Below, in pieces: positions 1-64,000 of a stretch of DNA of 64,000 nt; the first letter of the stretch is position 1, and every line of letters begins with the position of its first letter. The notes under the pieces were generated by a model that made no database searches, was not told the origin of the DNA, and worked only from the letters and a program-made list of their open reading frames with translations. This stretch comes from Gemmobacter sp. (GTDB taxonomy: Bacteria > Pseudomonadota > Alphaproteobacteria > Rhodobacterales > Rhodobacteraceae), in contig JBBAUB010000014.1 in assembly GCA_040398445.1 (NCBI GenBank), forward strand, positions 1,884-65,883, read 5' to 3'. Made by a program: the position numbers and the translations under genes.

Positions 1-561
1 TGCGGGCAGCCCCCCGTAATACCCCGTCGCGTCGGTAAACGCCTCCAGCTCGTGCAGCGGCAGCGCGATCTCGTAATCCGACCGCGCCCCCCGCATCCAG
101 GCCAGCCGGTCCTCGAAACCCCCCAGCGCCTGCTCTGCCGTGCGCCCCAGTTGCGGGCGGTATTCCCATTCCACCATGCCCCGCGTCTTCAACATATCGG
201 GCAAAGTCGCCGGAACATGCCGTATCTTGTATCCCGCCGCCTCGCGGTGCCAGCCAAAGATCGTCTCGTCGATCAAGGCCCTCGGTGCTTCCGTCACCGT
301 CAGCGACGTCGCCAGCAGGTCCGCCAAAGGCTCCGGCCGCGCCGCCAGCCCCAGCAACCAGTCCGCGCTGATCCCCAAAGCCGCCGCACAATCCGCCGCC
401 AGCTGCGCATTGGGCAACCGCGTCCCGTCCCCCAACAATTGCGAAATCGTCGACCGGTCCACCCCCGTCGCCCGCGCAAGGTCCGACCGGTTCATCCCGC
501 GCTCGGCCATGGATTCGGCCAGCCGCGCCCGGAACATGACCGCCCGGTCCCGCTTGTCCAT
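1..561 (-). CDS. XRE-family helix-turn-helix transcriptional regulator; the C-terminus runs off the left edge of the window
   Basis: Absent from the ORF track because no stop lies in the window. My reverse translation from ATG 561-559 reads MDKRDRAVMFRARLAESMAERGMNRSDLARATGVDRSTISQLLGDGTRLPNAQLAADCAAALGISADWLLGL..., a Cro/C1-type HTH. The frame stays open to position 1 (187 codons). Confidence 0.7.
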   Translation of the reverse strand, partial: MDKRDRAVMFRARLAESMAERGMNRSDLARATGVDRSTISQLLGDGTRLPNAQLAADCAAALGISADWLLGLAARPEPLADLLATSLTVTEAPRALIDETIFGWHREAAGYKIRHVPATLPDMLKTRGMVEWEYRPQLGRTAEQALGGFEDRLAWMRGARSDYEIALPLHELEAFTDATGYYGGLPA

Positions 562-566
562 TTGGC

Positions 567-579
567 TCACCATTGGTGA
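567..579. promoter_or_regulatory. Perfect 6-1-6 palindrome TCACCA-T-TGGTGA in the XRE/desaturase divergent region; candidate XRE operator
   Basis: Read directly from the sequence. It lies 6 nt upstream of the XRE start codon on the minus strand. Confidence 0.35.
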
Positions 580-711
580 TTATCCTCAACAAAGGTGACA
601 TTATGTTGCGTATCTTCAGGATTATTGGCGAAGCGGACAAGTGCTATCTTCGCCCCGCAGGCCGATACGATGCCGGAACGGCACGGGCAGACGGCCACCT
701 TTGGGGACGAC

Positions 712-1665
712 ATGAGCACCAAGAACCAAGGCGTGGAGTGGCCCACGCTGATCCTGCTGGCCACGACCTACGCGGTATGGGCGCTGTCCACGTCGCTGAT
801 ATGGCAGCATTTTCCCGCAGCGGCCATCGCGCTCGCAGGCCTTGCCATCGCGCAATATTCCTCGCTCCAGCACGAAATCCTGCATAGCCACCCCTTCCGT
901 TCGCAGACCCTGAACGAGGCGCTGGCGTTTCCCGCCCTCAACCTTACCGTTCCCTTCGGCCGCTTCCGCGACACCCACCTTGCCCACCATCACGACCCGA
1001 TCCTGACCGATCCCTATGACGACCCCGAATCGAACTACCTCGACCCGGCGGTCTGGGCGCAGGTGCCTGCGCCGACCAAGGCCCTGTTCCGCCTGAACAA
1101 TACCTTGCTTGGCCGCATCCTTCTCGGCCCCATCCTCGGCAATCTCATGTGGCTGCACACCGAAGCACGGCTATTGCGGCAAAACGCTTCAGGCTGCCGC
1201 CGCGCATGGGTGCTGCATCTGGGTGGCCTCGCTCTCGTCGCGCTCTGGCTGTCGGTCACCGCGATGCCATGGTGGGCCTATCTGCTTGCCGCCTATGTCG
1301 GCCACGCCCTGCTCAAGATCCGCACCTTCCTCGAACACCGCGCCCACGAAGCCGCCCGCGCCCGCACCGTCATCGTCGAAGACCGCGGCCCGCTTGCCCT
1401 GTTGTTTCTCAACAATAATCTGCATGTCGTCCACCACATGCACCCATCGGTACCGTGGTACAGGCTGCCCGCGACCTATGCCGCCAACCGCGACCATTAC
1501 CGCCGCCGCAACGAAGGCTACGTCTTCCGCTCTTACGCCGAAGTCTTCACCCGCTACCTGTTCCGCGCCAAAGACCCCGTGCCGCACCCGCTGATGCACG
1601 CACCAGCCGACGCACCCCGCCAAAACGCGCAGGACGTACCCGCCCGAACCAGCGCGATCACCTGA
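712..1665 (+). CDS. Membrane fatty-acid desaturase family protein
   Basis: Three histidine boxes are present: HEILHSH, HLAHHH and HVVHHMH. There are hydrophobic N-terminal segments. ORF 595..1665 was trimmed to ATG 712, which is preceded by GGGGA; ATG 670 or 595 remain possible. Confidence 0.75.
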   Translation: MSTKNQGVEWPTLILLATTYAVWALSTSLIWQHFPAAAIALAGLAIAQYSSLQHEILHSHPFRSQTLNEALAFPALNLTVPFGRFRDTHLAHHHDPILTDPYDDPESNYLDPAVWAQVPAPTKALFRLNNTLLGRILLGPILGNLMWLHTEARLLRQNASGCRRAWVLHLGGLALVALWLSVTAMPWWAYLLAAYVGHALLKIRTFLEHRAHEAARARTVIVEDRGPLALLFLNNNLHVVHHMHPSVPWYRLPATYAANRDHYRRRNEGYVFRSYAEVFTRYLFRAKDPVPHPLMHAPADAPRQNAQDVPARTSAIT

Positions 1666-1730
1666 CCGCGAGCAGGCAACCAAACGCGTTTTCCCGTGCT
1701 ACACTCCCCGCAACCAAAGGGAGTCCCGCC

Positions 1731-2294
1731 ATGCGTCGCCTTGCCGCCCTGCTCGTTCTGCTTGCCGCCGCGCCAGCGCAGGCCGCCCCCGTGCCCTACG
1801 ATCTGCAACCCGACCAATCCACCGTCGGGTTCGAAACCGATTTCGGCCCCGACCACATCACCGGCGCGATGCCGGTCAAATCGGCGCATCTGGTGCTCGA
1901 CTTCGATCAGGTCGCCAATTGCGTCATCGACGTATCGCTTGACGTCAGCAATGCCAACGCTTCGTTCCCCTTTGCCGCCCAAGCGATGAAAGGACCAAAA
2001 GTCCTTGATTCCGCGGCCTTTCCCGAAATGGTCTTCCGCTCGACCGCCATCCGCCGCGCGGGCGACGGGGCCTTTGTCGACGGCACACTCACCATCCGCG
2101 GCGTCACCCGCCCCGTTACCCTCGATGCCTCGATCTACCGGCAAAAGGGCTCGGATGCAGGCGATCTCTCGCACCTTACCGTGCTGTTGACAGGCAAGGT
2201 CAACCGCTCCGACTATGGCGCGACAGGCTGGAACGACATGGTGGGCGACGAAGTCCGCCTCAAGATTACCGCCCGCATCGCAAGAGCCGAGTGA
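1731..2294 (+). CDS. YceI-like periplasmic polyisoprenoid-binding protein
   Basis: Signal peptide MRRLAALLVLLAAAPAQA followed by a YceI-like body (PYDLQPDQSTVGFETD..., TIRGVTRPVTL). AAGGGAG RBS at 1717-1723. ORF 1455..2294 was trimmed. Confidence 0.8.
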   Translation: MRRLAALLVLLAAAPAQAAPVPYDLQPDQSTVGFETDFGPDHITGAMPVKSAHLVLDFDQVANCVIDVSLDVSNANASFPFAAQAMKGPKVLDSAAFPEMVFRSTAIRRAGDGAFVDGTLTIRGVTRPVTLDASIYRQKGSDAGDLSHLTVLLTGKVNRSDYGATGWNDMVGDEVRLKITARIARAE

Positions 2295-2309
2295 ACAGGG
2301 GCCGTCCAC

Positions 2310-2849
2310 ATGCACTTTCGCAACACCGCTGACCGCTTCGGCATCATCACCCGCGCCTTGCACTGGACCATCGCCGTGTTGATCGTCGTGCAACTGCCGC
2401 TTGGTCTGCGCCTGTCCGGCCTGCAACCGGGCCTTGCAAACCTCTGGCTCTATTCGTTTCACAAATCGCTCGGACTGACGGTCTTTGTCCTGATGACGGC
2501 CCGCATCCTGTGGCACGTCGCCTCGCCCCCACCCGCCCCGCAAGGCAGCGGCTGGCAGGCCCGCGCGGCCAAGGCGGTGCATTGGACGATCTACGGCCTG
2601 ATGGTCGTCATTCCGCTCTCGGGCTGGGCCGCCAGCAGCGCCACCGGCATCGACGTCATGCTTTTCGACCGCTGGGTTGTGCCCCCTATCGCCCCCGTTT
2701 CCGAAGCTTGGGAAGTCGCAGGCTTCGCGATCCACGATATCGCGACCAAACTCCTCATGGCGCTTCTGGCGCTTCATATCGGCGCGGCCCTCAAGCGCGA
2801 GATGGACGGTGACGGCACGCTGACCCGCATGATCAAAGGTCGCGTCTGA
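2310..2849 (+). CDS. Cytochrome b561 family protein (CybB/YceJ-like)
   Basis: MHFRNTADRFGIITRALHWTIAVLIVVQLPLG... with four TM segments and conserved His residues. It forms the classic yceJ-yceI type pairing with the upstream gene. Confidence 0.8.
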   Translation: MHFRNTADRFGIITRALHWTIAVLIVVQLPLGLRLSGLQPGLANLWLYSFHKSLGLTVFVLMTARILWHVASPPPAPQGSGWQARAAKAVHWTIYGLMVVIPLSGWAASSATGIDVMLFDRWVVPPIAPVSEAWEVAGFAIHDIATKLLMALLALHIGAALKREMDGDGTLTRMIKGRV

Positions 2850-2997
2850 CCCATCACGCTGCGGTTAGTTCCGGCACGGAAATGGCGCGCCGGTTTCATA
2901 AAAAATCCGCCCGCAAACCGCGGCAAAAGCCCCTATCCTCTGGCCCTCCGACACGCCCCGCGCTAGAACCCGCGCGGACCGGATAAAAGGCGCGGCA

Positions 2998-4716
2998 ATG
3001 GCACGAATTCTGATCACATCCGCCATCCCATACATCAACGGGATCAAGCACCTTGGCAACCTCGTCGGCAGCCAGTTGCCCGCCGACCTTTTCGCCCGTT
3101 TCATGCGCGCCCGCGGCCACGAGGTGATGTTCATCTGCGCCACAGACGAACATGGTACCCCCGCCGAACTCGCCGCAGCCAAGGCCGGTAAACCGGTCGA
3201 AGACTACTGCGCCGAAATGCACGAGGTGCAAAAGAAACTGGCCCAAGGCTTCCGCCTGTCGTTCGACCATTTCGGCCGCTCGTCCTCGCAGCGCAACCAC
3301 CGACTGACCCAGCATTTCGCCGGAAAGCTTGCCGAAAACGGGCTGATCGAGGAAGTCCTTGAAAAGCAGGTCTTTTCCATCGACGACGACCGCTTCTTGC
3401 CCGACCGCTACATCACCGGCACCTGCCCAAACTGCGGCAACACCAGCGCCCGTGGCGACCAGTGCGAGGAATGCACCAAGCAACTCGATCCCACCGACCT
3501 GATCAGCCCACGCTCGTCGATCTCGGGCTCGACCAACCTCGAAGTGCGCGAGACGAAACACCTGTTCCTGCGCCAGCGCAGCCTGCGCGACAAACTGGAA
3601 GCATGGATCGACTCCAAGACCGATTGGCCGATCCTGACGACATCCATCGCAAAGAAATGGCTGAACGATGGTGACGGGTTGCAGGATCGCGGCATCACGC
3701 GCGACCTGTACTGGGGCATTCCGGTCAAAAAGGGCGACCAGCCTTGGCCGGGGATGGAGGGCAAGGTGTTCTACGTCTGGTTCGATGCCCCCATCGAATA
3801 TATCGCAGGCACCGCCGAATGGGCCGACGCACATGGCAAGCCCGACGCCGAATGGGAACGCTGGTGGCGCACCGACAAGGGTGCCTCCGACGTGACCTAT
3901 TACCAGTTCATGGGCAAGGACAACGTGCCCTTCCATACGCTCAGCTTCCCCGCCACCATCCTCGGGTCGGGCGAGCCGTGGAAGCTTGTCGATTACCTCA
4001 AATCCTTCAACTACCTGAATTATGACGGAGGCCAGTTCTCGACCTCTCAAGGTCGCGGCGTCTTCATGGATCAGGCGCTCTCGATCCTTCCGGCTGATTA
4101 CTGGCGCTGGTGGCTGCTGTCGCACGCGCCCGAATCCTCGGATTCGGAATTCACATGGGAGAATTTCCAAAGCTCGGTGAACAAGGATCTGGCCGACGTT
4201 CTTGGCAACCTCGTCTCTCGCGTCACGAAATTCGCTACGTCGAAATTCGGCGCGACCATCCCCGATGGCGGCACATTCGGCCCGCAGGAAACCGCCCTGA
4301 TTGCCGACCTCGCCACCCGCATCCGCGACTACGAAACGTTGATGGAACAGATGGAGGTCCGCAAGGCCGCCGCCGAACTGCGTGCGATCTGGGTCATCGG
4401 TAACGAATACCTGCAATCCGCCGCGCCGTGGAGCGTGGTCAAGACCGATCCCGAACGGGCACAGGCGCAAATCCGCCTCGCCCTCAACCTGATCCGCGTC
4501 TACGCCATCTTGTCACAACCCTTCATTCCCGATGCCTCGGCCGCGATGATGCAGGCGATGGGCTCGGCCGACTGGTCATGGCCCGACGACGTTCCTGCCG
4601 CGATGCGCGCCCTGCCCGCAGGTGCCACCTTCTCGGTGCCGGAAAATCTGTTCCGCAAGATCACCGACGAAGAACGCGCCGATTGGCAAAGCCGCTTCTC
4701 GGGCATCCGCGCGTGA
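2998..4716 (+). CDS. metG: Methionine--tRNA ligase
   Basis: Class I aaRS N-terminus [22 protein letters not shown], zinc knuckle [19 protein letters not shown], and KMSKS-equivalent FSTSQGRGV. 572 aa short form. Confidence 0.9.
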
Positions 4717-4729
4717 CCTCATTTTCTGC

Positions 4730-4795
4730 TTCAAGATATCCTCGGGGAGAGGGTCGCGCCGTGCGACCTGTGGGGGGCAGAAAGCCCCCCGCGCC
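4730..4795 (+). repeat. Intergenic bipartite repeat, copy A (arm TTCAAGATATCCTCGGGG plus G6-CAGAAAG-C6 hairpin at 4772-4790)
   Basis: Matches the reverse complement of copy B (TTCAAATATCCTCGGGGG ... GGGGGCGGAAAGCCCCC). Lies between metG and the AKR gene. Confidence 0.6.
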
Positions 4796-4816
4796 CCGCC
4801 AGCAACGGAGCGCAAC

Positions 4817-5806
4817 ATGACCCTTTCGACCACCACCTTCGGCAAAACCGGACGCAGCACCACCCGCATCGGCTTTGGCGCATGGGCCATCGGCGGGTCT
4901 TGGGGTGACGTATCCGAAGCCGACGCGAAAGCCACGCTCGAAGCCGCGCTCGACGCCGGCATGACCTTTATCGACACCGCCGATGTCTATGGGGACGGCC
5001 GCTCGGAAAATATCATCCGCGACGTGCTGAAAAGCCGCACGGACAAACCCTTTGTCGCCACCAAGGCAGGCCGCAGCCTGAACCCGCATACTGCCGCAGG
5101 CTACACGTCTGCCAATATCGAAGCCTTCATCGACCGCAGCCTGACGAACCTCGGCATCGATTGCCTCGACCTTGTGCAACTCCACTGCCCCCCGACCGAA
5201 GCCTATTATGCCCCCGCCCTGTTCGACGGGATGGAGGCACTGAAGACAAAGGGCAAGATCGCGCAATGGGGCGTTTCGGTAGAAAAGGTGGAAGAGGCGC
5301 TGAAAGCCATCGAATACCCCGGATGCGCTTCGGTCCAGATCATCTACAACATCTTCCGCCAGCGCCCCGAGACCCTGTTCTTCCGCGAAGCCCAGGCCCG
5401 CAAGGTAGCCGTGATCGCCCGCGTCCCCCTCGCCTCGGGCATGCTCACCGGAAAGCTGACCGCCGCATCCACCTTTGCCGCCGACGACCATCGCGCCTTT
5501 AACCGCAATGGCGAGGCCTTTGACATGGGCGAAACCTTCTCGGGCGTGCCTTACGATGTCGGCCTGCAAGCGGTCGAGGAATTGCGGGCGTTTGTGCCGC
5601 AAGGTGCTACCATGGCGCAATTCGCCCTGCGCTGGATTCTGATGCAGGACGCCGTCACGGTAGTGATCCCCGGGGCCCGCACGCCCGCGCAATCGGCCGC
5701 CAACGCGGGCGCCGACGCCCTCGCCCCGCTGCCTGCCACGACCATGGACGCCTGCCGCGACATCTACACCCGCCTGATCGCCCCCCACGTCCACCAGCGC
5801 TGGTAA
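4817..5806 (+). CDS. Aldo/keto reductase
   Basis: MTLSTTTFGKTGRSTTRIGFGAWAIGGSWG...DTADVYGDGRSE... is a typical AKR. ORF 4622..5806 was trimmed to ATG 4817, which has ACGGAG upstream. Confidence 0.85.
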   Translation: MTLSTTTFGKTGRSTTRIGFGAWAIGGSWGDVSEADAKATLEAALDAGMTFIDTADVYGDGRSENIIRDVLKSRTDKPFVATKAGRSLNPHTAAGYTSANIEAFIDRSLTNLGIDCLDLVQLHCPPTEAYYAPALFDGMEALKTKGKIAQWGVSVEKVEEALKAIEYPGCASVQIIYNIFRQRPETLFFREAQARKVAVIARVPLASGMLTGKLTAASTFAADDHRAFNRNGEAFDMGETFSGVPYDVGLQAVEELRAFVPQGATMAQFALRWILMQDAVTVVIPGARTPAQSAANAGADALAPLPATTMDACRDIYTRLIAPHVHQRW

Positions 5807-5818
5807 CCCCCACCCCGA

Positions 5819-5840
5819 CCCTCCCCCGAACGGGGGAGGG
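5819..5840 (+). terminator. Perfect 9-bp GC hairpin CCCTCCCCC-GAAC-GGGGGAGGG 13 nt after the AKR stop; no U-tract
   Basis: Read directly from the sequence. The lack of a T-run makes terminator function uncertain. Confidence 0.3.
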
Positions 5841-5877
5841 GGCGCGAACCCTCTGGCACCTTTGCATCATGGACAGG

Positions 5878-5930
5878 GCAAGGGGGCTTTCCGCCCCCTC
5901 GGCTTCGCCTCACCCCCGAGGATATTTGAA
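5878..5930 (-). repeat. Intergenic bipartite repeat, copy B, inverted relative to copy A
   Basis: GGGGGC-TTTCC-GCCCCC hairpin at 5882-5898 and arm CCCCGAGGATATTTGAA at 5914-5930. Confidence 0.6.
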
Positions 5931-6015
5931 CCAGCGTGAAAGATCGGTCTTTGGCAAGGCACGCTCGTTTGGCAGAGATGGCAAACGTTTCTCGCTGGTT
6001 CCGGCAGGCAAAATG

Positions 6016-7389
6016 TCAGGCGACGGGTACCACGCCCGCCAGAACCTCGCCCGCCGCCAACAGCACATCCTCGCGGTGCCAGTCGGCCAGCAATTGAACG
6101 CCCATTGGCGTGGCCCCCGTCAGGTCGGTCGTCACCACCAGACCCGGCAGTCCCATCAGCGGCGGCGCGATCTGCGGCATCTGCGCCGCCAGCACCCGCG
6201 CGAAGCTTGTCTCGTCTTGCACATCCAGATGGTCGGGGAATGGCGGTTCGCCCGACACGGGGCACAGCACCAGCGGCCAGTCGGCCAGAAACATCCGCCA
6301 CAGCCGCGTCAGCCGCGCCCGCGCCTGCAAATCGCGCATCAGCCCGTCGACGGTCAGCGGGGCCACCATCCGGTCGAGACAGCCATAGACGAATGACGCG
6401 TCCGGATCGCCCTCGTCGGCCACGGCCTTGGCCGAGGCGTGGCGCATGTCGGCCATCCACAGGCGTAACTGCACCTCGCACGCTTCGCGCCAAGGCGGGG
6501 TTGCCAGTTCTTCGACCACATACCCGGCATCGGCCAACCGCCCAGCCGCAGCCCGCAGCGCCGCGCGCACCGTGGAGTGGACCGCCATTCCATCAGGTGC
6601 CAAGCAAAGCGCCACCTTACATGCCACGGGCGGCCCCTCTGGCGGCATCGCAATGCGCCACGGATCGCGCGGATCGGGGGCGGCCATTGCTGCCAGCCCC
6701 AGCCGCAGATCGGGAATAGACCGCGCAATCGGCCCCGAAACAGCCATCAGCTGCCCGCCGATCAGCCGGTCCGCTGCCGTGCCATTATAAGCGGGCACCC
6801 GCCCGAGCGAGGGGCGCAGCCCATGCACACCGCATGCATACGCCGGATAACGGATCGACCCTGCGATATCGGTGCCATGCGCCAGCGCACCCATTCCCGA
6901 GGCGACCGCCGCCCCTGCACCGCCCGACGATCCGCCCGGCGTCACGCCTGCCGCGCGCGGATTGACCGTAGCCCCGTGTGCCGAATTGCGGGTGAACCAG
7001 CGCAAGCTGAACGCAGGCGTGTTGGTCCGCCCGACGATCACCGCTCCCGCCCGCCGCAGCGAGGCCACGACCGGACTGTCGCCTTGCGCCACCAGCCCCG
7101 CTTGCAGCCGCAATCCGTTCGTCGTGGCATGACCCGTCTGGTCGATGTTCACCTTGACCGTGACCGGCACACCTGCCAGCGGCCCCGCAGCCTCGCCCCG
7201 TGCCAAAGTTGCATCGACCGCATCCGCCGCCGCAAGCGCCGCGTCGTCGCAGCGCTGCGCGATGGCGTTGAACCGGCCATTCACCGCCCCGATCCGAGTT
7301 AAGGCCGCCAGCGCCACCTCGCGGGCAGATACCTGCCGCGACGTGACCAGCCCCGCCACTTCGGTCGCTGTCAGATCGGCCAAACCCAT
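6016..7389 (-). CDS. Amidase-signature family amidase
   Basis: GGSSGGAGAAVASG motif and GTDIAGSIRYPA. ORF 6016..7416 was trimmed to MGLADLTATEV (ATG at 7389). Confidence 0.85.
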   Translation of the reverse strand: MGLADLTATEVAGLVTSRQVSAREVALAALTRIGAVNGRFNAIAQRCDDAALAAADAVDATLARGEAAGPLAGVPVTVKVNIDQTGHATTNGLRLQAGLVAQGDSPVVASLRRAGAVIVGRTNTPAFSLRWFTRNSAHGATVNPRAAGVTPGGSSGGAGAAVASGMGALAHGTDIAGSIRYPAYACGVHGLRPSLGRVPAYNGTAADRLIGGQLMAVSGPIARSIPDLRLGLAAMAAPDPRDPWRIAMPPEGPPVACKVALCLAPDGMAVHSTVRAALRAAAGRLADAGYVVEELATPPWREACEVQLRLWMADMRHASAKAVADEGDPDASFVYGCLDRMVAPLTVDGLMRDLQARARLTRLWRMFLADWPLVLCPVSGEPPFPDHLDVQDETSFARVLAAQMPQIAPPLMGLPGLVVTTDLTGATPMGVQLLADWHREDVLLAAGEVLAGVVPVA

Positions 7390-7480
7390 GCAAAACCCTC
7401 TGCGCTGGGGCGGCACCTAACTTTGGGCTACCCGTTCAAGCTGTCCCGAGGCTAGGCGCAGGGCGCGTGCGGCGCAACCG

Positions 7481-8920
7481 TTACCCACGCAGGTAATCTT
7501 CCAGCACCGCCCGCGTGCCGCGTGTTGCAAGATCGGTCAGGAATCCCGCGAAGCAGTCGATCACCGCCGCATCCTTGCCGACCGCGCCATAGATATCCTC
7601 CATCGCCAGCCATTTCGCCGGATCGCCCGCCGCTGCCTTGGCCACCGTTTGCAGGCGGTCCCAGTTCGGATCGTTGGGTGCGATCACCGCCCCGTCGTCG
7701 GCCATGCCCGCGCAATAGCGGCACCACAGCGCCGAGCACAGGATCAGCCCGCGCGGCAACCGTCCCGCCGCCAGATTGTCGGCAATCGACGGGATGATGA
7801 ATTTCGGTTGCCGGTTCGACCCGTCAAGACACAGCCGCCGCTCGGTATCGGCCACTTCGGGATTGGAAAAGCGCGACTGGATAAGAGCATAGTAGTCGCC
7901 CAGATCGGTGCCCGGCACCGGCGGCACGATGGGGATGATCTCGTCACGTTCGACCTTGTCGAGAAGTCCCAGAATCAACGGATCGGCCATCGCCTCGTGC
8001 ACATATTCGATCCCCATCAGCCCGCCGGGATAGGCGATGATCGCATGTCCCCCGTTCAGGATGCGGATCTTCATCGCCTCGAAGGCATGCACATGGTCGG
8101 TGAAAGTCACCCCCACCTCTTCCAGCGGCGGACGCCCTGCGGTGAAGCGGTCTTCCAATACCCATTGCCGGAACGGCTCGCAGGTCACTGGAACCGGATC
8201 GTCGCCAAGACCGAAGCGCGCCGCCATCGCCCGTTCGCGCGGTCCGGTGGCGGGGGTGATGCGGTCCACCATGGCGTTGGGAAAGGCAACGTTGGCTGCA
8301 ATCCACGCGGCAAAGGCCGGGTCCGACAGCCGCGCCAGCCCGACCACCGCCGCCTGCGTCACATGGCCATTGCCCGGCAGGTTGTCACAAGACATCACGG
8401 TAAAGGGCACCACACCCGCCGCGCGCCGCAAGCGCAGAGCGGCGATGATCGCCCCAAAGGCCGTTGCGGGCTGCGACGGCTTTGCGCCGTCCGCCACGAT
8501 TTCGGGATGCGCGGGGTCGAAGGCCCCCGTTGCCGGATCGACGAAATAGCCGCCTTCCGTCACGGTCAGCGACACGATCCTGATCGCCGGATCGGCCATC
8601 GCCGCTATCAGCGCCGCGTTGTCGGGTTGCACTTCGATGAAACCTATCATCGACCCGACGCGCCGCGCCCGATGACCCGAAGGATCAAGCTCGATCACCG
8701 TCGAAAGACAATCCTGCGCCATAAGCGCCTCGCGCATCCGCGCATCGCCGGCCCGCACGCCCGCACCCAGAATGGCCCAATCCTGCGCCAGCCCCTTGGC
8801 GAAGAGGTCGTCCAGATAGACCGCCATATGGGCGCGGTGGAAATTGCCCAGCCCGATATGCACGATACCGGCTTTCAGCTTGCTGCGGTCGTAGGCGGGC
8901 ATTTCGACAGTGTGGGTCAT
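7481..8920 (-). CDS. mtlK: Mannitol 2-dehydrogenase (long-chain mannitol dehydrogenase family)
   Basis: MTHTVEMPAYDRSKLKAGIVHIGLGNFHRAHMAVYLDDL... It is the last gene of a smo-type polyol operon, as in R. sphaeroides. Confidence 0.8.
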   Translation of the reverse strand: MTHTVEMPAYDRSKLKAGIVHIGLGNFHRAHMAVYLDDLFAKGLAQDWAILGAGVRAGDARMREALMAQDCLSTVIELDPSGHRARRVGSMIGFIEVQPDNAALIAAMADPAIRIVSLTVTEGGYFVDPATGAFDPAHPEIVADGAKPSQPATAFGAIIAALRLRRAAGVVPFTVMSCDNLPGNGHVTQAAVVGLARLSDPAFAAWIAANVAFPNAMVDRITPATGPRERAMAARFGLGDDPVPVTCEPFRQWVLEDRFTAGRPPLEEVGVTFTDHVHAFEAMKIRILNGGHAIIAYPGGLMGIEYVHEAMADPLILGLLDKVERDEIIPIVPPVPGTDLGDYYALIQSRFSNPEVADTERRLCLDGSNRQPKFIIPSIADNLAAGRLPRGLILCSALWCRYCAGMADDGAVIAPNDPNWDRLQTVAKAAAGDPAKWLAMEDIYGAVGKDAAVIDCFAGFLTDLATRGTRAVLEDYLRG

Positions 8921-9022
8921 GGTCTTGCCTTCAGGATTTGAACGCCTCGCCACCTGCGGCTGCGGGGCGGCGAAGCAGCGACCCGCACGCTGCGGGCCAT
9001 GTACGGGGCGGGGCGGCCAGCC

Positions 9023-9789
9023 TTAGGCCAGCCAGTTCCCGCCATCGACGCCGAAAGTCTGGGCCACGACGTAATCGGCTTCGGGCGTGGCAAGAAAGAT
9101 TGCCATGCCAGTCAGGTCTGCCGCCGTCCCCATCCTCCCGAAGGGCACCGCTGCGCCCACTTCGCGCTTCTTCAGGCCGGGGGCCTTGCCTTCGTACTTG
9201 GCAAAGAACGCATCCACCCCGTCCCAATGTTCGCCATCTACCACGCCGGGCGCGATGGCGTTGACGTTGATGCCGTGGGTGATCAGGTTCAGCCCAGCAC
9301 TTTGCGTCAGGCTAATGACCGCCGCCTTGGTGGCGCAATAAACCGCCACAAGCGATTCACCGCGGCGTCCGGCCTGGCTTGCCATGTTGATGATCTTGCC
9401 GCCCTGCCCGCGTTCGATCATGTGCTTTGCCGCTGCCTGCAGGCAAAAGAGCGTGCCTGCCACGTTCACCGCAAAGAGTTTGTCGTAATCGGCCCGCGTG
9501 ATCTCGTCGATCGGGGCCGCGGTGAACAAGGCGGCGTTGTTCACCAGAATGTCCAACTTGCCCATAGCAGAAATCGCCGCCGCGAAGCCCGCGTCGATGC
9601 TGTCCTGCCGAGTCACGTCCATCTGCACGGCCTGCGCCTTCGGCCCCAGATCGGCCACAGCCCGCTCTAGCGCACTTGCGTTGATATCGGCCAAAGCCAC
9701 CGTCGCGCCCTCGGCGATGTAAGCCCGCGCGAATTCGAAGCCGATGCCCCGCGCGGCACCCGTGATCAACGCCGTCTTGCCTGCCAATC

Positions 9790-9793
<4 letters not shown>
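9023..9793 (-). CDS. smoS: Sorbitol dehydrogenase, short-chain dehydrogenase/reductase
   Basis: [22 protein letters not shown]...[39 protein letters not shown]...VDGGNWLA closely resembles R. sphaeroides SmoS as I recall it. ATGA overlap with the smoK stop at 9790-9793. Confidence 0.85.
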
Positions 9794-10788
<995 letters not shown>

Positions 10789-10795
10789 GTCGCCC

Positions 10796-11626
10796 TCACT
10801 TCACCGCGCCGAATGTCAGGCCACGGACGAGTTGTTTCTGGCTGAACCAGCCAAGGATCAGGATCGGCGCAATCGCCATCGTGCTTGCCGCGCTCAGCTT
10901 TGCGTAGAACAGTCCCTGCGGAGCCGAAAAGCTGGCGATAAAGGCCGACAACGGTGCCGCCTTGGTCGTGGTCAGCGTGATGGTCCAGAACGCTTCGTTC
11001 CATGCGAGGATCACGTTGAGAAGAAGGGTCGAGGCGATGCCCGGCAGTGCCATCGGCGTCAGCACGTAAAGGATTTCGTTCCACAGCGCCGCCCCGTCCA
11101 TCCGCGCAGCTTCCAGAATCTCGCCGGGAATTTCCTTGAAATAGGTGTAAAGCATCCAGACGATGATCGGCAGGTTCATCAGCATCAGCGCCAGCACCAG
11201 CCCGATCTTGGTGTCGAACAGCCCAAGCCGCTGGAACAGCAGATACATCGGGATCAGAACGCCCACTGCGGGCATCATCTTGGTCGACAGCATCCACATC
11301 AGCAGGTCTTTGGTCTTGCGTCCCGGCACGAAGGCCATCGACCATGCCGCCGGAATGGCGATGGCCAGACCGAGCAGTGTCGAGCCGATGGAAATGACCA
11401 CCGAGTTCCAGAAGAACCGCGGGTAATCCGAACGCTGCCAGACTTCGGCATAGTTCTCGACCGTCCAACTGGCACCCAGCAGTTCGGGCGGCGACGCGAC
11501 TGCGGAAACCTCGGTCTTGAAACTGGTCAGGATCATCCACAGCACGGGGAAGAATATCACCAGCGCCACCGTCCATGCGGCCAGCGTGGTCAAAGCCTTG
11601 CGGCGGGTCGATGTCGCGCGGGCCAT
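10796..11626 (-). CDS. smoG: Polyol ABC transporter permease (MalG-like)
   Basis: Six-TM CUT1 permease with EAA loop [25 protein letters not shown]. Confidence 0.85.
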
Positions 11627-11636
11627 GGCTTACTCC

Positions 11637-12509
11637 TTACGTATCAAGATGCTTGCCGATGCCGCGCATCAGGAAGAAGGCGACGATATTGGCAAGGATC
11701 ACCGCGATGATCCCGCCCGCTGCGGCATGGCCGATATCCTTGGCCACGATCGCCTGCTTGAAGATCATATAGGGCAGCGTGGTCGAGGCCGATCCCGGCC
11801 CGCCCTGCGTGGTGGTGTAGATCTCGCCAAAGATGCCCAAAAGGAAGATCGTCTGGATCAGGATCACCACCGTGATCGACCGCATCATATGCGGCAGGAT
11901 GATGTAGCGGAACCGGCTGAAGGCCGAAGCCCCGTCCATCTCGGCCGCTTCCAGCTGTTCGGACGACAGCGATTGCAGCGCGGTCAGCAAGATCAGCGTG
12001 GCAAAAGGCAGCCATTCCCACGACACGATGGCGATCACCGACCACATCGGATAATCCTGAAGATACAGGATCGGCTCGTAGCCCAGCCCGATCGATACGG
12101 CGGCGAACAGCCCGTTTTGCGGATGCATGAACAGGTTTTCCAGAATCGACGCCGCGACCGGCGGCATCACAAAAAAGGGCGCGATGACGAGGATACGTAG
12201 CACGCCCTGCCCCCAGACCGGCTGATCGATCAACAGCGCGATCAGCGTGCCCAAGACGACCGTGATCACCAGAACCCCGCCGACCAAAGCCAGCGTATTG
12301 CCCATCGCCAGCCAGAAATCGGGCGATTCGACGAACCATCTGTAATTGCGGATACCGGCCCAGCCGTTCCGTTCGGGCGACAGCAGGCGGTAGACGCGGA
12401 ACGAGTAATACAGCGTCATGAACAGCGGAACGATCATCCAGATCAACAGCAGCGCGACCGACGGGGCCACCATCACACGGGCAGCGATGCGGCTGGAATG
12501 GGTGGACAT
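11637..12509 (-). CDS. smoF: Polyol ABC transporter permease (MalF-like)
   Basis: CUT1 permease with EAA loop EAAEMDGASAFSRFRYIILPHM. Confidence 0.85.
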   Translation of the reverse strand: MSTHSSRIAARVMVAPSVALLLIWMIVPLFMTLYYSFRVYRLLSPERNGWAGIRNYRWFVESPDFWLAMGNTLALVGGVLVITVVLGTLIALLIDQPVWGQGVLRILVIAPFFVMPPVAASILENLFMHPQNGLFAAVSIGLGYEPILYLQDYPMWSVIAIVSWEWLPFATLILLTALQSLSSEQLEAAEMDGASAFSRFRYIILPHMMRSITVVILIQTIFLLGIFGEIYTTTQGGPGSASTTLPYMIFKQAIVAKDIGHAAAGGIIAVILANIVAFFLMRGIGKHLDT

Positions 12510-12620
12510 GGGGTCTGGGTCTCCGGGGTCAGGTGGCGCTGGACAGGATGGCGTCGCATCGACGCGGACAAAAGCGGGTGCGCGCAGGCGGCAAAGACGA
12601 AACCGTTCAGGCGGATAAGG

Positions 12621-12664
12621 GGCTTGCGGGCCGGTCCGGTCGTGCCAGGACCGGTCCGCAAGCC
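12621..12664 (-). other. 17-bp-stem intercistronic hairpin between smoE and smoF
   Basis: GGCTTGCGGGCCGGTCC...GGACCGGTCCGCAAGCC pairs end to end with one G-U, giving a 10-nt loop. Confidence 0.6.
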
Positions 12665-12673
12665 GATGTGCCC

Positions 12674-12698
12674 CCCGGGCCGTGGGAGACGGCCCGGG
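12674..12698 (-). other. 9-bp-stem hairpin immediately downstream of the smoE stop
   Basis: CCCGGGCCG-TGGGAGA-CGGCCCGGG, perfect stem. Confidence 0.6.
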
Positions 12699-12705
12699 AC
12701 AGGTC

Positions 12706-14019
12706 TTACTTGATGTAACCGGCGTCGGTCATTTCGGAGACGGCCAGCGTCTGGGCTTCGGCAAGCGCCTCGTCCACGGTCTTCTGTCCGGCAAGGGCCG
12801 CCGAGAAAATTTCGCCAACGCTCGTCGCCAGACCCGCAAACTCGGGGATCGCTACGAACTGCACGCCGACATAAGGCACCGGCTTGACGGTCGGTTTGGT
12901 CGGGTCAGCCGCGTTGATCGAGTCGATGGTCATCTTGGCAAAGGGCAGCGCCGCATATTCCGGATTTGCGTACAGCGAGGTACGGGTGCCCGGAGGAGCA
13001 TTGCGCCAGCCTTCTTTCGACGCGACCAGATTGATGTAATCCTTGTTCGTCGCCCAGTCGATGAAAGTCTTGGCAGCTTCCTTGGCGTCAGACGATGCCG
13101 GAACGGCCAGCGACCAAGCCCACAGCCAGTTGGCACGCTTGCCAAGTCCGGCGTCGGGAGCCAGCGCGAAGCCCACCTTGTCGGCGAATTCGGACTGGGC
13201 CGGATCGGTCAGCGCACCGGCCGAAACCGTGGCGTCCATCCGCATGGCGCATTTGCCCTGCAGCGACAGCGTCAGGTTCTCGTTATAGCCGTTGTTCGAA
13301 GCGCCGGGCGGGCCGTATTTGGTCAGCATGTCGACATAGTCGGTCATGACCGCTTTCCATTCCGGCTGGTCGAACTGGGGAACCCAGTTTTCATCGAACC
13401 AGCGCGCGCCATAGCTGTTGGCCATGGTGGTCAGGAAGGCCATGTTTTCGCCCCAGCCGGCCTTGCCGCGCAGGCAGATGCCGTAAATGCCGGCGTCCTT
13501 GTCAGTCATCGCGGCGGCGGCTTTCTTGATATCGTCCCAAGTGGGCGCATCAGGAATGGTCACACCGGCCTTTTCGGCCAGATCCTTGCGGTAGTTCACA
13601 AAGGACGATTCACCGTAGAAGGGCGAAGCGTAAAGCTTGCCGTCGACCGTCAGGCCGCCACGGATGGCGGGCAGCAGGTCGTCGACGTCGTAATCTGCGG
13701 GCAGGTCGTTCAGGCTTTCCAGCCAGCCCTGCTTGCCCCAGATCGGAACCTCGTAGGTGCCGATGGTGATGACGTCATACTGGCCACCGCCGGTGGCGAT
13801 GTCGGTCGTCACGTTCTGGCGCAGGATGTTCTCTTCCAGCGTCACCCACTCGACCTTGATGTCGGGGTGCTTGGCATAGAAATCGTCCATCAGGCCCTGC
13901 ATGCGCACCATGTCGCCGTTGTTGACGGTCGCCACGGTGATCGTCGTCTCGGCCATTGCGGCGCCCGACAGGCAAGCCGCGACCGACGCGCCCAAGAGGG
14001 CACGGTAAGTCATTTTCAT
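12706..14019 (-). CDS. smoE: Sorbitol/mannitol periplasmic solute-binding protein
   Basis: Signal peptide MKMTYRALLGASVAACLSGAAMA followed by a family-1 extracellular SBP body. It is the first gene of the transporter block. Confidence 0.85.
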   Translation of the reverse strand: MKMTYRALLGASVAACLSGAAMAETTITVATVNNGDMVRMQGLMDDFYAKHPDIKVEWVTLEENILRQNVTTDIATGGGQYDVITIGTYEVPIWGKQGWLESLNDLPADYDVDDLLPAIRGGLTVDGKLYASPFYGESSFVNYRKDLAEKAGVTIPDAPTWDDIKKAAAAMTDKDAGIYGICLRGKAGWGENMAFLTTMANSYGARWFDENWVPQFDQPEWKAVMTDYVDMLTKYGPPGASNNGYNENLTLSLQGKCAMRMDATVSAGALTDPAQSEFADKVGFALAPDAGLGKRANWLWAWSLAVPASSDAKEAAKTFIDWATNKDYINLVASKEGWRNAPPGTRTSLYANPEYAALPFAKMTIDSINAADPTKPTVKPVPYVGVQFVAIPEFAGLATSVGEIFSAALAGQKTVDEALAEAQTLAVSEMTDAGYIK

Positions 14020-14036
14020 GGGTAGTCCTCCCTAAC

Positions 14037-14060
14037 AAGCGATTGAGCATTTCATCGCTT
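14037..14060. promoter_or_regulatory. Perfect inverted repeat AAGCGAT-N10-ATCGCTT in the smoE leader; candidate SmoC operator
   Basis: Read directly from the sequence. It lies 18 nt upstream of the smoE start codon, and a further AAGCGA copy occurs about 35 nt away. Confidence 0.3.
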
Positions 14061-14224
14061 GATGAGCAATTACCCATATCGAGGGCCGCTTCGTCAAGCG
14101 AAACTTGCATCGACATTCGGCGGACAAGGCAAAACACTGCCCAAAGCATGGGCAAGGCGCGAACGCGCGGCGCGTCCCGCCGGTTCCCCTTGTCTGTCAG
14201 GTATTTGCCGAACGCCGCGCGCCG

Positions 14225-15181
14225 TCAGTCCAGCGCTAGGATCGCCCGCGCCGTAGCCTCGTCGGTGACCAGCCCGTTCAGGATGCGCGCGGACAGCGCC
14301 GCCTTGATCGCCGCCGCCTTTGACGGTCCGGCAGCCACGCCGATGACCGGGCGCGTCTGGCCGGGGGCGATTCGCACCCCGCCGACGCGGCTGTTGGTGC
14401 CCAGTTCCAGATAGGTACCCGTCCGGTCGAACACCCAGCCCGCCACCTCGCCCACCGCACCCTGCCGCTGCATCTCGGCCAGTTCGGCGGGGCGCACGAA
14501 ACCGTCGGCAAGCAGCGGCGCGTCGTCGCTCATCTGCCCGACCCCCACGAAGGTGACATCCGCCGCCTTGGCCAGTTCACGCACCTGCCGCACGGGGCGC
14601 AGGTTGCGGAAGGCCGCGTTCTCTTCGGGGGTTTCCGAAATCACCGGCACGGGCATCGGATAATGCGGCGCGCGCACCTTGTCGGCGATGCGCATGATGA
14701 CATCGAAGAACGAGGCCGAACCGTCGGGCGCGATATTGCCGATCAAAGACACCAGACGGTGATGCGGCGCTTCCACCGCCGTCATCGCATCGACCATCCC
14801 GCGCATCGCCCGCCCCGTTCCCAATGCGATGACCAAAGGCTCGGGCATCCGCAAGAACCGCTCAAGCTCGGCCGCAGCCGCAGGCGCGATTGCCTGCGCG
14901 GCGTCATGTCCCGCGCCCAGCGCGGGTGCCACACGGCAACGCGTCAACGCGAACCGCGCGGTCAGGGCCTGTTCGAGTTCCAGACAGGCCGCGATCGGAT
15001 GTTCAAGGCGGACATGGATCAGCCCTTCGGCCATCGCGCGGCTGACGAGCCGCTGCGCCCGCTGGCGGCTGACGCCAAGCTCGCGGGCGATCTGGTCCTG
15101 CGTCATGCCCGCCACGTAATACAGCCAGCCCGCGCGGGCGGCATCATCCGACTGGCTGGGTTCGACATCGGGCGGCAGCAT
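14225..15181 (-). CDS. smoC: SorC/DeoR-type sugar-binding transcriptional regulator of the polyol operon
   Basis: N-terminal HTH AGWLYYVAGMTQDQIARELGVSRQRAQRLVSRAMAEGLI plus a SorC sugar-binding domain. The start shares 1 nt with the HAD gene stop. Confidence 0.8.
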   Translation of the reverse strand: MLPPDVEPSQSDDAARAGWLYYVAGMTQDQIARELGVSRQRAQRLVSRAMAEGLIHVRLEHPIAACLELEQALTARFALTRCRVAPALGAGHDAAQAIAPAAAAELERFLRMPEPLVIALGTGRAMRGMVDAMTAVEAPHHRLVSLIGNIAPDGSASFFDVIMRIADKVRAPHYPMPVPVISETPEENAAFRNLRPVRQVRELAKAADVTFVGVGQMSDDAPLLADGFVRPAELAEMQRQGAVGEVAGWVFDRTGTYLELGTNSRVGGVRIAPGQTRPVIGVAAGPSKAAAIKAALSARILNGLVTDEATARAILALD

Positions 15182-15867
15182 CAGGATACCTCGGGAACGG
15201 ATCGGAACACGGCCGGATGGGCGGCGCGCATCGCGGCAAAACTGGCGTAGCTCGCTTCAGGCACAGCATCTTCGGGCGGGGTCAGGTCAAGCCCTGCCAT
15301 ATGGCTGCCGCCGACGAAGCGCCAGACACGCATCCCGGCTGCCAGCCCTGCCCGCACGCCGTTGAGCGAATCCTCGATCACCACGCAGGCGGCGGGGGCA
15401 GCCCCCATCCTGGCCGCCGCATGCAGGAACAGGTCGGGTGCGGGCTTGCCCCGCGCCACCTCAGATGCCGTAAAGGCGACCCCGTCGAACAGCGCCGTCA
15501 TCCCCGTGATGGCCAGACTGCGCCGCATCCGTTCGGGGCTGGACGAGGTGGCAAGACAATAAGGCAGGCGCAACGCAGCCAGCGTTTCGACAATCCCCTG
15601 CATCCGCTGCAAGTCACGTTCGAACGCCGCGAGCAGCCGCGCACGGTAATCGGTCTCGAACCGGTCGGGCAAGGCCACGCCCCAACGGTCGCGCACCTCT
15701 TTGAGCACCACAGGATAGGAGCGGCCAAGGAAATGGCGGCTGACGAAGGCCATGTCCATCTCGACGCCGTAGCCCTTCAACTCGGCAATCAACTGCCGCG
15801 CGCTGATGACTTCGCTGTCGATCAGCACGCCATCGCAATCGAAGATGATGAGTTCGGGGTCGGTCAT
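15181..15867 (-). CDS. HAD-superfamily hydrolase (phosphatase / beta-phosphoglucomutase-like)
   Basis: Motif I IIFDCDGVLIDSE, later SSSPE, and IEDSLNGVRAGLAAGM. Confidence 0.8.
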   Translation of the reverse strand: MTDPELIIFDCDGVLIDSEVISARQLIAELKGYGVEMDMAFVSRHFLGRSYPVVLKEVRDRWGVALPDRFETDYRARLLAAFERDLQRMQGIVETLAALRLPYCLATSSSPERMRRSLAITGMTALFDGVAFTASEVARGKPAPDLFLHAAARMGAAPAACVVIEDSLNGVRAGLAAGMRVWRFVGGSHMAGLDLTPPEDAVPEASYASFAAMRAAHPAVFRSVPEVS

Positions 15868-15919
15868 GGGCGGATGGTGAACGCGATAGCGGGCGTGCTG
15901 TCAACGCCCCATGCAGAAC

Positions 15920-15970
15920 GGGGGGCTGCCGCCCCCCGCACCCCCTGCGCGTATTTCCGCAAGGATGAAA
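15920..15970 (-). repeat. Intergenic bipartite repeat, copy C
   Basis: G6-CTGCCG-C6 hairpin at 15920-15937 plus arm CCCCCTGCGCGTATTTCCGCAAGGATGAAA at 15941-15970. It abuts the ribokinase stop. Confidence 0.65.
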
Positions 15971-16900
15971 TCAGGGGCGCGCCAGCAGCGCCTCGATCTC
16001 GTCGCGCGACGGCATGGCGGGGGCCGTTCCCGCCCGCGTCACGCTGATGCCCGCCGTAGCGCAGCCAAAGCGCACCGCGTCGACCACATCGCGCCCCTCG
16101 GCCAGCGCCACCGCAAAACCGCCGTTGAAGGCATCGCCCGCCCCCGTGGTTTCCACCACCGGACCCGCGCTGATGACCGGCACATGCACCGAACGCGTCC
16201 GGTCGCGGTATAGCGCGCCTTTGTCACCCAGCGTGATGATGACAGCCCCAACGCCGCGGCCAAGCAGCGCGTCTGCCGCGCGTTCCGCCTCGGCCAATGT
16301 CGTCACCGGCAGGCCGGTCAGCCCCTCGGCCTCGGATTCGTTGGGCGTCACGAAGTCGCACAGCGCGAGGATATCGTCGCCCAATGTCGCAGCGGGAGCG
16401 GGGTTCAAGATGGTCTTGGCCCCGCCCGCCCGTGCGATTTCGAGCGCCCGCTTGGCGGCAGGAATCGGTTGTTCCAACTGTGTGATGAACACCGAAGCGC
16501 CGCCGATCAAATCGGCACGCTCTTCGACATCCTGCACCGATATCCGCCCCGCAGCGCCCGCTGCGACGATGATCGCATTGTTGCCCGTGGCATTTTCGAT
16601 GAAGATATAGGCGGCACCCGTATAGCTTTCGGGGTCTTCGGTCACAGAAGCCGTCACCCCCGCCTTGGCCCATGTCGCCCGCGCGATATCGGCAAAGGCG
16701 TCGCGCCCCAGACGCGAGATGATCGTCACATCGCCGCCCGCCTTGGCCGCCGCGACCGACTGGTTCGACCCCTTGCCCCCCGGCCCCAGCACGAAGGACG
16801 TGCCAAGGATGGTCTCGCCCATCTTGGGCTGCCGCTCGGCACGATAGGCGGTGTCGGCCACGAAGATGCCAAGGATGACGATCTTGGGTTTTGCGGTCAT
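15971..16900 (-). CDS. rbsK: Ribokinase (PfkB family)
   Basis: IVILGIFVADTAY...LGPGGKGSNQSVAAAKAGG...TTGAGDAFNGGFAVAL are PfkB signatures. Confidence 0.8.
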   Translation of the reverse strand: MTAKPKIVILGIFVADTAYRAERQPKMGETILGTSFVLGPGGKGSNQSVAAAKAGGDVTIISRLGRDAFADIARATWAKAGVTASVTEDPESYTGAAYIFIENATGNNAIIVAAGAAGRISVQDVEERADLIGGASVFITQLEQPIPAAKRALEIARAGGAKTILNPAPAATLGDDILALCDFVTPNESEAEGLTGLPVTTLAEAERAADALLGRGVGAVIITLGDKGALYRDRTRSVHVPVISAGPVVETTGAGDAFNGGFAVALAEGRDVVDAVRFGCATAGISVTRAGTAPAMPSRDEIEALLARP

Positions 16901-16903
16901 GGC

Positions 16904-17356
16904 CTATTCCTCCGGCGGGATCACGCCCTTGCGGAACATGAAGCAGCCATAGAACCGGCGCTCGCCGGTCTGGATCACGGCATAGGCCTGCCGCGCCATG
17001 TCGTAGAACGCGAAGCGCTCGATCCCGATCATCGGGCGGTGGCTGCCTTCGGCGGCATCGATCTGGGCCTGTACCTCGGCCTGCACGGGCGGCAGGGTGA
17101 CGGGATCGCCCACGATCTCCATCCGGCCCGCAAAATCATCGACGAAGGTGTCGAGCGGCAGCACCGACAGGATGGCATTCGCCGCCTCGGCCGCGGTCAG
17201 GTTCTCCATCCGCAGCAGATAGCCAAGCTGCGTGTCCCGCGCCACGCTATCGGCCGGAAAATTGGTGTCCGACAGGATCAGCACATCGCCATGCCCCATC
17301 GCCCGCAGACAAGACAGCACCTCGGCGTTCAGCCGGTTGTCGATACCCTTGAGCAT
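16904..17356 (-). CDS. RbsD/FucU family sugar mutarotase/pyranase (paralogue 1)
   Basis: MLKGIDNRLNAEVLSCLRAMGHGDVLILSDTNFPA... ORF 16904..17464 was trimmed to ATG 17356. Confidence 0.8.
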   Translation of the reverse strand: MLKGIDNRLNAEVLSCLRAMGHGDVLILSDTNFPADSVARDTQLGYLLRMENLTAAEAANAILSVLPLDTFVDDFAGRMEIVGDPVTLPPVQAEVQAQIDAAEGSHRPMIGIERFAFYDMARQAYAVIQTGERRFYGCFMFRKGVIPPEE

Positions 17357-17414
17357 TCGTTCCCTCCCGAAATTTCTTTGAACGTGACCCGCCGCAGCGG
17401 CAGGGTCAAGCCGG

Positions 17415-18467
17415 TCAGAACCGCATCCCGCTCGCCTTGTCGAACAGATGCACACCCGATGCATCGGTCGGTGCCAGCGTCACGGCATCGCCGGGGTGCA
17501 ACGACACGCGGTCGCGGAACACCGCCGTCACCTCGCGCCCTTCGATCCTGATCACCACATGCGTCTCAGACCCCGTCGGCTCGACCACGGCCACGGTCCC
17601 CTTGAGGCCCGACTCTGCCAGCCCGAGGTTTTCGGGGCGGATTCCGTAGATGATCTCGCGCCCCTCGGCCACGGCCATGCCCGGCGGCAAGGGCAGCGCA
17701 GCGCCGCCCGCCATGACCTTGCCACCTTGGACGACGCCCGCGATCATGTTCATCGACGGCGACCCGATGAAGGCCGCGACAAAGACATTCGCCGGACGGT
17801 CGTAAAGCTCGAGCGGCGCGCCGACTTGCTCGACCCGCCCGCCCTGCATCACCACGATCTTGTCGGCCATGGTCATGGCTTCGATCTGGTCGTGCGTCAC
17901 ATAGACGGTCGTGGTTTTAAGACGCTGGTGCAATTCGCGGATTTCGGTCCGCATCTGCACGCGCAGCTTGGCGTCGAGGTTCGACAAAGGTTCATCGAAC
18001 AGGAAAACCTGCGGATCGCGCACGATGGCGCGGCCCATCGCCACACGCTGACGTTGGCCACCCGACAGCGCGCGCGGGTAACGTTCGAGATAGGGCGTCA
18101 AGCCCAGCACCTCGGCGGCACGGGCCACCCGCGTGTCGATCTCGGCCTTGTCCATTCCGCGCATCTTCAGCGCGAAACCCATGTTGGCGGCAACCGTCTT
18201 GTGCGGGTAAAGTGCATAGTTCTGGAACACCATGGCAATGTCACGCTCGGACGGCGGCAGGTTGTTGACCAGACGCTCGCCGATGCTGATACGCCCCGAA
18301 GACACCTCTTCCAGCCCCGCGATCATCCGCAAAAGGGTCGATTTTCCGCAGCCCGACGGGCCGACAAGCACGACGAATTCGCCGTCCGGAATGTCGAGAT
18401 CGAGCCCATGGATGACCTGAAGCCCGCCATAGGTTTTCTTCAGTTCGCGGATCGTGACTTCGGCCAT
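17415..18467 (-). CDS. Orphan MalK/UgpC-type ABC transporter ATP-binding protein
   Basis: Walker [42 protein letters not shown] upstream of ATG 18467. No permease gene lies adjacent. Confidence 0.85.
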   Translation of the reverse strand: MAEVTIRELKKTYGGLQVIHGLDLDIPDGEFVVLVGPSGCGKSTLLRMIAGLEEVSSGRISIGERLVNNLPPSERDIAMVFQNYALYPHKTVAANMGFALKMRGMDKAEIDTRVARAAEVLGLTPYLERYPRALSGGQRQRVAMGRAIVRDPQVFLFDEPLSNLDAKLRVQMRTEIRELHQRLKTTTVYVTHDQIEAMTMADKIVVMQGGRVEQVGAPLELYDRPANVFVAAFIGSPSMNMIAGVVQGGKVMAGGAALPLPPGMAVAEGREIIYGIRPENLGLAESGLKGTVAVVEPTGSETHVVIRIEGREVTAVFRDRVSLHPGDAVTLAPTDASGVHLFDKASGMRF

Positions 18468-18532
18468 CTGGCACCCCTCCGGTGATCTTGCCTGATTAGG
18501 TAGCGAAGCAGGGGGGGCCTGTCCACGCACTA

Positions 18533-18550
18533 ATCATACTAACATGTTAG
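18533..18550 (-). promoter_or_regulatory. 18-mer CTAACATGTTAGTATGAT (minus strand): palindromic core CTAACATGTTAG plus a -10-like TATGAT facing the ATPase-FucU-rbsK operon
   Basis: 16 of 18 nt are identical to 59406-59423 upstream of the orphan permease genes. It sits in a local low-GC patch. Confidence 0.5.
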
Positions 18551-18727
18551 AATCTTGACAGCGGACCTGCCGCTTGCCAAGGTCTATCCTAGGATTGCCA
18601 TGGCGCGGGGTTGGGAGGCCCCTGTTTTCGCCAGACCACATGACCGCTGGGCGCATGGCATCTCGAAAAGTGAACAAGATAAAAGCCATGCCCCGACCGG
18701 ATGCTGGCACCAAGGGAGGACGTTACC

Positions 18728-20356
18728 GTGAAAGTCGAACTCTACAACGCGATGCGCTCGAAGATGAGCCGCCGCCGCCTGCTGCAAGGCGCAACCGCGC
18801 TTGGCGCCGTCACCGCGATGGGCCCGATGGGCCGTCCTGCCTTTGCCGAAAGCCACGGCAACGTGCGCGCCGAAATCCTCAAGATTCCGGGCGTCGGTGC
18901 CGGATCGCCCACCGATGCCGATTGGCAGAAGGTCGGGGAAATGACGCTTGGCGCCACCAAGGCCAACGTGGCCGAAGGTGAATTCGCAGGCGTCGAGCTG
19001 ACGTTCTTTGGCATCAACAACAACGGGCTGCACAACATCCTGTTCCGCGGCCTGCTCAAGGGCTGGGAAACCTATACCGGCGCGAAAATCAACTGGATCG
19101 ACCTTGCACAGGCCGACTACAACCCGCGCCTGCAGCAAAGCATCGCGACCGGCACCGTCGATTTCGACATCCTTGCCATGGGTGCGCCGCTCGAAGGCGA
19201 CACCGCCAGCAAGGGCCTGCTGGACGAGATGCCGGAATGGGTCGCCACTCAGATCGAGATGGACGACTATGTGAACTACCTCAAGGCCCCTGTCGGCACG
19301 TGGGACGGCAAGACCTATCGCATCTCGATCGACGGCGACTGCCACACCTTTGCCTATCGGACCGACTACTTCGGTGAAGGTGCCATCGGCGGCGCGACCG
19401 TTCCGAAAACCTGGCAAGAGGTCAATGCCGTGTCCAAGGCCGTGATCGGCCAGACCGACCCGCTGACCGGCCAGCCCGCCGTCGGCTACCTCGACCCGCT
19501 CAAGGGCTGGGGCGGCTTTGGTTTCTACTTCCTTGAAAACCGCGCGGCAGCCTATGCCAAGCACCCGGCCGATCCGGCATGGCTGTTCGATCCCGAAACC
19601 ATGAAGCCGCGCGTCAACAACCCGGCTTGGGTGCAGGCGATCCAGGACGTGATGGACCTTATCGCGGCCAACGCCTACCCCGCCGACCAGATCAACGCCG
19701 ACCCCGGCACCACCGGCTTCTCGCAGTTCCTTGCGGGCACCGGATCGATGCTGATGTGGTGGGGCGACATCGGGTCGAACGCCCGCACCTCGGACACCTC
19801 GGTCGTGGGCGACGTGGTGGGCTTCGGCATCAACCCCGGTTCGGACAAGGTCTACAACTCGCAAACCGCGGCGTGGGAAGAAACCTACAACGAAGCGCCG
19901 AACATGGCCTTCCTTGGCTGGGGCGTCTATGTCACCAACCGCGTGTCGGGCGACGAGAAGAAGCGCAAGGCCGCATGGTCCGCCGCAGCCCATCTGGGCG
20001 GCAAGGACCTGTCGCTGTGGATGTCGGCCTATCCGTCGGGCTTCCAGCCCTACCGCAACTCGCACTTCCAGTACGACGAGTGGGAAGCGGCAGGCTATGA
20101 CCGCGCCTTTGTCGAAGACTACCTCGGCTCGAACGCGGACAGCTACAACCACCCCAACGCCGCGATCGAACCCCGTATCCCCGGCATCTTCCAGTACTAC
20201 TCGGTCGCCGAGGACGAACTGGCCAAGGGCTATGCGGGCCAGTACAAATCGGCACAGGAAACCGCAGACGCCATCGCCGCCGCATGGGAAAAGATCACCG
20301 ACACCATCGGCCGCGACAACCAGATCAAGCTGTACAAAGCCAGCTTGGGCATGTGA
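18728..20356 (+). CDS. Large family-1 extracellular solute-binding protein with a Tat-type signal (orphan, monocistronic)
   Basis: GTG 18728 is preceded by AAGGGAGGA at 18712-18720. Tat signal SRRRLLQGATALGAVTAMG...AFA. The 542-aa SBP body is followed by its own terminator. Confidence 0.8.
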   Translation: MKVELYNAMRSKMSRRRLLQGATALGAVTAMGPMGRPAFAESHGNVRAEILKIPGVGAGSPTDADWQKVGEMTLGATKANVAEGEFAGVELTFFGINNNGLHNILFRGLLKGWETYTGAKINWIDLAQADYNPRLQQSIATGTVDFDILAMGAPLEGDTASKGLLDEMPEWVATQIEMDDYVNYLKAPVGTWDGKTYRISIDGDCHTFAYRTDYFGEGAIGGATVPKTWQEVNAVSKAVIGQTDPLTGQPAVGYLDPLKGWGGFGFYFLENRAAAYAKHPADPAWLFDPETMKPRVNNPAWVQAIQDVMDLIAANAYPADQINADPGTTGFSQFLAGTGSMLMWWGDIGSNARTSDTSVVGDVVGFGINPGSDKVYNSQTAAWEETYNEAPNMAFLGWGVYVTNRVSGDEKKRKAAWSAAAHLGGKDLSLWMSAYPSGFQPYRNSHFQYDEWEAAGYDRAFVEDYLGSNADSYNHPNAAIEPRIPGIFQYYSVAEDELAKGYAGQYKSAQETADAIAAAWEKITDTIGRDNQIKLYKASLGM

Positions 20357-20386
20357 TCCGGGTCTGACCGGGCAAGTTACCGGAAC

Positions 20387-20422
20387 GTCCGGCGGGGAAA
20401 CCTGCCGGGCGTTCTTTCTTTT
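20387..20422 (+). terminator. Rho-independent terminator of the SBP gene
   Basis: 10-bp stem GTCCGGCGGG-GAAA-CCTGCCGGGC (two G-U pairs) followed by GTTCTTTCTTTT. Confidence 0.75.
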
Positions 20423-20482
20423 ATGTCTGAAGGATGTGAATGGCCTGACGGGCGCCGCACGTTCTGCAGGGACGCGCTGCAG

Positions 20483-21379
20483 CTACTTCGGGCCAATGTG
20501 CTTGGCGATCTCGACGAAGGACCGCACCTGACTTGAGCGGTTCGACCGTTTCCAGACCAGTATCGTCCGGCTGCGAAAGGCGGGATGCATGATCTGGCGC
20601 ACTTCGACGTTGCGTCCCAGAAAACCGATCAGGCTTTCGGGATAGATCGTCACGCCCAAGCCCGCCGCGACCAGCCCGATCAGCCCCAGCGTGTTCGACG
20701 CCTCGAGCGTGACGTTCAACGAAACCCCTTCCGCGCTGAACAGATCGTTCAGGCGCCAGCGGTATTCGTCCCATTCGCGCATGTCTCCCAAGATCATGTC
20801 CTGTCCGGCAAGGTCTTGCGGCGTGACATTGGCCAGCAAGAGCAGCGGGTGGTTGCGCGGCGTCACGATGTAAAGCGGCTCTGACGACAGCGCTACCGAC
20901 TGGTAATCGGGATGATCGAAGGGACCGATCATATAGCCAAGATCGATTTCCTGATTGGCCAGCGCGATTTTTTGCCCCTGCGTGCGGATATAGCTTAGCC
21001 GCAGGTCCACATGTGGATGACCCTGCCGGAAGCGCGCGACGGCGGCGGGCATCAGTTCGGTCGCGGCAAAGGCCATATAGGCCACGCGAAGCAAACCCGT
21101 CTTTCCCTCGGCGACGCGCCGCGCTGTTTCCACCGTCGCCTCATAGGTTCGCAACAGATCGGCCGCAGTCTGGTAGAACTGTTGCCCCGCCTGCGTCAGG
21201 GACACTTCGCGTGTCGTACGGACAAGCAAGCGGAAGCCGAGCGTCTGCTCGAGTTTCTGGATCCTGCGGCTTAAGGCCGATTGGTCCAGATGCAACCGCT
21301 CTGCCGCCCGCCGGAAATTCAAATCCTGCGCCAGCACCAGAAATGTCTGCAACGCCTCGAAACTTGGCACGTTCGTCAC
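20483..21379 (-). CDS. LysR-family transcriptional regulator (LysR-1)
   Basis: VTNVPSFEALQTFLVLAQDLNFRRAAERLHLDQSALSRRIQKLE is a LysR HTH. I prefer GTG 21379 (purine-rich AAGGGGGGG upstream) over ATG 21415/21436. Confidence 0.8.
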   Translation of the reverse strand: MTNVPSFEALQTFLVLAQDLNFRRAAERLHLDQSALSRRIQKLEQTLGFRLLVRTTREVSLTQAGQQFYQTAADLLRTYEATVETARRVAEGKTGLLRVAYMAFAATELMPAAVARFRQGHPHVDLRLSYIRTQGQKIALANQEIDLGYMIGPFDHPDYQSVALSSEPLYIVTPRNHPLLLLANVTPQDLAGQDMILGDMREWDEYRWRLNDLFSAEGVSLNVTLEASNTLGLIGLVAAGLGVTIYPESLIGFLGRNVEVRQIMHPAFRSRTILVWKRSNRSSQVRSFVEIAKHIGPK

Positions 21380-21400
21380 GGGCACCCCCCCTTGGCGGTA

Positions 21401-21415
21401 ATGCAATTTGTGCAT
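21401..21415. promoter_or_regulatory. LysR-type T-N11-A dyad ATGCA-ATTTG-TGCAT
   Basis: Perfect 5-5-5 palindrome in the divergent region between LysR-1 and the cysteine-hydrolase gene. Confidence 0.45.
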
Positions 21416-21568
21416 CAATAAAGGCTGACATGCCATTTCACAGCCGTCAATCCACCTGTCAATCTAAGAACAAGGGTCCGCGGTGCCATAAAAAATTGGG
21501 CAATTTGCGGCTCTGGCATTTCGCCCCCCTTCGTGGCGGGTGACATCAAAACGCACAGGAGACAAAGA

Positions 21569-22291
21569 ATGAGCGACGTTGACGCCAAAGAACTCGACCG
21601 CCTGCTTCAGCAGGCCTTCGACACGGCCAGCAAGCTTTACAAAGAACGCGGCTTCCAGCGCCGCGTCGGCTTTGGCAAGCGCCCCGCGTTGGTCAGTGTC
21701 GACCTTGCCAATGCATGGACACGTCCGGGCAACCCCTTCACCTGCGATCAGGAGAAGATGGACAATGAAATCATCCCCGCCATGCAAAAATTGCTCAAGG
21801 CGTTCCGCGCGGCGCACCTGCCCGTCATCCATGTGACAACGGCCTATGAGATCACCGACCGCAACGCCGATTTCACCGACATGGGCCTGTGGCACAACAA
21901 GATTCCGGTCGATGTGGTCAACCTTAAAGACAAAGACCTTTGGGCCATCGACAGCCGCATCGCCCCCATCGTCGGCGAATACACGCTGCTGAAAAAACGC
22001 GCATCCGCCTTCCACGGCACCGAGTTGGCCGGCATCTTGCGCGCAAATAACGTCGACACCATCCTTGTCACCGGCGTCACCGCTTGTGCCTGTGTCCGCC
22101 AGACCGTCTGCGACGGGCTTGCCGACGGCTTCCGCCCGATCGCGGTGAAAGAGGCCATCGGCGACCGGGTGCCCGGTGCGGTCGCATGGAACCTGTTCGA
22201 TATCGACGCCAAGTTCGGCGATGTCGAAACGGTCGATACCTGCGTGTCCTACCTCGACAACCTCGCCGCGCAAAAGATCGCCGCCGAGTGA
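21569..22291 (+). CDS. Isochorismatase-fold cysteine hydrolase, N-carbamoylsarcosine-amidase-like
   Basis: ALVSVDLANAW (Asp), LLKKRASAFHGT (Lys) and ILVTGVTACACVRQT (Cys) give a D-K-C triad layout. AGGAG RBS. It lies directly upstream of hyuA/hyuB. Confidence 0.7.
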   Translation: MSDVDAKELDRLLQQAFDTASKLYKERGFQRRVGFGKRPALVSVDLANAWTRPGNPFTCDQEKMDNEIIPAMQKLLKAFRAAHLPVIHVTTAYEITDRNADFTDMGLWHNKIPVDVVNLKDKDLWAIDSRIAPIVGEYTLLKKRASAFHGTELAGILRANNVDTILVTGVTACACVRQTVCDGLADGFRPIAVKEAIGDRVPGAVAWNLFDIDAKFGDVETVDTCVSYLDNLAAQKIAAE

Positions 22292-22386
22292 CCGGCCCCG
22301 CGCCAGACCCGCACCGACCCGCACCCGCGGGTCTGGCCGACCACCGCCCAAAAGAGGCGGAAGCCAACCACAGCAGGAGAGAGAAC

Positions 22387-24465
22387 ATGGCCAGAATTGG
22401 CGTCGACGTCGGCGGAACGAACACCGACCTCGTGCTGGAATGCGCGAAGGGTGTTTTCTACCACAAAGTTCCGACAACCCTGAAAAACCAATCCATCGGT
22501 GTGGTCGAGGGCGTGCAGGGCATTTGCCGCATGGCAGGTATCGCCCCGTCCGAGGTTGAAACCATCGTCCACGGCACGACAACCGCCACCAACATCACCA
22601 TCGAGCATAATGGTGCAGAATGCGGGATGATCACGACCGAGGGATTCCGCGACATCCTCCACATCGGGCGGCACAAGCGCCCCTATAATTTCTCGCTGCA
22701 TTTCGACGTGCCTTGGCAAAGCCAGCCGCTGGTCAAACGGCGCAACCGCGTCGCCGTCGCCGAACGCATCTTGCCCCCCACGGGCGACATCGCCATCCCG
22801 CTCGATGAACAGGCCGTCCGCAGCGCCTGCGCGCTGTTCCGCAAGCGCGGCATCCATTCCGTCGTCATCGGCTTCATGTTCGCATTCCTGAACGACACGC
22901 ACGAGCGGCGGGCCAAAGAGATCGTGCTGGAAGAAATGCCCGACGCCTATGTCACCCTGTCGTCCGAAGTGGCCAAGGTGATGCGCGAATACGAACGCTT
23001 TTCCACTGCCGCGATGAATTCCTATGTCGGGCCCAAGACCGCCTTCTACCTGCGCGACCTTGACAGCCGCTTGCGCGAGGCGGGGGTGATGTCGAAGCTA
23101 CGTATCATGCAGTCCAATGGCGGGGTGTCCACCGTCGACGCCTGCGCCAAGCGCCCGATCCGCATCCTGATGTCGGGACCGGCAGGCGGGGTTATCGGTG
23201 GTGCCTCCGAAGGGGCGATGGCGGGCGAGGCGAATATCATCACCGTCGACATCGGCGGGACCTCGGCCGATATCTCGACCATTCCGGCGGGGGCGGTGAA
23301 GATCATGAACCCCCGCGACACCTATGTGTCGGGCCATCCGGTGCTGACGCCGATGATCGACCTTGTCACCATCGGTGCGGGCGGCGGGTCGGTCGCCTTC
23401 ATCGACAGTGCGGGAGCGTTCCATGTCGGTCCGCGCTCGGCGGGGTCGGAACCGGGGCCTGCCTGCTATGGCCGTGGCGGCACCGAGCCCACCGTGACCG
23501 ATGCCCAGATCGTGCTGGGACGGCTTGACCCCGATATGGCGCTGGGTGGCGACCTGAAGCTGGATGCCAGCCTGTCGCACAAGGCCATCGAGGAGAAGAT
23601 CGCCCGCCCGATGGGGCTGACAGTGAAGGAAGCTGCGCTTGGCATCATCCGCATCATCAACAACAACATGGCGCTTGCCATCCGCTCGAATTCGGTCGCG
23701 CGCGGCGTCGACCCGCGCGAATTCTCGATCATGCCGTTTGGCGGCGCTGGCCCCTTGCACGGCGTGGCACTGGCCGAAGCCATGGCCTGCAAGGATGTGA
23801 TCGTTCCGGTCGCACCCGGCATCACCGCTGCCGTCGGCCTGCTTAAGACAGACCTGCAATACGAACACACCGAAGCGGTGATCGTGGAGTTGATGAAGGC
23901 AGGCGACGCCGATTTCGCCCGCATCAACGCTGCCGTCGCCACCCTGCACGACCGCGTGCAAGCCGAACTCGACAGTGACGGCATCGCGCGCGACGCACAG
24001 ACGATCACGGTCATCGCCGAATGTCGCTACCACGGCCAAGGCTTCGAACTGCGCGCCGCCATGCCCGAAGGCCCGGTCACCGCCGCAAACGTGCAGGTCG
24101 TCGTCGACAGCTTCCACGACCAGCACCAACAGGATTACGGCTACAGCTACCGCAAGGCCGAGGTGGAACTGATCACGCTTCGGGCCATCGGATCGGCCGC
24201 CGTGCGCCGCATCGACATTCCGACGATTCCCAGAACCGACGGCAGCAGCATCGACCGCGCGCTGATGTTCGTGCGCCCGACCACCTTTGACGATGGGCGC
24301 ACGTTGGAAACCCCGCGCTACGACCGCACCAAGCTGTTTGCGGGCGACCGCGTGCCCGGCCCCGCCCTGTTGCACCAGCACAACGCCACCACGCTTATCC
24401 CGCCCGGCTATGTGGCCGAGACGCTGGATTACGGCAACACCCGCATCCGCCTGATCGGCGCGTAA
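22387..24465 (+). CDS. hyuA: Hydantoinase A / N-methylhydantoinase A / oxoprolinase family, alpha subunit (pair 1)
   Basis: MARIGVDVGGTNTDLVL... is an ASKHA-type ATPase N-terminus; 692 aa. ORF 22084..24465 was trimmed to ATG 22387, which has GGAGAG upstream. Confidence 0.85.
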   Translation: MARIGVDVGGTNTDLVLECAKGVFYHKVPTTLKNQSIGVVEGVQGICRMAGIAPSEVETIVHGTTTATNITIEHNGAECGMITTEGFRDILHIGRHKRPYNFSLHFDVPWQSQPLVKRRNRVAVAERILPPTGDIAIPLDEQAVRSACALFRKRGIHSVVIGFMFAFLNDTHERRAKEIVLEEMPDAYVTLSSEVAKVMREYERFSTAAMNSYVGPKTAFYLRDLDSRLREAGVMSKLRIMQSNGGVSTVDACAKRPIRILMSGPAGGVIGGASEGAMAGEANIITVDIGGTSADISTIPAGAVKIMNPRDTYVSGHPVLTPMIDLVTIGAGGGSVAFIDSAGAFHVGPRSAGSEPGPACYGRGGTEPTVTDAQIVLGRLDPDMALGGDLKLDASLSHKAIEEKIARPMGLTVKEAALGIIRIINNNMALAIRSNSVARGVDPREFSIMPFGGAGPLHGVALAEAMACKDVIVPVAPGITAAVGLLKTDLQYEHTEAVIVELMKAGDADFARINAAVATLHDRVQAELDSDGIARDAQTITVIAECRYHGQGFELRAAMPEGPVTAANVQVVVDSFHDQHQQDYGYSYRKAEVELITLRAIGSAAVRRIDIPTIPRTDGSSIDRALMFVRPTTFDDGRTLETPRYDRTKLFAGDRVPGPALLHQHNATTLIPPGYVAETLDYGNTRIRLIGA

Positions 24466-24476
24466 GGAGCAAGCCC

Positions 24477-26261
24477 ATGAATGTCATGACCAATCCTGAC
24501 GCTGTCACCGTCGATCCGATCACCCTTCAGGTGCTGCGCGGCAGCTTTGAGACCATCGCCGAAGAAATGGGCCATGTGCTTTATCGCATGTCCTTTTCGT
24601 CGATCATCCGCGAAAGCCAAGACCTTGGCGCGGGACTGTTCGACGTGGATTTCAATACGCTGTGCGAGTCGGAATCGACGCCCATGCATATCGGGTCGAT
24701 CCCCGCTTACCTGCGCGGCATTGCCGAAACGCTGGAAGATGGCGAATGGTACGAAGGCGATGTGGTGGTCCACAATCACCCCTATCACGGTGCCAGCCAC
24801 ACCCCCGATTTCGCCATCGTGGTTCCGGTCTATTATCAGGACCGGCTGGTCGGTTTTGCCGGAAACACGGCGCACCATGTCGATATCGGGGCGGCCACCC
24901 CCGGCCTGATCATCGACGTGCCCGATGTCTTTGCCGAAGGGATGCTGTTTGCGGGCACCAAACTTTACCGCAAGGGCGCGCCGAACAACGCCATGTGGAA
25001 TTACATCCGCAGGAACAGCCGCGCCGCCCAGCAACTGGTGGCCGATATCGAGGCGCAGGTCGCCTCGGCCCGTCTCGGGGCCAAACGCTTTGTCGAACTG
25101 CTTGAAAAATACGGCGAAGCGACGGTCTTTGCCGCCTCGCGCCAGTTGATGGACTATGCCGAACGCATGACACGCCAGCGCATCAGCGAAATTCCCGATG
25201 GCGATTACACCGCCGAAGGCTGGCTTGATGACGATGGCCGCAACCGCGACAAACAGTTGAAGGTCAAGGTCACGATCCGCGTGCGCGGTGACGAGGTCGA
25301 GGTTGATCTGACAGGATCGGCAGACCAGACCCCGACCGCCTATAACGTGCCCTTCGAAGGGTCGACCAAGGTTGCCGCCTATGCGGGTTTCCGCAAGCTG
25401 CTGCTTGATGCGGCCACATCCGATCTGCGCGTGCCGTCGAACGAAGGGTCGTTCCGCCCGATCAAGGTGACTGCCCCGCTCGGTTCGATCTTCAACCCCC
25501 GTGCGCCCGCATCCGCCGAGGCCCGTTTCACCCAGTGCAACCGCATGATCGACCTTATCATCCGCGCGCTGGCCCCCGTCATGCCCGAAAAGGTGATCGC
25601 GGGTTCCTCTGCCTCGATCAGCTTTGCGGCCTATTCGGGCGTGCGGCCTTCGGGCGATTACTGGGTGTTTCTTGAGGTGAACGAAGGCGCCTATGGCGGG
25701 CGCCCCCGCTCGGACGGGCCGGACTGCATCGATAACCTGATGGCCAACACCCGCAACAACCCGCTCGAAGACCTTGCGATGCATATCCCCATGATCTGCG
25801 ACCGCTATGAGCTGCGCGACGACATGCCCCCCGGGGCGGGCGAATTCCGGGGCGGGATCGGCGTGGTCAAGGCACAGCGCGTGCTGACCCCCGCCTTCAT
25901 CACACACGAATCCGAACGCCACACCGACGCGCCTTGGGGCATTTTCGGCGGACACGACGGAACGGTCGGGCGATGCACCATCACCAACCCTACACGCCCC
26001 GAAGATACCCGCGACATGCCGTCGAAATTCTCGGGCCTCGCGGTTGGAACGGATGACGTGATGACCTATTACAGCCCCAACGGCGGCGGCTATGGCAACC
26101 CGCTGAACCGCCCGCCTGTCAAGGTGCTGGAAGACGTGCTCGACGGGTTCTGCAGTGTCGAACACGCCCGCAGCGTCTATGGCGTGGCCGTCAACCTCGA
26201 GACTGAAACCGTCGATATGGATGCCACCGAAGGCCTGCGTCAGGCGCTGATGAAAGCCTGA
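24477..26261 (+). CDS. hyuB: Hydantoinase B / N-methylhydantoinase B / oxoprolinase family, beta subunit (pair 1)
   Basis: DPITLQVLRGSFETIAEEMGHVLYRMSFSSIIRESQDLGAGLFD...; 594 aa. Confidence 0.85.
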   Translation: MNVMTNPDAVTVDPITLQVLRGSFETIAEEMGHVLYRMSFSSIIRESQDLGAGLFDVDFNTLCESESTPMHIGSIPAYLRGIAETLEDGEWYEGDVVVHNHPYHGASHTPDFAIVVPVYYQDRLVGFAGNTAHHVDIGAATPGLIIDVPDVFAEGMLFAGTKLYRKGAPNNAMWNYIRRNSRAAQQLVADIEAQVASARLGAKRFVELLEKYGEATVFAASRQLMDYAERMTRQRISEIPDGDYTAEGWLDDDGRNRDKQLKVKVTIRVRGDEVEVDLTGSADQTPTAYNVPFEGSTKVAAYAGFRKLLLDAATSDLRVPSNEGSFRPIKVTAPLGSIFNPRAPASAEARFTQCNRMIDLIIRALAPVMPEKVIAGSSASISFAAYSGVRPSGDYWVFLEVNEGAYGGRPRSDGPDCIDNLMANTRNNPLEDLAMHIPMICDRYELRDDMPPGAGEFRGGIGVVKAQRVLTPAFITHESERHTDAPWGIFGGHDGTVGRCTITNPTRPEDTRDMPSKFSGLAVGTDDVMTYYSPNGGGYGNPLNRPPVKVLEDVLDGFCSVEHARSVYGVAVNLETETVDMDATEGLRQALMKA

Positions 26262-26302
26262 AGGGGCGCCGGTCGTTTCTACACCGTTGTTTGCCACGGC
26301 AA

Positions 26303-26334
26303 CGGGCCAGTCAGTTGCGGGACTGGCCCGTTTT
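26303..26334 (+). terminator. Rho-independent terminator after hyuB (pair 1)
   Basis: CGGGCCAGTC-loop-GACTGGCCCG followed by TTTT. Confidence 0.75.
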
Positions 26335-26419
26335 GCAGTGCATAACAGCTTGCACGCGAAACCCCTTTCTCTGTCCGCGCGGTGTCGCTAGCCTGACCGG
26401 CAAAGCAGAAGGCAAACCG

Positions 26420-26965
26420 ATGTCGGCCTTTACCGTCACCATCCCGCACCTTGAAACGCAGCGCTATCTGCTGCGCGACTATCGCCAGTCGGACTTTGAG
26501 GATTTCGCCGCATTCTATGCGACCGAACGTTCGCATTTCATCGGTGGCCCCCTGACCCGCGAACTTGCATGGCGCGGTCTTGCCACCCATCTGGGCCACT
26601 GGGCCCTGCGCGGCTACGGCTTCTGGGCGGTCGAGGACAAGGCGACAGGCGCGTTCTGCGGCCATGTCGGGCTATGGTTTCCCGAAGGCTGGTATGCGCC
26701 CGAAATCGGCTGGGTCATGATGCAGCACGCCGAAGGGCGCGGCGTGGCGCAGGAAGCGGCGCTTGCCGCCCGCGCCTATGCCTATGGCACCCTGGGCTGG
26801 ACCACGGCGGTCAGCATGATCGACCCCGCCAACACGCGTTCGATCACACTGGCCGAACGCCTGGGCTGCAGCTTCGAAGGCATGTACGACCACACCCGCC
26901 TTGGCCCGATGCAAATCTGGCGTCACCCCGCACCTTGCCCGCACCCTGAAGGACAGACGACATGA
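26420..26965 (+). CDS. GNAT-family N-acetyltransferase
   Basis: RimJ/RimL-like layout: LETQRYLLRDYRQSDFEDF...WAVEDKATGAFCGHVGLW...GRGVAQEAALAARAYAY. ORF trimmed to ATG 26420. Confidence 0.7.
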   Translation: MSAFTVTIPHLETQRYLLRDYRQSDFEDFAAFYATERSHFIGGPLTRELAWRGLATHLGHWALRGYGFWAVEDKATGAFCGHVGLWFPEGWYAPEIGWVMMQHAEGRGVAQEAALAARAYAYGTLGWTTAVSMIDPANTRSITLAERLGCSFEGMYDHTRLGPMQIWRHPAPCPHPEGQTT

Positions 26966-27627
26966 CCAAGGCACAGGCCACCAGCGTCACCCATATCGAC
27001 GACGACCGCTTCAAGGTGACCGAGTGGCGCTTTGCGTCAGGGGCCGAAACCGGCTGGCATGTGCACGGGCATGATTACGTGATCGTGCCCCTGACCGATG
27101 GCACGCTTGGCCTTGATGTACCAGACGGCGCGCCCTTCACCGCCACCCTGACCCAAGGCGTGCCGTATTCGCGGCGCGAGGGCGTGCATCACAACGTCAC
27201 CAACGCAGGCAGCGCACCGCTCGCCTTTCTCGAGATCGAAACCGTCACGGACGCCACCGCCCATCGCCGCCGCGAGACGTTGCAACGTTTCATGGCGGCA
27301 TGGAATGCCCGCGACGTCGACGCGCTGATGGCCTGCATGGCGGAAGATTGCGCCTTTCACGCCTCAGGCGGCCCCGATGCCGAAGGCCGCCGCTTCGTCG
27401 GGCGCGATGCCGTCCGCGCCTCTTATGCCGCGATGTTCGACAGCTTCCCGCAAGCGGCATGGACCGCCGACAGCCACCATGTGGCGGGTGATACCGGCCT
27501 GTCGGAATGGCGTTTCATCGGCACCGACAGAACCGGCAAGAACGTCGATGTGCAGGGCTGCGACATCTTTCGCTTTTCCGGCGACCTGATCACGCTGAAA
27601 GACAGCTATCGCAAGAACCGCGTTTGA
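26962..27627 (+). CDS. Cupin domain fused to a SnoaL/NTF2-like domain
   Basis: N-terminal cupin GWHVHGHDYVIVPLTDG...VHHNVTNAG. C-terminal LQRFMAAWNARDVDALMACMAEDCAFH...GDLITLKDSYRK is a typical SnoaL-like fold. ATGA overlap with the GNAT gene. Confidence 0.65.
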   Translation: MTKAQATSVTHIDDDRFKVTEWRFASGAETGWHVHGHDYVIVPLTDGTLGLDVPDGAPFTATLTQGVPYSRREGVHHNVTNAGSAPLAFLEIETVTDATAHRRRETLQRFMAAWNARDVDALMACMAEDCAFHASGGPDAEGRRFVGRDAVRASYAAMFDSFPQAAWTADSHHVAGDTGLSEWRFIGTDRTGKNVDVQGCDIFRFSGDLITLKDSYRKNRV

Positions 27628-27639
27628 AGATGCGTTCCG

Positions 27640-28608
27640 TCAGGTCCGCACGGGCGACACAAAGCGCCGCAGCGACCGGCTCAGGTCGTCAGGACTGTAT
27701 CCCCGACCGATAAAGACGATCACGTTGTCGCTGCGGCTTTCGCCCTGATCGGGCAGGATTTCCGGCGATTGCACCACTTTGCGCACCGTCTGCAAAAGTA
27801 ACCGCCCTGCCGGAGTGCGCACGACCCCTTTTACCCGCACCAGATCATCGCCGCGCGCGTGCAAAAGCGCCGACAGCCAAAGCGTGAATGCCGACCAGTC
27901 GAGATCGTCGGGCAAGGCCACCTGTGTCGGCAGGATCGGCCCCCGCGAATTGTCACCCGTCAGATCGGGCAAAACGGCAGCCAACGCCTCGGCGGGCTGA
28001 ACGGGCAAGGCGATATCGACCCCCAACTCGGCCCCCGACATCGCGGCGTGGCCGTTCAGCGTGGCCAGCGTGGCGCGCAGAACGGCCAACGCATCGGGCG
28101 CACAAACGGCGGTCTTGGTCAGAACGATCCGATCCGCCGCCCCGACCTGCCGCCGACCCAACGGCTCGGTCGTCAGCTGCGCCAAGGCATGCAGCGCATC
28201 GACTGCGACGATCGTTTCTTCGATCACGATATGGTTGACCAGAACCGGATCGGTCTGGATCGCCTGCACGATGGCAGCAGGATCGGCCAGCCCGCTGGTT
28301 TCCAGCACGATCCGGTCAAGCCGCGCCTCGGTTGCCGAAACACGGCTGCGCGCATCACACAACCCGCGCAGGGCTGCCACCAGATCGGCCTTGCCGGTAC
28401 AGCAACAGCAGCCCCCCGCCAGCAATGTCATGCCGCCGGCCCCGACCAGCAGCGCATCATCGACCGGCGTTTCTGCAGCCTCGTTCACCACCACATGCAC
28501 GCGCGGCCCGAAGGCACCCGTATGCAACTGATGCCGTAACCATGTGGTCTTGCCCGATCCGAGATAGCCGCCAAGCAGTGTCAGGCGCAGGCGCGTATCA
28601 GTCGTCAT
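27640..28608 (-). CDS. COG0523 (CobW/YjiA/ZigA-type) G3E-family metallochaperone GTPase
   Basis: Walker A GGYLGSGKTTWL and the metal-binding GCCCC motif (LLAGGCCCCTGKADL). 322 aa with a CobW C-terminal domain. Confidence 0.85.
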   Translation of the reverse strand: MTTDTRLRLTLLGGYLGSGKTTWLRHQLHTGAFGPRVHVVVNEAAETPVDDALLVGAGGMTLLAGGCCCCTGKADLVAALRGLCDARSRVSATEARLDRIVLETSGLADPAAIVQAIQTDPVLVNHIVIEETIVAVDALHALAQLTTEPLGRRQVGAADRIVLTKTAVCAPDALAVLRATLATLNGHAAMSGAELGVDIALPVQPAEALAAVLPDLTGDNSRGPILPTQVALPDDLDWSAFTLWLSALLHARGDDLVRVKGVVRTPAGRLLLQTVRKVVQSPEILPDQGESRSDNVIVFIGRGYSPDDLSRSLRRFVSPVRT

Positions 28609-28891
28609 TCAGATAACGCGGGTCCAGCGGGTCGATCGGTGCACCGGTCAACCGTTCTGCCTCGGCCCAGACATCCGACAGGGTCTGCACGATGCTGCTT
28701 GCCCCCGCCATGGTGCCAAGCTGGATACCCGGAACCGTTCCGCCGTCATGCGCGGTCAGCCCGTAAGGGCGCAGGATCGCATCGAGCACCCGCGCCCGGT
28801 GAAACCGCGCGCGCAAACGGTCGCCGGGCGTGGCCGCTCCGGCCTCGGTCCAGTGGCCGGGCACGGCCGGGTTGCCGCAAGCGTTGCACAT
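28598..28891 (-). CDS. Small (97 aa) hypothetical protein with an N-terminal CxxC (MCNACGNP), translationally coupled to the COG0523 gene
   Basis: Strong AAGGAGG RBS 5 nt upstream of ATG 28891. The 3' end overlaps the COG0523 start by 11 nt. I do not recognise the family. Confidence 0.6.
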   Translation of the reverse strand: MCNACGNPAVPGHWTEAGAATPGDRLRARFHRARVLDAILRPYGLTAHDGGTVPGIQLGTMAGASSIVQTLSDVWAEAERLTGAPIDPLDPRYLNDD

Positions 28892-28912
28892 GGGGGCCTC
28901 CTTGGGGTGACA

Positions 28913-28932
28913 GGGGGGCGCAACCGCCCCCC
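28913..28932 (-). other. Intercistronic 8-bp GC hairpin GGGGGGCG-CAAC-CGCCCCCC
   Basis: Lies between the CE4 gene stop and the small CxxC gene. It resembles the hairpin module of the intergenic repeat family. Confidence 0.5.
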
Positions 28933-28940
28933 GTGCCGGA

Positions 28941-29843
28941 TCAGATCACTTCGGGGCGCGCCGCACCGCCAAAGGGATAGCGCTTGCGGAAGTCGTTGGC
29001 GATATCCTCGAAGGGCGCCCATTCCACGCCAGAATGCTTCGAGATGTATTCGATCAGCCGCTCGAGCATCAGCAGAACCTGCGGACGGCCCGCCACATCG
29101 GGGTGGATGGTAAAGGCAAAGACCGCATAATCCATTTCGCGGTAGACCCAGTCGAACTGGTCGCGCCACATTTCCTCGATATCGCGCGGATTGACGAAGC
29201 CATGGCTGTTCGGAGCCTTCTTCATGAACATCATCGGCGGCAGGTCGTCGACATACCAGTTGGCCGCGATATCGACGAGGTCGATCTCCTTGCCATGCTT
29301 GAGCGGATGCATCCAGTCCTTGGCCGATTTGGAATAATCGATGGTGTTCCAGCTGTCGCCCACCTTGGCATAGAAGGGCTGGAAGTCGCGGTAGCCCTGG
29401 CTATGGTCATAGGTGAAGCCGTGCTTGAGCAGCAGCGCCGCCGTCGAATTCGACATTTCCCACCACGGCGCGACATAGCCGCGCGGGGCCTTTCCGGTCA
29501 GGCCTTTGATCAACTCGATCGACTTGACCAGAACGTCTTCTTCCTGCGTGGGCGTCATGGCGATGGGGTTTTCGTGCAGATAGCCGTGCGCGCCGACCTC
29601 GTGGCCGTCCTTGACGATCATCTCCATTTCCTTGGGGAAGGTTTCAAGGCTGTGGCCCGGAATGAAGAACGAAGTTTTCAGGTCGTATTTCTTGAACAAA
29701 CGCAGCAGGCGCGGCACGCCCACTTCGGTTGCGAAGATGCCGCGCTGGATATCGGACGGGCTGTCGCCCCCGCCATAGCTGCCGATCCAGCCTGCCACCG
29801 AGTCGATGTCTGTGCCGAAAGCGCACATGATCTTCTTTGCCAT
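28941..29843 (-). CDS. Polysaccharide-deacetylase (CE4 / PuuE-like) fold metal-dependent amidohydrolase
   Basis: [19 protein letters not shown]...[12 protein letters not shown]...[13 protein letters not shown] (NodB-like Asp and His motifs). AGGAGGA RBS. ORF 28941..29948 was trimmed. Confidence 0.7.
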
Positions 29844-29877
29844 CAGTCTTTCCTCCTGTTGAGAAGTTGTCTTGGTT

Positions 29878-31236
29878 TCAGCGGGCAGTGCCGCGAATGG
29901 TGGATTCCAGTGCAAGGCCCGCCGACAGCAAGGCCGCGTCGCGCCCATGGCGGGCGCAGACCATCAGCGCGGTGGGCATGCCGTCGCTGTCATGGCCGTT
30001 CGGAATGGACAGGCCGCACCAATCAAGGAAATTGCCGGGTGCGGTATGGCGCAAGGTGCGGAAATTATGATGGAAGAACACCTCGACATCCGCTTCCAGT
30101 GGCGCAATCGGCATCGCCACGCCCGGCGTGGTCGGGCAGATCAGCAACGCGTCGCCCAGACGGTCATTGACCGCCGCGATCAGGCGGGCGCGTTCCGCAT
30201 GCAGGCGGATCAGGTCGACCGCCGTCATCTTGTCGCCCATGCGGATGCGCCGCACCACGCGGGGGTCGATCCTTGCTTCATCAGGTCCATGCAGCCGGTC
30301 CCAATGCACATCGAGTGCCTCGGCCGAAGCAAGCGGACCAAAGCGGCCCATCGCCGCGACCGTCTCGCGCAATTCCGGCAAGGCGATCCGCCGCACCCGC
30401 GCGCCTGCCGCGCCAAGCCGCATCACGGTCGCATCAAAGGCCTCGGCCACCGCCGCGTCGATATCGTCGAACATCACCGCATCGGGCACCACAAGGTCCA
30501 GCGCCGCCACATCGGCCGCCCGCACCTGCGGTGCCGCCAGCCCGCGCAGCACGGCATCGACCAGCACGCAATCCTCGACCGTGTGGGCCAAAGGCCCCAG
30601 CGTATCGAGCGTGCGCGACAGCGGGAACACCCCTTGCATCGGATGGTGCCCGGTCGATGTCTTGTAACCCACGACCCCGTTAAACGCCGCCGGAATACGA
30701 ATCGACCCGCCGGTATCGGTACCGATGGACAAGGGAACGATCCCCGCCGCCACCACTGCGCCGCTGCCCGACGACGACCCGCCCGGAGACCGCGCCACCT
30801 GCGGGTCGCGCGGATTGCGCGGCGTGCCGTAATGCGGGTTCAGCCCGATGCCCGAATAGGCGAATTCGGTCATGTTGACTGCACCGACCGTCACCAGACC
30901 GGCCCGCATTCCCGCCCGCACCAAGGCCGCATCTGCTGCGGCAGGCGCCGCCCCGCGCAGCACAGCCGATCCCGCGGTGGTCACGGTTCCCTTGAGGTCG
31001 AACAGGTCTTTCCAAGCCAGCGGAACGCCGTCAAGCAAACTTGCCGGATTGCCCGCCCGCAACCGTTCCCGCGCAGCGCGCGCCTCGGCCTCGGCACGGT
31101 CGCGGGTGTGGCGGATGAACAGGGCATCGTCGCCATGCGCGGCGATCCGGTCGTAAACCTGTGCCACCACATCGACGGGGTCTTGCCGCCCCGTGCGTAA
31201 ATCTTCGGCCAGTGCCTTTGCGGTCTCGATTGCCAT
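29878..31236 (-). CDS. Amidase-signature family amidase
   Basis: [12 protein letters not shown]...[16 protein letters not shown]...[16 protein letters not shown]. Confidence 0.85.
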
Positions 31237-31240
31237 GGTC

Positions 31241-32341
31241 TTACTGCGCGATCAGCGTGGTATCTGCCGGGTTCCACGCGACATATCCCGCAGCGCCCGC
31301 CCGAAGGGTATCGCGGTATTTGTCGGCATGGCCTTCCAGTTGCACCATCTCGCCGCTCGGCAAGGTCATACCGATCTGCAGGATATGGCCCACCAGTTGC
31401 AGACGGTTGATCTGGCAAGGGACGACGTTGCCGTATTTCGCCCGCACCTCGGCTTCCGACAGGGTTGCAGGCAGCACGTTCATCGCCTCGGCCGGAAGCA
31501 CGATCGACGCGGCGGTGCCCGTTGTGATGGCGCTGGCGGGCGGTTCGGCAAGCAACGCGCCAAAAGGCGTATCCAGACTGACCGTGCCGCCCGCAATATT
31601 GCGGACCTTGCCGGAAATGAGGGTATTCGCCCCGATGAACCGCGCCACGAAAATGCTTTGCGGACGGGTATAAAGCTCGCGCGGCGGGCTAATCTGCTCG
31701 ACCCGTCCCGCGTTCATCACCACGATCCGGTCAGACAGCGCCAGCGCTTCGGACTGGGCATGCGTGACGAAGACGAAGGTGATGCCAAGGTCGCGCTGCA
31801 ACAGCTTCAATTCGTTCTGGATCGACTTCCTGAGGTTGGCGTCCAGCGCGCCCAAGGGTTCGTCCAGCAGCAGGATATCGGGTTCGACCACCAACGACCG
31901 GGCCAGCGCGATGCGTTGGCGCTGCCCGCCCGAAAGCCGCGTGGGGCGCACGTTCGCCACCTCGGTCAGGCCCAGCTTGTCAAGGATGCGGTCCACCTTG
32001 CGGTTCGCCTCGGCCGCGGGCAACCCCTTGACCTCAAGCCCGAACATGACGTTCTGGCGCACCGTCATATGCGGAAACAGCGCATAGTTCTGGAAGATCA
32101 TCGACGTGGGCCGCTTTTCCGGCTGCAGGTCGTTGACCCGCTTGCCACGGATCAGCAAATCCCCCGACGTGATCGATTCAAACCCCGCGATCATCCGCAA
32201 GGTCGTGGTCTTGCCGCAGCCCGAGGGGCCGAGAAAGGCGATGAACTCGCCCTTGTCCACATCGAGGTTAAAATCGATCACGGCGGGCGTGCCGTTGTCG
32301 TAAACCTTGCCGATGTGGGAAAGCTGCAGGTCGTAGGCCAC
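31241..32341 (-). CDS. PotA-type ABC transporter ATP-binding protein (second ATPase of the operon)
   Basis: [33 protein letters not shown]. Confidence 0.85.
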   Translation of the reverse strand: MAYDLQLSHIGKVYDNGTPAVIDFNLDVDKGEFIAFLGPSGCGKTTTLRMIAGFESITSGDLLIRGKRVNDLQPEKRPTSMIFQNYALFPHMTVRQNVMFGLEVKGLPAAEANRKVDRILDKLGLTEVANVRPTRLSGGQRQRIALARSLVVEPDILLLDEPLGALDANLRKSIQNELKLLQRDLGITFVFVTHAQSEALALSDRIVVMNAGRVEQISPPRELYTRPQSIFVARFIGANTLISGKVRNIAGGTVSLDTPFGALLAEPPASAITTGTAASIVLPAEAMNVLPATLSEAEVRAKYGNVVPCQINRLQLVGHILQIGMTLPSGEMVQLEGHADKYRDTLRAGAAGYVAWNPADTTLIAQ

Positions 32342-32367
32342 TGAAAAGTCCCCGATTTTCGTTTGGT

Positions 32368-32394
32368 GCGGTCGGGACGAATTGCCCCGACCGC
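32368..32394 (-). other. Perfect 9-bp hairpin GCGGTCGGG-N9-CCCGACCGC downstream of the SBP gene
   Basis: Read directly from the sequence. No U-tract, so an RNA-stabilising or attenuating element is more likely than a terminator. Confidence 0.5.
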
Positions 32395-32410
32395 AAGCTT
32401 CAAAGATCGA

Positions 32411-33631
32411 TCAAGCCGACAGGAATTCGTCCCACTTCGAGATCAGCAGGTCGTATTCATCCGGCCACTGGTGCCAGTAGGCGACGTTTGCCGCACGGGT
32501 GGCAAGCGAGCCGCCGTCGCGCAGATCGCCTTCCTTGATGCCGCGCTCTTCCGCGCCGACCCACGGTGCGCCCTCGTACCAGAAGGCGTACTTTTCGGGG
32601 GCCATGACCGCCTTGACCTTGTCGTTGGGCGAATAGTAGCCCTGTTCCGACACGGCGACAGCGGGTCCGCCCGACAGCCAGTAATCGGCATAGGCGGTGA
32701 CGGCATCGAGGTTGGGCGAGGATTTCAGCGCCGAAACGCCGATGGCCCAACCGCGATAGCCGGTCTTCATGGTGGCGTAAGAGCACTGCACGCCCTGCGC
32801 CTTGACGGCCATGACGGCAGGCTGCCACGCGTCGGCAAGGATCATCTCGCCCGAGGCAAGCAGGTTAACGAGTTCGCCGAAATCACCCCAGAGGGCGCGG
32901 AACTGGCCTTCTTTTTTCTTGGAAATCAGGAACTTGGCGGCTTCTTCGATGGCTGCCGCATCCGGGTTGCCGGGGTTCTTCACCTCGAGCAGGCCCAGTT
33001 CGTTCATGGCCATGACGGCTTGACCGAAGGCGATCAGCGGGTCGACGTTCAGGCCGGTCTTGCCCTTGAACTTGGGGTCGAACAGCGAGGACCACATCGA
33101 CGCTTCTTCCGCCGACACGAGGTCGGGGCGATAGCCGATGGAGTCGAAGTTATAGACGGTCGGAACCATGTTCAGCGCGGTCATCGACTCGTCGGTGTAG
33201 ATCTGGCCGACGATCTGCGCCTTGGCGTCCCACTTCGGGTCGGCCTTGAGGAAGCTTTCGCCAACGCCCGTCCAGTTGGTCAACGCCGAGGTGGCGATGG
33301 GCGAGACGAGATCGGTCTGCACGATCGACGGCAGACGCTCGCCGATGGTTTCCCAGCAGTCGTAAGCGGTCGAACCCGACAAGAGTTCGGTCTGGGTGTT
33401 CGGGAAGATGTCGGCTTTGCCCGAGACGGCCTTGACGCCCGAAGCGGTTTTGAAGTCGGCCAGAATACGGTCCTGAACCGTCACCGAAAGACCGACCGTG
33501 CGCAGTTCCTGCGAGGCAAGATCGGCAGCGAAGGCTTGTTGCGAACCAAAGGGAAGGCCTCCGGCGGCAAGAGCGGCCGCACCTGCAGAACCCTGCAAGA
33601 ACCTGCGGCGCGATAGCGACATATCTTTCAT
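32411..33631 (-). CDS. PotD/PotF-like periplasmic solute-binding protein with a Tat signal
   Basis: MKDMSLSRRRFLQGSAGAAALAAGGLPFGSQQAFA followed by an SBP body. AGGAGG RBS. Confidence 0.8.
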   Translation of the reverse strand: MKDMSLSRRRFLQGSAGAAALAAGGLPFGSQQAFAADLASQELRTVGLSVTVQDRILADFKTASGVKAVSGKADIFPNTQTELLSGSTAYDCWETIGERLPSIVQTDLVSPIATSALTNWTGVGESFLKADPKWDAKAQIVGQIYTDESMTALNMVPTVYNFDSIGYRPDLVSAEEASMWSSLFDPKFKGKTGLNVDPLIAFGQAVMAMNELGLLEVKNPGNPDAAAIEEAAKFLISKKKEGQFRALWGDFGELVNLLASGEMILADAWQPAVMAVKAQGVQCSYATMKTGYRGWAIGVSALKSSPNLDAVTAYADYWLSGGPAVAVSEQGYYSPNDKVKAVMAPEKYAFWYEGAPWVGAEERGIKEGDLRDGGSLATRAANVAYWHQWPDEYDLLISKWDEFLSA

Positions 33632-33688
33632 ATGTAGTACCTCCTGTTACGTCTGTTTTTGTCGTGTCTTCTTCTTTGTCCCGCCGGA

Positions 33689-34444
33689 TCAGTAGCGCCC
33701 GACGAGCAATCCTCCGTCCACGACAACGACCTGTCCGGTCATGTATCGGGCGCCGTTGGATGCCAGGAAAAGGATCACATCGGCGATTTCATCCGGCTCG
33801 CCGATGCGGCCCATCGGGATGAATTCGCCCGCCTTGGCGGCCCCTTCGGGACCAAGCGAGTTTTCCTTCGATAACAGTTGCGCGGTGCGGATATAGCCCG
33901 GTGCCACGCCGTTCACGCGGATGCCGTCTTTGGCCAGTTCGACGGCAAGCCCGCGCACCAACCCCACGACGCCGGACTTCGCCGCCGAATAGTGCACATG
34001 TTCGTCCCAGCCGTAGGCGACCCCCATGATCGACGACAGCGCGACGATGGCACCCTTTTTTCGCGCCTTCATTCCGGCCAGCGCCGGACGGATCACGCGG
34101 AAAATCCCCTTGAGGTCGATGTCGAAGGTGTGGTCCCACTTGTCATCGGTCATCGCAGGCAAGGGCACCTTGTGCGCGATCCCCGCGTTGGCCACGATCA
34201 CGTCGATTCCGCCCCTTGCGGCCTCGATCCTTGCCACGAGCGCATCGGCATCGGCGGTCGAGCGGACATCCAGCCGGTGATATTCGGCGCTGCCGCCCGC
34301 CGCCGTGATTTCGGCCACCACGGCCTGCCCTTCGGCATCCAGCACGTCAGTCACGACCACGTGTTGACCCGCGGCCCCAAAGGCCAGCGCGGCTGCACGG
34401 CCGATGCCGATACCCGCACCGGTGATAAGGACGGTTTCGCTCAT
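33689..34444 (-). CDS. Short-chain dehydrogenase/reductase
   Basis: VLITGAGIGIGRAAALAF...NAG...YSAAKSGVVGL. ATGA overlap with the upstream SDR. ORF 33689..34828 was trimmed. Confidence 0.85.
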   Translation of the reverse strand: MSETVLITGAGIGIGRAAALAFGAAGQHVVVTDVLDAEGQAVVAEITAAGGSAEYHRLDVRSTADADALVARIEAARGGIDVIVANAGIAHKVPLPAMTDDKWDHTFDIDLKGIFRVIRPALAGMKARKKGAIVALSSIMGVAYGWDEHVHYSAAKSGVVGLVRGLAVELAKDGIRVNGVAPGYIRTAQLLSKENSLGPEGAAKAGEFIPMGRIGEPDEIADVILFLASNGARYMTGQVVVVDGGLLVGRY

Positions 34445-35175
34445 AGCATCACATCTCCGGAATTCGGCCCAAGCGTCTGGCCCACGAACAGCGACGCGGC
34501 GGGCGAGCATAGAAAAGCCACCGCCTCGGCCACCTCGTCGGGTTCGCCAAAGCGGCCCAGCGGCAATTCGGCAGCCTTGGCGCGCTGCCAGTCTTGCGAC
34601 AGGCTGCGGACCAGCGGCGTGTTGATCGGGCCAGGGGCGACCGCGTTCACGCGGATGCCTTGCGCCGACACTTCGCGTGCCAGCGCCTTGGTCATGCCGA
34701 TGATCCCTGCCTTGGCCGCAGAGTAATGCACCAGTTCGACCCCGCCGATCTGGCCTAACTGCGAGGCGACGTTGACGATCACGCCCGACTTGCGAGCCAG
34801 CATCCCGTCGATGACGGCCCGCGTGCACAAGAACGTGCCGCGCAGGTGAACCGCGATCATGCGGTCAAAATCTTCCACTGTCAGCGTCTGGAACCGCCCC
34901 TGATGCACGTGGCCTGCACAGTTGACCAGATGCGTGACGGCACCGAAAGCTGCCTCGGTCTCTGCCACCATCGCAGCGACGTCGGCGGCATCCGACACAT
35001 CTCCGCCGATGCTGCGCGCGCCGCCGCCGATTTCGGCGGCCACGGCGCTCGCCGCGGCGGCACGGAAATCGTTGACCATGACGCTATAGCCATCCGCCGC
35101 CAACCGCAGCGCAATCGCGCGCCCGATGCCCGAACCACCACCCGTGACGATTGCGTTGCCCGAACTGCGGCTCAT
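34441..35175 (-). CDS. Short-chain dehydrogenase/reductase
   Basis: AIVTGGGSGIGRAIALRL...NCAG...YSAAKAGIIGM. ATGA overlap with the permease stop. The 648-aa ORF 34441..36387 is a read-through artefact. Confidence 0.85.
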   Translation of the reverse strand: MSRSSGNAIVTGGGSGIGRAIALRLAADGYSVMVNDFRAAAASAVAAEIGGGARSIGGDVSDAADVAAMVAETEAAFGAVTHLVNCAGHVHQGRFQTLTVEDFDRMIAVHLRGTFLCTRAVIDGMLARKSGVIVNVASQLGQIGGVELVHYSAAKAGIIGMTKALAREVSAQGIRVNAVAPGPINTPLVRSLSQDWQRAKAAELPLGRFGEPDEVAEAVAFLCSPAASLFVGQTLGPNSGDVML

Positions 35176-36023
35176 GCAATCTCCTCCTGCATCGCCATCT
35201 TCTTGGCGCGCCGCACCGACATGGCCATCAGGATGCCGTAGACCGACAGAAGCGCGAAGGAGAACAGCGTGGTCAGCACGCCGAAGGCAAAGATGTTGGG
35301 ATGGATTTCGACCGAGAAGGTCCCGTAGATTGCCAGCGGCAATGTCTGGTCCCGCCCCGAGGCAAACAGCGTGCGCGGGAATTCGTCGAGCGACAGCGTA
35401 AAGGCAAACAGCATCGCCGACAGCACGCCCGGGAAGATCAGCGGGAAGGTTACCTTGCGGAACGTGGTCCAGGGGTCCACGCCCAGCGACCAGGCCGCTT
35501 CCTCGACCGACGCATCGAAGCGGTTCAGGATCGCCAGCATGACAAGAAAGGCGAACGGAAAGGTATAGGCGACGTGGCTTGCAAAGGCGGTCGTATACCA
35601 ATGCCGCTCGATCCCGATGATGTTGTTGGCCAAGAGCGATGTGCCCAGACCCGTCAGCACGCCCGGAACCATCATGCCCAGCACGATCAGGTAAAAGACA
35701 AAGGCCGAACCCTTGAAGTTGCGCCGGAATGCCTGCGCCGACATCACGCCCAGCACGGTCGACACCACCATCGTCATAAGTGCCAGCACCAGCGACCGGA
35801 CCAGCGCCTCGCCAAAGGGCAAGGGCGCGATGCGCGACGGCGGGGTCAGGCCGAACACCTGCCGGTACCAATAGGTCGACCATTCGACGATCGGGAATTG
35901 CGGCCCGCCATCCGGCCCCTGCTGGAACGAGATGATCGTAAGCACCACGAAAGGCCCGTACAGGAACAGCACGAACAGCGCGACATACAGTCCAAGCGCC
36001 GGTTTGATGATACGCGATTCCAT
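35172..36023 (-). CDS. PotC-like ABC transporter permease
   Basis: Six TM segments and EAA-like loop EEAAWSLGVDPWTTFRKVTFPLIFPG. Confidence 0.85.
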   Translation of the reverse strand: MESRIIKPALGLYVALFVLFLYGPFVVLTIISFQQGPDGGPQFPIVEWSTYWYRQVFGLTPPSRIAPLPFGEALVRSLVLALMTMVVSTVLGVMSAQAFRRNFKGSAFVFYLIVLGMMVPGVLTGLGTSLLANNIIGIERHWYTTAFASHVAYTFPFAFLVMLAILNRFDASVEEAAWSLGVDPWTTFRKVTFPLIFPGVLSAMLFAFTLSLDEFPRTLFASGRDQTLPLAIYGTFSVEIHPNIFAFGVLTTLFSFALLSVYGILMAMSVRRAKKMAMQEEIA

Positions 36024-36026
36024 GGC

Positions 36027-36899
36027 TTAAAGCTCCCGCTTCAGATCGACGATCCGCAGCAAACCGGCGATGACGATGCCCATGACGATGGTCAGGACCA
36101 CCCCGACGACCGACGCCATCGCCCATTTCAGCGACCCGACCTGTGTGACGATGATATTGCCCAGCAGGTTGACCTTGCGGCCCGACAACGCGCCCGACGT
36201 GGCGAATTCGCCCAAGACCATGACCGACACGAAAATAGCACCCACCACGACGCCCGGCAGCGACAAGGGGAAGATGATCTTCCAGAAGATGCGCCCGAAT
36301 CCCGCGCCCAGGTCGCGGGCGGCTTCGATGATGTTGCGGTCGATCCGGCTCAGCATAAAAGCGATGGGACCGACCATGAACACGCAATAAATCTGCGTCA
36401 TGCCGATGATCACGGACAATTCGGTGAACAGCAGCACTTCGATGGGTTGCTGGATGATGCCGATCTTCAGCAGCACGATGTTGATCGCGCCCTCTTTGCC
36501 CAGCATCGGCCGCCAGGCCAGCACGCGGATCAGGAACGAGGTCCAGAACGGGATGACGCAGACCACCAGAAGCACGGTCGACAGCGTTTTAGACTTGACG
36601 AAAAGCCCCACGAACAGCGCGGTGGGGTAGCCCACGATGAAGGTGGTGGCCAGAACGATCAGCCAGATGCGGATCGTCGTCCAAAGCGACCCCGTATAAG
36701 TGTCGGAACTGAAGAACTGCTTCCAGCTTGCCAGCGTCGGATCGGACGAGATGTTGAAGGTCGTCTGCGTCCAGAACGAGACATAGACGATCATCGCGAT
36801 CGGCACGACAAGGAACAGCGACATCCACACGATGCCCGGGATCAGCAGCCAGCGCGTCACCTTTGACTGGCGGTCCTGAATGGTGACTGTGTCGGTCAT
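36027..36899 (-). CDS. PotB-like ABC transporter permease
   Basis: Six TM segments and loop IEAARDLGAGFGRIFWKIIFPLSLPG. Confidence 0.85.
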   Translation of the reverse strand: MTDTVTIQDRQSKVTRWLLIPGIVWMSLFLVVPIAMIVYVSFWTQTTFNISSDPTLASWKQFFSSDTYTGSLWTTIRIWLIVLATTFIVGYPTALFVGLFVKSKTLSTVLLVVCVIPFWTSFLIRVLAWRPMLGKEGAINIVLLKIGIIQQPIEVLLFTELSVIIGMTQIYCVFMVGPIAFMLSRIDRNIIEAARDLGAGFGRIFWKIIFPLSLPGVVVGAIFVSVMVLGEFATSGALSGRKVNLLGNIIVTQVGSLKWAMASVVGVVLTIVMGIVIAGLLRIVDLKREL

Positions 36900-37978
36900 A
36901 TCGTTGCCTCGCGGCCGAAAACGATGGCCTGTTCCGGGTTCCAGGTCAGAAGGTAATCTTGCTTCGGTTCGTAAATCTCGGGCGCGCCAAGGCTCAGGTG
37001 GTGCTCCATCTCGACCAGATGGCCTTGGCCGGCGTCGAAGAAGTTCATGATCGACGACCCGAGGTATTCCGACGCGATAAAGGTTGCCTTCAACGCGGGC
37101 CCATCCGATGCCTTGGCCGAAAGCGGAAGCACCTTTACCCGGTCATAACGCACTGCGTAGACATCGCGCTCGGCACGGGTCGCCGACGGGGCGCTGACTG
37201 CACCGAAGCTTCCGGTGAAGTTCCCCTTCGACAACGTGCCGTCGAACAGGTTGTAGCGGTTCAGGAAATGCGCCACGTCCGGCGATGCGGGGCTGTCATA
37301 CACCTCGCCCGGCGTTCCGGTCTGGATGATCGTGCCGCGGTCCAGCACGACAACACGGTCGCCCATCGCCAACGCCTCGGTCTCGCTTCCGGTCACATGC
37401 AGGAAGGTCACGCCAAGCCGCTCGCGGATCGCCCGCAACTCGCTGCGCATGCGCGAGCGCAGGTTTGCATCAAGCGCTCCGAGCGGTTCGTCCAGCAACA
37501 CGAGCTTCGGGCGCATCGCAAGGGTGCGCGCCAAGGCGACGCGCTGGCGCTGGCCGCCCGAAATCTGGTCGACGCCGCGCCCCTCCATGCCCGACAGGCC
37601 TACCAGATCGATCATCTCGGCAGCGCGCCGCTCGACCTCGGAAGCTGCCATCGCGGGTTTGCCGTGGGTCAAACCAAAGCCGACATTCTGCATCACGGTC
37701 AGATGCGGGAACAATGCGAAGTTCTGGAAGACGAACCCGATTCCGCGTTCGTGCGCCTGCACGTTGGTGATATCGCGCCCCTCGAAATAGATGCGCCCCG
37801 CTTCGGGTGCCTCGAATCCCGCGATCACGCGTAAAAGCGTTGTCTTGCCCGAACCCGATGGCCCGAGGAACGACAGGTATTCGTTCGCTCCAACCTCGAG
37901 CGACGCATCGTTCAGTGCGACCAGATCGCCGTAGCGCTTGGTCACGCCTTCCAGTCTGAAGACCGACGTGTCCACCAT
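36896..37978 (-). CDS. PotA-type ABC transporter ATP-binding protein (first ATPase of the operon)
   Basis: [35 protein letters not shown] prefer ATG 37978 (MVDTSVFRLEG) to ATG 38050, which lacks an RBS. Confidence 0.8.
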   Translation of the reverse strand: MVDTSVFRLEGVTKRYGDLVALNDASLEVGANEYLSFLGPSGSGKTTLLRVIAGFEAPEAGRIYFEGRDITNVQAHERGIGFVFQNFALFPHLTVMQNVGFGLTHGKPAMAASEVERRAAEMIDLVGLSGMEGRGVDQISGGQRQRVALARTLAMRPKLVLLDEPLGALDANLRSRMRSELRAIRERLGVTFLHVTGSETEALAMGDRVVVLDRGTIIQTGTPGEVYDSPASPDVAHFLNRYNLFDGTLSKGNFTGSFGAVSAPSATRAERDVYAVRYDRVKVLPLSAKASDGPALKATFIASEYLGSSIMNFFDAGQGHLVEMEHHLSLGAPEIYEPKQDYLLTWNPEQAIVFGREATI

Positions 37979-38085
37979 AACCTCGCCCGAAGTGCGACCT
38001 GCCCTCGTGGGACGGGTCTGATTGTTTTTGGCTTTAACCGAAGCACGCATGACGACGCGCCACTTCGGCTAAAACTGTACTTCGT

Positions 38086-38120
38086 ATAACATCGTTGATT
38101 TTCCAACCTGTCAACTGGTT
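38086..38120 (-). promoter_or_regulatory. Candidate sigma-70 promoter TTGACA-N17-TGTTAT with an overlapping imperfect palindrome AACCAGTTGACAGGTT (GntR-type GT..AC core)
   Basis: On the minus strand, -35 = 38114-38109 and -10 = 38091-38086. The palindrome is at 38105-38120 (12 of 16 positions symmetric). It sits in the 187-bp AT-rich gap 38051-38237. Confidence 0.4.
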
Positions 38121-38237
38121 ATTAAATTACGAATTACCGCTTTTTTGGGCAAGTTATTCGACAATTGGTCCAGTTTTCGCACAGGCTGCGAACCCGCTTC
38201 GTCACGCTTACATGGATATTGCGCACCGAATACGTTT

Positions 38238-39221
38238 TTATTGCGGACTAAGGTACGGCGCAAAAGAACCAGTTTCGTCGATCACCGCGACGATCTTCAT
38301 CCGCGCCAGATACCGCCGCGCCGTGATCGACAGGTGGTAGCGCAGATATTCGCACGCTGAATCAATGGGATGGTGTGTGATCAGGTCCAGCAGGGTCTGG
38401 TACTGCTCGATCGTATCCTCGTCACGCGGCAGACCCAGCAAGATCAGCGCCCGGTCGACCGACGACAGCAGCAACCTGTTGGACCGGATCATTTCGACAA
38501 GCGCCGCGTTTGGTGCCTGCGCAATGCAAAGTTCAAGCAGCGCATCGCCAAGATATTGGGGCGTGATGCCGGGATCGGTGCCGATCCTGTCAAGCAAAGC
38601 TTCGACCTCGGCATAACGGATATGCTGCGCGGCAAGACGCAGGGCAGCCGGTTCCATGATTCCACGCAACTCGAACTTTTCGCTTACCGTGCGGGCGGTG
38701 AGTGGCCCCGCGATCCAGTGCGAGCTGGGGCTTTTGCGCACCAAACCCCGCTCTTGCAGCCGCGCCAGCACATCGCGCACCACCGTGCGGCTGACGCCCA
38801 GATGGTCGGCCAATTCGGTCTCGACGATGCGGAATTCTCCGAAGATCTGGCACGAAGCCACCTCTTCCTCGACCTTGTCGTACACATGCCGCCACGTGCC
38901 GCGCGTCTGCAGGGCCTGATCTACGGCGTGGGGAATCTCAAGCTCCAACTCGCGGATGTCGCGCCGGATCGGGATGACGTCGCCGCCCCCCTTCCCGACC
39001 AGATAGCCCCGCCCGTCGAAACGGTTGATCAACCCTTCGTCCAGCAATTGCCGCAGGGCCGTTTGCACCGGGACGCGGCTTGTCTGCATCACAGCGGCGA
39101 TCGGCCCTTCGAGCAGCACGAACCCGCGCGGCAACACGCCCGACAGGATATTTTCGCGCAACACCCGCCCGATCAACTCGTAGCGCGGTTCCTGCGCCAA
39201 GGGATTGACCGACCGGATCAT
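38238..39221 (-). CDS. GntR/FadR-type regulator with two tandem winged-helix domains plus a C-terminal FCD domain
   Basis: wHTH-1 LPRGFVLLEGPIAAVMQTSRVPVQTALRQLLDEGLINRFDGRGYLV. wHTH-2 IVETELADHLGVSRTVVRDVLARLQERGLVRKSPSSHW. FCD-like EKFELRGIMEPAALRLAA... follows. Confidence 0.75.
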   Translation of the reverse strand: MIRSVNPLAQEPRYELIGRVLRENILSGVLPRGFVLLEGPIAAVMQTSRVPVQTALRQLLDEGLINRFDGRGYLVGKGGGDVIPIRRDIRELELEIPHAVDQALQTRGTWRHVYDKVEEEVASCQIFGEFRIVETELADHLGVSRTVVRDVLARLQERGLVRKSPSSHWIAGPLTARTVSEKFELRGIMEPAALRLAAQHIRYAEVEALLDRIGTDPGITPQYLGDALLELCIAQAPNAALVEMIRSNRLLLSSVDRALILLGLPRDEDTIEQYQTLLDLITHHPIDSACEYLRYHLSITARRYLARMKIVAVIDETGSFAPYLSPQ

Positions 39222-40450
39222 GCAGCAACCCCTGCATTCACGCGGCGCACGAAACGATCCCAGGCACGGGCGGCGTAATTGTATTCGTCCATGACGGTGT
39301 TCCAGATCACGATGCGTCGCGCCCGGTCGATGTAAGGCCCCCCTGCCCGCCGTTCGCCCGTCTTGACCGCCACTTCCCCATCCGGCCCTGCAAGATCACG
39401 CGACGCGGCGGCCCCTTCGTACCAATAGGCCCATTCCTCGGGTGCCAGCCATTCACGCGCCCGCTGCGGATTCGAGATGTAATATCCCTGCCGCGCCATC
39501 ACCGCGCCGGCATAGCCCGAAAGCCACCAGTTCAGGTATTCATAGGCCATGTCGAGTTCCGCACCGCGCAAGTGGCGCGACAGGCTCGCGCCGCCGTGCC
39601 ACGCCCGATACCCTTCGGAAGGTGCCGATTCCACGAAATGCGGCCGCGCCTTGCGCAGCTTGCCATAGACCGGCGACCACATGCTCTGGATCGCCACTGC
39701 GCCGCGTTCGGCCAGATCGGCGGCTTCGACCCCGTCACGCCACGTGGCGCAAAAATAGCCCTCGGTCCGCCGCTCTTCCAGCAGCGCCATCAGCGCGTTG
39801 ATCTCTTCGATGGTCATGTTGCCGATATCGGCAAACTCGATCTCGCCCGTGGCTTCTGCGGCAAGGGCCGCGTCGAAAAACCCGATGGCGGGTTCGTCGA
39901 CCAAGGCGATCCGCCCCTTGGCCCGGCGGTCAAGCAACCAGCCCCAGCTTGGCCGCACGTCGGGCCCTGCCCCAAAGACCCGCGCGTCATAGCCGAAACT
40001 GTCCATGTTGTGGACGGTCGGCAGCATGCTGATATGGCGCGATTGTTTTGGCCCCAGAAAACCGCCGGGCTGCACGTAAAGCTTTTTCGCCGGAGCGTCG
40101 CCACGCCCGCGCCCGGCGTATTTGCTGACCCCGCCAAGCTTCACGAGGTCCGAGATATTGTCCCATTCCGGCACGCGCCCGATGTCGATGGGCTGCAATG
40201 CCCCCCAAAACCACACGATATCGAGGTTGTGGAAACACTGTTCGTAAATGTCATAGCTTTCGGGGGCCATCGCAGCCTGGCGTTGGCAGGTCAAAAAATC
40301 CATCTTCTCGAAAGCGATGTCGAACCCCAGATCAGCCCGCGCTCTGTCGCGCACCGGATCGAGAAGCGTGATCGACGTGCCAAGCACCCGCAACTTGCGC
40401 CGCGATACGATCAGGGGGGTCGCAAGTCCGGATTTCGCGTCGTCTTTCAT
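39218..40450 (-). CDS. Signal-peptide-less (predicted cytoplasmic) paralogue of the PotD/F-like solute-binding protein
   Basis: Its C-terminus APEEWAYWYEG...IVIWNTVMDEYNYAARAWDRFV parallels APEKYAFWYEG...VAYWHQWPDEYDLLISKWDEFL of the SBP at 32411-33631. The N-terminus MKDDAKSGLATPLIVSRRKLRVLGTS aligns to the mature SBP start and lacks an h-region and AxA site. ATGA overlap with the GntR gene. Confidence 0.65.
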   Translation of the reverse strand: MKDDAKSGLATPLIVSRRKLRVLGTSITLLDPVRDRARADLGFDIAFEKMDFLTCQRQAAMAPESYDIYEQCFHNLDIVWFWGALQPIDIGRVPEWDNISDLVKLGGVSKYAGRGRGDAPAKKLYVQPGGFLGPKQSRHISMLPTVHNMDSFGYDARVFGAGPDVRPSWGWLLDRRAKGRIALVDEPAIGFFDAALAAEATGEIEFADIGNMTIEEINALMALLEERRTEGYFCATWRDGVEAADLAERGAVAIQSMWSPVYGKLRKARPHFVESAPSEGYRAWHGGASLSRHLRGAELDMAYEYLNWWLSGYAGAVMARQGYYISNPQRAREWLAPEEWAYWYEGAAASRDLAGPDGEVAVKTGERRAGGPYIDRARRIVIWNTVMDEYNYAARAWDRFVRRVNAGVAA

Positions 40451-40469
40451 CGTCCCTCGCAGCGGGTAA

Positions 40470-40499
40470 GGGCGGGGCAGCTGTCGCTGCCCCCGCCCC
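40470..40499 (-). other. GC-rich 12-13-bp hairpin separating the carboxylase operon from the SBP-like/GntR genes
   Basis: GGGCGGGGCAGC-TGTC-GCTGCCCCCGCCC with one bulge. There is no U-tract on the minus strand. Confidence 0.45.
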
Positions 40500-40515
40500 G
40501 TTTCGGTCGCCGCCT

Positions 40516-41487
40516 TCAGACCAGTGCGGCAGCGACGGCGTCAAGCGTCGCCTTGCGGTCGTGCCGCGCTTGAAGCGCCTGTTCCATCGTCACCTTGACG
40601 AAGCGCGTCGGCGTGTGGGGCTGCAACTGCCCGATCAGGTCCATATCGGCTGACACGACGGTGCCCACCATGAAATAGCCCCCGCCCGACACGGCATCAC
40701 GGTGCAGCACGATGGGTTCGGTACCGCCGGGCACCTGAACCGACCCGTAGGGATAGCAGGCGTCCACGATGTTCGACGGGTCAGACCCCGCGCCAAAGGG
40801 CTGCTCGCGGTCGACGAATTCAAGCGGATGGCCCGCCTTGAACCGGTATCCGATGCGGTCCGCTTCGGGCGCGACCTTCCACGTATCTTCAAAAAAGGTC
40901 TTTCCCGCGCCTTCGGTAATGCGGTGCCAGTACAGGCCCGGCAGCATCCGCAGTTCTGCCGGCATGCCCGGCTTGCGCCGCAAAGCGTCGGGCAGTCTGC
41001 GCCCTTCGGTCGCCCCCTTGCCAGCGCCCAGGGGCAGAACATCTCCTGCCGCCAACTTGCGCCCGTGAAACCCGCCCAGCGCGCCCAGCGTATAGGTCGA
41101 CCGCGAGCCAAGCACGACAGGCACGTCGATCCCGCCCGCGATGGCGATATAGGCCCGCGCTCCGGTTTTCAGGAAGCCGAAGCTCAGGACTTGCCCCTTT
41201 TTCACCCGAAATGCGGTCCATCCGGCTTGCTCTATGCCATCTACGCGGGGCGGCATGTCGGCCCCCGTCACGGCAACCGTGGCATCGGCGGTAAACTCTA
41301 GCTCCGGCCCCAGAAACACCGCTTCCAGCGCGGCATCGCCCGCCGCATTGCCGACAAGCAGGTTCGCCGCCGTCAGCGACAGCGTGTCCATCGCGCCAGA
41401 AACCGGAATTCCGATATGGTAATATCCGGGGCGGCCAAGGTCTTGCACCGTGGTCGAAAGGCCCGGCTTGATGACGTTAATGGCCAT
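40516..41487 (-). CDS. KipA / PxpC / allophanate-hydrolase-subunit-2 family (carboxyltransferase-domain subunit 2)
   Basis: MAINVIKPGLSTTVQDLGRPGYYHIGIPVSGAMD is the hallmark N-terminus of this family. It overlaps the upstream gene by 11 nt. Confidence 0.8.
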   Translation of the reverse strand: MAINVIKPGLSTTVQDLGRPGYYHIGIPVSGAMDTLSLTAANLLVGNAAGDAALEAVFLGPELEFTADATVAVTGADMPPRVDGIEQAGWTAFRVKKGQVLSFGFLKTGARAYIAIAGGIDVPVVLGSRSTYTLGALGGFHGRKLAAGDVLPLGAGKGATEGRRLPDALRRKPGMPAELRMLPGLYWHRITEGAGKTFFEDTWKVAPEADRIGYRFKAGHPLEFVDREQPFGAGSDPSNIVDACYPYGSVQVPGGTEPIVLHRDAVSGGGYFMVGTVVSADMDLIGQLQPHTPTRFVKVTMEQALQARHDRKATLDAVAAALV

Positions 41488-42352
41488 TGAGAGCCTCCAT
41501 GATACGGGCATTGGTCCCGTCGATATCCTTCTGGAATTCCGCCAGCGAAAAACTCACCGGCGCGATGCGCGGCATCCAGCGGCCCGCGTCCACCTCGGCA
41601 ACCGTATGGTCATATTCCGCGCGGTCGATGGGCTTCCATTTCACGATATCGCCGGGGCTGAACAGGCACATGAAATCGCGCAGGTAAGGCACCGTCTGGT
41701 TCGGGTCATAGATCGGCATCGGGGTGATGCCGAACATCTGGTAGCCCCCCGCCCCGCGCACCGAATAGATGCAGGCAAAACAGCCGCCATGCCCCACGGT
41801 CAGCCGCGGCGTATCGGTGCGCGGACGCAGATACTTCGGCGACTGGATCTGACGCGGGCGGTCGACCATCTGGTACAGGAACGGCAGACCCGCCACGAAC
41901 CCCACCATCGACACGAACCACGGCGCGCCGGAATGGGCCTTGACGAAGCCGTCCACCCCGTCAAGCCCGTTGATCCGCGCCGTGTATTCGATATCGGTCG
42001 AGGTCGGATCCTGATGCCTTTCGCGAAAGCGCATCAATGTCTCGTGCGTCCATGGATCGTTGTAGAGCACCGGCACTTCGATGATCCGCGTCTGCAACAC
42101 CGGCGCTGCCGATTGCGCGACGGTTTCGAGCTTTTTCAGCTCGGCCATCATCGCATCGGGCGAAATCACGTCAGGATCGAAGCGCACCTGAAACGACGCG
42201 TTGGCGGGGCAAATCTCGGTCACGCCCTTGATCTTGGCATCGCGCAGGGCGCTGGTGATCGACATGCCCTTGAAAAAGGCTTCGAGCGACATTTCCTCAT
42301 CACATTCGACAAAGATATGTTCGTCGCCGCCAAAGGAGTATCTGGTCTTCAT
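41477..42352 (-). CDS. KipI / PxpB / allophanate-hydrolase-subunit-1 family (carboxyltransferase-domain subunit 1), long form
   Basis: MKTRYSFGGDEHIFVECDEEMSLEA...TEICPANASFQVRFDP...VSMVGFVAGLPFL. 291 aa. ATGA overlap with the biotin carboxylase gene. Confidence 0.7.
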   Translation of the reverse strand: MKTRYSFGGDEHIFVECDEEMSLEAFFKGMSITSALRDAKIKGVTEICPANASFQVRFDPDVISPDAMMAELKKLETVAQSAAPVLQTRIIEVPVLYNDPWTHETLMRFRERHQDPTSTDIEYTARINGLDGVDGFVKAHSGAPWFVSMVGFVAGLPFLYQMVDRPRQIQSPKYLRPRTDTPRLTVGHGGCFACIYSVRGAGGYQMFGITPMPIYDPNQTVPYLRDFMCLFSPGDIVKWKPIDRAEYDHTVAEVDAGRWMPRIAPVSFSLAEFQKDIDGTNARIMEALNGH

Positions 42353-43725
42353 TCCGGGGTCTCCTCAAGCCGGTGTGCATTCTGCTCGAGCCAAGGCTCC
42401 AGCCAGCGGGTGTGGAAATCGGCACGCGCGACATCGGGGTCGCGGGCCAGCAGCATGTGCAGCGGGCGGGTGGTCGGCAGGCCTTCGACCGCCAGTTCGT
42501 CAAGCGCCCGCCGCATGCGGGCAATCGCCGAAGGACGGTCTTCATCCCACACGATCAGCTTGCCCAGAAGCGAGTCGTAGAAGGGCGGCACGGTGTAGCC
42601 CTGATACAGCATCGTATCGAAGCGCACGCCCGCGCCCCCCGGCACCCGCAGCGCCGAAATCGTACCGGGGGCGGGCTGAAAGCCCTTGGACGGGTCTTCG
42701 GCGCAAATCCGCACTTCGATGGCATGGCCCGTCAGGCGGATGTCGTCTTGCCGGTAGCGGAGCGGTTCGCCCCCTGCGATGCGGATCATCTCGCGCACCA
42801 GATCCATCCCCGTGACCATTTCCGTCACCGGATGTTCGACCTGAATGCGCGTGTTCATCTCGATGAAGTAGAACGCGCCCGATGCATCGTCATACAGGTA
42901 TTCCAGCGTTCCCGCGCCGCGATAGCCCACCGCTTCGGCCAAGGCGACCGCCGAGGCGCAGAGTTTCTCGCGCATCGCCTGCGGCAAGCTGGCCGAGGGC
43001 GCTTCTTCCCACACCTTCTGCCGCCGCCGTTGCAGCGAACATTCGCGTTCAAAGCAATGCACCGCCCGCGTGCCGTCACCCAGCACCTGCACCTCGATAT
43101 GGCGGGCGCGTTCGATGACCTTTTCCATATACAGGCCACCATCGCCAAAGGCCGCTTTCGCCTCGGCGCTGGCCTGCGGCATCAGGCGGTCGAATTCTTC
43201 CATGTCATGGGCGATGCGGATACCGCGCCCGCCCCCGCCCGCCGCCGCCTTGATCATCACCGGAAAACCGATGGACAGCGCCAAGGCACGGGCCTGTTCG
43301 GGGTCGTCGATGCGCCCGTCTGACCCGGGCACCACCGGCACGCCCGCCGCCTTGGCGGCGATACGGGCGGCGACCTTGTCGCCCATCACGCGGATGCTAT
43401 CGCCCTTTGGGCCGACCCAGACCATCCCGGCCGCTTCCACCGCATCGGCGAAATTGGCGTTTTCGGCCAGAAAGCCATAGCCCGGATGCACCGCATCCGC
43501 CCCCGTCAGGCGCGCGGCTTCAAGGATCGCGTCGATCTTCAGATAGGATTTCGACGCCGCTGGCGGGCCGATGGGCACCGCCTCGTCCGCCAGTTTCACC
43601 GCCAGACTGTCGGCATCGGCAAGGCTGTGAACCTGCACCGTGGCAATGCCAAGCTCTTTGGCGGCGCGGATGATCCGCACCGCGATCTCGCCCCGGTTGG
43701 CGACGAGAAGTTTCTTTATCGCCAT
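42349..43725 (-). CDS. Biotin carboxylase (AccC-like, ATP-grasp)
   Basis: MAIKKLLVANRGEIAVRIIRAAKELGI...HPGYGFLAEN...IEMNTRIQVEHPVTE. Confidence 0.9.
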   Translation of the reverse strand: MAIKKLLVANRGEIAVRIIRAAKELGIATVQVHSLADADSLAVKLADEAVPIGPPAASKSYLKIDAILEAARLTGADAVHPGYGFLAENANFADAVEAAGMVWVGPKGDSIRVMGDKVAARIAAKAAGVPVVPGSDGRIDDPEQARALALSIGFPVMIKAAAGGGGRGIRIAHDMEEFDRLMPQASAEAKAAFGDGGLYMEKVIERARHIEVQVLGDGTRAVHCFERECSLQRRRQKVWEEAPSASLPQAMREKLCASAVALAEAVGYRGAGTLEYLYDDASGAFYFIEMNTRIQVEHPVTEMVTGMDLVREMIRIAGGEPLRYRQDDIRLTGHAIEVRICAEDPSKGFQPAPGTISALRVPGGAGVRFDTMLYQGYTVPPFYDSLLGKLIVWDEDRPSAIARMRRALDELAVEGLPTTRPLHMLLARDPDVARADFHTRWLEPWLEQNAHRLEETPE

Positions 43726-43728
43726 CCC

Positions 43729-43965
43729 TCAGCCCAACTCGACCAGCGGCTGACCGGCCATCACCGGCTCTTCGTCATCGGCCGGAAAGGCCGTGATCAC
43801 GCCCGCCTGATCGGCGGCGACTTCGTTGAACGACTTCATCACCTCGATCAACCCGATCACGTCGCCCACCGCCACGCTGTCGCCCACCTCCTTGTAAACC
43901 GGTTTGTCGGGCGAGGGGCGGCGGTAGAACGTGCCGGGCAGCGGGGAAAGAATTTGCTTGGCCAT
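43729..43965 (-). CDS. Minimal (78 aa) biotin carboxyl carrier protein / biotinyl domain
   Basis: GDVIGLIEVMKSFNEV is a biotinyl-lysine motif in the variant form VMKS instead of the common AMKM. There is no N-terminal extension. Confidence 0.75.
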   Translation of the reverse strand: MAKQILSPLPGTFYRRPSPDKPVYKEVGDSVAVGDVIGLIEVMKSFNEVAADQAGVITAFPADDEEPVMAGQPLVELG

Positions 43966-43984
43966 TGTCTTGTCCTTTTCGGTT

Positions 43985-44704
43985 TCAGGCCGCCGATTTC
44001 ACCGCAGAGCGCACCGCTTGGGCGACCTGAACGGCATTCGGCGTGTCGGAGTGAACGCAAATCGCATCGGCGCGGACGGCAACATCGACACCGCCGACAG
44101 ACCGCACCACGCCCTCGCGCATCGCCCGCAGGCAGGCGGCGGCGGCGGCGGCGGGATCGGTGGCCGCATGTTCGCGAGTGATGATAAGACCGCCCTGATC
44201 GTTGTAATCAAGATCGGCATAGAATTCCGACACGAAGGCATGCCCCCGCGCGGTATAGACGCTTTCGTGCAGCGTGCCCGCCATGCCGTAAAGCGGCACG
44301 CGGAAGATATCGGCCACATCGGCCACGGCATGCGCCACATCCTCCATCCGCGCGGCCATGCCGTATAGCGAACCGTGCGGCTTGATGTGGTTCAATTCTA
44401 CCCCCTCGGCCTGAAGGAATCCCTTCAACGCGCCGATCTGGTAGATCATGCAGTTGACCAGCTCCTCGCGCCCGATCTTCATCTCGCGCCGCCCGAACCC
44501 CTGAAGGTCGGGCAATGACGGATGTGCCCCCACCTTGACGCCGCATTGCTTGGCAAGCTGCACCGTCCGGCGCATGTGGTTGAAATCCGACGCGTGAAAG
44601 CCGCAGGCCACGTTCGCTACGTCGATCAGGGGCATCAGCCCGTCATCGTCACCGATGCGGTAAAGGCCGAAGCCTTCGCCCATATCGCAGTTGATGATGG
44701 TCAT
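43985..44704 (-). CDS. LamB/YcsF family (PxpA, 5-oxoprolinase subunit A-like)
   Basis: MTIINCDMGEGFG...ANVACGFHASD...GAHPSLPDLQGFGRR. ATGA overlap with the upstream hydantoinase A gene. Confidence 0.85.
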   Translation of the reverse strand: MTIINCDMGEGFGLYRIGDDDGLMPLIDVANVACGFHASDFNHMRRTVQLAKQCGVKVGAHPSLPDLQGFGRREMKIGREELVNCMIYQIGALKGFLQAEGVELNHIKPHGSLYGMAARMEDVAHAVADVADIFRVPLYGMAGTLHESVYTARGHAFVSEFYADLDYNDQGGLIITREHAATDPAAAAAACLRAMREGVVRSVGGVDVAVRADAICVHSDTPNAVQVAQAVRSAVKSAA

Positions 44705-46788
44705 GCCGCATCCCCCGTATAGTCGAGCAGATAGACGCCCGTTTCCGTCAGTTCCGCCGTCCAGCCCGGTTCCACCACCAGCGTGGTGGTGACTTCCTCG
44801 ATCACGGCGGGGCCGTCGATGCGGTCACCTGCCCCCAGCTTTTCGCCGGTATAGACCGGCGTATCCTGCACGGTGCCATCGGCGCCGAAAATCATCGCCC
44901 GCGTTCCGGCCAGCGCCTTGTCGGCCCCCTGCCCCTTGGCAATCGTCATCCGGCGCGGTTTGTCGACCCGCCCCGAGATCGCGCTTTCCACGTTCACCAC
45001 CTCGACCACGCTACCCGGTTCCGAATAGGTGTAAAGCTCTTCGTGCCGCGCATGGAATGCCGCCTTGAGCCGATCAAGCGCGGCCTCATCCAGCGTGAAG
45101 GGGTCTACATCGACTGTACATTCATGCACCTGCCCGACATAGCGCATATCCAGACTGCGCAGGATGGAAATCCGGTCTTCGGTGAAACCGTCTTTCTTGA
45201 GGTCGGCCACGCCCCGCGCTTCCAGCCCGTTGAACAGACCGTCCAGCTTGGCCGCTGCCGCCGCCCCTTCCAGACGCACCGGAGCGGGTGCCATGTAGTT
45301 GTATTTCACGTCCGAAATGATCTGCCCGTAGGCGCAAAGCCCTGACGCCAGCTTTGACACCAGCACGCGGGTGATGCCCATTTCCCGCGCAAGTGCGGTG
45401 ATATGCGCGCCCGTGGCCCCGCCCGCACAGTTCAGCACGAAATCGCGCGGGTCGTAGCCGCGTTCGACCGACACGCGGCGGATGGCGTTGACCATGTTGT
45501 TGTTAACGATGGTGAACATGCCATAGGCGGCCTGTTCGATGCTAAGCGAAAGCGGCTTGGCCAGATGCGCGTCGATGGCCTTTTGCGCCTTGTCCACCGC
45601 CAAGGGCAGGCGCCCGCCCACCAGACCATCGGGGTTCAGATAGCCCAGCACCAGATTGGCATCCGTGGTCGTCGGCTTTTCGCCGCCTTGGTCGTAACAG
45701 GCTGGCCCCGGTTCGGACCCTGCCGATTGCGGACCCATCTGCAAAAGACCCATCGAGTCGATCCAACCGATCGACCCGCCGCCTGCGCCCAGCGTTTCGA
45801 CCTGAATCATCGGAATCCCGATGCGGTAGCGCAGAAAGTCGATGTTTTTCGACACATTCGCCCGCCCGTCGCGCGTCAGCGTGATGTCGAAGCTGGTGCC
45901 GCCCATATCGACCGTAATGATGTTCTTCAGGCCCCAAGGCTCTCCGATATACAGCGCCGCCTGCGGGGCCGAGGCGGGGCCCGAGTTGATGGCATAGACC
46001 GACTGGTCCGACACCACCGACCCCAGCGCCAACCCGCCGTTGGACTGGAAGTAGCGCACGGGGTTCTTGGCACCCAGGCTGCGGAAATAGCCGTCCACCG
46101 CTTCGACATAGCGCGACAGGATGGGTGCCAGATAGGCGTTCACGATGGCGGTCGAGGTGCGGGTGTATTCGCGCACCTGCGGATAAAGCAGGCTGCCCAC
46201 GGTCAGCCGCACGCCGGGCATCATTTCGCGCACGATATCGGCGGCGCGCAATTCATGGTCGGGGTGCAGCACGGACCACACGAAGCTGATGGCGACCGAA
46301 TCCACGCCTTCGCGCAGGAAATGGCGGCAGGCGTCGCGCACGTCATCTTCGTTCAGCGGCGTATGCACCGCGCCGGTCGAGACCACCCGTTCGCGCACGC
46401 CACGCCGCAGGTAGCGCGGCACCAGCATTCGGGCGGGCGGATATTCGGGGTCGTAGCGATAGCCGTCTTCCTTATGGCCCAGACGGATTTCGATGCTGTC
46501 TTCATGCCCCGCCGTGGCGATCAGCCCCGTGCGTGCGCCCTTGTGCTGGATCAGCGCGTTTAGGCCGACGGTCGTGCCGTTGATGCACAGATCGGCGTTC
46601 GAGACGATCTCGGTCGCTGTGATGCCGGTTTCTTCCTCGATCAGGGACAGCCCGTTGCGGATGGCTTGGGTCGGGTCTTGCGGGGTGGACAGAGCCTTGA
46701 AGATCCGCACCTCGCCGGTGCGGTCGGCAAGGATGAAATCGGTGAAGGTGCCGCCGGCATCGATGCCAAGACGATAGGTGTTCTGCAT
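44701..46788 (-). CDS. Hydantoinase A / oxoprolinase family alpha subunit (pair 2, lactamase/OplA-like arrangement)
   Basis: MQNTYRLGIDAGGTFTDFILADRTGE... 695 aa. The gene order is B then A, unlike pairs 1 and 3. Confidence 0.85.
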   Translation of the reverse strand: MQNTYRLGIDAGGTFTDFILADRTGEVRIFKALSTPQDPTQAIRNGLSLIEEETGITATEIVSNADLCINGTTVGLNALIQHKGARTGLIATAGHEDSIEIRLGHKEDGYRYDPEYPPARMLVPRYLRRGVRERVVSTGAVHTPLNEDDVRDACRHFLREGVDSVAISFVWSVLHPDHELRAADIVREMMPGVRLTVGSLLYPQVREYTRTSTAIVNAYLAPILSRYVEAVDGYFRSLGAKNPVRYFQSNGGLALGSVVSDQSVYAINSGPASAPQAALYIGEPWGLKNIITVDMGGTSFDITLTRDGRANVSKNIDFLRYRIGIPMIQVETLGAGGGSIGWIDSMGLLQMGPQSAGSEPGPACYDQGGEKPTTTDANLVLGYLNPDGLVGGRLPLAVDKAQKAIDAHLAKPLSLSIEQAAYGMFTIVNNNMVNAIRRVSVERGYDPRDFVLNCAGGATGAHITALAREMGITRVLVSKLASGLCAYGQIISDVKYNYMAPAPVRLEGAAAAAKLDGLFNGLEARGVADLKKDGFTEDRISILRSLDMRYVGQVHECTVDVDPFTLDEAALDRLKAAFHARHEELYTYSEPGSVVEVVNVESAISGRVDKPRRMTIAKGQGADKALAGTRAMIFGADGTVQDTPVYTGEKLGAGDRIDGPAVIEEVTTTLVVEPGWTAELTETGVYLLDYTGDAA

Positions 46789-46806
46789 GGTGTTCTTCCT
46801 TGTCCG

Positions 46807-48561
46807 TCAGGCAGCGGTTGCGCGCAGGGCGGCGGTGGCTTTGGTATCGACCGCCAGCGTGTCGCGGTCGGTGATCACCACGCCATAATCGAGCCGCGCC
46901 CCCTCGAGGCTGACCAAACCGTTGCGAACATCTTCGACCACTTTCTGCACGTCGCGTTCGAAGGCGTTGCCGTAACCCCCGCCACCGGGGTTCTTGTTCG
47001 CGGCCCGCTCTCCGGGCTGGATGGTTTCGATCACGTTGTCGGTGATGATCTGGGTCGCGCCATTGCGGGTCAGTTCAAGCCGCCCGACCTTTTTCGACAC
47101 CATGGCCGATTTCGCCCCCGCAGCCCCCATCGCCGGAATGCGCCGCCCTTCGCCAAAGGTGATCAGCGTCATCGGCGTATCCAGCGGCTCGACCTCCCAG
47201 CAGGTGCCAGACCCGCCACGGTTCTTGCCCGCCCCGCCACTATCCTCCATCAGCGAATAGCGGTGGATGATGATCGGATAGCTGTGTTCCAGCATCTCGA
47301 TATCGCCACTGGTCAGGGCGCCGAAACAGCACTCTGGCCCCACTGCGTGCCAACCATCGGCCTGCGACGTCGCCCCCGCCCCCGAGATGATCGAGGCCAG
47401 AACCATCGTCACATATTCCTCGTCGTGCCGCTTGTCCCAGCCTGCGATGTTGCAGCCGTTGGCATGGCCCCAACTGGCCGAAACCTTGTGCGGTGCCGCC
47501 TGTTCGAACGCCAGACGCACGGCATCGGTCAGGGTTTCCATCGGCGTCGTGGTGCAGTTCATGTGCGGCGCAGGCGACTTGGCGTTGCACAGCGTTCCCT
47601 TCGGCCCCATGTCGGTGCTGACGCAGCGATACAGCCCCTCGTTATAGGGTGGCGGCAATTGTGCGAACATCATCAGACCAAGGTAGACGCCCGAATGGCT
47701 GTTTCCTTCGTAGCTGTTGATGAAATACGGGATTTGCGGCGGCGACTGGATGGCGATGTGGCAGCCATCGCCCTTGATCGTCACAGTCGCCGTGATCTCG
47801 AAATCGCCAAATCCGTGGCCCGCATCCTCAAGAATGGCGGTGCCGGTATAGGTGCCATCCGGCACCTCGGCGATCAGGCTGCGCATGTGGTGCTCGGCCA
47901 TGTCGAGCAGTTCGGCGATGCACTCTTGCACCATCGCCTTGCCGTATTTGTCCATCAGCCGCTTGAGGTTGCGCGCGCCCACCTGACAGGCCCCGATCAA
48001 GGCGTTGAAGTCGCCCTCTTGGTCGCGGCGCGCGCGCATGTTGGACAGGATCATGTTCATCACGTCATGGCGCGGTTTGCCCTGATCCCAGATCTTGATG
48101 GGCGGAATACGCAGGCCTTCGGCATAGATCTCGGTCGCGTTGGGATTGTAACCCGCAGGCACCGGCCCGCCGATATCGGTCAGGTGGCCCTTGCACACCG
48201 TCCAGAACACCAGCTCGCCCTGATAGAACACCGGCATATACATGCAGGTGTCGATGATATGCGACCCGCCATAGACCGGGTCGTTGTGCAGCATCAGGTC
48301 GCCGTCATGGATGTCGCCCTCGAAATATTTGGCGACCGATTTCATCGCGGGAATAAGCGATCCAAGGTGGATCGGGATATCCTGCCCTTGCAAGATCATC
48401 TCGGGTGCATGGTTGAACAGTGCGGTCGAATAATCATGCGCAAGGTTGAACACCGACGACCGCGCGGTCTGCTCCAGCGCCAATGTCATCTCGCGCTGCG
48501 TCGTTTCAAGCACGCCGCGTACCACCGAAAGCGTGATCGGGTCGATATTCCGTTTTGCCAT
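46807..48561 (-). CDS. Hydantoinase B / oxoprolinase family beta subunit (pair 2)
   Basis: MAKRNIDPITLSVVRGVLETTQREMTLALEQTARSSVFNLAHDYSTALFN... GGGAG RBS. ORF 46807..48666 was trimmed to ATG 48561. Confidence 0.85.
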   Translation of the reverse strand: MAKRNIDPITLSVVRGVLETTQREMTLALEQTARSSVFNLAHDYSTALFNHAPEMILQGQDIPIHLGSLIPAMKSVAKYFEGDIHDGDLMLHNDPVYGGSHIIDTCMYMPVFYQGELVFWTVCKGHLTDIGGPVPAGYNPNATEIYAEGLRIPPIKIWDQGKPRHDVMNMILSNMRARRDQEGDFNALIGACQVGARNLKRLMDKYGKAMVQECIAELLDMAEHHMRSLIAEVPDGTYTGTAILEDAGHGFGDFEITATVTIKGDGCHIAIQSPPQIPYFINSYEGNSHSGVYLGLMMFAQLPPPYNEGLYRCVSTDMGPKGTLCNAKSPAPHMNCTTTPMETLTDAVRLAFEQAAPHKVSASWGHANGCNIAGWDKRHDEEYVTMVLASIISGAGATSQADGWHAVGPECCFGALTSGDIEMLEHSYPIIIHRYSLMEDSGGAGKNRGGSGTCWEVEPLDTPMTLITFGEGRRIPAMGAAGAKSAMVSKKVGRLELTRNGATQIITDNVIETIQPGERAANKNPGGGGYGNAFERDVQKVVEDVRNGLVSLEGARLDYGVVITDRDTLAVDTKATAALRATAA

Positions 48562-48700
48562 GCCGGTCTCCCTGACTTGAACAGGCAAACGAATCCCGAT
48601 GCCGTCCTCGAACGACAGCCTGCGCTGTAACCGGCACGCCTGTCTTGTCACAGGGCGCACCGGCATTTGTCATCCAGTGCACTTGGCTGCTGACAGCGCG

Positions 48701-48719
48701 TTTTCCGGCGCGGGAAACG
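48701..48719. promoter_or_regulatory. 7-5-7 inverted repeat GTTTTCC-GGCGC-GGGAAAC
   Basis: Lies in the 340-bp divergent region between hyuB (pair 2) and the AraC gene. One mismatch from perfect symmetry. Confidence 0.4.
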
Positions 48720-48782
48720 GGCGCAAATTCCGCAGAGCCCGTGGCTGGCCCTACTGCCCGCCTGCCAGAGGGAGGAACCGCG

Positions 48783-48801
48783 TTTTCCACGTCGGAAAAC
48801 G
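48783..48801. promoter_or_regulatory. Perfect 7-5-7 inverted repeat GTTTTCC-ACGTC-GGAAAAC
   Basis: Same architecture as 48701-48719, with centres 82 bp apart. Confidence 0.45.
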
Positions 48802-48805
48802 GCAG

Positions 48806-48825
48806 GAAAAATGCGTCATTTTCCG
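48806..48825. promoter_or_regulatory. Everted repeat GGAAAA-N8-TTTTCC using the same half-site
   Basis: Read directly from the sequence. It follows immediately after the 48783-48801 site. Confidence 0.35.
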
Positions 48826-48901
48826 TTCGCCACGAACGGCGGAATTGACTTCGCCCGAACAAGTACGATCATACGACGTTCACGACAGTGGAGCCTTTCC
48901 G

Positions 48902-49861
48902 GTGACACCTGCGACGCACAGTACAGACCACGTTCCCGCATCGGCCCGCGCCGGTCACTGGAATGCTGTGATCGCGCAGGCCTATTTCCCGCTCGACCTG
49001 ACGTTCCGCCAGCCTGCCCGCTTCGAAGGGCGGCTGGAACACAGCACCCTTGGCGAGGTGTCGCTGTCGCGCCTGCAAACCGAGCCTGTGCAATACGAAC
49101 GCCACCGCCGCCACATCTCGCGCACAACCGAGGAACAGTACCTTATCACCATCCCGCGCAAATCGCCGGTCGAGTTCAGCCAATCGGGACGCGAGGTGCG
49201 CTGCGATCCGGGCGGTTTCATCCTCGAACGTGGCGACGAACCCTATCGCTTTTCCTATGGCGCGGCGAACGACCTGTGCGTCATCAAGGTCGCAAAACCC
49301 GTCCTGTCGGAAAAGCTGCGCAACCCCGACCGCTTTTGTGCGCTGGTGTTCGACGGACGCGGGGGGATGGGGGCATTGTTCACCACCATGGCGCAACAGG
49401 TACAGCGCCAGACGGCTGCCGAACCGGCGACCGATCCGCTTGCCGGAACCGTGCTGGGGCGGCATCTGGTCGAGCTTTTGGCGCTTGCACTCGACCAAGG
49501 CAGCGACGTCGAAACGGGCGCGGCCTCGTCGGTGCGCGAGGGCCACCGCCGCCGCGCGCAGGCGGTGATCCTGTCGCAACTTTCGAACCCCGACCTGTCG
49601 CCCGAACTTGTGGCCGACCGCGTCGGCATCTCGAAACGCTACTTGCACGAATTGTTCGCCGAGGTGAACTCGACCGTCTCGCAATCCATCCGCGAACAGC
49701 GGCTGCGGGCGGCGCGTGACCTGTTGCAAATGCCCGGCCCCGGCCCGATGTCTGACATCGCCTATCGCTTCGGCTTTTCCGATCAGGCGCAGTTCTCGCG
49801 GCTGTTCAAGGCGATGTTCGGCCAGACCCCAAGCAGCTACCGCGCCAGCCAAACGCCCTAA
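48902..49861 (+). CDS. AraC-family transcriptional regulator
   Basis: C-terminal double HTH ...ISKRYLHELFAEVNSTVSQSIREQRLRAARDLL...MSDIAYRFGFSDQAQFSRLFKAMFGQTPSSYR. No ATG lies in the N-terminal part of ORF 48599..49861, so I chose in-frame GTG 48902 (TGGAG 9 nt upstream). The start is uncertain. Confidence 0.75.
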   Translation: MTPATHSTDHVPASARAGHWNAVIAQAYFPLDLTFRQPARFEGRLEHSTLGEVSLSRLQTEPVQYERHRRHISRTTEEQYLITIPRKSPVEFSQSGREVRCDPGGFILERGDEPYRFSYGAANDLCVIKVAKPVLSEKLRNPDRFCALVFDGRGGMGALFTTMAQQVQRQTAAEPATDPLAGTVLGRHLVELLALALDQGSDVETGAASSVREGHRRRAQAVILSQLSNPDLSPELVADRVGISKRYLHELFAEVNSTVSQSIREQRLRAARDLLQMPGPGPMSDIAYRFGFSDQAQFSRLFKAMFGQTPSSYRASQTP

Positions 49862-50676
49862 GCGGCACGCCCCGCCATCGTCACGGGTCCGCCCACGCGC
49901 CGCACGCGCAGGGCAACTGCGTCACCATCGGCATGGGCTTCCACCACAGCTTCTTGCCCCAAAGTCAGCGGCGACAGCCCCCGATAGGAAAACACCGCAG
50001 GCACCCGCCTCAGAACGCGCTCGGCCAGCACCATCATCGCCACGGCCTGCAACGGACCATGCACCACCGGCCCCGCGTAGCCTTCCACATTCCGCGCATA
50101 ATCGGCGTCATAATGGATGCGATGCCCGTTGAACGTCAGCGCCGAAAAGCGGAACAGGCGCACCGGATCGGCCAGCAGCGGCATTTGCGCCACCGCCGCG
50201 CCAAGTTCGGGCGCATCGGGATAAAGCACCGCAGGTGCATCCGGCGCTGGATCTTCGCGGTAAACCAGATCCTGCCGCTCTGACACGATCACAGTGCCGC
50301 CCACGCTGTAATCATGCCGCACCGACACAAAGATCAGCGGTCCCGTCGACCCCGTCTTTTCCGCGATCCGCTCGATCCGGCTGTCGCGTATGACTTCGTC
50401 ATCCACATGGAATGCGCCGTGAAAGGCAATCTCGCCCCCCGCCCACATCCGCCGCGTCAGGGCCAAGGGCGGCAACTCCAACCCCAGCCGCGGATGCCCG
50501 TCACGCCCCAGATCGGCGGGGGGATAGGCATCGGGACACAGCGCCCAGAACAGGCCAAGCGGAACCTCGCCTGTCGCAAGATCGGGCAGCGTGGCGCGAT
50601 ACTGCGCGATCAGTCGCGGCGAGAGTGTATCAACCCGCCGCGACCCGCGCCCGATCCAGTCGTCAAACGCGCCCAT
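49858..50676 (-). CDS. MaoC/HTD2-like double hot-dog acyl-CoA (enoyl-CoA) hydratase
   Basis: RMWAGGEIAFHGAFHVDDEV...FRFSALTFNGHRIHYDADYARNVEGYAGPVVHGPL resembles itaconyl-/mesaconyl-CoA hydratase-type proteins. Confidence 0.65.
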   Translation of the reverse strand: MGAFDDWIGRGSRRVDTLSPRLIAQYRATLPDLATGEVPLGLFWALCPDAYPPADLGRDGHPRLGLELPPLALTRRMWAGGEIAFHGAFHVDDEVIRDSRIERIAEKTGSTGPLIFVSVRHDYSVGGTVIVSERQDLVYREDPAPDAPAVLYPDAPELGAAVAQMPLLADPVRLFRFSALTFNGHRIHYDADYARNVEGYAGPVVHGPLQAVAMMVLAERVLRRVPAVFSYRGLSPLTLGQEAVVEAHADGDAVALRVRRVGGPVTMAGRAA

Positions 50677-50688
50677 GCGCCCCCCAGG

Positions 50689-51870
50689 TTACGGTTGCGG
50701 CCATTCGGGATCGACCAGACCCATCGGATAGGCATGGCCGAAATCCAGCGGCGGCTGGATCACGTATTTCCGGTCGAACGGCAGCCACGGATAGGCCGCC
50801 CCCGACCGCACGATATAGGGCCAGTCGGGATGCGCAAACAACGGACGGCCCAGCGCCACCATGTCGGCCGCGCCCGAAGTCAGCGCCGCTTCGGCCTGTT
50901 CGCCCTCGGCGATGCCGCCATTGGTGATGACGGGCTTGCCCGACGCACGCTTGAGCACGGTCGGCATCGGCGTCGGGTCAGCAGGGAACCGGTTGTCCAG
51001 ATAATTGAAGCTCGCCCAGTGCAGCGCGTCATAGGCCGAGTCTTTGAGCGCCGCGCCGATGGCTTCGGCATAGGCCGTGCCGCCCGGCCAAGCGCCCATG
51101 AAATCGTCGACCCCGTCCTGCGACAGCCGCAGGATCACCAGCTTGTCCGGCCCGATTGCGGCGCGGATCTTGTCGCCGACCAGCTTGGCGAAACGCACGT
51201 TGTTTTCGGGGCTGCCGCCGAAGTCGTCGGTACGCAGGTTGGTTTTCGGCGTGATGAATTGCCACAAAAGGTAACCGTTCGCGCCATGCACCTCGACCCC
51301 GTCGGCTCCGGCCTCGACCGCACGCTTGGCCCCTGCGGCAAAACCGTCGGCCACGGCGTGCAATTCGGCAACCGACAATTCACGCGCCAGCCCGAACGTG
51401 ACCTTGGGCCATGCGCCGTCGATGTTGCGGATGGTCTTTTCGTAGTCGTTGTCGGTGTAAAGGGTCCAGCCCTCGCTTTGCGTGGCCGATGCACTGACCG
51501 GAGGTTCGCCGCCCAGCGTGCGCGGATCGCAGACGCGGCCGCCGTGCATCAACTGGATCACGATCTTTGCGCCGTTGTCATGCACCGCATCGCAGACTTT
51601 TTTCCAGCCCGCCACATGGGCGGCATTGGCGATACCGGGTTGCGACAAGTATGCCCGCGACTGGAACGCATCCTGTTCATAGGTACCTTCGGTCACGATC
51701 AGCCCCAAACCGCCCCGCGCGCGCCGCGCGTAATAGGCGACCATCTCGTCGGTCGGCGTACCGTCGGGATGCGCCATCTGCCGCGTCAAAGGTGCCATGG
51801 CGATGCGGTTGCGCAAGGTCACGCGGCCCAGCGTGACGGGGGAAAACAGGGTGGGGAAGGCTTCGGCCAT
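50689..51870 (-). CDS. Old-yellow-enzyme family NADH:flavin oxidoreductase (ene-reductase)
   Basis: LFSPVTLGRVTLRNRIAMAPLTR...IQLMHGGR...GADGVEVHGANGYLLWQF. AGGAG RBS. ORF trimmed to ATG 51870. Confidence 0.85.
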   Translation of the reverse strand: MAEAFPTLFSPVTLGRVTLRNRIAMAPLTRQMAHPDGTPTDEMVAYYARRARGGLGLIVTEGTYEQDAFQSRAYLSQPGIANAAHVAGWKKVCDAVHDNGAKIVIQLMHGGRVCDPRTLGGEPPVSASATQSEGWTLYTDNDYEKTIRNIDGAWPKVTFGLARELSVAELHAVADGFAAGAKRAVEAGADGVEVHGANGYLLWQFITPKTNLRTDDFGGSPENNVRFAKLVGDKIRAAIGPDKLVILRLSQDGVDDFMGAWPGGTAYAEAIGAALKDSAYDALHWASFNYLDNRFPADPTPMPTVLKRASGKPVITNGGIAEGEQAEAALTSGAADMVALGRPLFAHPDWPYIVRSGAAYPWLPFDRKYVIQPPLDFGHAYPMGLVDPEWPQP

Positions 51871-51887
51871 GTTGGAAACTCCTGTAA

Positions 51888-52808
51888 TTACAGCCGTCCG
51901 GCCCAAATGCCGGAACGGACAAGATCGGAAATCTGGGCGCGGATCAGCCGCACCACCGCCTTGGTGACGGGGGCGGCGGCGCGATGGGGCGCGTGGGCAA
52001 GGATCAATTCGCGGCTGATGGCGGGGGTGAGGCGCTGCGCCATCAACCGCCCCGCCTGCAATTCGCGGTTGACGGCGGTCAGCGGCAGGATGGTGCGGAT
52101 GCCCCCCGATCCGACAAGATCGTGGATCGTCGGCAACGTCTCGAGCTCGATCGCCACGTTCAGCGTGACTCCCGATTTGGCCGCCGCCTCTTCGACCAGC
52201 ACGCGCAACCCGTGCGGCGATCCGGGCAAAACCAGCTCTTCGCCCGCCAACTGTGCCATGCTCACCTCGGACCCGTTGCCCAAAGGCGGCGCGTCGGGGG
52301 CGGAAATCAGGAACATATCCTCGAACAGCAGATGTTCGGCATCCAGCAGCGCGCTCGACTTCATCTTGTAAAGCACCGCAAGGTCCACCTTGCCCGCCGC
52401 CAGCCAGTCGGCCACATGGCCGCTGAACCCTTCCATGACCCGCATCCGAACCCGCGGCAAATCAGCCCGTATCTGGCGCAACAAGGGCGCAAGCAACACC
52501 AGCCCGACCGAGGGCGGCACCGCCAGCTTGACCGTCCCGTCCAATTCGCCCGCCGAGGCGCGCATGTCCTGCCGCAGCGCCTCGCGTTCGGCCAGTATCC
52601 CCCGCGCACGGGTCAGGAACACCTCGCCCGCATCTGTCAGAACCACGCCCCGCCCGTTTCGGTAGAACAGCGCCGTGCCAAGTTCGGCCTCCAGATCGCG
52701 CACGCGGCGGCTGAGCGCGGATTGCGCCGTATTGTTCTGCAACGCCGATTTCGAGAAACTCCCCGTCTCGGCGATGCTGACGAAATACTGCAGGTCCAGA
52801 AACTCCAC
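51888..52808 (-). CDS. LysR-family transcriptional regulator (LysR-2) embedded within the operon
   Basis: MEFLDLQYFVSIAETGSFSKSALQNNTAQSALSRRVRDLEAELG. It starts 3 nt after the hyuB (pair 3) stop. Confidence 0.85.
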   Translation of the reverse strand: MEFLDLQYFVSIAETGSFSKSALQNNTAQSALSRRVRDLEAELGTALFYRNGRGVVLTDAGEVFLTRARGILAEREALRQDMRASAGELDGTVKLAVPPSVGLVLLAPLLRQIRADLPRVRMRVMEGFSGHVADWLAAGKVDLAVLYKMKSSALLDAEHLLFEDMFLISAPDAPPLGNGSEVSMAQLAGEELVLPGSPHGLRVLVEEAAAKSGVTLNVAIELETLPTIHDLVGSGGIRTILPLTAVNRELQAGRLMAQRLTPAISRELILAHAPHRAAAPVTKAVVRLIRAQISDLVRSGIWAGRL

Positions 52809-52811
52809 CGC

Positions 52812-54587
52812 TCAGGCAGCCCGCATCCGTGCCCGCAAGCTTTGGGTCGCTGTTTCGTCCAAACCCCAGCCATAACCGTTCTTTACCGGCTGGAAGACAA
52901 CGCCATAAACCTCGCGTGCATGGTCGGGCGTGATGTACCCGTCCAAAAGGTCGTCCAACACCTTGGCCGGATCGCGGTTCAGCGGATGGCCGTAGCCGCC
53001 GCCACAGGGCGAGAGGTAGGTCACCACGTCCCCCAGTTCGGCCCGCATGCCGGAAAACTTGGCATCCACATCGCGCGGCGGCTGCCCGCTGGTGGCGTTT
53101 TCAATCCGCACGATGGCGGTCGCCCCCTCGTGCCCGCCAAAGATGCCCCACGGCACATCCTCGTTGCGGTCGCTTTCATGGGTCATGAACCCCGGCGTCA
53201 GGAAGCGTTGCGATTTCACCACGCCCATGCCGCCCCTGTATTCGCCCGCACCGGGGAACACATCGTCGCGGATTTCGTAGCGGTCGCAGATCATCGGCAG
53301 ATGCATGCCAAGGTCTTCCAGCGGATTGTTGCGGGTGTTGCGCATCAATTCCTCGATGGTGTCCGGCCCGTCCGAACGGGGCCGCGCACCCATGGCGGCC
53401 TCGTTCACCTCGATCAGCACCCAGTAATCCCCCGTATCGCGCAGACCGGAATAGGATGCAAAGGACAGGCAGGCCGCGTTTCCGGCAGTGCATTTGTCGG
53501 GCAGCACGGGGGCGAGCGCCTTGATGATCAGATCGACCACGCGCTGAATCTGGTTGAACCGCGCCTCGCAGGCGGCGGGCGCGATGGGGTTGAAGATAGA
53601 CCCCAAGGGCGCCGTCACCTTGACGGGGCGGAACGACCCCTCGTTCTGCGGGATGTACTCCTGATGGGTATAGGTATCTAGCAACAGCGCACGAAAGGCG
53701 AAGTAGCAGGCCACCTTGGTCGACCCCTCGAACGGCACGTTGAACGCGGTGGGCACCTGCGGCGACGATCCTGTCAGGTCGACCTCGACATCGTCGCCGC
53801 GCACCCGCACCGTCACCTTGATCGGCAGGCGAACGCCCCGCGTGCGGCCATCGTCATCCATGAAGCCTTCGGCAAAGTAATCCCCGTCAGGTATCTTGGC
53901 GATCTCGCGCCGCAGCATGGTTTCGGAATAGTCCATCAACTGGCTGGCGGCCTGTTCGACCGTATCGCGGCCATAGGTATCCATCAGCTCGCAATACCGC
54001 TTCACCCCCAACTCGGCCGATGCGATCTGCGCTTCAAGATCGCGCATCACCAGCCCCGGCACCCGCGTGTTGCCGCTGATATAGCGCCACAGCGTATCGT
54101 TGCGCTTGCCCGCCTCGACCAGCTTCAACCCGTTCAGCAGCATCCCTTCGGCAAAGACATCCGGCACGTCGATGATCAACCCCGGCGTGGCCGCCCCGAT
54201 ATCGAGATGGTGCGCGGTATTGGCGGAAAAACCGACCAGTTCGCCACGGTAGAAGATCGGCATGACGATCCCGATGTCGGGCGAATGGCTGGCCCCGAAA
54301 TAGGGGTGGTTGTGAATCACCACATCGCCGTCATGCCAGTCGGTTTTGGGAATGCTCTTCTCGATCCCGCGCAGATAACCGGGGATCGACCCGATATGCA
54401 TCGGCGTGGAATCGCTTTCGCACAGCGTGTTATAATCAAGGTCGAACAGCCCCGCGCCAAGGTCCTGGCTTTCGCGGATGATCGACGAATAGGACATGCG
54501 ATACAGCACGTTGCCCATCTGTTCGGCAATGGCATGCAACGCGCCGCCAATGACCTGAAGCGTGATCGGATCGATGGTCTTGGTCAT
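52812..54587 (-). CDS. hyuB: Hydantoinase B / oxoprolinase family beta subunit (pair 3)
   Basis: MTKTIDPITLQVIGGALHAIAEQMGNVLYRMSYSSIIRESQDLGAGLFD... 57 of the 70 N-terminal residues I aligned by eye are identical to pair 1. Confidence 0.85.
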   Translation of the reverse strand: MTKTIDPITLQVIGGALHAIAEQMGNVLYRMSYSSIIRESQDLGAGLFDLDYNTLCESDSTPMHIGSIPGYLRGIEKSIPKTDWHDGDVVIHNHPYFGASHSPDIGIVMPIFYRGELVGFSANTAHHLDIGAATPGLIIDVPDVFAEGMLLNGLKLVEAGKRNDTLWRYISGNTRVPGLVMRDLEAQIASAELGVKRYCELMDTYGRDTVEQAASQLMDYSETMLRREIAKIPDGDYFAEGFMDDDGRTRGVRLPIKVTVRVRGDDVEVDLTGSSPQVPTAFNVPFEGSTKVACYFAFRALLLDTYTHQEYIPQNEGSFRPVKVTAPLGSIFNPIAPAACEARFNQIQRVVDLIIKALAPVLPDKCTAGNAACLSFASYSGLRDTGDYWVLIEVNEAAMGARPRSDGPDTIEELMRNTRNNPLEDLGMHLPMICDRYEIRDDVFPGAGEYRGGMGVVKSQRFLTPGFMTHESDRNEDVPWGIFGGHEGATAIVRIENATSGQPPRDVDAKFSGMRAELGDVVTYLSPCGGGYGHPLNRDPAKVLDDLLDGYITPDHAREVYGVVFQPVKNGYGWGLDETATQSLRARMRAA

Positions 54588-54590
54588 GGT

Positions 54591-56690
54591 TCAGGCCCTC
54601 CCGTCGGTGCGGGCAATCACCAGATCGCCCAGTTTCATCACCGTCGCCACAAAGCCCGGCGGCACGATGGTGGTGGAATTCTGCTGCACGATGACCGCAG
54701 GCCCCACGACCGTATCCTGCGCCCGCAGCTTCATGCGGTCAAAACGCGGGGTCTGGATCGTTTCGCCGTCATCAAAGGTGGTGGGCCGCGCGTACAGTGC
54801 GGCTTCCGACGGGTTGCGCCGCCCGCCTTTTTCCAGCACCGGCAGGCGCAGCGTGTCGGACCGCGACGACCCGATCACCCGCAGCGTCACCATCTGCACC
54901 GCCTGATCTTCAAACGCATGGCCATATTCCGTGCGGTGCACTGCAAAGAACCGCCGCGCCATTTCCTGCGCGGTGGCAGCGGTAAACGGCCCCTCGGGCA
55001 CCGCCACCCGCAACTCGAAGCCTTGGCCGACATAGCGACATTCCGCGATCCGCTCGAAGCGCTGCCCTTCGGGGGCGATCCCGTCTGCCGCCAATTGCGT
55101 CGCCGCTTCGGCCTGCAAACGGTCAAACACCGCGTTGACCGCCGCGAAATCCGCGCCGCTGCCCGATTGCAGGATGGTCAGCGAAGACCGTGTGAATTCG
55201 TAGCGCGGTTCGGTCACCAACAGCCCCATCGCCGCCGTGATCCCCGGATGCAGCGGCGCGATCACGTTCTTGGCCGCGATGATCTGGCCCAGCGCCACCC
55301 CGTGCAGCGGACCCGCCCCGCCAAATGCCATCAGGCTGTAGTTCCGCGGGTCGATCCCCCGCGCCACGGAATTCGACGCAATCGCCAAGGCCATGGTGTT
55401 GTTGATGATCTTCAACACGCCCAAGGCCGCGTCCTTTACGCTCAGCCCCATCGGGTCGGCCAGATGCGTCTTGATCGCCGCTTCCGAAAGGCTGGCATCG
55501 ATATGCAAGCCTCCGCCAAGGAAATGTTCGGGGTCCAACCGCCCCAGCACCACCTGCGCATCCGTCACCGTGGGCAGCGTGCCGCCCCGCCCGTAGCAGG
55601 CCGGTCCCGGTTCGGCCCCCGCCGATTTCGGCCCCACGCGGAACGCACCGCCGCTGTCGACATAAGCGATAGACCCGCCGCCCGCCCCGATGGCATCGAT
55701 ATCGATCATCGGCACCAGCACGGGCATATGCGCAACCTCGGTGTCGCGCGGGTTCTTGATCGTCAATTCACCATTGCGGATCACGCTGATATCGGCGGAC
55801 GTCCCCCCGATGTCGATCGTGATGATCTCGCGCTGGTCGCAGGCCTCGCCCGTCCAGCGCGCGCCGATCACCCCGCCCGCCGGACCCGACAGCAACAGCC
55901 CCACAGGGTTGCGGCTGGCCTGTTCCACCGTCGTCACGCCACCGTTCGACTGCATGATACGGACATAGGCATTGACCCCCGCTTCGGCCAGACGCCGTTT
56001 GAGGTTGTCGAGATATCCCGCCACCTTCGGCCCGATATAGGCGTTCATCGCCGCCGTCGAAAAGCGTTCGTATTCGCGGATGGTGTTGACCACCTCGGAT
56101 GACGTGCAGACAAAGGCATCGGGCATCACCCGCCGCACAATCTCGGCGGCCTGCATCTCGTGGTCGGGATTGAGGAAGGAATAGAGGAACCCCACCACCA
56201 CCGCATCCAGCCCCCGCTCGGCGAACAGTTCTGCCGCCGACTCGACCTGGTCCAGCGCCAGCGCCGTCTCGACCCGCCCCGTCGGCGGCAAGATGCGCTC
56301 GTCCACCACGATCCTGTTGCGCCGCTTGATCAAAGGCGCACTTTGCCATGGCACATCGAATTGCAGGCTGAAGTTATGCGGCCGCTTGTGCCGCCCCATG
56401 TGCAGGATATCGCGGAAGCCGCGTGTGGTGATCATGCCCACTTCGGCCCCGTTACGCTCGATCACGATGTTCGTGGCGACTGTGGTTCCGTGAAACAGCG
56501 CGTCGATCTGCGCGGGCTGCACCCCCGCCATGGCGCATAATTCGACCACACCCTGCACCACCGCAATCGACTGGTCCGCAATGGTGGACGATACCTTGTG
56601 CGTGAACACCCGCTGCTTGCCACCCGCCTCGACCTGTTCCAGCACAAGGTCCGTGAACGTCCCGCCGACATCGACACCGACACGTATCAT
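54591..56690 (-). CDS. hyuA: Hydantoinase A / oxoprolinase family alpha subunit (pair 3)
   Basis: MIRVGVDVGGTFTDLVLEQ...GFRDILHMGRHKRPHNFSLQFDVPWQS parallels pair 1. ORF 54591..56765 was trimmed to ATG 56690. Confidence 0.85.
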   Translation of the reverse strand: MIRVGVDVGGTFTDLVLEQVEAGGKQRVFTHKVSSTIADQSIAVVQGVVELCAMAGVQPAQIDALFHGTTVATNIVIERNGAEVGMITTRGFRDILHMGRHKRPHNFSLQFDVPWQSAPLIKRRNRIVVDERILPPTGRVETALALDQVESAAELFAERGLDAVVVGFLYSFLNPDHEMQAAEIVRRVMPDAFVCTSSEVVNTIREYERFSTAAMNAYIGPKVAGYLDNLKRRLAEAGVNAYVRIMQSNGGVTTVEQASRNPVGLLLSGPAGGVIGARWTGEACDQREIITIDIGGTSADISVIRNGELTIKNPRDTEVAHMPVLVPMIDIDAIGAGGGSIAYVDSGGAFRVGPKSAGAEPGPACYGRGGTLPTVTDAQVVLGRLDPEHFLGGGLHIDASLSEAAIKTHLADPMGLSVKDAALGVLKIINNTMALAIASNSVARGIDPRNYSLMAFGGAGPLHGVALGQIIAAKNVIAPLHPGITAAMGLLVTEPRYEFTRSSLTILQSGSGADFAAVNAVFDRLQAEAATQLAADGIAPEGQRFERIAECRYVGQGFELRVAVPEGPFTAATAQEMARRFFAVHRTEYGHAFEDQAVQMVTLRVIGSSRSDTLRLPVLEKGGRRNPSEAALYARPTTFDDGETIQTPRFDRMKLRAQDTVVGPAVIVQQNSTTIVPPGFVATVMKLGDLVIARTDGRA

Positions 56691-56879
56691 TCCAGACCCC
56701 CGCTGATTGGCTTTGCCCAGACGATTGACGCACGGAATAGCGCAAGGACAAAGCGGATTTTGCATACCGCGCCATGGGGTCGAGGACGGTATCGCCAGCG
56801 CAGACTTGGCAAAAACATCAAGGAACGCAAGTGTTTAACCGACGGGATATATGACCAAAGCACAACCCGCCGCCGTGCC

Positions 56880-56896
56880 ATATCCAAACCGGATAT
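56880..56896. promoter_or_regulatory. Inverted repeat ATATCC-N5-GGATAT upstream of hyuA (pair 3)
   Basis: Perfect 6-bp arms in the 289-bp lower-GC spacer 56691-56979. A further GGATATAT occurs at about 56845. Confidence 0.35.
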
Positions 56897-56979
56897 CTGC
56901 TTTCACATGCAAGCTGCCCTTGGTGCACAAGATACCGGCGGCATTCGCATAACGAACCATGCCGCCGCGTCCGGTGCGG

Positions 56980-58101
56980 TCAGCCGAATTCCCGCCGCAG
57001 CGCCGCGCCATGCGCACCCTTGGCAGGCACAGGCCCCGTGCCGATCCCGCCATCGTCGAAGCGCACGCCGCGCGCCATCATCCGCACGGGGCCGGTAGGG
57101 CTGTCGACCGTCACGTGCCGCGCCTGTGGATGGCTGTCCAGATCGTCCAGCCCCGATATGCGCCCGCAGGCTATTCCCGCAGCATTCAACACCTGCATCG
57201 CCGTTTCGCGGTCCATCGCGGCCAGAACCGGCGCAATCATCGCCTCGACTGTATCACGATGCGCCACGCGGGCCACGTTCGTGGCATAGCGCGGGTCTTG
57301 GCCCAATTCGGGCTGCCCGAGCACATGCGTGACAAGCGCCACCCATTCGCGGTCGCTTTGCACCGCCAAAAGCACCTCGCGCCCGTCTGCGCAGGCAAAG
57401 GCGCCATAGGGCGCGATCGACGGGTGCCGCAGCCCCACCCGTGCCGGCCCCGCCCCGCCATAGACCGCCTGTAGATAGGGCACGTTCATCCAGTCGGCCA
57501 TGGTGTGAAACAGCGACACCTCGACCACGCGCCCCTGTCCCGTTCGCGCCCGCGCGATCAGCGATTGCAGCACGGCGGCAAAAGCAGTCTCGCCCGCCGC
57601 GATATCGCACACCGAAAGGCCCACCCGCGCCGCGCCCTCGGGCGTGCCGTTGATCGACAAAAGCCCGCTCTCGCCCTGTATCAGCATGTCATAGGCTTTC
57701 TGGTCGCGATAAGGCCCGTCTTCGCCATAGCCCGAGATCGACACGTAAATCAGCGCAGGATGCGCCACCCGCATCGCCTCGGCCCCGACGCCCAGCCGCT
57801 CTGCCGCGCCCGGCGCAAGGTTCTGCACGAAGACATCCGCCTGCCCGATCATCCGCGTCAGCACCGCCAGATCCGCTGCCTGCCGCAGGTCGAGACAGAT
57901 CGACTCCTTGCCACGGTTGATCCAGACGAAATAGGCGCTCTCGCCATGGACAAGCCGGTCGTAACCCCGTGCGAAATCGCCCTCGGGGCGTTCCACCTTG
58001 ATAACCCGTGCGCCCGCATCAGCCAGCCGCGACGTCGCCAAGGGCGCAGCCACCGCCTGTTCCAGCGACACCACAAGCACGCCCTCAAGATCGCGGCTCA
58101 T
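56980..58101 (-). CDS. Family III (CaiB/BaiF) CoA-transferase
   Basis: LEGVLVVSLEQAVAAPLATSRLADAGARVIKVERPEGDFARGYD. ATGA overlap with the acyl-CoA dehydrogenase stop. ORF 56980..58284 was trimmed. Confidence 0.85.
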   Translation of the reverse strand: MSRDLEGVLVVSLEQAVAAPLATSRLADAGARVIKVERPEGDFARGYDRLVHGESAYFVWINRGKESICLDLRQAADLAVLTRMIGQADVFVQNLAPGAAERLGVGAEAMRVAHPALIYVSISGYGEDGPYRDQKAYDMLIQGESGLLSINGTPEGAARVGLSVCDIAAGETAFAAVLQSLIARARTGQGRVVEVSLFHTMADWMNVPYLQAVYGGAGPARVGLRHPSIAPYGAFACADGREVLLAVQSDREWVALVTHVLGQPELGQDPRYATNVARVAHRDTVEAMIAPVLAAMDRETAMQVLNAAGIACGRISGLDDLDSHPQARHVTVDSPTGPVRMMARGVRFDDGGIGTGPVPAKGAHGAALRREFG

Positions 58102-59267
58102 GCCGATGGACCATAGCTTTTGGGCAGGCCAAGCACCTGCTCGGCAATGTAGCACAGGATCAGATTGGTGCTGATCGGTGCCACCTGATACAGCCGCGCC
58201 TCGCGGAATTTGCGCTCGACATCGTATTCCTCGGCAAAGCCGAAGCCCCCGTGGGTCTGCAAACAGGCCTCTGCGGCCTCCCAACTGGCATCGGCCGCCA
58301 GCATCTTTGCGGTATTCGCCTCGACCCCCGGATTTTGCCCTGCATCATACATCGCCGCCGCGCGGTAGACGATAGCCTCGGCCGCGAGCATGTGGGCATA
58401 AGCCCGCGCCAGCGGAAACTGCACGCCCTGATTTCGCCCGATGGGCGCGCCGAAGACCTTGCGCTCGCGCGCATAGGCCGAGCCTTTTTCCAAAAACCAC
58501 TTGGCGTCGCCGATACACTCGGCAGCGATCAGGATACGCTCGGAATTCATGCCCGACAGGATGTAGCGGAACCCTTTGCCTTCTTCGCCCACCAGCGCGT
58601 CGGCGGGAATGCGCACATCTTCGAAGAACATTTCCGTCGTCGCGTGGTTCATCATGGTGCGGATCGGGCGGATGGTCACACCTGCCAGCCCGCGCAAATC
58701 GACCAGAAATACCGAAAGCCCGTCGGTGCGCGAAACCGCTTCGGCGCGCGGCGTGGTCCGCGCCAGAAGCACCATCAGGTCGGAATGTTCGGCACGGCTG
58801 GTCCACAACTTCTGCCCGTTGATCACATATCCGTCGCCGTCCCGCCGTGCCGTGGTCTGCAGCGACAGCGTATCGGTGCCACTGCTCGGCTCGGTCACGC
58901 CAAAGGCTTGCAGCCGCAACCGCCCCGCCGCGATGTCGGGCAGGTAGCGCTGCTTTTGCGCGTCGGACCCATGCCGGAGCACCGTTCCCATCGTGTACAT
59001 CTGTGCATGGCAGGCCGCTGCATTGCAGCCCTGACGATGGATTTCCTCAAGGATCACCGCCGCTGCCGTCAAGCTTAGCCCCGATCCGCCAAAGGCTTCG
59101 GGGATCATCGCCCCCAGCCAGCCTGCGCGGCTCAACGCTGCCACGAATTCGGCCGGATAGGCCCGCCGCGCATCGAGGTCGCGCCAGTAACTTCCCGGAA
59201 AAGCCGCGCAAACAGCGGCAACGCCTTGCCTGATGTCGTCATATCCGGCAGTCGGGTGGATGCTCAT
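58098..59267 (-). CDS. Acyl-CoA dehydrogenase
   Basis: ...LQAFGVTEPSSGTDTLSLQT...GQKLWTSRAEHSD...QTHGGFGFAEEYDVERKFREARL. Confidence 0.85.
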   Translation of the reverse strand: MSIHPTAGYDDIRQGVAAVCAAFPGSYWRDLDARRAYPAEFVAALSRAGWLGAMIPEAFGGSGLSLTAAAVILEEIHRQGCNAAACHAQMYTMGTVLRHGSDAQKQRYLPDIAAGRLRLQAFGVTEPSSGTDTLSLQTTARRDGDGYVINGQKLWTSRAEHSDLMVLLARTTPRAEAVSRTDGLSVFLVDLRGLAGVTIRPIRTMMNHATTEMFFEDVRIPADALVGEEGKGFRYILSGMNSERILIAAECIGDAKWFLEKGSAYARERKVFGAPIGRNQGVQFPLARAYAHMLAAEAIVYRAAAMYDAGQNPGVEANTAKMLAADASWEAAEACLQTHGGFGFAEEYDVERKFREARLYQVAPISTNLILCYIAEQVLGLPKSYGPSA

Positions 59268-59405
59268 GTCGCCCTCCGTTGTCCTTTCCTTGGTGGCAGG
59301 AAAGCCGCCCGCAGGGAAATGATATCCCGCGCATCCAGATATCGCGCCTTGTCATGGCGGGGTGATGGCTCTGCCACCACCCCTTGCCACACCCCCACCC
59401 CACCG

Positions 59406-59423
59406 CTAACATGCTAGTATGAG
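59406..59423 (+). promoter_or_regulatory. 18-mer CTAACATGCTAGTATGAG: second copy of the palindrome plus -10-like element, facing the orphan permease operon
   Basis: 16 of 18 nt are identical to the minus-strand 18-mer at 18533-18550. It overlaps ATG 59419. Confidence 0.5.
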
Positions 59424-60522
59424 CAACGGTGATCTCCTCCACGTCGTCACGAACGACAACATCACGCCCCGCCGCAAGGCGATGGGGCATGGCATCATCT
59501 GGGGGTCGGCCGCCATCATGGCCGTCACCGCAACCTTGCAAACTCTGCAGGCCACAGGCCATGGCGATTGGGGTTTTGCCGACTGGCGACCGACGCTTTA
59601 CGCCTTTTGCCTATGGGCGACCTGCCTGTGCTGGGCGCAGGTGCTGATCCGGGGCGAACAGGGAAAACGTACGCTTTTCGTGCTGCCAGCGGCGCTGTTC
59701 GTCGTGTCGCTCACGGTGTTTCCGCTGCTCTTCGGCCTTTTGATCGCCTTTTCCGACTGGAACCTGTCTAGCCCCACGGGGCGGCAGTTCAACGGGCTGG
59801 CCAATGTGCGCCAAATGTGGGCCGACCCGTTTTACTGGAACGCCATGTACAACATGGTGATCTACACCCTTGCCATCATCGTCGAATATACCATCGCCTT
59901 CGGCCTCGCCCTGCTGCTGAATGCCGAAATCCGTGCCCGCAAATTCTTTCGCGTGGCCTTCCTGCTGCCGCTGATGCTGTCGCCCGTCGCTGTGTCGTGG
60001 ATGATCGGCAAATCGATGCTCGAAGCGCGCTATGGCCCCCTTGCCCGCCTTGGCCGCTTCCTCGGCTGGGACACGCCTTCGTTCTTCGGCTCGCCCGAAA
60101 TCGCCAAGTTTACCATCATGGCGATGGACGCATGGACCTATATTCCCTTCATGATGATCATGATCCTTGCCGGATTGCAGGCGATCCCCAAAGAGTTGAA
60201 CGAGGCGGCAAAGGTCGATGGAGCCAACGGCTGGCGTAATTTCTGGGAAGTTACCTTCCCGCTGATGCTGCCCGTGTCGATCACCGCGATCCTGATCCGC
60301 ATCATCTTCAAGCTGAAACTGGCAGACATCGTCATCACCGTCACCTCGGGCGGTCCGGGCGGGGCGACCGATACCGTCACCAGCTTCATCTTCCGCGAAT
60401 ACCGCGAACGCTCGAACGTCGGCTACGGCACGCTCTTGGCCTTTGTCTATCTCGTGGTCATCATCATCGGGATGACCGCCCTGATGAAACTCGCCGAACG
60501 ATTGACAAGGCCGCGCACATGA
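59419..60522 (+). CDS. Orphan CUT1-family ABC permease (MalF-like, probably 8 TM)
   Basis: EAA loop NEAAKVDGANGWRNFWEVTFPLMLP. ATG 59419 has no RBS and overlaps the 18-mer, so the real start may be ATG 59482 (MGHGIIWGSAAIMAV). Confidence 0.75.
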   Translation: MSNGDLLHVVTNDNITPRRKAMGHGIIWGSAAIMAVTATLQTLQATGHGDWGFADWRPTLYAFCLWATCLCWAQVLIRGEQGKRTLFVLPAALFVVSLTVFPLLFGLLIAFSDWNLSSPTGRQFNGLANVRQMWADPFYWNAMYNMVIYTLAIIVEYTIAFGLALLLNAEIRARKFFRVAFLLPLMLSPVAVSWMIGKSMLEARYGPLARLGRFLGWDTPSFFGSPEIAKFTIMAMDAWTYIPFMMIMILAGLQAIPKELNEAAKVDGANGWRNFWEVTFPLMLPVSITAILIRIIFKLKLADIVITVTSGGPGGATDTVTSFIFREYRERSNVGYGTLLAFVYLVVIIIGMTALMKLAERLTRPRT

Positions 60523-61442
60523 CCGCCACCGCACAGATCTTCCGTGACAGTTCGACCGACCTGACCCACCGCGCCAAATGGTGGACCAGCCGCATCGCCA
60601 TTTACGGCGTGCTGATCTTGTGGGCGATCATCTGCCTGTTCCCGATTTACTGGACCATCACGACCAGCTTCAAGATGGCCCCCAACGTGATGAAGGGAAA
60701 CCTGATCCCTTGGGTGGATTTCACCCCGAAATGGATCGGATGGAAATCGCTCGGCCTTTCGCCCGACACCATCGGTGCCGAATCCACCGTGCGGGCCGAA
60801 TTCATGAAACGTTTCTGGAATTCGGCCGTTGTGTCGCTGACCTCTTCGGCGGCGGCTGTCGCCTTGGGTAGCCTTGCCGCCTATGGGCTGTCGCGCTTCA
60901 AATATAAATTCCTGTGGATGAAGAACGACGACATCTCGTTCTTCTTCCTAAGCCAGTTGATCCTGCCCCCCGTGGTGCTCGCGCTGCCCTTCCTCGTGCT
61001 TTATAAAGAGCTTGCGCTGCTCGACACCCGCATCGGGCTGATCCTGCTTTACACGCTGTCGGTGCTTCCCATCGTCATCTGGATCATGCGCGACCAGTTC
61101 GGTTCCATCCCGACCGAGCTTGAGGAAGCCGCCCTCGTCGACGGCCTGTCGATCTGGGGCGCTTTCCTGACGATCATCATGCCCATCGCCCTGCCCGGCA
61201 TGGTCGCGGCCTTCATCCTGTCGCTGGTGCTGACGTGGAACGAATATTTCTTCGCCGCTCTGCTGACCTCGACCTATGCCAACACCCTGCCCGTCATGGT
61301 CGCCAGCCAGACCGGCAGCCAAGGCATATCATGGTGGTCGATGGCCGCGCTGTCCTTTGCCGCCATCCTGCCGCTGATCGTGATCGGCGTCGTGCTGGAA
61401 CGCTACATCATCAAGGGCATGGCCGCAGGCGCGGTGAAATAA
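60519..61442 (+). CDS. Orphan CUT1-family ABC permease (MalG-like)
   Basis: EAA loop EEAALVDGLSIWGAFLTIIMPIALPG. ATGA overlap with the upstream permease. Confidence 0.85.
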   Translation: MTATAQIFRDSSTDLTHRAKWWTSRIAIYGVLILWAIICLFPIYWTITTSFKMAPNVMKGNLIPWVDFTPKWIGWKSLGLSPDTIGAESTVRAEFMKRFWNSAVVSLTSSAAAVALGSLAAYGLSRFKYKFLWMKNDDISFFFLSQLILPPVVLALPFLVLYKELALLDTRIGLILLYTLSVLPIVIWIMRDQFGSIPTELEEAALVDGLSIWGAFLTIIMPIALPGMVAAFILSLVLTWNEYFFAALLTSTYANTLPVMVASQTGSQGISWWSMAALSFAAILPLIVIGVVLERYIIKGMAAGAVK

Positions 61443-61897
61443 TGCTCAAAGGCATCGACCAGCGACTGTCGGCCGAGATCGTTCATGTCCTCATGCTCAT
61501 GGGCCATGGCGACGATCTGGTGATTTGCGACGTAAACCACCCCGCCGCCACCATCGCCGCCGAAACCACCCATGGCAAACTGATCGACATGGCAGGCTGC
61601 GACATTCCCGCAGCCACAGCGGCGATCCTGTCGCTGATGCCGCTCGACAGCTTTGTCGAAGCCCCTGTCGCGCGGATGCAGGTCGTGGGCGATCCCTACG
61701 CGCAGGTGCCGATCTTCGCCCGCATGCAAGCAACCATCGACACTGCCGAGGGCCGCCCCGTGCCGATGCGTGCGCTGGAGCGTTTTGCCTTCTATGCCGA
61801 AGCGAAACGCGCCTTTGCCATCATCCGCACCGCCGACTCTGGCCCCTACGGCTGCTTCATCCTGAAAAAGGGCGTGATCGACCTGCCACCGCTCTGA
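61442..61897 (+). CDS. RbsD/FucU family sugar mutarotase/pyranase (paralogue 2)
   Basis: MLKGIDQRLSAEIVHVLMLMGHGDDLVICDVNHPA. 21 of the first 35 residues are identical to the paralogue at 16904-17356. The start overlaps the permease stop by 1 nt. Confidence 0.8.
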   Translation: MLKGIDQRLSAEIVHVLMLMGHGDDLVICDVNHPAATIAAETTHGKLIDMAGCDIPAATAAILSLMPLDSFVEAPVARMQVVGDPYAQVPIFARMQATIDTAEGRPVPMRALERFAFYAEAKRAFAIIRTADSGPYGCFILKKGVIDLPPL

Positions 61898-61908
61898 CAG
61901 GCCCCCCC

Positions 61909-61959
61909 TTTCATCCTTGTGGCAAATACTCTGCGGGGGTCCGGGGGCGCAAAGCCCCC
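61909..61959 (+). repeat. Intergenic bipartite repeat, copy D
   Basis: Arm TTTCATCCTTGTGGCAAATACTCTGCGGGGG at 61909-61939 is the reverse complement of the copy C arm (shared blocks CAAGGATGAAA, GTATTT, CCCCC). Hairpin GGGGGC-GCAAA-GCCCCC at 61943-61959. Confidence 0.65.
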
Positions 61960-61966
61960 GGCGCGT

Positions 61967-62698
61967 TCAGCCCAGACCCAACACCCGCCGCAAATGCGCC
62001 AAAGCAACCGCCACCCCCGCCTCGCCCAGCGCCGCCGTCGCATTGGGTGCGGTCTCGGTGTACCAGTGGTCCCCTTCCAGCGCCCTCTCCATCGCCACCG
62101 TCTCGGGCGCAAGGGCCAGCATCAGTGCCGTCTCGCCCGCTCCGGCGTGGTCAAAAGGCAGCACGTCGTTCTTGGGAAACAGCGGATGCACGCGAATCCA
62201 GTTGAACGGGTCTGCCCCCTCGGCCTGAGCCGCGTAATAATCCTGCATGCCACGGTCGCCCCACCAGCCAAGCCCGCGCGTCGCCTCAAGCCGCTTCATC
62301 ACCGCATTGCGCCCCGCAAGCCGAAAGGCGAGGTCGGTCGGCATACCCTGATCGAAGCCTTCGGTCTGGTGGTGGATCACCCCGTGGATGTTGCGAAACC
62401 CCGTCGCCAGCAACGCGCCGAACAACGCCTCGGCCATCGGCAGGATCACCGACGCATCGACATGCAGCGTCCCCGACCCCGGCCCCGCCACCGCAAAACT
62501 CGCTGCGCCATAGGCAAAAGGCGGCAGCACGACAACCTCGTCGCCCAACTGCGCGGCGATCTCGGTCACCGCCAGCAGGTCAACCCCGGCAGGCAGATGC
62601 GCGCCGTGATACTCCATCACCCCGATGGGCAGCACGACAGGCATGTTTGCGGCAATCGCTGCGGCAATCTCGGCCGGTCGCATTCGCTCATACCGCAT
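61967..62698 (-). CDS. Creatininase-family (creatinine amidohydrolase / formamide hydrolase fold) protein
   Basis: MRPAEIAAAIAANMPVVLPIGVMEYHGAHLPAGVDL...PFDHAGAGETALML is the typical creatininase-family metal-ligand pattern. Confidence 0.7.
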   Translation of the reverse strand: MRYERMRPAEIAAAIAANMPVVLPIGVMEYHGAHLPAGVDLLAVTEIAAQLGDEVVVLPPFAYGAASFAVAGPGSGTLHVDASVILPMAEALFGALLATGFRNIHGVIHHQTEGFDQGMPTDLAFRLAGRNAVMKRLEATRGLGWWGDRGMQDYYAAQAEGADPFNWIRVHPLFPKNDVLPFDHAGAGETALMLALAPETVAMERALEGDHWYTETAPNATAALGEAGVAVALAHLRRVLGLG

Positions 62699-64000
62699 CG
62701 CCAGCCACCTTGTCCGAACCTTCGACCGGTTCTACTCCAAGAGCGTGGGCGATGTCCTTTGTCGCCGCATACAGCGCCTTGAACAGCGGATAGTGCCGCA
62801 CATAGGCCGGCACCGCCTCGGGGCTGACCACCCGCTCGACCGGATTCCATTCCGAGATTTCCTCGGACATCGCCTTGCCCACCGCAACGGCGGCAAGAAA
62901 GGCGTCGCCATAGCTCGCCCCGACCGTCTTTTCGCAGACGATCTGCGGCACGCCCGCGATATCCGATGTGGCCTGCATCCAGACCGCGTTCTTTACGCCG
63001 CCCCCCACCGCCAATATCCGGCGCGGGCTTGCCCCCACCTCGGCATAGGTTTCCAGCACATGCGCCGTGGCGCTGGCCACGCCTTCGATCGTGGCGCGGA
63101 ACATGTCGCCTCGCGTGTGCGTCAGGTTCAGGCCAAAGAACGCGCCCCGCGCAAGCGGATCGTGGATCGGCGTCCGCTCGCCGCTGAAATAGGGCAAGCA
63201 CAGCAACCCCTTGGCCCCCTTCGGGCTGTCCTCGGCCTCGGCGGCGAGGGTCGCGAAATCCGCATCCCGCGCCAGCTGGTCGCGGAACCAATGCGTCAGC
63301 GTCCCGCTGGTCGACAGCCCCGCCATCGACGCATGCATGCCTGGAAACAGCCACGGCGCATACCACAGCCGCGCGTCGCGCACGGGGTCCGACGTGACCT
63401 GAATGATGAAGACGGTCGAGCCATACATCATCATCATCTCGCCGGGGAATTGCACCCCCACGCTGACCGCCTCTGCCGCCGCGTCGATGGTGCCCACCGT
63501 CACGGGCGTACCCACGGCAAGCCCCGTCTCGGCTGCCGCCGCTGCGGTCACGCTGCCCGCGAGATCGGTCGACCACGCCAGTCGTGGCAAACGGTCCAAA
63601 GGCACGATGTCGCCTGCCAGCGCATCGGTCCATGCCAGCGCGTTCACATCGTAAAGCGGCGAGAAATTCGCCGCCGTGTAATGGTCGATCACATAATCGC
63701 CGGTCAGCTTCCACGTCACATAGCTGGTCGAGGTCAGAACCTTCGCCGTCTGCGCGAAAATCTCGGGGTGCGTCCGCGCCAGCCACAAAATCTTCGGCCC
63801 CACCGATTGCGAGGTCAAGGCATTGCCGCAGACCTGCATGATGCGGTCTTTGCCGATCCGCACGGTCAACTCTGCGACCTCGGCCATGGCCCGCGTATCG
63901 ACCCCGTAAAGCACCCCGTTCATCAGCGGTTTGCCCGCCGCATCGACAGGCAGCATGCACGGCCCGATGGCACTCGCCGCCACCGCCGCGATACGCTTGG
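62688..64000 (-). CDS. FGGY-family carbohydrate kinase (xylulokinase-like); the N-terminus lies beyond the right edge
   Basis: ...AIGPCMLPVDAAGKPLMNGVLYGVDTRA...ILAVGGGVKNAVWMQATSDIAGVP... The frame stays open upstream of the tracked start to position 64000. The stop overlaps the creatininase-family start by 11 nt. Confidence 0.8.
   Translation of the reverse strand, partial: KRIAAVAASAIGPCMLPVDAAGKPLMNGVLYGVDTRAMAEVAELTVRIGKDRIMQVCGNALTSQSVGPKILWLARTHPEIFAQTAKVLTSTSYVTWKLTGDYVIDHYTAANFSPLYDVNALAWTDALAGDIVPLDRLPRLAWSTDLAGSVTAAAAAETGLAVGTPVTVGTIDAAAEAVSVGVQFPGEMMMMYGSTVFIIQVTSDPVRDARLWYAPWLFPGMHASMAGLSTSGTLTHWFRDQLARDADFATLAAEAEDSPKGAKGLLCLPYFSGERTPIHDPLARGAFFGLNLTHTRGDMFRATIEGVASATAHVLETYAEVGASPRRILAVGGGVKNAVWMQATSDIAGVPQIVCEKTVGASYGDAFLAAVAVGKAMSEEISEWNPVERVVSPEAVPAYVRHYPLFKALYAATKDIAHALGVEPVEGSDKVAGDAV

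Follow-up and report, generated by a model that had tools for sequence, protein, structure and literature searches.

Why should a lactamase-type HyuB-HyuA pair be followed, on the same strand and at overlapping junctions, by the pieces of a split biotin enzyme? The locus that raises this question lies in a 64-kb stretch of DNA (referred to here as the window), and the reading that we tentatively favor, with a probability somewhat short of even, is that of a catabolic operon for cyclic amides (lactams) comprising two chemically parallel, ATP/bicarbonate-dependent ring-opening systems.

Organization of the locus

The features of the region are as follows.

48902..49861, plus strand: AraC-family regulator, 319 aa, AraC_binding_2 plus HTH_18, GTG start preceded by GGAG, divergent from hyuB
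48642..48681, minus strand: candidate AraC operator, tandem direct repeat TGCGC-N6-GACAA (x2), from a MAFFT alignment
46807..48561, minus strand: hyuB, CapB/OplB-type lactamase beta subunit (Zn site), 584 aa, NF050157
44701..46788, minus strand: hyuA, CapA/OplA-type lactamase alpha subunit (ATP site), 695 aa, NF050156
43985..44704, minus strand: lamB, LamB/YcsF (PxpA-like) putative cyclic-amide hydrolase, short "A" subtype, 239 aa, PF03746
43729..43965, minus strand: BCCP, biotin carboxyl carrier protein, 78 aa, EVMKS, Lys44, PF00364 and NF005457
42349..43725, minus strand: BC, biotin carboxylase (ATP-grasp), 458 aa, Biotin_carb_N/CPSase_L_D2/Biotin_carb_C, NF009471
41477..42352, minus strand: kipI-like, carboxyltransferase subdomains C and D, 291 aa, PF02682
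40516..41487, minus strand: kipA-like, carboxyltransferase subdomains A and B, 323 aa, PF02626 and TIGR00724
40470..40499, minus strand: GC-rich stem-loop without a T-run, directly 3' of the kipA stop, from folding of the intergenic segment
39218..40450, minus strand: signal-less paralogue of a periplasmic binding protein, 410 aa, from paralogue alignment
38238..39221, minus strand: GntR/FCD regulator with duplicated N-terminal winged helix, 327 aa, two GntR stretches plus FCD
38075..38114, minus strand: sigma-70-like promoter block TTGACAG-N17-TGTTATACGAAGTACAGTTT, conserved upstream of ABC transporter genes
35172..37978, minus strand: PotD-type importer, ABC ATPase and two permeases (ABC_tran, BPD_transp_1 x2)
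27640..35172, minus strand: two SDRs, TAT-signal PotF-like binding protein, second ATPase, amidase, polysaccharide-deacetylase-family protein and CobW GTPase

The seven genes from hyuB to kipA are all in frame, each with an ATG start and one terminal stop. Their junctions, read directly from the sequence, consist of an 18-nt gap (hyuB/hyuA), an ATGA overlap (hyuA/lamB), gaps of 19 nt (lamB/BCCP) and 3 nt (BCCP/BC) and a further ATGA overlap (BC/kipI), while kipI and kipA overlap by 11 nt, with GGAGG upstream of the kipA ATG. The ribosome-binding site of hyuB is GGGAGA, and the region between hyuB and the divergent AraC gene spans 340 bp. The positions that an earlier note on this DNA gave for the seven genes, their three overlaps and the divergent regulator are exact, and its domain assignments for all the genes were borne out by Pfam and NCBIfam profile matches. 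The source bacterium is a freshwater organism of the Rhodobacter type.

Regulation and extent of the transcription unit

The tandem repeat lies 80 nt upstream of the hyuB ATG, and the principal conserved block in the alignment of 19 hyuB upstream intergenic regions, taken from loci with and without the biotin module, consists of its core positions. No second copy of this repeat was found anywhere in the window. Of 80 related loci, 75 have an AraC homologue divergent from hyuB, and the remaining five are cut off before that position.

No terminator-like site was found between hyuA and lamB. The sole internal promoter-like match is a weak one inside lamB, within the level of shuffled sequence, and such matches across the region are no more numerous than in shuffled sequence. 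The in silico search thus came out in favor of the earlier proposal, which would have failed had an internal promoter or terminator separated hyuBA from the biotin module. Given the tight or overlapping junctions, the single conserved AraC-type operator and the lack of a terminator-like site between hyuA and lamB, hyuBA and the biotin module probably form one transcription unit.

The proposed limit of seven genes stands only in part: they make up a unit as far as a conserved hairpin, but two codirectional genes follow it without a recognizable promoter. The hairpin lies in the 65-nt gap between kipA and the 410-aa gene; the 71-nt intergenic segment holding it folds with −36.8 kcal/mol (z = −3.2), and a perfect hairpin of 10 to 13 bp, differing in sequence, is found at the same post-kipA position in 9 of 10 lineages. 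The 410-aa protein, for which no Pfam or PDB match was found, shows 27% identity over 388 aa to the TAT-signal binding protein encoded at 32411-33631, and its gene is kept in all 19 window-type loci that extend far enough. It is overlapped by 4 nt by the GntR gene, homologues of which (333 to 339 aa) adjoin the module in Rhizobium, Shinella and Thioclava.

Beyond the GntR gene lies the promoter block, which varies little and can be made out in the window as well as in each of the eight related loci used for comparison; the PotD-type ABC/SDR/deacetylase cluster carries its own promoter, separate from the upstream genes. The ABC ATPase and two permeases also follow the module in Rhizobium johnstonii pRL12 and Shinella; in pRL12, as far as the stretch reaches, two SDRs, a binding protein, a second ATPase and a deacetylase belong to the same run, and Acidiphilium has SDR, deacetylase, GTP-binding and binding-protein genes. 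A nearby amidase was rejected as an allophanate hydrolase (TIGR02713, 192.5 against a cutoff of 511); it is a PRK06102 amidase.

It is clear from the conserved hairpin, the GntR gene and the PotD-type cluster that part of the system responds to other signals, which counts against two parallel systems. So does the absence of an omega-aminotransferase or semialdehyde dehydrogenase gene beside the operon in the window.

The HyuB-HyuA pair

Both subunits exceeded the equivalog cutoff of 1,000 bits of the caprolactamase models, HyuB with 1,105.6 bits (NF050157, beta) and HyuA with 1,226.8 bits (NF050156). Similarly, both match the CapAB crystal structure over their full length (6YRA_B, 911 bits; 6YRA_A, 828 bits), with the D/H/D/H metal ligands aligned in HyuB and the motifs DAGGTFTDF and DMGGT conserved in HyuA; the ATP and Zn motifs listed for CapAB (PMC8453981) are intact. 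Judging from these matches, HyuB-HyuA is an orthologue of the Pseudomonas caprolactamase/valerolactamase CapAB/OplBA.

Identity of the biotin module

The module holds a complete BC, BCCP and CT(A-D) set plus LamB. BC scored 771.5 with NF009471 (cutoff, 686) and BCCP 119.3 with NF005457 (cutoff, 87), in addition to its PF00364 match. The MK core of BCCP is intact, with Lys44 lying 34 residues from the C terminus. The VMKS motif, taken as atypical in the earlier note, proved to be a family-wide trait, EVMKS being invariant in 27 of 27 A-type copies, 22 of them from window-type loci and five from elsewhere. Related clusters contain BioY or BioB genes.

LamB matched PF03746 (291 bits) and passed the PxpA subfamily model NF003814 (259.7, above 226), its PDB relatives being UPF0271 proteins, YbgL included. 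Together with the NCBI annotation of the module's first gene as 5-oxoprolinase subunit PxpA, and with a window crowded with amide-hydrolase genes, three HyuAB pairs among them, this would suit a PxpABC variant for metabolite repair that came to lie near hyuBA incidentally, as part of a catabolic island. We consider this improbable, since the equivalog cutoffs of PxpA, PxpB and PxpC were all missed in the NCBIfam profile search (a result that, for KipI and KipA, also counts against two parallel systems) and canonical PxpABC has no dedicated BC or BCCP. Moreover, the module is often found on megaplasmids, accompanied by importers and by LysR or GntR regulators, a catabolic rather than a housekeeping context, and its adjacency to hyuBA in at least five different gene orders is unlike an incidental neighborhood.

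The KipI-like protein aligned better to urea carboxylase (residues 804 to 1088, 117 bits; 837 to 1108 of PDB 3VA7) than to PxpB (69 bits; cutoff, 145), whereas the KipA-like protein (TIGR00724, 268.6, above 230) was about equally close to Escherichia coli YbgK/PxpC (5DUD) and to the urea carboxylase CT domain. The description "urea-carboxylase-like" therefore holds for the domain content, which equals that of urea carboxylase, but the module is not urea carboxylase. A split urea or guanidine carboxylase, scavenging nitrogen from urea-like products and loosely tied to the lactamase, would also agree with the JGI label "urea carboxylase" on homologues. It appears rather improbable, slightly more so than metabolite repair: allophanate hydrolase is absent, no guanidine or other riboswitch was found, the bona fide fused uca of Agrobacterium shows only 27.6% identity, and the neighbors are lactam/amine catabolic genes rather than urea genes. 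Furthermore, LamB is the invariant first gene of every complete module copy seen, whereas urea carboxylase systems lack it. None of the module pieces reached the urea-carboxylase model score, which again weighs against two parallel systems.

KipA/KipI homologues that occur on their own bind physically to the biotin carried by a BCCP domain, and in mycobacteria MSMEG_0435-0436 bind BCCP-biotin and lower acyl-CoA carboxylase activity (PMC13012033). KipI and KipA could by analogy be regulators that sequester biotinylated BCCP rather than an enzyme, but this is very improbable here, where BC, BCCP and LamB partners dedicated to the pair accompany it in a five-gene order fixed across phyla, including haloarchaea and Actinomycetota, and an acyl-CoA carboxyltransferase partner is absent.

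A full-text literature search yielded no assigned pathway for the gene set, as the earlier note had supposed, and no paper characterizing the five-protein module; in Pseudomonas aeruginosa the same module (PA0492/3-PA0496) is explicitly termed of unknown function. Biochemical or genetic data on it were found for no organism, a further point against two parallel systems.

Association of the module with hyuBA

The window gene order recurs in 22 species-level genomes, more than chance would give. Among those of these loci that extend to the BC/kipI junction, the spacing there is −4 with two exceptions, and the kipI/kipA spacing is −11 throughout, while the ATGA overlap of hyuA and lamB, present in the window, is found in only 3 of 22 related loci, the others having gaps of 11 to 102 nt. 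The A-type module adjoins hyuB-hyuA in every sampled case, namely all 22 window-type loci and 7 of 7 loci looked up independently (29/29). The gene orders in which it does so number at least five, and four of them include BioY. Co-occurrence, on which the earlier note had made its proposal depend, is thus far better than chance for the A-type subtype.

Elsewhere a divergent LysR gene of its own usually regulates the module, which often occurs without hyuBA, and B-type modules are present in genomes with no hyuBA nearby. In Ruegeria TM1040 it lies beside GABA transaminase and succinate-semialdehyde dehydrogenase genes. In most other genomes the module stands apart under LysR control. Its union with hyuBA in a single operon is the outcome of a lineage-specific fusion.

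An A-type module never found without hyuBA, while hyuBA often occurs without the module, would be expected if the two acted successively on one molecule, for instance with the module removing or opening one amide of an imported compound and leaving a lactam for HyuBA. Alternatively, the module's activated CO2 may let the bicarbonate-hungry HyuBA, whose relatives CapAB and OplAB both require tens of millimolar bicarbonate in vitro, work at cellular bicarbonate levels. The loci L085, L098 and L099, where LysR controls transporter, SnoaL, module and BioY genes and AraC controls hyuBA, cupin and aminotransferase genes, have the layout of a two-stage pathway, and Aestuariivirga carries all of these genes in one codirectional array. 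In Aspergillus nidulans, lamB and the oxoprolinase-like lamA are both lactam-catabolism genes under the control of AmdR. Nonetheless, we regard such cooperation as unlikely, though worth serious consideration: CapAB and OplAB work unaided in vitro and in Pseudomonas, where no module adjoins them, B-type modules function without nearby hyuBA, the handing of carboxybiotin to a HyuAB enzyme has no known mechanism, and the neighboring genes point to no candidate two-amide substrate.

Proposed function and comparison with known systems

In the favored reading of two parallel systems, HyuB-HyuA would open six- and seven-membered lactams to omega-amino acids. In the second system, biotin carboxylase would put CO2 onto the 78-aa BCCP, from which KipI plus KipA would move it to the ring nitrogen of a putative cyclic amide, in the way that urea carboxylase carboxylates urea; LamB would then cut the activated ring, and the N-carboxy product would shed its CO2. 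The net reaction would be that of the first system, lactam + ATP + H2O to amino acid. The module would most likely serve substrates poorly handled by HyuBA, such as five-membered lactams; both this range and the order of carboxylation before hydrolysis are inferences. In this Paracoccaceae lineage, the module would have lost its usual LysR regulator and fused behind hyuA, so that both systems would be read from the AraC-controlled hyuB promoter. Were the two systems merely parallel, the A-type module should occur alone in some genomes; that it never does in our sample hints at a tighter dependence on HyuBA. Adjacency to hyuBA in several unrelated gene orders gives a widespread, uncharacterized biotin enzyme a first testable function, the opening of cyclic amides.

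Known systems offer parallels for both the chemistry and the division of labor. The activating species proposed for CapAB and OplAB is carboxyphosphate, the same chemistry as that of biotin carboxylase. For its part, Pseudomonas putida provides a precedent for complementarity in ring size: its OplAB acts strongly on delta-valerolactam with only trace activity on gamma-butyrolactam (PMC11033972), whereas its butyrolactam hydrolase is the PxpABC paralogue PP_2920-2 (10.1101/2021.12.09.472016).

Identity of the genes in the hyuB-kipA array

The seven minus-strand open reading frames claimed in an earlier note were all found as described, each reading in frame from an ATG to one stop codon, and GC3 values of 0.76 to 0.85 marked all seven genes as coding. 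They comprise the lactamase-type pair hyuB-hyuA (hyuBA) and, directly downstream, five genes referred to here as the module, including those for a biotin carboxyl carrier protein (BCCP) and a biotin carboxylase (BC):

48561-46807, minus strand: hyuB, preceded by GGGAGA
46788-44701, minus strand: hyuA
44704-43985, minus strand: lamB
43965-43729, minus strand: BCCP, 78 aa
43725-42349, minus strand: BC
42352-41477, minus strand: kipI, 291 aa
41487-40516, minus strand: kipA, preceded by GGAGG

hyuB and hyuA are separated by 18 nt, lamB and BCCP by 19 nt, and BCCP and BC by 3 nt; hyuA overlaps lamB in an ATGA, as BC does kipI, and kipI and kipA overlap by 11 nt. The divergent AraC gene, starting with the GTG at 48902 after a GGAG, and the 340-bp region that separates it from hyuB were likewise borne out.

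HyuA scored 1226.8 bits on NF050156 and HyuB 1105.6 bits on NF050157, the NCBIfam equivalogs for the caprolactamase alpha and beta subunits (cut-off, 1000), and HyuB and HyuA gave full-length matches to the P. jessenii CapB/CapA crystal structure 6YRA (911 and 828 bits, respectively). Using the list of catalytic residues in PMC8453981, the ATP phosphate-binding motifs of HyuA (DAGGTFTDF and DMGGT) were found to be identical in the alignment to 6YRA_A, and the Asp-His-Asp-His zinc site of HyuB to 6YRA_B. By orthology, HyuBA would be a valerolactam/caprolactam hydrolase. Two other pairs of this kind are encoded in the window:

52812-56765, minus strand: HyuA/HyuB pair, A-then-B, 540/222 bits, not a caprolactamase equivalog
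22084-26261, plus strand: HyuA/HyuB pair, A-then-B, 552/248 bits, not a caprolactamase equivalog

These scores, obtained on the same caprolactamase models, are far below the cut-off of 1000, and thus the hyuB-hyuA pair alone constitutes the caprolactamase orthologue of the window.

The pair at 52812-56765 is neighboured by LysR, OYE, MaoC-like, family-III CoA-transferase and acyl-CoA dehydrogenase genes; at L096, one of the loci compared, an acyl-CoA dehydrogenase and CoA-transferase pair likewise adjoins hyuBA. The window is unusually rich in amide/cyclic-amide hydrolase genes (27640-31236, 6016-7416 and 61967-62698), among them those for two amidase-signature enzymes, a creatininase-family protein and a polysaccharide-deacetylase-family protein described below.

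As for the module, LamB is a LamB_YcsF protein that passed the PxpA subfamily model (259.7, against a threshold of 226), while BCCP and BC passed the module-specific NCBIfam models NF005457 (119.3 against 87) and NF009471 (771.5 against 686), respectively. KipI, which contains carboxyltransferase (CT) subdomains C and D (CT_C_D), aligned lengthwise to residues 804-1088 of urea carboxylase, and KipA (CT_A_B) resembled E. coli PxpC/YbgK and the urea carboxylase CT domain to about the same degree.

BCCP matched PF00364 with 56.7 bits and carries an EVMKS motif, with Lys44 of 78 located 34 residues from the C terminus. A Biotin_lipoyl fold and an M-K dyad some 35 residues before the C terminus, the two features that mark a biotinylated carrier domain, were found in it. 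The motif was invariant in the 27 BCCP copies retrieved from A-type modules (those with a short LamB), and the two copies within the comparison from B-type modules (long LamB) had EVMKQ or EVMKT. The VMKS motif once described as atypical is therefore present but is no oddity, being kept family-wide in A-type copies with its MK core intact. Judged from these alignments, EVMKS is a family trait and not a defect, and biotin attachment itself is predicted.

Regulation and transcription of the array

The alignment of 19 AraC-hyuB intergenic regions, from loci both with and without the module, revealed a tandem direct repeat as the main conserved block (core positions):

48642-48681, minus strand: TGCGC-N6-GACAA repeat, candidate AraC operator, 80 nt from the hyuB ATG

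No second TGCGC-N6-GACAA repeat was found anywhere in the 64-kb window. The best NCBIfam match of the AraC protein was FeaR, under the cut-off of that model, and the divergent AraC gene adjoined hyuB-hyuA in 75 of 80 hyuA loci inspected, the remaining five ending before that position. Two copies of a 21-nt palindrome, CGTTTTCC-N5-GGAAAACG, are present at 48699-48719 and 48781-48801, 82 bp apart; they were discarded as the operator because they are confined to a window-specific insert of about 100 nt and are missing even in 96%-identical relatives. This AraC-hyuB stretch, absent from all related loci, resembles a recent insertion.

The earlier proposal that the array appears to be a single transcription unit was favoured when internal signals were sought: besides the single conserved operator, no terminator-like site was detected at the hyuA/lamB junction in an intrinsic terminator scan of 38-50.5 kb, and the sole internal promoter-like match in the sigma-70 scan was a weak one inside lamB. 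Matches in these scans were at or below shuffle expectation, and the scans overlooked a hairpin behind kipA and a conserved ABC promoter, both found by locus comparison (see below). No riboswitch or known RNA was matched in Rfam at 27-52 kb. A divergent LysR gene was observed in 13 of the 14 other full module contexts inspected, all except L096; neither the window nor the 22 window-type loci, species-level genomes with the same gene order, have one, and in these lamB directly follows hyuA. From the unique conserved repeat, the lack of a hyuA/lamB terminator and of an Rfam element, and the missing LysR gene, we infer that in this lineage the module has been fused behind hyuA and is probably transcribed from the AraC-dependent promoter. 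The ATGA overlap between hyuA and lamB was rejected as a conserved coupling device, since only the window and 3 of the 22 related loci have it.

Region downstream of kipA

The description of the unit as seven genes was correct up to a conserved hairpin, but the array goes on past kipA with two genes. The hairpin, a GC-rich stem-loop (40470-40499, minus strand), lies right after the kipA stop codon in the 65-nt gap before a binding-protein-like gene, and the 71-nt intergenic segment holding it had a folding energy of -36.8 kcal/mol (z = -3.2). A perfect GC-rich hairpin of 10-13 bp was found at the equivalent position in 9 of 10 lineages (L001, L003, L004, L006, L007, L012, L019, L023 and L035). 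Since the hairpin sequences differ completely between lineages and a T-run is present in none, the structure is conserved and the sequence is not. It may act as an intercistronic stabiliser, a processing point or a partial terminator. The features that follow are these:

39218-40450, minus strand: binding-protein-like gene, 410 aa, without signal peptide
38238-39221, minus strand: GntR/FCD regulator gene, winged helix duplicated
38075-38114, minus strand: TTGACAG-N17-TGTTATACGAAGTACAGTTT block, strongly conserved upstream of the ABC ATPase gene in the window and in each of the eight related loci set against it

The 410-aa protein gave no sequence match in Pfam, NCBIfam or PDB; it is 27% identical to a paralogue encoded at 32411-33631, a distantly PotF-like binding protein with a TAT signal. 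Its gene overlaps the GntR gene by 4 nt, in translational coupling, and the protein might serve the GntR regulator as a cytoplasmic ligand sensor. At L096, a 409-aa gene followed by a GntR gene is also present. The regulator contains two tandem GntR-type winged-helix stretches (residues 14-75 and approximately 110-165) ahead of the FCD domain, and this long form (333-339 aa) is kept in Rhizobium, Shinella and Thioclava.

The gap between gntR and the ABC ATPase gene measures 259 nt. A second, semi-conserved element (TAAAACGTATT...) is located at 38200-38237, immediately 3' of the gntR stop codon, and this element and the TTGACAG-N17-TGTTATACGAAGTACAGTTT block are likely a GntR operator plus promoter. 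Behind the promoter block lie genes for an ABC ATPase, two permeases, two SDRs, the TAT-signal binding protein and a second ATPase, and the same cluster also encodes an amidase, a polysaccharide-deacetylase-family protein and a CobW GTPase. The deacetylase-family protein shows weak similarity to PuuE allantoinase, and its gene adjoins that of the CobW metallochaperone. The same downstream gene set was found 3' of the module in R. johnstonii pRL12, Shinella and Thioclava, and partly in Acidiphilium.

Distribution of the module and its pairing with hyuBA

A scan with hyuA over one genome per species yielded 532 relatives; the 80 best, with identities of 79% or more, were inspected. Nearly all of these 80 belonged to Rhodobacterales, the closest being that of Paragemmobacter straminiformis (96%). 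The full gene order of the window was found in 22 of the 80 loci, and 16 of the 22 run through the whole 12-gene block. In about 55 loci hyuA was immediately followed by a Liv-type ABC transporter without the biotin module; two loci were incomplete, and one had KipI/KipA some 9 kb off. Within the 22 loci, the gap ranged from -4 to 102 nt between hyuA and lamB and was -11 between kipI and kipA, -4 between BC and kipI, with two exceptions among the loci extending to this junction, and -4 or -1 between the binding-protein gene and gntR. On a Paracoccus seriniphilus plasmid (L095), the gene after AraC-hyuB-hyuA encodes an NCS1 'allantoin permease' and not an ABC transporter; given this different importer, the lactamase core has recruited at least three importer types across lineages.

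With KipI as the query, at least 7,716 matches were obtained at E <= 1e-10, the best 120 of which were at least 76% identical. The seven module neighbourhoods inspected (77-81% identity), from Rhizobium alvei, Aestuariivirga and several metagenomic contigs, all adjoined hyuB-hyuA, six of them also with an AraC gene; they showed four further gene orders, and BioY was present in four. For A-type modules, co-occurrence with hyuBA was upheld by both searches and extends over several gene orders.

On plasmids, the module was found in 90 records and a CapA-like gene in 23, the two lying within 6 kb of each other on only 7 records, all Shinella-like. The distance between them was 27 kb in two Haladaptatus plasmids and 556 kb in one Sinorhizobium record, and in three Shinella strains they were on separate replicons. 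Eight Paracoccus plasmid records and one Azoarcus record contained hyuA without the module. Stand-alone modules with a divergent LysR gene were found in Ruegeria TM1040, Diaphorobacter, Azospirillum, Thioclava, Acidiphilium and R. johnstonii, that of Ruegeria TM1040 adjoining GABA transaminase and succinate-semialdehyde dehydrogenase genes and that of Acidiphilium being accompanied by BioB. The fixed five-gene order recurs in Alpha- and Betaproteobacteria.

The short A-type LamB (237-242 aa, 73-96% identical to that of the window) was accompanied by hyuBA in every sampled case. The long B-type LamB (258-262 aa, 43-46% identical) was found in stand-alone modules and in Shinella, and the Thioclava LamB was intermediate (64% identity). 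Paenarthrobacter sp. YJN-5 plasmid pYJN5-2 (L088) carries a duplicated PxpA/KipI/KipA block without adjacent BC or BCCP. Its genes are interspersed with those for PdxS, a class-III aminotransferase, a glutamine-synthetase-like protein and an aldehyde dehydrogenase, and IS21 copies lie on its flanks; here the same carboxyltransferase pair is set in another catabolic context.

Proposed function of the module

The earlier note knew of no characterised pathway with this composition, and in a full-text literature search neither the module nor its pairing with a caprolactamase was found to have been characterised. We regard the finding as an operon fusion, specific to this lineage, between a known lactamase and a widespread biotin enzyme without prior characterisation.

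CapAB and P. putida OplAB carry out ATP-dependent hydrolysis of caprolactam/valerolactam and strictly need bicarbonate, probably via carboxyphosphate (PMC8453981, PMC11033972); OplAB barely acts on gamma-butyrolactam (PMC11033972). For its part, P. putida uses different PxpABC paralogues for butyrolactam and for 5-oxoproline (10.1101/2021.12.09.472016), and stand-alone KipA/KipI proteins have recently been shown to bind the biotin of a BCCP domain (PMC13012033). This literature and the domain content suggest that the module might be a biotin-dependent counterpart of PxpABC. In this scheme, carboxybiotin would be produced by BC and used by KipI/KipA to N-carboxylate the cyclic amide, whose activated ring LamB would then open; the outcome would be a second ATP/bicarbonate-dependent lactamase with a substrate range different from that of HyuBA.

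Only somewhat less likely than such a parallel second lactamase is a pathway in which the module and HyuBA act sequentially or cooperatively, which fits the strict pairing of A-type modules with hyuBA and also the L085-type layout, where LysR is assigned to the transporter plus the module and AraC to hyuBA plus an aminotransferase. A tentative and rather improbable proposal makes the module a biotin-dependent lactamase and, as such, a new type of enzyme, in which carboxybiotin N-carboxylates an inert lactam and LamB hydrolyses the activated ring. If true, ordinary PxpABC may act likewise, borrowing the AccB/AccC of the cell; we know of no ATP-binding subunit of their own in PxpABC 5-oxoprolinases. 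In that case, the strict A-type/HyuBA pairing would point to a route in which two enzymes serve one natural cyclic-amide substrate.

The module is very common, its hosts including Rhizobium, Azospirillum, Ruegeria and haloarchaea, to which the literature adds P. aeruginosa; its annotations as acetyl-CoA carboxylase, allophanate hydrolase or 5-oxoprolinase are misleading, and no function has been assigned to it. A biochemically defined lactamase accompanies it repeatedly and irrespective of gene order, which offers a first concrete clue to what it does. An ATP/bicarbonate/biotin route to the opening of unreactive lactams is suggested by this association, which makes the mechanism directly testable and bears on two puzzles, the bicarbonate need of CapAB/OplAB and the coupling of ATP to ring opening by PxpABC. 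Nylon recycling and lactam bioproduction call for lactamases acting on 2-pyrrolidone, valerolactam and caprolactam and for the corresponding sensors.

Comparison with known systems

In Aspergillus nidulans, lactam catabolism involves lamA, of the HyuA/HyuB type and presumably oxoprolinase-like, and a LamB gene, gene types that recur in the window; in the fungus both are under one regulator, AmdR. To our knowledge, no BC, BCCP or KipI/KipA genes have been reported at that locus. P. jessenii CapAB and P. putida OplBA resemble the window pair in having two subunits, B-then-A, and a divergent AraC-family gene. In P. putida the regulator is the AraC-type lactam sensor OplR, of which the AraC protein of the window is a candidate counterpart. 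However, the Pseudomonas pair is set among aminotransferase and dehydrogenase genes without a biotin module, whereas the window pair is fused to five genes.

PxpABC and P. putida PP_2920-2 share with the module the LamB/PxpA hydrolase, KipI (PxpB-like) and KipA (PxpC-like). The known activity of this type is ATP-dependent opening of five-membered lactams, PP_2920-2 being a butyrolactam hydrolase (10.1101/2021.12.09.472016). PxpABC consists, however, of three genes without dedicated BC/BCCP, whereas in the window, as in all the complete related modules seen, lamB and kipI are separated by BCCP and BC; compared with PxpB, the 291-aa KipI has a urea-carboxylase-like C-terminal part. The equivalog cut-offs were missed in all three cases (best PxpA equivalog, 235.9 against 392; PxpB TIGR00370, 69.3 against 145.55; PxpC NF045499, 219.7 against 500).

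Urea carboxylase/urea amidolyase and guanidine carboxylase have the same domain set as the module (BC, CT A-D and BCCP), from which the N-carboxylation chemistry is presumably the same. They differ in that the module is split into four polypeptides, LamB replaces the allophanate hydrolase or carboxyguanidine deiminase, and no riboswitch was matched at 27-52 kb. On TIGR02712 (cut-off, 1303.85) BC scored 515, KipA 230, KipI 117 and BCCP 20, below the equivalog level, and a bona fide urea carboxylase was 27.6% identical to KipI. The amidase at 29878-31236, considered as a neighbouring allophanate hydrolase, was discarded with 192.5 against 511 on TIGR02713. The earlier label "urea-carboxylase-like" thus stands for the domains, all of which are present, but not for TIGR02712, the allophanate hydrolase partner or the riboswitch. 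A urea/guanidine carboxylase, a plain 5-oxoprolinase and a purely regulatory role are each contradicted by the features tested.

Two uncharacterised clusters, those of R. johnstonii pRL12 and P. aeruginosa PA0492/PA0493-PA0496, are also among the closest systems; they differ from the window in having no adjacent hyuBA and in their divergent LysR gene. We take PA0492 to be LamB and PA0495/6 to be KipI/KipA; PA0493 and PA0494 appear in the literature as a biotin-requiring protein and an AccC-like subunit, and the PA0493-PA0496 operon explicitly as one without assigned function. The BCCP and BC of both clusters match the same NCBIfam models as those of the window, NF005457 and NF009471. In pRL12, PxpA-BCCP-BC-KipI-KipA is followed, as in the window, by GntR, ABC, two-SDR, binding-protein and deacetylase genes, and its LamB is of the long B type, 43% identical to that of the window.

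Follow-up and report, generated by a model that had tools for sequence, protein, structure and literature searches.

A HyuAB-OYE block beside a predicted methylsuccinate-type CoA module in Gemmobacter sp.: candidate genes for N-heterocycle degradation

Closest described systems

Gonner et al. (2025, PMC12290011) identify the enzymes of the itaconate/methylsuccinate module as Ict, methylsuccinyl-C4-CoA dehydrogenase, Ich, methylsuccinate isomerase and Ccl. The ich-mcd-mmgE-ict-ccl clusters of Pseudomonas aeruginosa and Cupriavidus necator (PMC12290011) have in common with the locus analysed here a family III CoA-transferase, an ACAD of the same group, an Ich-type double hot-dog hydratase and an associated LysR. 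In contrast to these clusters, the operon in our window (the whole stretch of 64,000 nucleotides analysed) is interrupted by HyuA-HyuB-LysR-OYE, its LysR is internal and co-directional instead of divergent, no MmgE/PrpD was found in the window and no Ccl lyase in the window or the cluster. Relatives of the window cluster add MmgE/PrpD (genomes G008, G109 and G277) or a Ccl lyase (Agrobacterium rubi). Since the window module is linked to enzymes for ring opening and deamidation, its precursor is expected to be an N-heterocycle rather than free itaconate or methylsuccinate.

The proven lower nicotinate pathway of Aspergillus nidulans comprises the OYE HxnT, the SDR HxnW, the cyclic imidase HxnM and the amidase HxnN (Bokor et al. 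2022, PMC9304392). Enzyme families suited to the same succession are encoded in the window: ene-reduction of an unsaturated N-heterocycle, oxidation by an SDR to give a cyclic imide, hydrolytic opening of this ring to the half-amide, and removal of the amide nitrogen to leave a dicarboxylate. Unlike the window system, the fungal pathway is eukaryotic, acts on a six-membered ring, ends in alpha-hydroxyglutarate and includes no ATP-dependent HyuAB, ABC importer or CoA-ester module. The imidase and half-amidase of Blastobacter sp. have reportedly been described biochemically by Ogawa, Shimizu and co-workers, succinimide and maleimide feeding the TCA cycle directly. Here too an imide is converted via a half-amide to a dicarboxylate, and an imidase-family gene adjoins an amidase gene in the window; the Blastobacter pathway, however, is not known to involve an ATP-dependent enzyme, an OYE, an importer or a CoA module.

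In the iaa cluster for anaerobic indoleacetate degradation, the product is a substituted succinate, which a family III CoA-transferase activates and an ACAD-type enzyme processes. The lactam ring is opened in Aromatoleum aromaticum by the HyuAB-like IaaCE (PMC8453981). In contrast to the window, the iaa cluster occurs in other organisms, has 2-oxoindoleacetate as substrate and mutase-dependent downstream chemistry, and lacks OYE, SDRs and Ich. Other HyuAB hydantoinases and lactamases (PDB 7HK5; HyuAB of Pseudomonas sp. NS671; the caprolactamase CapAB, PMC8453981) share with the window pair HyuAB3 the HyuA/HyuB two-subunit architecture and the ATP-binding motifs, and in some genomes relatives of the window subtype have a carbamoyl- or amide-hydrolase as partner, a pairing known from hyuABC. 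HyuAB3 falls below the NCBIfam CapA and CapB cut-offs (540 against 1000 for CapA), and is surrounded by an OYE and a dicarboxylate-CoA module that the hydantoin and caprolactam pathways do not use.

The seven-gene locus

The first-pass annotation had described seven minus-strand genes, and their order, ATGA overlap, 289-bp spacer and short gaps all match the ORF table and the sequence (Table 1). Pfam agrees with its seven family assignments, the MaoC-like gene matching FAS1_DH_region only. CaiB is translationally coupled to ACAD via the ATGA overlap, sequence inspection showing its ATG within the ACAD TGA context gcATGAgc. The HyuA3 start was set at 56690, where all orthologue alignments begin, in preference to a longer ORF from 56765 whose Pfam match begins only at its residue 28. 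The longest OYE ORF, with a TTG start at 51906, runs into LysR and was rejected. The array ends at a convergent AraC gene, whose stop codon overlaps the array's last gene.

Table 1. Positions of genes and intergenic regions in the window
Feature	Position	Strand	Remarks
ACAD, candidate Mcd type	59267-58098	(-)	All three ACAD Pfam domains
CaiB/BaiF family III CoA-transferase, Ict-like	58101-56980	(-)	Pfam CoA_transf_3
Spacer CaiB/hyuA3	56691-56979		289 bp
HyuA3	56690-54591	(-)	Pfam Hydant_A_N, Hydantoinase_A, Hydant_A_C
HyuB3	54587-52812	(-)	3-nt gap after HyuA3; Pfam Hydantoinase_B
LysR	52808-51888	(-)	GTG start; 3-nt gap after HyuB3; Pfam HTH_1, LysR_substrate
OYE	51870-50689	(-)	17-nt gap after LysR; Pfam Oxidored_FMN
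MaoC-like, Ich-like double hot-dog hydratase	50676-49858	(-)	12-nt gap after OYE
Divergent promoter region, ACAD/ABC permease operon	59268-59418		GATATC-N11-GATATC at 59321-59343
ABC ATPase	36896-38050	(-)	A. rubi orthologue
ABC permease, first of two	36027-36899	(-)	A. rubi orthologue
ABC permease, second of two	35172-36023	(-)	A. rubi orthologue
SDR1	34441-35178	(-)	A. rubi orthologue
SDR2	33689-34435	(-)	A. rubi orthologue
Binding protein	32411-33631	(-)	A. rubi orthologue
Second ABC ATPase	31241-32341	(-)	A. rubi orthologue
Amidase-signature amidase	29878-31236	(-)	NCBIfam PRK06102, 595 vs cut-off 559
Cyclic-imide-hydrolase-family protein (HpPgdA/HxnM/PuuE-like)	28941-29843	(-)	PDB 3QBU; Pfam Polysacc_deac_1; operon's last gene

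ACAD, CaiB and the MaoC-like gene are, as judged from their sequences, the Mcd-Ict-Ich module of the itaconate/methylsuccinate pathway, which pins down the dicarboxylate route to which the first-pass annotation had assigned the CoA part. The ACAD is a candidate methylsuccinyl-C4-CoA dehydrogenase. Its identity with the ACADs of ACAD-CaiB-Ich(-HpcH) operons is 61-74%, and with those of two loci from another class, arranged as ich-mcd-mmgE-ict-ccl, 62-63%; it has the motifs LIAAECIGD and ERKFRExRLYQVAPISTNLIL in common with them, and lacks the MCAD-type YEG glutamate. Its specificity here is not certain, as this family turns up very often (in 123 of 401 genomes) and, in 13 of 20 sampled loci, is not accompanied by CaiB or Ich. 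CaiB (CoA_transf_3, E 2e-103) shares 45-58% identity with its counterparts in ACAD-CaiB-Ich operons; its best NCBIfam matches are succinate-glutarate, oxalate and mesaconate CoA-transferases, every one below cut-off. The only solved relatives of the MaoC-like protein are the P. aeruginosa itaconyl-CoA hydratase structures 8KHG/8HUC (E 1e-48, residues 3-239), with RMWAGG and FNGHRIHYD...VVHGPL conserved. Being also 36-51% identical to the Ich of ACAD-CaiB-Ich operons, it is a candidate Ich-like enzyme of the itaconyl-CoA isomerase/mesaconyl-C4-CoA hydratase type.

HyuA3 is a candidate ATP-binding large subunit of an ATP-dependent, N-methylhydantoinase-like cyclic-amide hydrolase. Its best solved relative is 7HK5, named 'N-methylhydantoinase' (E 2e-197), it also matches the 5-oxoprolinase structure 6YRA (E 5e-105), and the phosphate-binding motifs DVGGTFTD and DIGGT are present. 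HyuB3, the candidate hydrolytic subunit (Hydantoinase_B, E 2e-154), is 76-79% identical to Agrobacterium, Roseibium and Chelatococcus proteins named N-methylhydantoinase B in their sources. It belongs to one of three HyuAB pairs in the window, which holds further hydrolases as well, and is 64% identical to HyuB1 and 28% to HyuB2. The OYE (Oxidored_FMN, E 5e-73) has classical OYEs, SYE1 and NemA as nearest structures and carries the His/Asn pair and Tyr in the motif HGANGY at residue 195; its orthologues (61-67% identity) lie beside HyuAB in six other genomes. The LysR is 36-41% identical to LysR genes adjoining ACAD elsewhere, as well as to the second of the two LysRs in the A. rubi cluster. 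Its mid-operon position, which had been called unusual, stands; how unusual it is must be qualified by the A. rubi cluster, with its two co-directional internal LysRs.

Conservation, recurrence and the importer operon

The combination was compared across genomes, as had been recommended: the order is kept in the genus, and the set recurs in other families in other orders. The whole gene order is found in at least 6 congeneric genomes with 65-97% protein identity, HyuA-HyuB-LysR-OYE being placed between CaiB and Ich, together with a D-carbamoylase gene in 5 of the 7 genomes compared. At least 10 of the genomes sampled have ACAD, CaiB and Ich side by side, usually as one ACAD-CaiB-Ich(-lyase) operon. 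The layout of this genus is best read, from these comparisons, as a ring-opening block inserted into an ancestral ACAD-CaiB-Ich operon. The 289-bp spacer occupies the position of the D-carbamoylase gene; only its two ends align to congeners, no remnant of that gene was detected in it by tblastn, and a consensus scan of it returned no terminator or sigma-70 match. In the divergent promoter region upstream of ACAD, GATATC-N11-GATATC occurs once in the window against 0.01 expected, and congeners share its first half and the flanks; it is a putative element.

In further alphaproteobacterial families, HyuAB of this subtype is again found next to OYE of the same subtype, to the ACAD-CaiB pair or to both, and the arrangements vary. 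A. rubi has a 21-gene single-strand cluster of OYE, ABC importer, two SDRs, HyuAB, amidase, two LysRs, ACAD, CaiB, Ich, a Ccl-type lyase (best NCBIfam match RipC_Ccl, below cut-off) and ETF/ETF-QO. In G142 the order is HyuA-HyuB-OYE-(2 genes)-ACAD-CaiB on one strand, preceded by importer/SDR/amidase genes; in G109 and G277 HyuB-HyuA is divergent from ACAD-CaiB-PrpD, with OYE alongside in G109; and in G238, G368 and G059 OYE is divergent from HyuA-HyuB. HyuAB lies within 5 kb of ACAD-CaiB in four layouts (G142, G109/G277, A. rubi and this genus), chance giving about 0.2% per genome. Sequence comparison indicates a recurrence far beyond chance and a link that arose independently several times, and the functional connection between the ACAD-CaiB and hyu halves that had been proposed holds up. 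The ACAD is present in 35 of 40 HyuB-positive genomes against 87 of 360 others in the class sample, a ratio that is indicative only, the genomes being related. No published description of the gene combination was found.

The genes at 29878-38050 are 40-75% identical to those directly before or after HyuA-HyuB in A. rubi, and another seven genomes have orthologues (52-82% identity) in this position; importer, SDR and amidase genes are contiguous with HyuAB in eight genomes. These orthologues suggest a functional unit larger than the seven-gene locus. In the window, the slot held by HyuA-HyuB in other genomes is occupied by the imide hydrolase homologue. This protein matches 3QBU over residues 35-325 (E 1.2e-146), the closest structure to HxnM, which itself shares 64% identity with a cyclic imide hydrolase of P. 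putida (PMC9304392). In five other genomes such a homologue is found 2-20 kb from HyuAB pairs on one contig. The partner hydrolase varies between genomes, including a D-carbamoylase (E 1e-123 to the Agrobacterium enzyme) and isochorismatase-family proteins whose sole NCBIfam match is the biuret hydrolase BiuH. Since the partners always act on amides or ureides, the ring-opening product probably carries a terminal amide, which fits an imide or hydantoin substrate and not a simple lactam.

Proposed route and alternatives

We estimate at about 50% the probability that the locus is one half of a conserved alphaproteobacterial system degrading a small N-heterocycle with a -CO-NH-CO- type ring. From the gene families, their orthology, synteny and repeated co-location, we infer the substrate, every reaction and the order of steps. 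The PotD-type ABC system at 31-38 kb would take up the compound; the two SDRs would oxidise hydroxy-lactam forms and the OYE reduce the activated C=C, giving a saturated dioxo ring. Ring opening would fall to HyuAB3, consuming ATP, or to the imide hydrolase homologue at 28.9 kb; the amidase (in relatives, a D-carbamoylase or isochorismatase-type hydrolase) would then deamidate the half-amide. The product, a substituted succinate and most likely methylsuccinate, would enter the known route: CaiB (Ict) would form the C4-CoA ester, ACAD (Mcd) mesaconyl-C4-CoA and the Ich-like hydratase citramalyl-CoA, to be split into acetyl-CoA and pyruvate by a lyase encoded elsewhere in the genome (within the cluster in A. 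rubi). The substrate that we tentatively favour is a ring of the alkyl-maleimide/succinimide type, which would yield methylsuccinate; a hydantoin-type substrate is possible. Import, reduction, ATP-dependent ring opening, nitrogen removal and the methylsuccinate route seem, on comparative grounds, to form a system widely conserved in bacteria. The outline given by the first-pass annotation, from imide or lactam via reduction and ATP-dependent opening to CoA esters, is retained; it had lacked the deamidation step and the importer.

Several observations count against this route. The importer operon is 16.7 kb away, the two CitE/Ccl-like genes elsewhere in the genome score below NCBIfam cut-offs, and the commonest operon form has neither CoA module nor OYE. 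HyuAB would have no evident reason to act on an imide, whose hydrolysis proceeds without ATP and for which the window already encodes a dedicated imidase homologue. A hydantoin would fit the match of HyuA3 to 7HK5 and the ureide-type partners; its product would be an amino acid and not a dicarboxylate.

The same match and the N-methylhydantoinase B names of HyuB3 relatives would also suit separate modules lying side by side in a catabolic island, methylsuccinate/itaconate use by ACAD-CaiB and Ich, and nitrogen scavenging from hydantoin or N-methylhydantoin by HyuAB and a carbamoyl-hydrolase, yielding an amino acid, the OYE serving either one or detoxification. The isochorismatase fold is that of N-carbamoylsarcosine amidase, and proteins of this family are HyuAB partners in other genomes; D-carbamoylase adjoins hyuA3 in congeners, the most frequent operon form is without CoA genes, the spacer divides two units and the window holds three HyuAB pairs and further hydrolases. 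We nevertheless hold this arrangement to be rather unlikely, because HyuAB recurs near ACAD-CaiB in four layouts, the hyu block is inside the ACAD-CaiB-Ich operon with gaps of 3 to 17 nt into Ich, and N-methylhydantoin breakdown has no role for two SDRs and an OYE.

Two further readings keep a single pathway and change its chemistry. In an extended C5-dicarboxylate cluster, the OYE would produce methylsuccinate by reducing itaconate, citraconate or mesaconate, or the half-amides of these acids, and HyuAB would open a substituted 5-oxoproline-type lactam, e.g. from 4-methylene- or 4-methyl-glutamine, instead of an imide. The 6YRA match and the amidase of the system agree with this, as does an engineered route, cited in PMC12290011, in which OYE-type enoate reductases turn citraconate into methylsuccinate. 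It is made quite improbable by the OYE accompanying HyuAB without a nearby CoA module (G238, G368, G059), by partner hydrolases that indicate a terminal-amide product, and by the lack, in all clusters seen, of an aminotransferase or 2-oxoacid dehydrogenase, which a glutamate-type product would require next. More doubtful again is a six-membered-ring route of the fungal nicotinate type, in which the OYE would reduce a hydroxypyridone, an SDR oxidise it to a glutarimide-type imide, and opening and deamidation yield a (hydroxy)glutarate, with glutaryl-CoA handled by CaiB and ACAD. The same four families are at work in A. nidulans, and succinate-glutarate CoA-transferase and non-decarboxylating glutaryl-CoA dehydrogenase are the best and second-best NCBIfam matches of CaiB and ACAD, respectively, both far below cut-off. 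However, a pyridine hydroxylase is absent from the clusters, the ACAD groups with those of ich-mcd-ict-ccl clusters, and the Ich-type hydratase and the A. rubi Ccl-type lyase take 3-carboxy-substituted (succinate-backbone) CoA esters, not glutaconyl-CoA (PMC12290011).

The gene array and its protein families

The seven co-directional minus-strand genes that the first-pass annotation had placed at 49858-59267 were recovered from the ORF table and the sequence with the same coordinates, ATGA overlap, spacer and gaps, and its family assignments were all borne out by Pfam. The overlap joins the ATG of CaiB and the TGA of the ACAD. The array is bordered downstream by a convergent AraC gene, part of a second HyuB-HyuA-LamB operon, and upstream of the ACAD by a divergent ABC permease/FucU operon. 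No RNA runs containing the window are listed, only freshwater metagenome DNA runs that may be its source.

Features of the array, in order of transcription
Feature	Position	Strand	Remarks	Basis
ACAD	59267-58098	-		ORF table, sequence, Pfam
CaiB CoA-transferase	58101-56980	-		Pfam CoA_transf_3
Spacer CaiB/HyuA3	56691-56979		289 bp	ORF table, sequence
HyuA3	56690-54591	-		ORF table, Pfam
HyuB3	54587-52812	-	3-nt gap after HyuA3	ORF table, Pfam
LysR	52808-51888	-	GTG start; 3-nt gap after HyuB3	
OYE	51870-50689	-	17-nt gap after LysR	Pfam
Hydratase (Ich-like)	50676-49858	-	272 aa; 12-nt gap after OYE	

HyuA3 comprises three Pfam domains and carries both phosphate motifs as defined in PMC8453981, DVGGTFTD (P1, DxGGTxTD) at residue 7 and DIGGT (P2) at residue 293. 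With only 3 nt on either side, hyuB3 has too little space beside it for the gene of a small, carboxylase gamma-type subunit. With three domains, P1 and P2, an adjacent HyuB and no third subunit, the pair is of the HyuA/HyuB hydantoinase/oxoprolinase type, and the best solved relative of HyuA3 is the N-methylhydantoinase 7HK5 (E 2e-197). Caprolactamase CapAB was rejected on NCBIfam scores of 540 (CapA) and 223 (CapB), each against a cut-off of 1000, and acetophenone carboxylase was also ruled out on score. An N-methylhydantoinase (EC 3.5.2.14) would be expected to have an N-carbamoylsarcosine amidase as its partner; no isochorismatase-type amidase, as found beside some relatives, adjoins hyuAB3 in the window.

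The OYE matches Oxidored_FMN (Pfam E 5e-73), has classical OYEs as its best structures and shows the TIM barrel of an Old Yellow Enzyme ene-reductase together with its His-x-x-His/Asn pair and proton-donor Tyr (HGANGY, residue 195). It was not assigned as NemA itself, scoring 179 against a cut-off of 403. The regulator is of the LysR type, with HTH_1 (E 3e-21) and LysR substrate-binding (E 5e-39) Pfam domains and no NCBIfam equivalog at or above cut-off. The LysRs encoded beside ACAD genes in other genomes share 36-41% identity with it, as does the second of the two LysRs in the A. rubi cluster described below. Its position in mid-operon had been considered unusual, but a co-directional LysR within the cluster is recurrent and is also seen in A. 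rubi.

The motif GATATC-N11-GATATC occurs at 59321-59343, in the 151-bp divergent region between the ACAD and the permease. This is its only occurrence in the window, where 0.01 would be expected; its first half and flanks are kept across congeners, and it is a candidate LysR box. The word GGATATC was discarded as a shared operator, having 16 matches in the window, mostly within genes, and is therefore not specific. No motif common to the ACAD upstream region and the hyuA3 spacer was established, and scanning 49.7-59.5 kb for promoters and terminators yielded no excess over shuffled sequence and no match within the 289-bp spacer.

The CoA genes and the inserted hyu block

The hydratase has only two solved relatives in the PDB, 8KHG and 8HUC, both the itaconyl-CoA hydratase of Pseudomonas aeruginosa (E 1e-48). 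The alignment covers residues 3-239 and keeps RMWAGG, FNGHRIHYD...HGPL and the hot-dog catalytic region; like the Ich of the itaconate/methylsuccinate cluster, the protein is a double hot-dog hydratase homologous to the P. aeruginosa enzyme. In the phylum sample, two genomes of about 6 Mb from another class carry the order Ich-ACAD-PrpD-CaiB-HpcH with a divergent LysR, which is the published cluster order ich-mcd-mmgE-ict-ccl (Gonner et al. 2025, PMC12290011). The window proteins are 62-63% (ACAD), 48-49% (CaiB) and 43-44% (Ich) identical to those of these two loci. Window and other-class ACADs have in common the motifs LIAAECIGD and ERKFRExRLYQVAPISTNLIL, and all lack the MCAD-type YEG glutamate. 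The window ACAD is also 61-74% identical to the ACADs of ACAD-CaiB-Ich operons, its closest paralogue in its own genome reaching 31%; it is an orthologue of the cluster's ACAD (Mcd), from a family that also occurs alone. CaiB, a family III CoA-transferase, is 45-58% identical to the transferases of the same operons and is Ict-like. Work on the published cluster (PMC12290011) has established (RS)-methylsuccinyl-C4-CoA dehydrogenase activity for the ACAD, activation of methylsuccinate and itaconate by the transferase, hydration of mesaconyl-C4-CoA by Ich, methylsuccinate isomerase activity for the PrpD protein (Msi) and cleavage of citramalyl-CoA by Ccl. In the ACAD orthologues, API replaces YEG at the MCAD catalytic position and AAECIGD is invariant, which suggests an IVD/LCAD-type base position for this family.

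At 60% identity or more, the ACAD family is present in 123 of the 401 class genomes (31%), and 13 of 20 sampled loci have neither CaiB nor Ich. Being common and often alone, the ACAD owes its assigned specificity here to context as well as identity. The usual alphaproteobacterial form is a contiguous ACAD-CaiB-Ich operon (loci L114, L115, L117, L119, L149, L152, L154, L158, L159 and L161), with an HpcH lyase in some and an adjoining LysR in many. A Ccl-type lyase is present in L114, L119 and L152 and in the A. rubi cluster. The window contains no Ccl lyase of the HpcH/CitE fold; the best hits in its genome, on contigs C3 and C1, are 32-33% identical and below NCBIfam cut-offs, and one of the two CitE/Ccl-like genes elsewhere in the genome adjoins a RipB/Ich-like hydratase. 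There is no MmgE/PrpD (Msi) gene in the window or in the congener arrays scanned; a PrpD-family gene adjoins the module in genomes G008, G109 and G277.

Six congeners (G005, G021, G019, G022, G002 and G012) share the order ACAD-CaiB-[gap]-HyuA3-HyuB3-LysR-OYE-Ich-(AraC)-HyuB2 with the window. The HyuA-HyuB-LysR-OYE block thus sits between the CaiB and Ich of what is elsewhere a single operon: a catabolic block has been inserted inside an existing operon without breaking its tight gene spacing. In all of these congeners except G019, the gap between CaiB and HyuA is about 1.2-1.3 kb and holds a carbon-nitrogen hydrolase gene (L013:7112-8053 in G005), the product of which, in G005, matches the Agrobacterium N-carbamoyl-D-amino-acid hydrolase (E 1e-123). 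This D-carbamoylase gene is absent between CaiB and hyuA3 in both G019 and the window, and no remnant was found in the 289-bp spacer. The window genome has an 82%-identical copy on contig C21, where it accompanies a D-hydantoinase and another PotD-type importer in a classical D-hydantoinase/D-carbamoylase/PotD-type ABC cluster (C21:22598-29668). The congener G008 (L019, C151, 11864-15176 and 18637 onward) encodes the ACAD (87%), PrpD and an Ich-like protein as an overlapping operon without HyuAB, followed by a convergent aldehyde dehydrogenase, LysR, GntR and CaiB (86%), and may represent the methylsuccinate module without the insertion.

Two further observations concern these congeners. In G012 (L018, C1:2166000-2185000), Ich-like, OYE and HyuA2 each align as two overlapping pieces in different frames, reflecting either frameshifted pseudogenes or assembly indel errors. 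In G022 (L016, 594-4460) and G002 (L017, 14628-18502), the ACAD is immediately preceded by yet another HyuA/HyuB pair (57% and 64-65% identity to pair 3), so that the neighbourhood holds four such pairs.

Linkage of the same partners in other genomes

HyuB3 relatives 64-79% identical occur in many alphaproteobacterial families. Comparative genomics, which the first-pass annotation had proposed as a check, revealed the same partners around these relatives in other layouts. In G142 they lie on one strand, as importer-SDR-SDR-SBP-ATPase-amidase-HyuA-HyuB-OYE-(two transporter genes)-ACAD-CaiB. In G109, HyuB-HyuA is flanked by isochorismatase-OYE and, on its opposite side, by ACAD-CaiB-PrpD; PrpD-CaiB-ACAD is divergent from HyuA-HyuB in G277, and OYE is divergent from HyuA-HyuB in G238, G368 and G059. 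The OYE orthologues are 61-67% identical to that of the window, the next OYE paralogues of its own genome about 32%. The two transporter genes of G142 (L053:6267-7597), for an ABC ATPase and a membrane component of the CbiQ type (ECF-like), may provide the pathway with an additional importer.

The most complete arrangement is that of Agrobacterium rubi (GCA_013320895.1), a co-directional run of OYE, ABC ATPase, two permeases, two SDRs, binding protein, ATPase, HyuA, HyuB, amidase, two LysRs, ACAD, CaiB, Ich-like, HpcH lyase, ETF-beta, ETF-alpha and ETF-QO. The best NCBIfam hit of its lyase is the itaconate-degradation lyase RipC/Ccl, below cut-off, and the contig carries no related genes upstream of the OYE. 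Altogether, four or five independent layouts bring hyu, OYE and CoA genes within a few kb, for which the chance is about 0.2% per genome; this repetition argues for one pathway.

By tblastn against the genome, the A. rubi importer, both SDRs, the binding protein, the second ATPase and the amidase have orthologues in the window at 29.9-38.0 kb on the minus strand. This set, 16.7 kb away from the array in the window, is contiguous with HyuA-HyuB in eight other genomes, and the functional unit is larger than the seven genes. The importer binding protein matched neither a solved structure nor an NCBIfam model and so gives no hint of a ligand, and both SDRs have generic FabG-like NCBIfam hits only.

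Directly after the amidase, the gene at 28941-29843 (minus strand) encodes a predicted imidase. Its product matches the HpPgdA structure 3QBU with E 1.2e-146 over 291 residues and the PuuE allantoinase with E 1e-19 only, and this high similarity to HpPgdA places it in the cyclic imide hydrolase group. 3QBU is the closest structure to the fungal cyclic imidase HxnM, itself 64% identical to a Pseudomonas putida cyclic imide hydrolase (Bokor et al., PMC9304392). This imidase-family gene holds the place that HyuAB has in the operon elsewhere. The family is found in 32 of the 401 class genomes; leaving aside the window's own, 20 of 31 have a HyuB hit as well, and both lie on one contig, 2-20 kb apart, in G273, G185, G109, G036 and G191. 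The conservation between the alphaproteobacterial protein and HpPgdA of Helicobacter pylori is strikingly high.

A possible route from the ring to CoA esters

The hydrolase that accompanies HyuAB is of the amidase-signature type in most genomes, isochorismatase-type in several and a D-carbamoylase in the congeners. As the partner is always an amide or ureide hydrolase, the ring-opened product should end in -CO-NH2, which fits an imide or a hydantoin/dihydropyrimidine-type ring but not a simple lactam. The substrates of Ich and Ccl are 3-carboxy-substituted CoA esters (PMC12290011), and the CoA module has to be fed with a succinate-backbone dicarboxylate, an acid that an imide can supply and a hydantoin cannot. 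OYE enzymes reduce maleimides and citraconimide.

The most economical route would start from a hydroxy- or unsaturated methyl-substituted pyrrolinone or maleimide, which the SDRs and the OYE would convert to methylsuccinimide; SDRs oxidise a hydroxy-lactam to an imide in the fungal pathway (PMC9304392). HyuAB or the imidase would open methylsuccinimide to methylsuccinamate, and the amidase would release methylsuccinate and ammonia. CaiB, ACAD and Ich would then lead from methylsuccinyl-C4-CoA through mesaconyl-C4-CoA to citramalyl-CoA, whose cleavage in this genome would fall to one of the two CitE/Ccl-like genes elsewhere. Of the pathway previously outlined, the CoA half is supported, as Mcd-Ict-Ich-like; that outline had left out the deamidation and the importer operon at 28.9-38.0 kb. 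We give an integrated ring-to-CoA pathway roughly even odds (about 0.5) and are less sure, within it, of a methylsuccinimide-type substrate.

Several points weaken this reading. Hydrolysis of an imide has no need of ATP, several of the partner hydrolases are ureide-type, the best solved relative of HyuA3 is the N-methylhydantoinase 7HK5, and the window encodes neither a lyase nor a PrpD protein. N-carbamoyl-amino acids are isosteric with succinamates, and 5-methylhydantoin with methylsuccinimide, so hydantoin-type enzymes could plausibly have been recruited to imide-type substrates; the N-methylhydantoinase of P. putida 77 reportedly also turns over succinimide and glutarimide. The commonest form of the HyuAB operon has neither OYE nor CoA genes, and the core system may process a family of related rings, the CoA module being an accessory for one of them. 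A further-reaching and rather unlikely reading is that alkyl-substituted maleimides, hydroxypyrrolinones or succinimides, for example methyl-maleimides from oxidised chlorophylls, bilins and other pyrroles, are degraded to methylsuccinate and ammonia via OYE, SDR, ATP-driven HyuAB and deamidation in an undescribed bacterial pathway; HyuAB3-type enzymes would then be ATP-dependent imidases, and methylsuccinate would have a natural aerobic source.

The environmental origin of methylsuccinate has been called unclear, and the module is wide in distribution (Gonner et al. 2025, PMC12290011). If the integrated pathway holds, it would provide this module with a natural upstream source, trace an N-heterocycle all the way to acetyl-CoA and pyruvate, and give one of the many uncharacterised alphaproteobacterial HyuAB pairs a substrate class and physiological role, so that a function could be proposed for a large HyuAB clade as yet uncharacterised. 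The A. rubi cluster, with all parts in one place in a named genome assembly, makes the hypothesis directly testable.

Among known systems, the CoA half is closest to the pseudomonad methylsuccinate/itaconate cluster, and the ring half to two systems, the lower nicotinate pathway of fungi and the imidase/half-amidase route of bacteria. In the anaerobic indoleacetate cluster, a HyuAB-like enzyme opens a lactam ring, giving a substituted succinate on which a family III CoA-transferase and an ACAD then act. In the searchable, incomplete literature, nothing was found on hydantoinase with OYE, CoA-transferase and ACAD, on succinimide or maleimide with hydantoinase, on indoleacetate with hydantoinase, or on succinimide with N-methylhydantoin amidohydrolase. 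Every enzyme family is familiar, and the combination appears, tentatively, to be without description there.

HyuAB itself is closest to N-methylhydantoinase-type enzymes. A third pair in the window, HyuA1/HyuB1, is 58% and 64% identical to HyuA3/HyuB3 and neighbours a GNAT acetyltransferase, a cupin-SnoaL fusion and a divergent LysR, the whole group occupying 22387-27627 on the plus strand and 20483-21436 on the minus strand. The HyuAB of G109 and G277, beside OYE and ACAD-CaiB-PrpD, score slightly closer to pair 1 than to pair 3. With 692 and 594 aa, HyuA1 and HyuB1 are as long as the Paracoccus proteins that, according to PMC8453981, agree with the N-terminal sequences of N-methylhydantoinase from P. 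putida 77.
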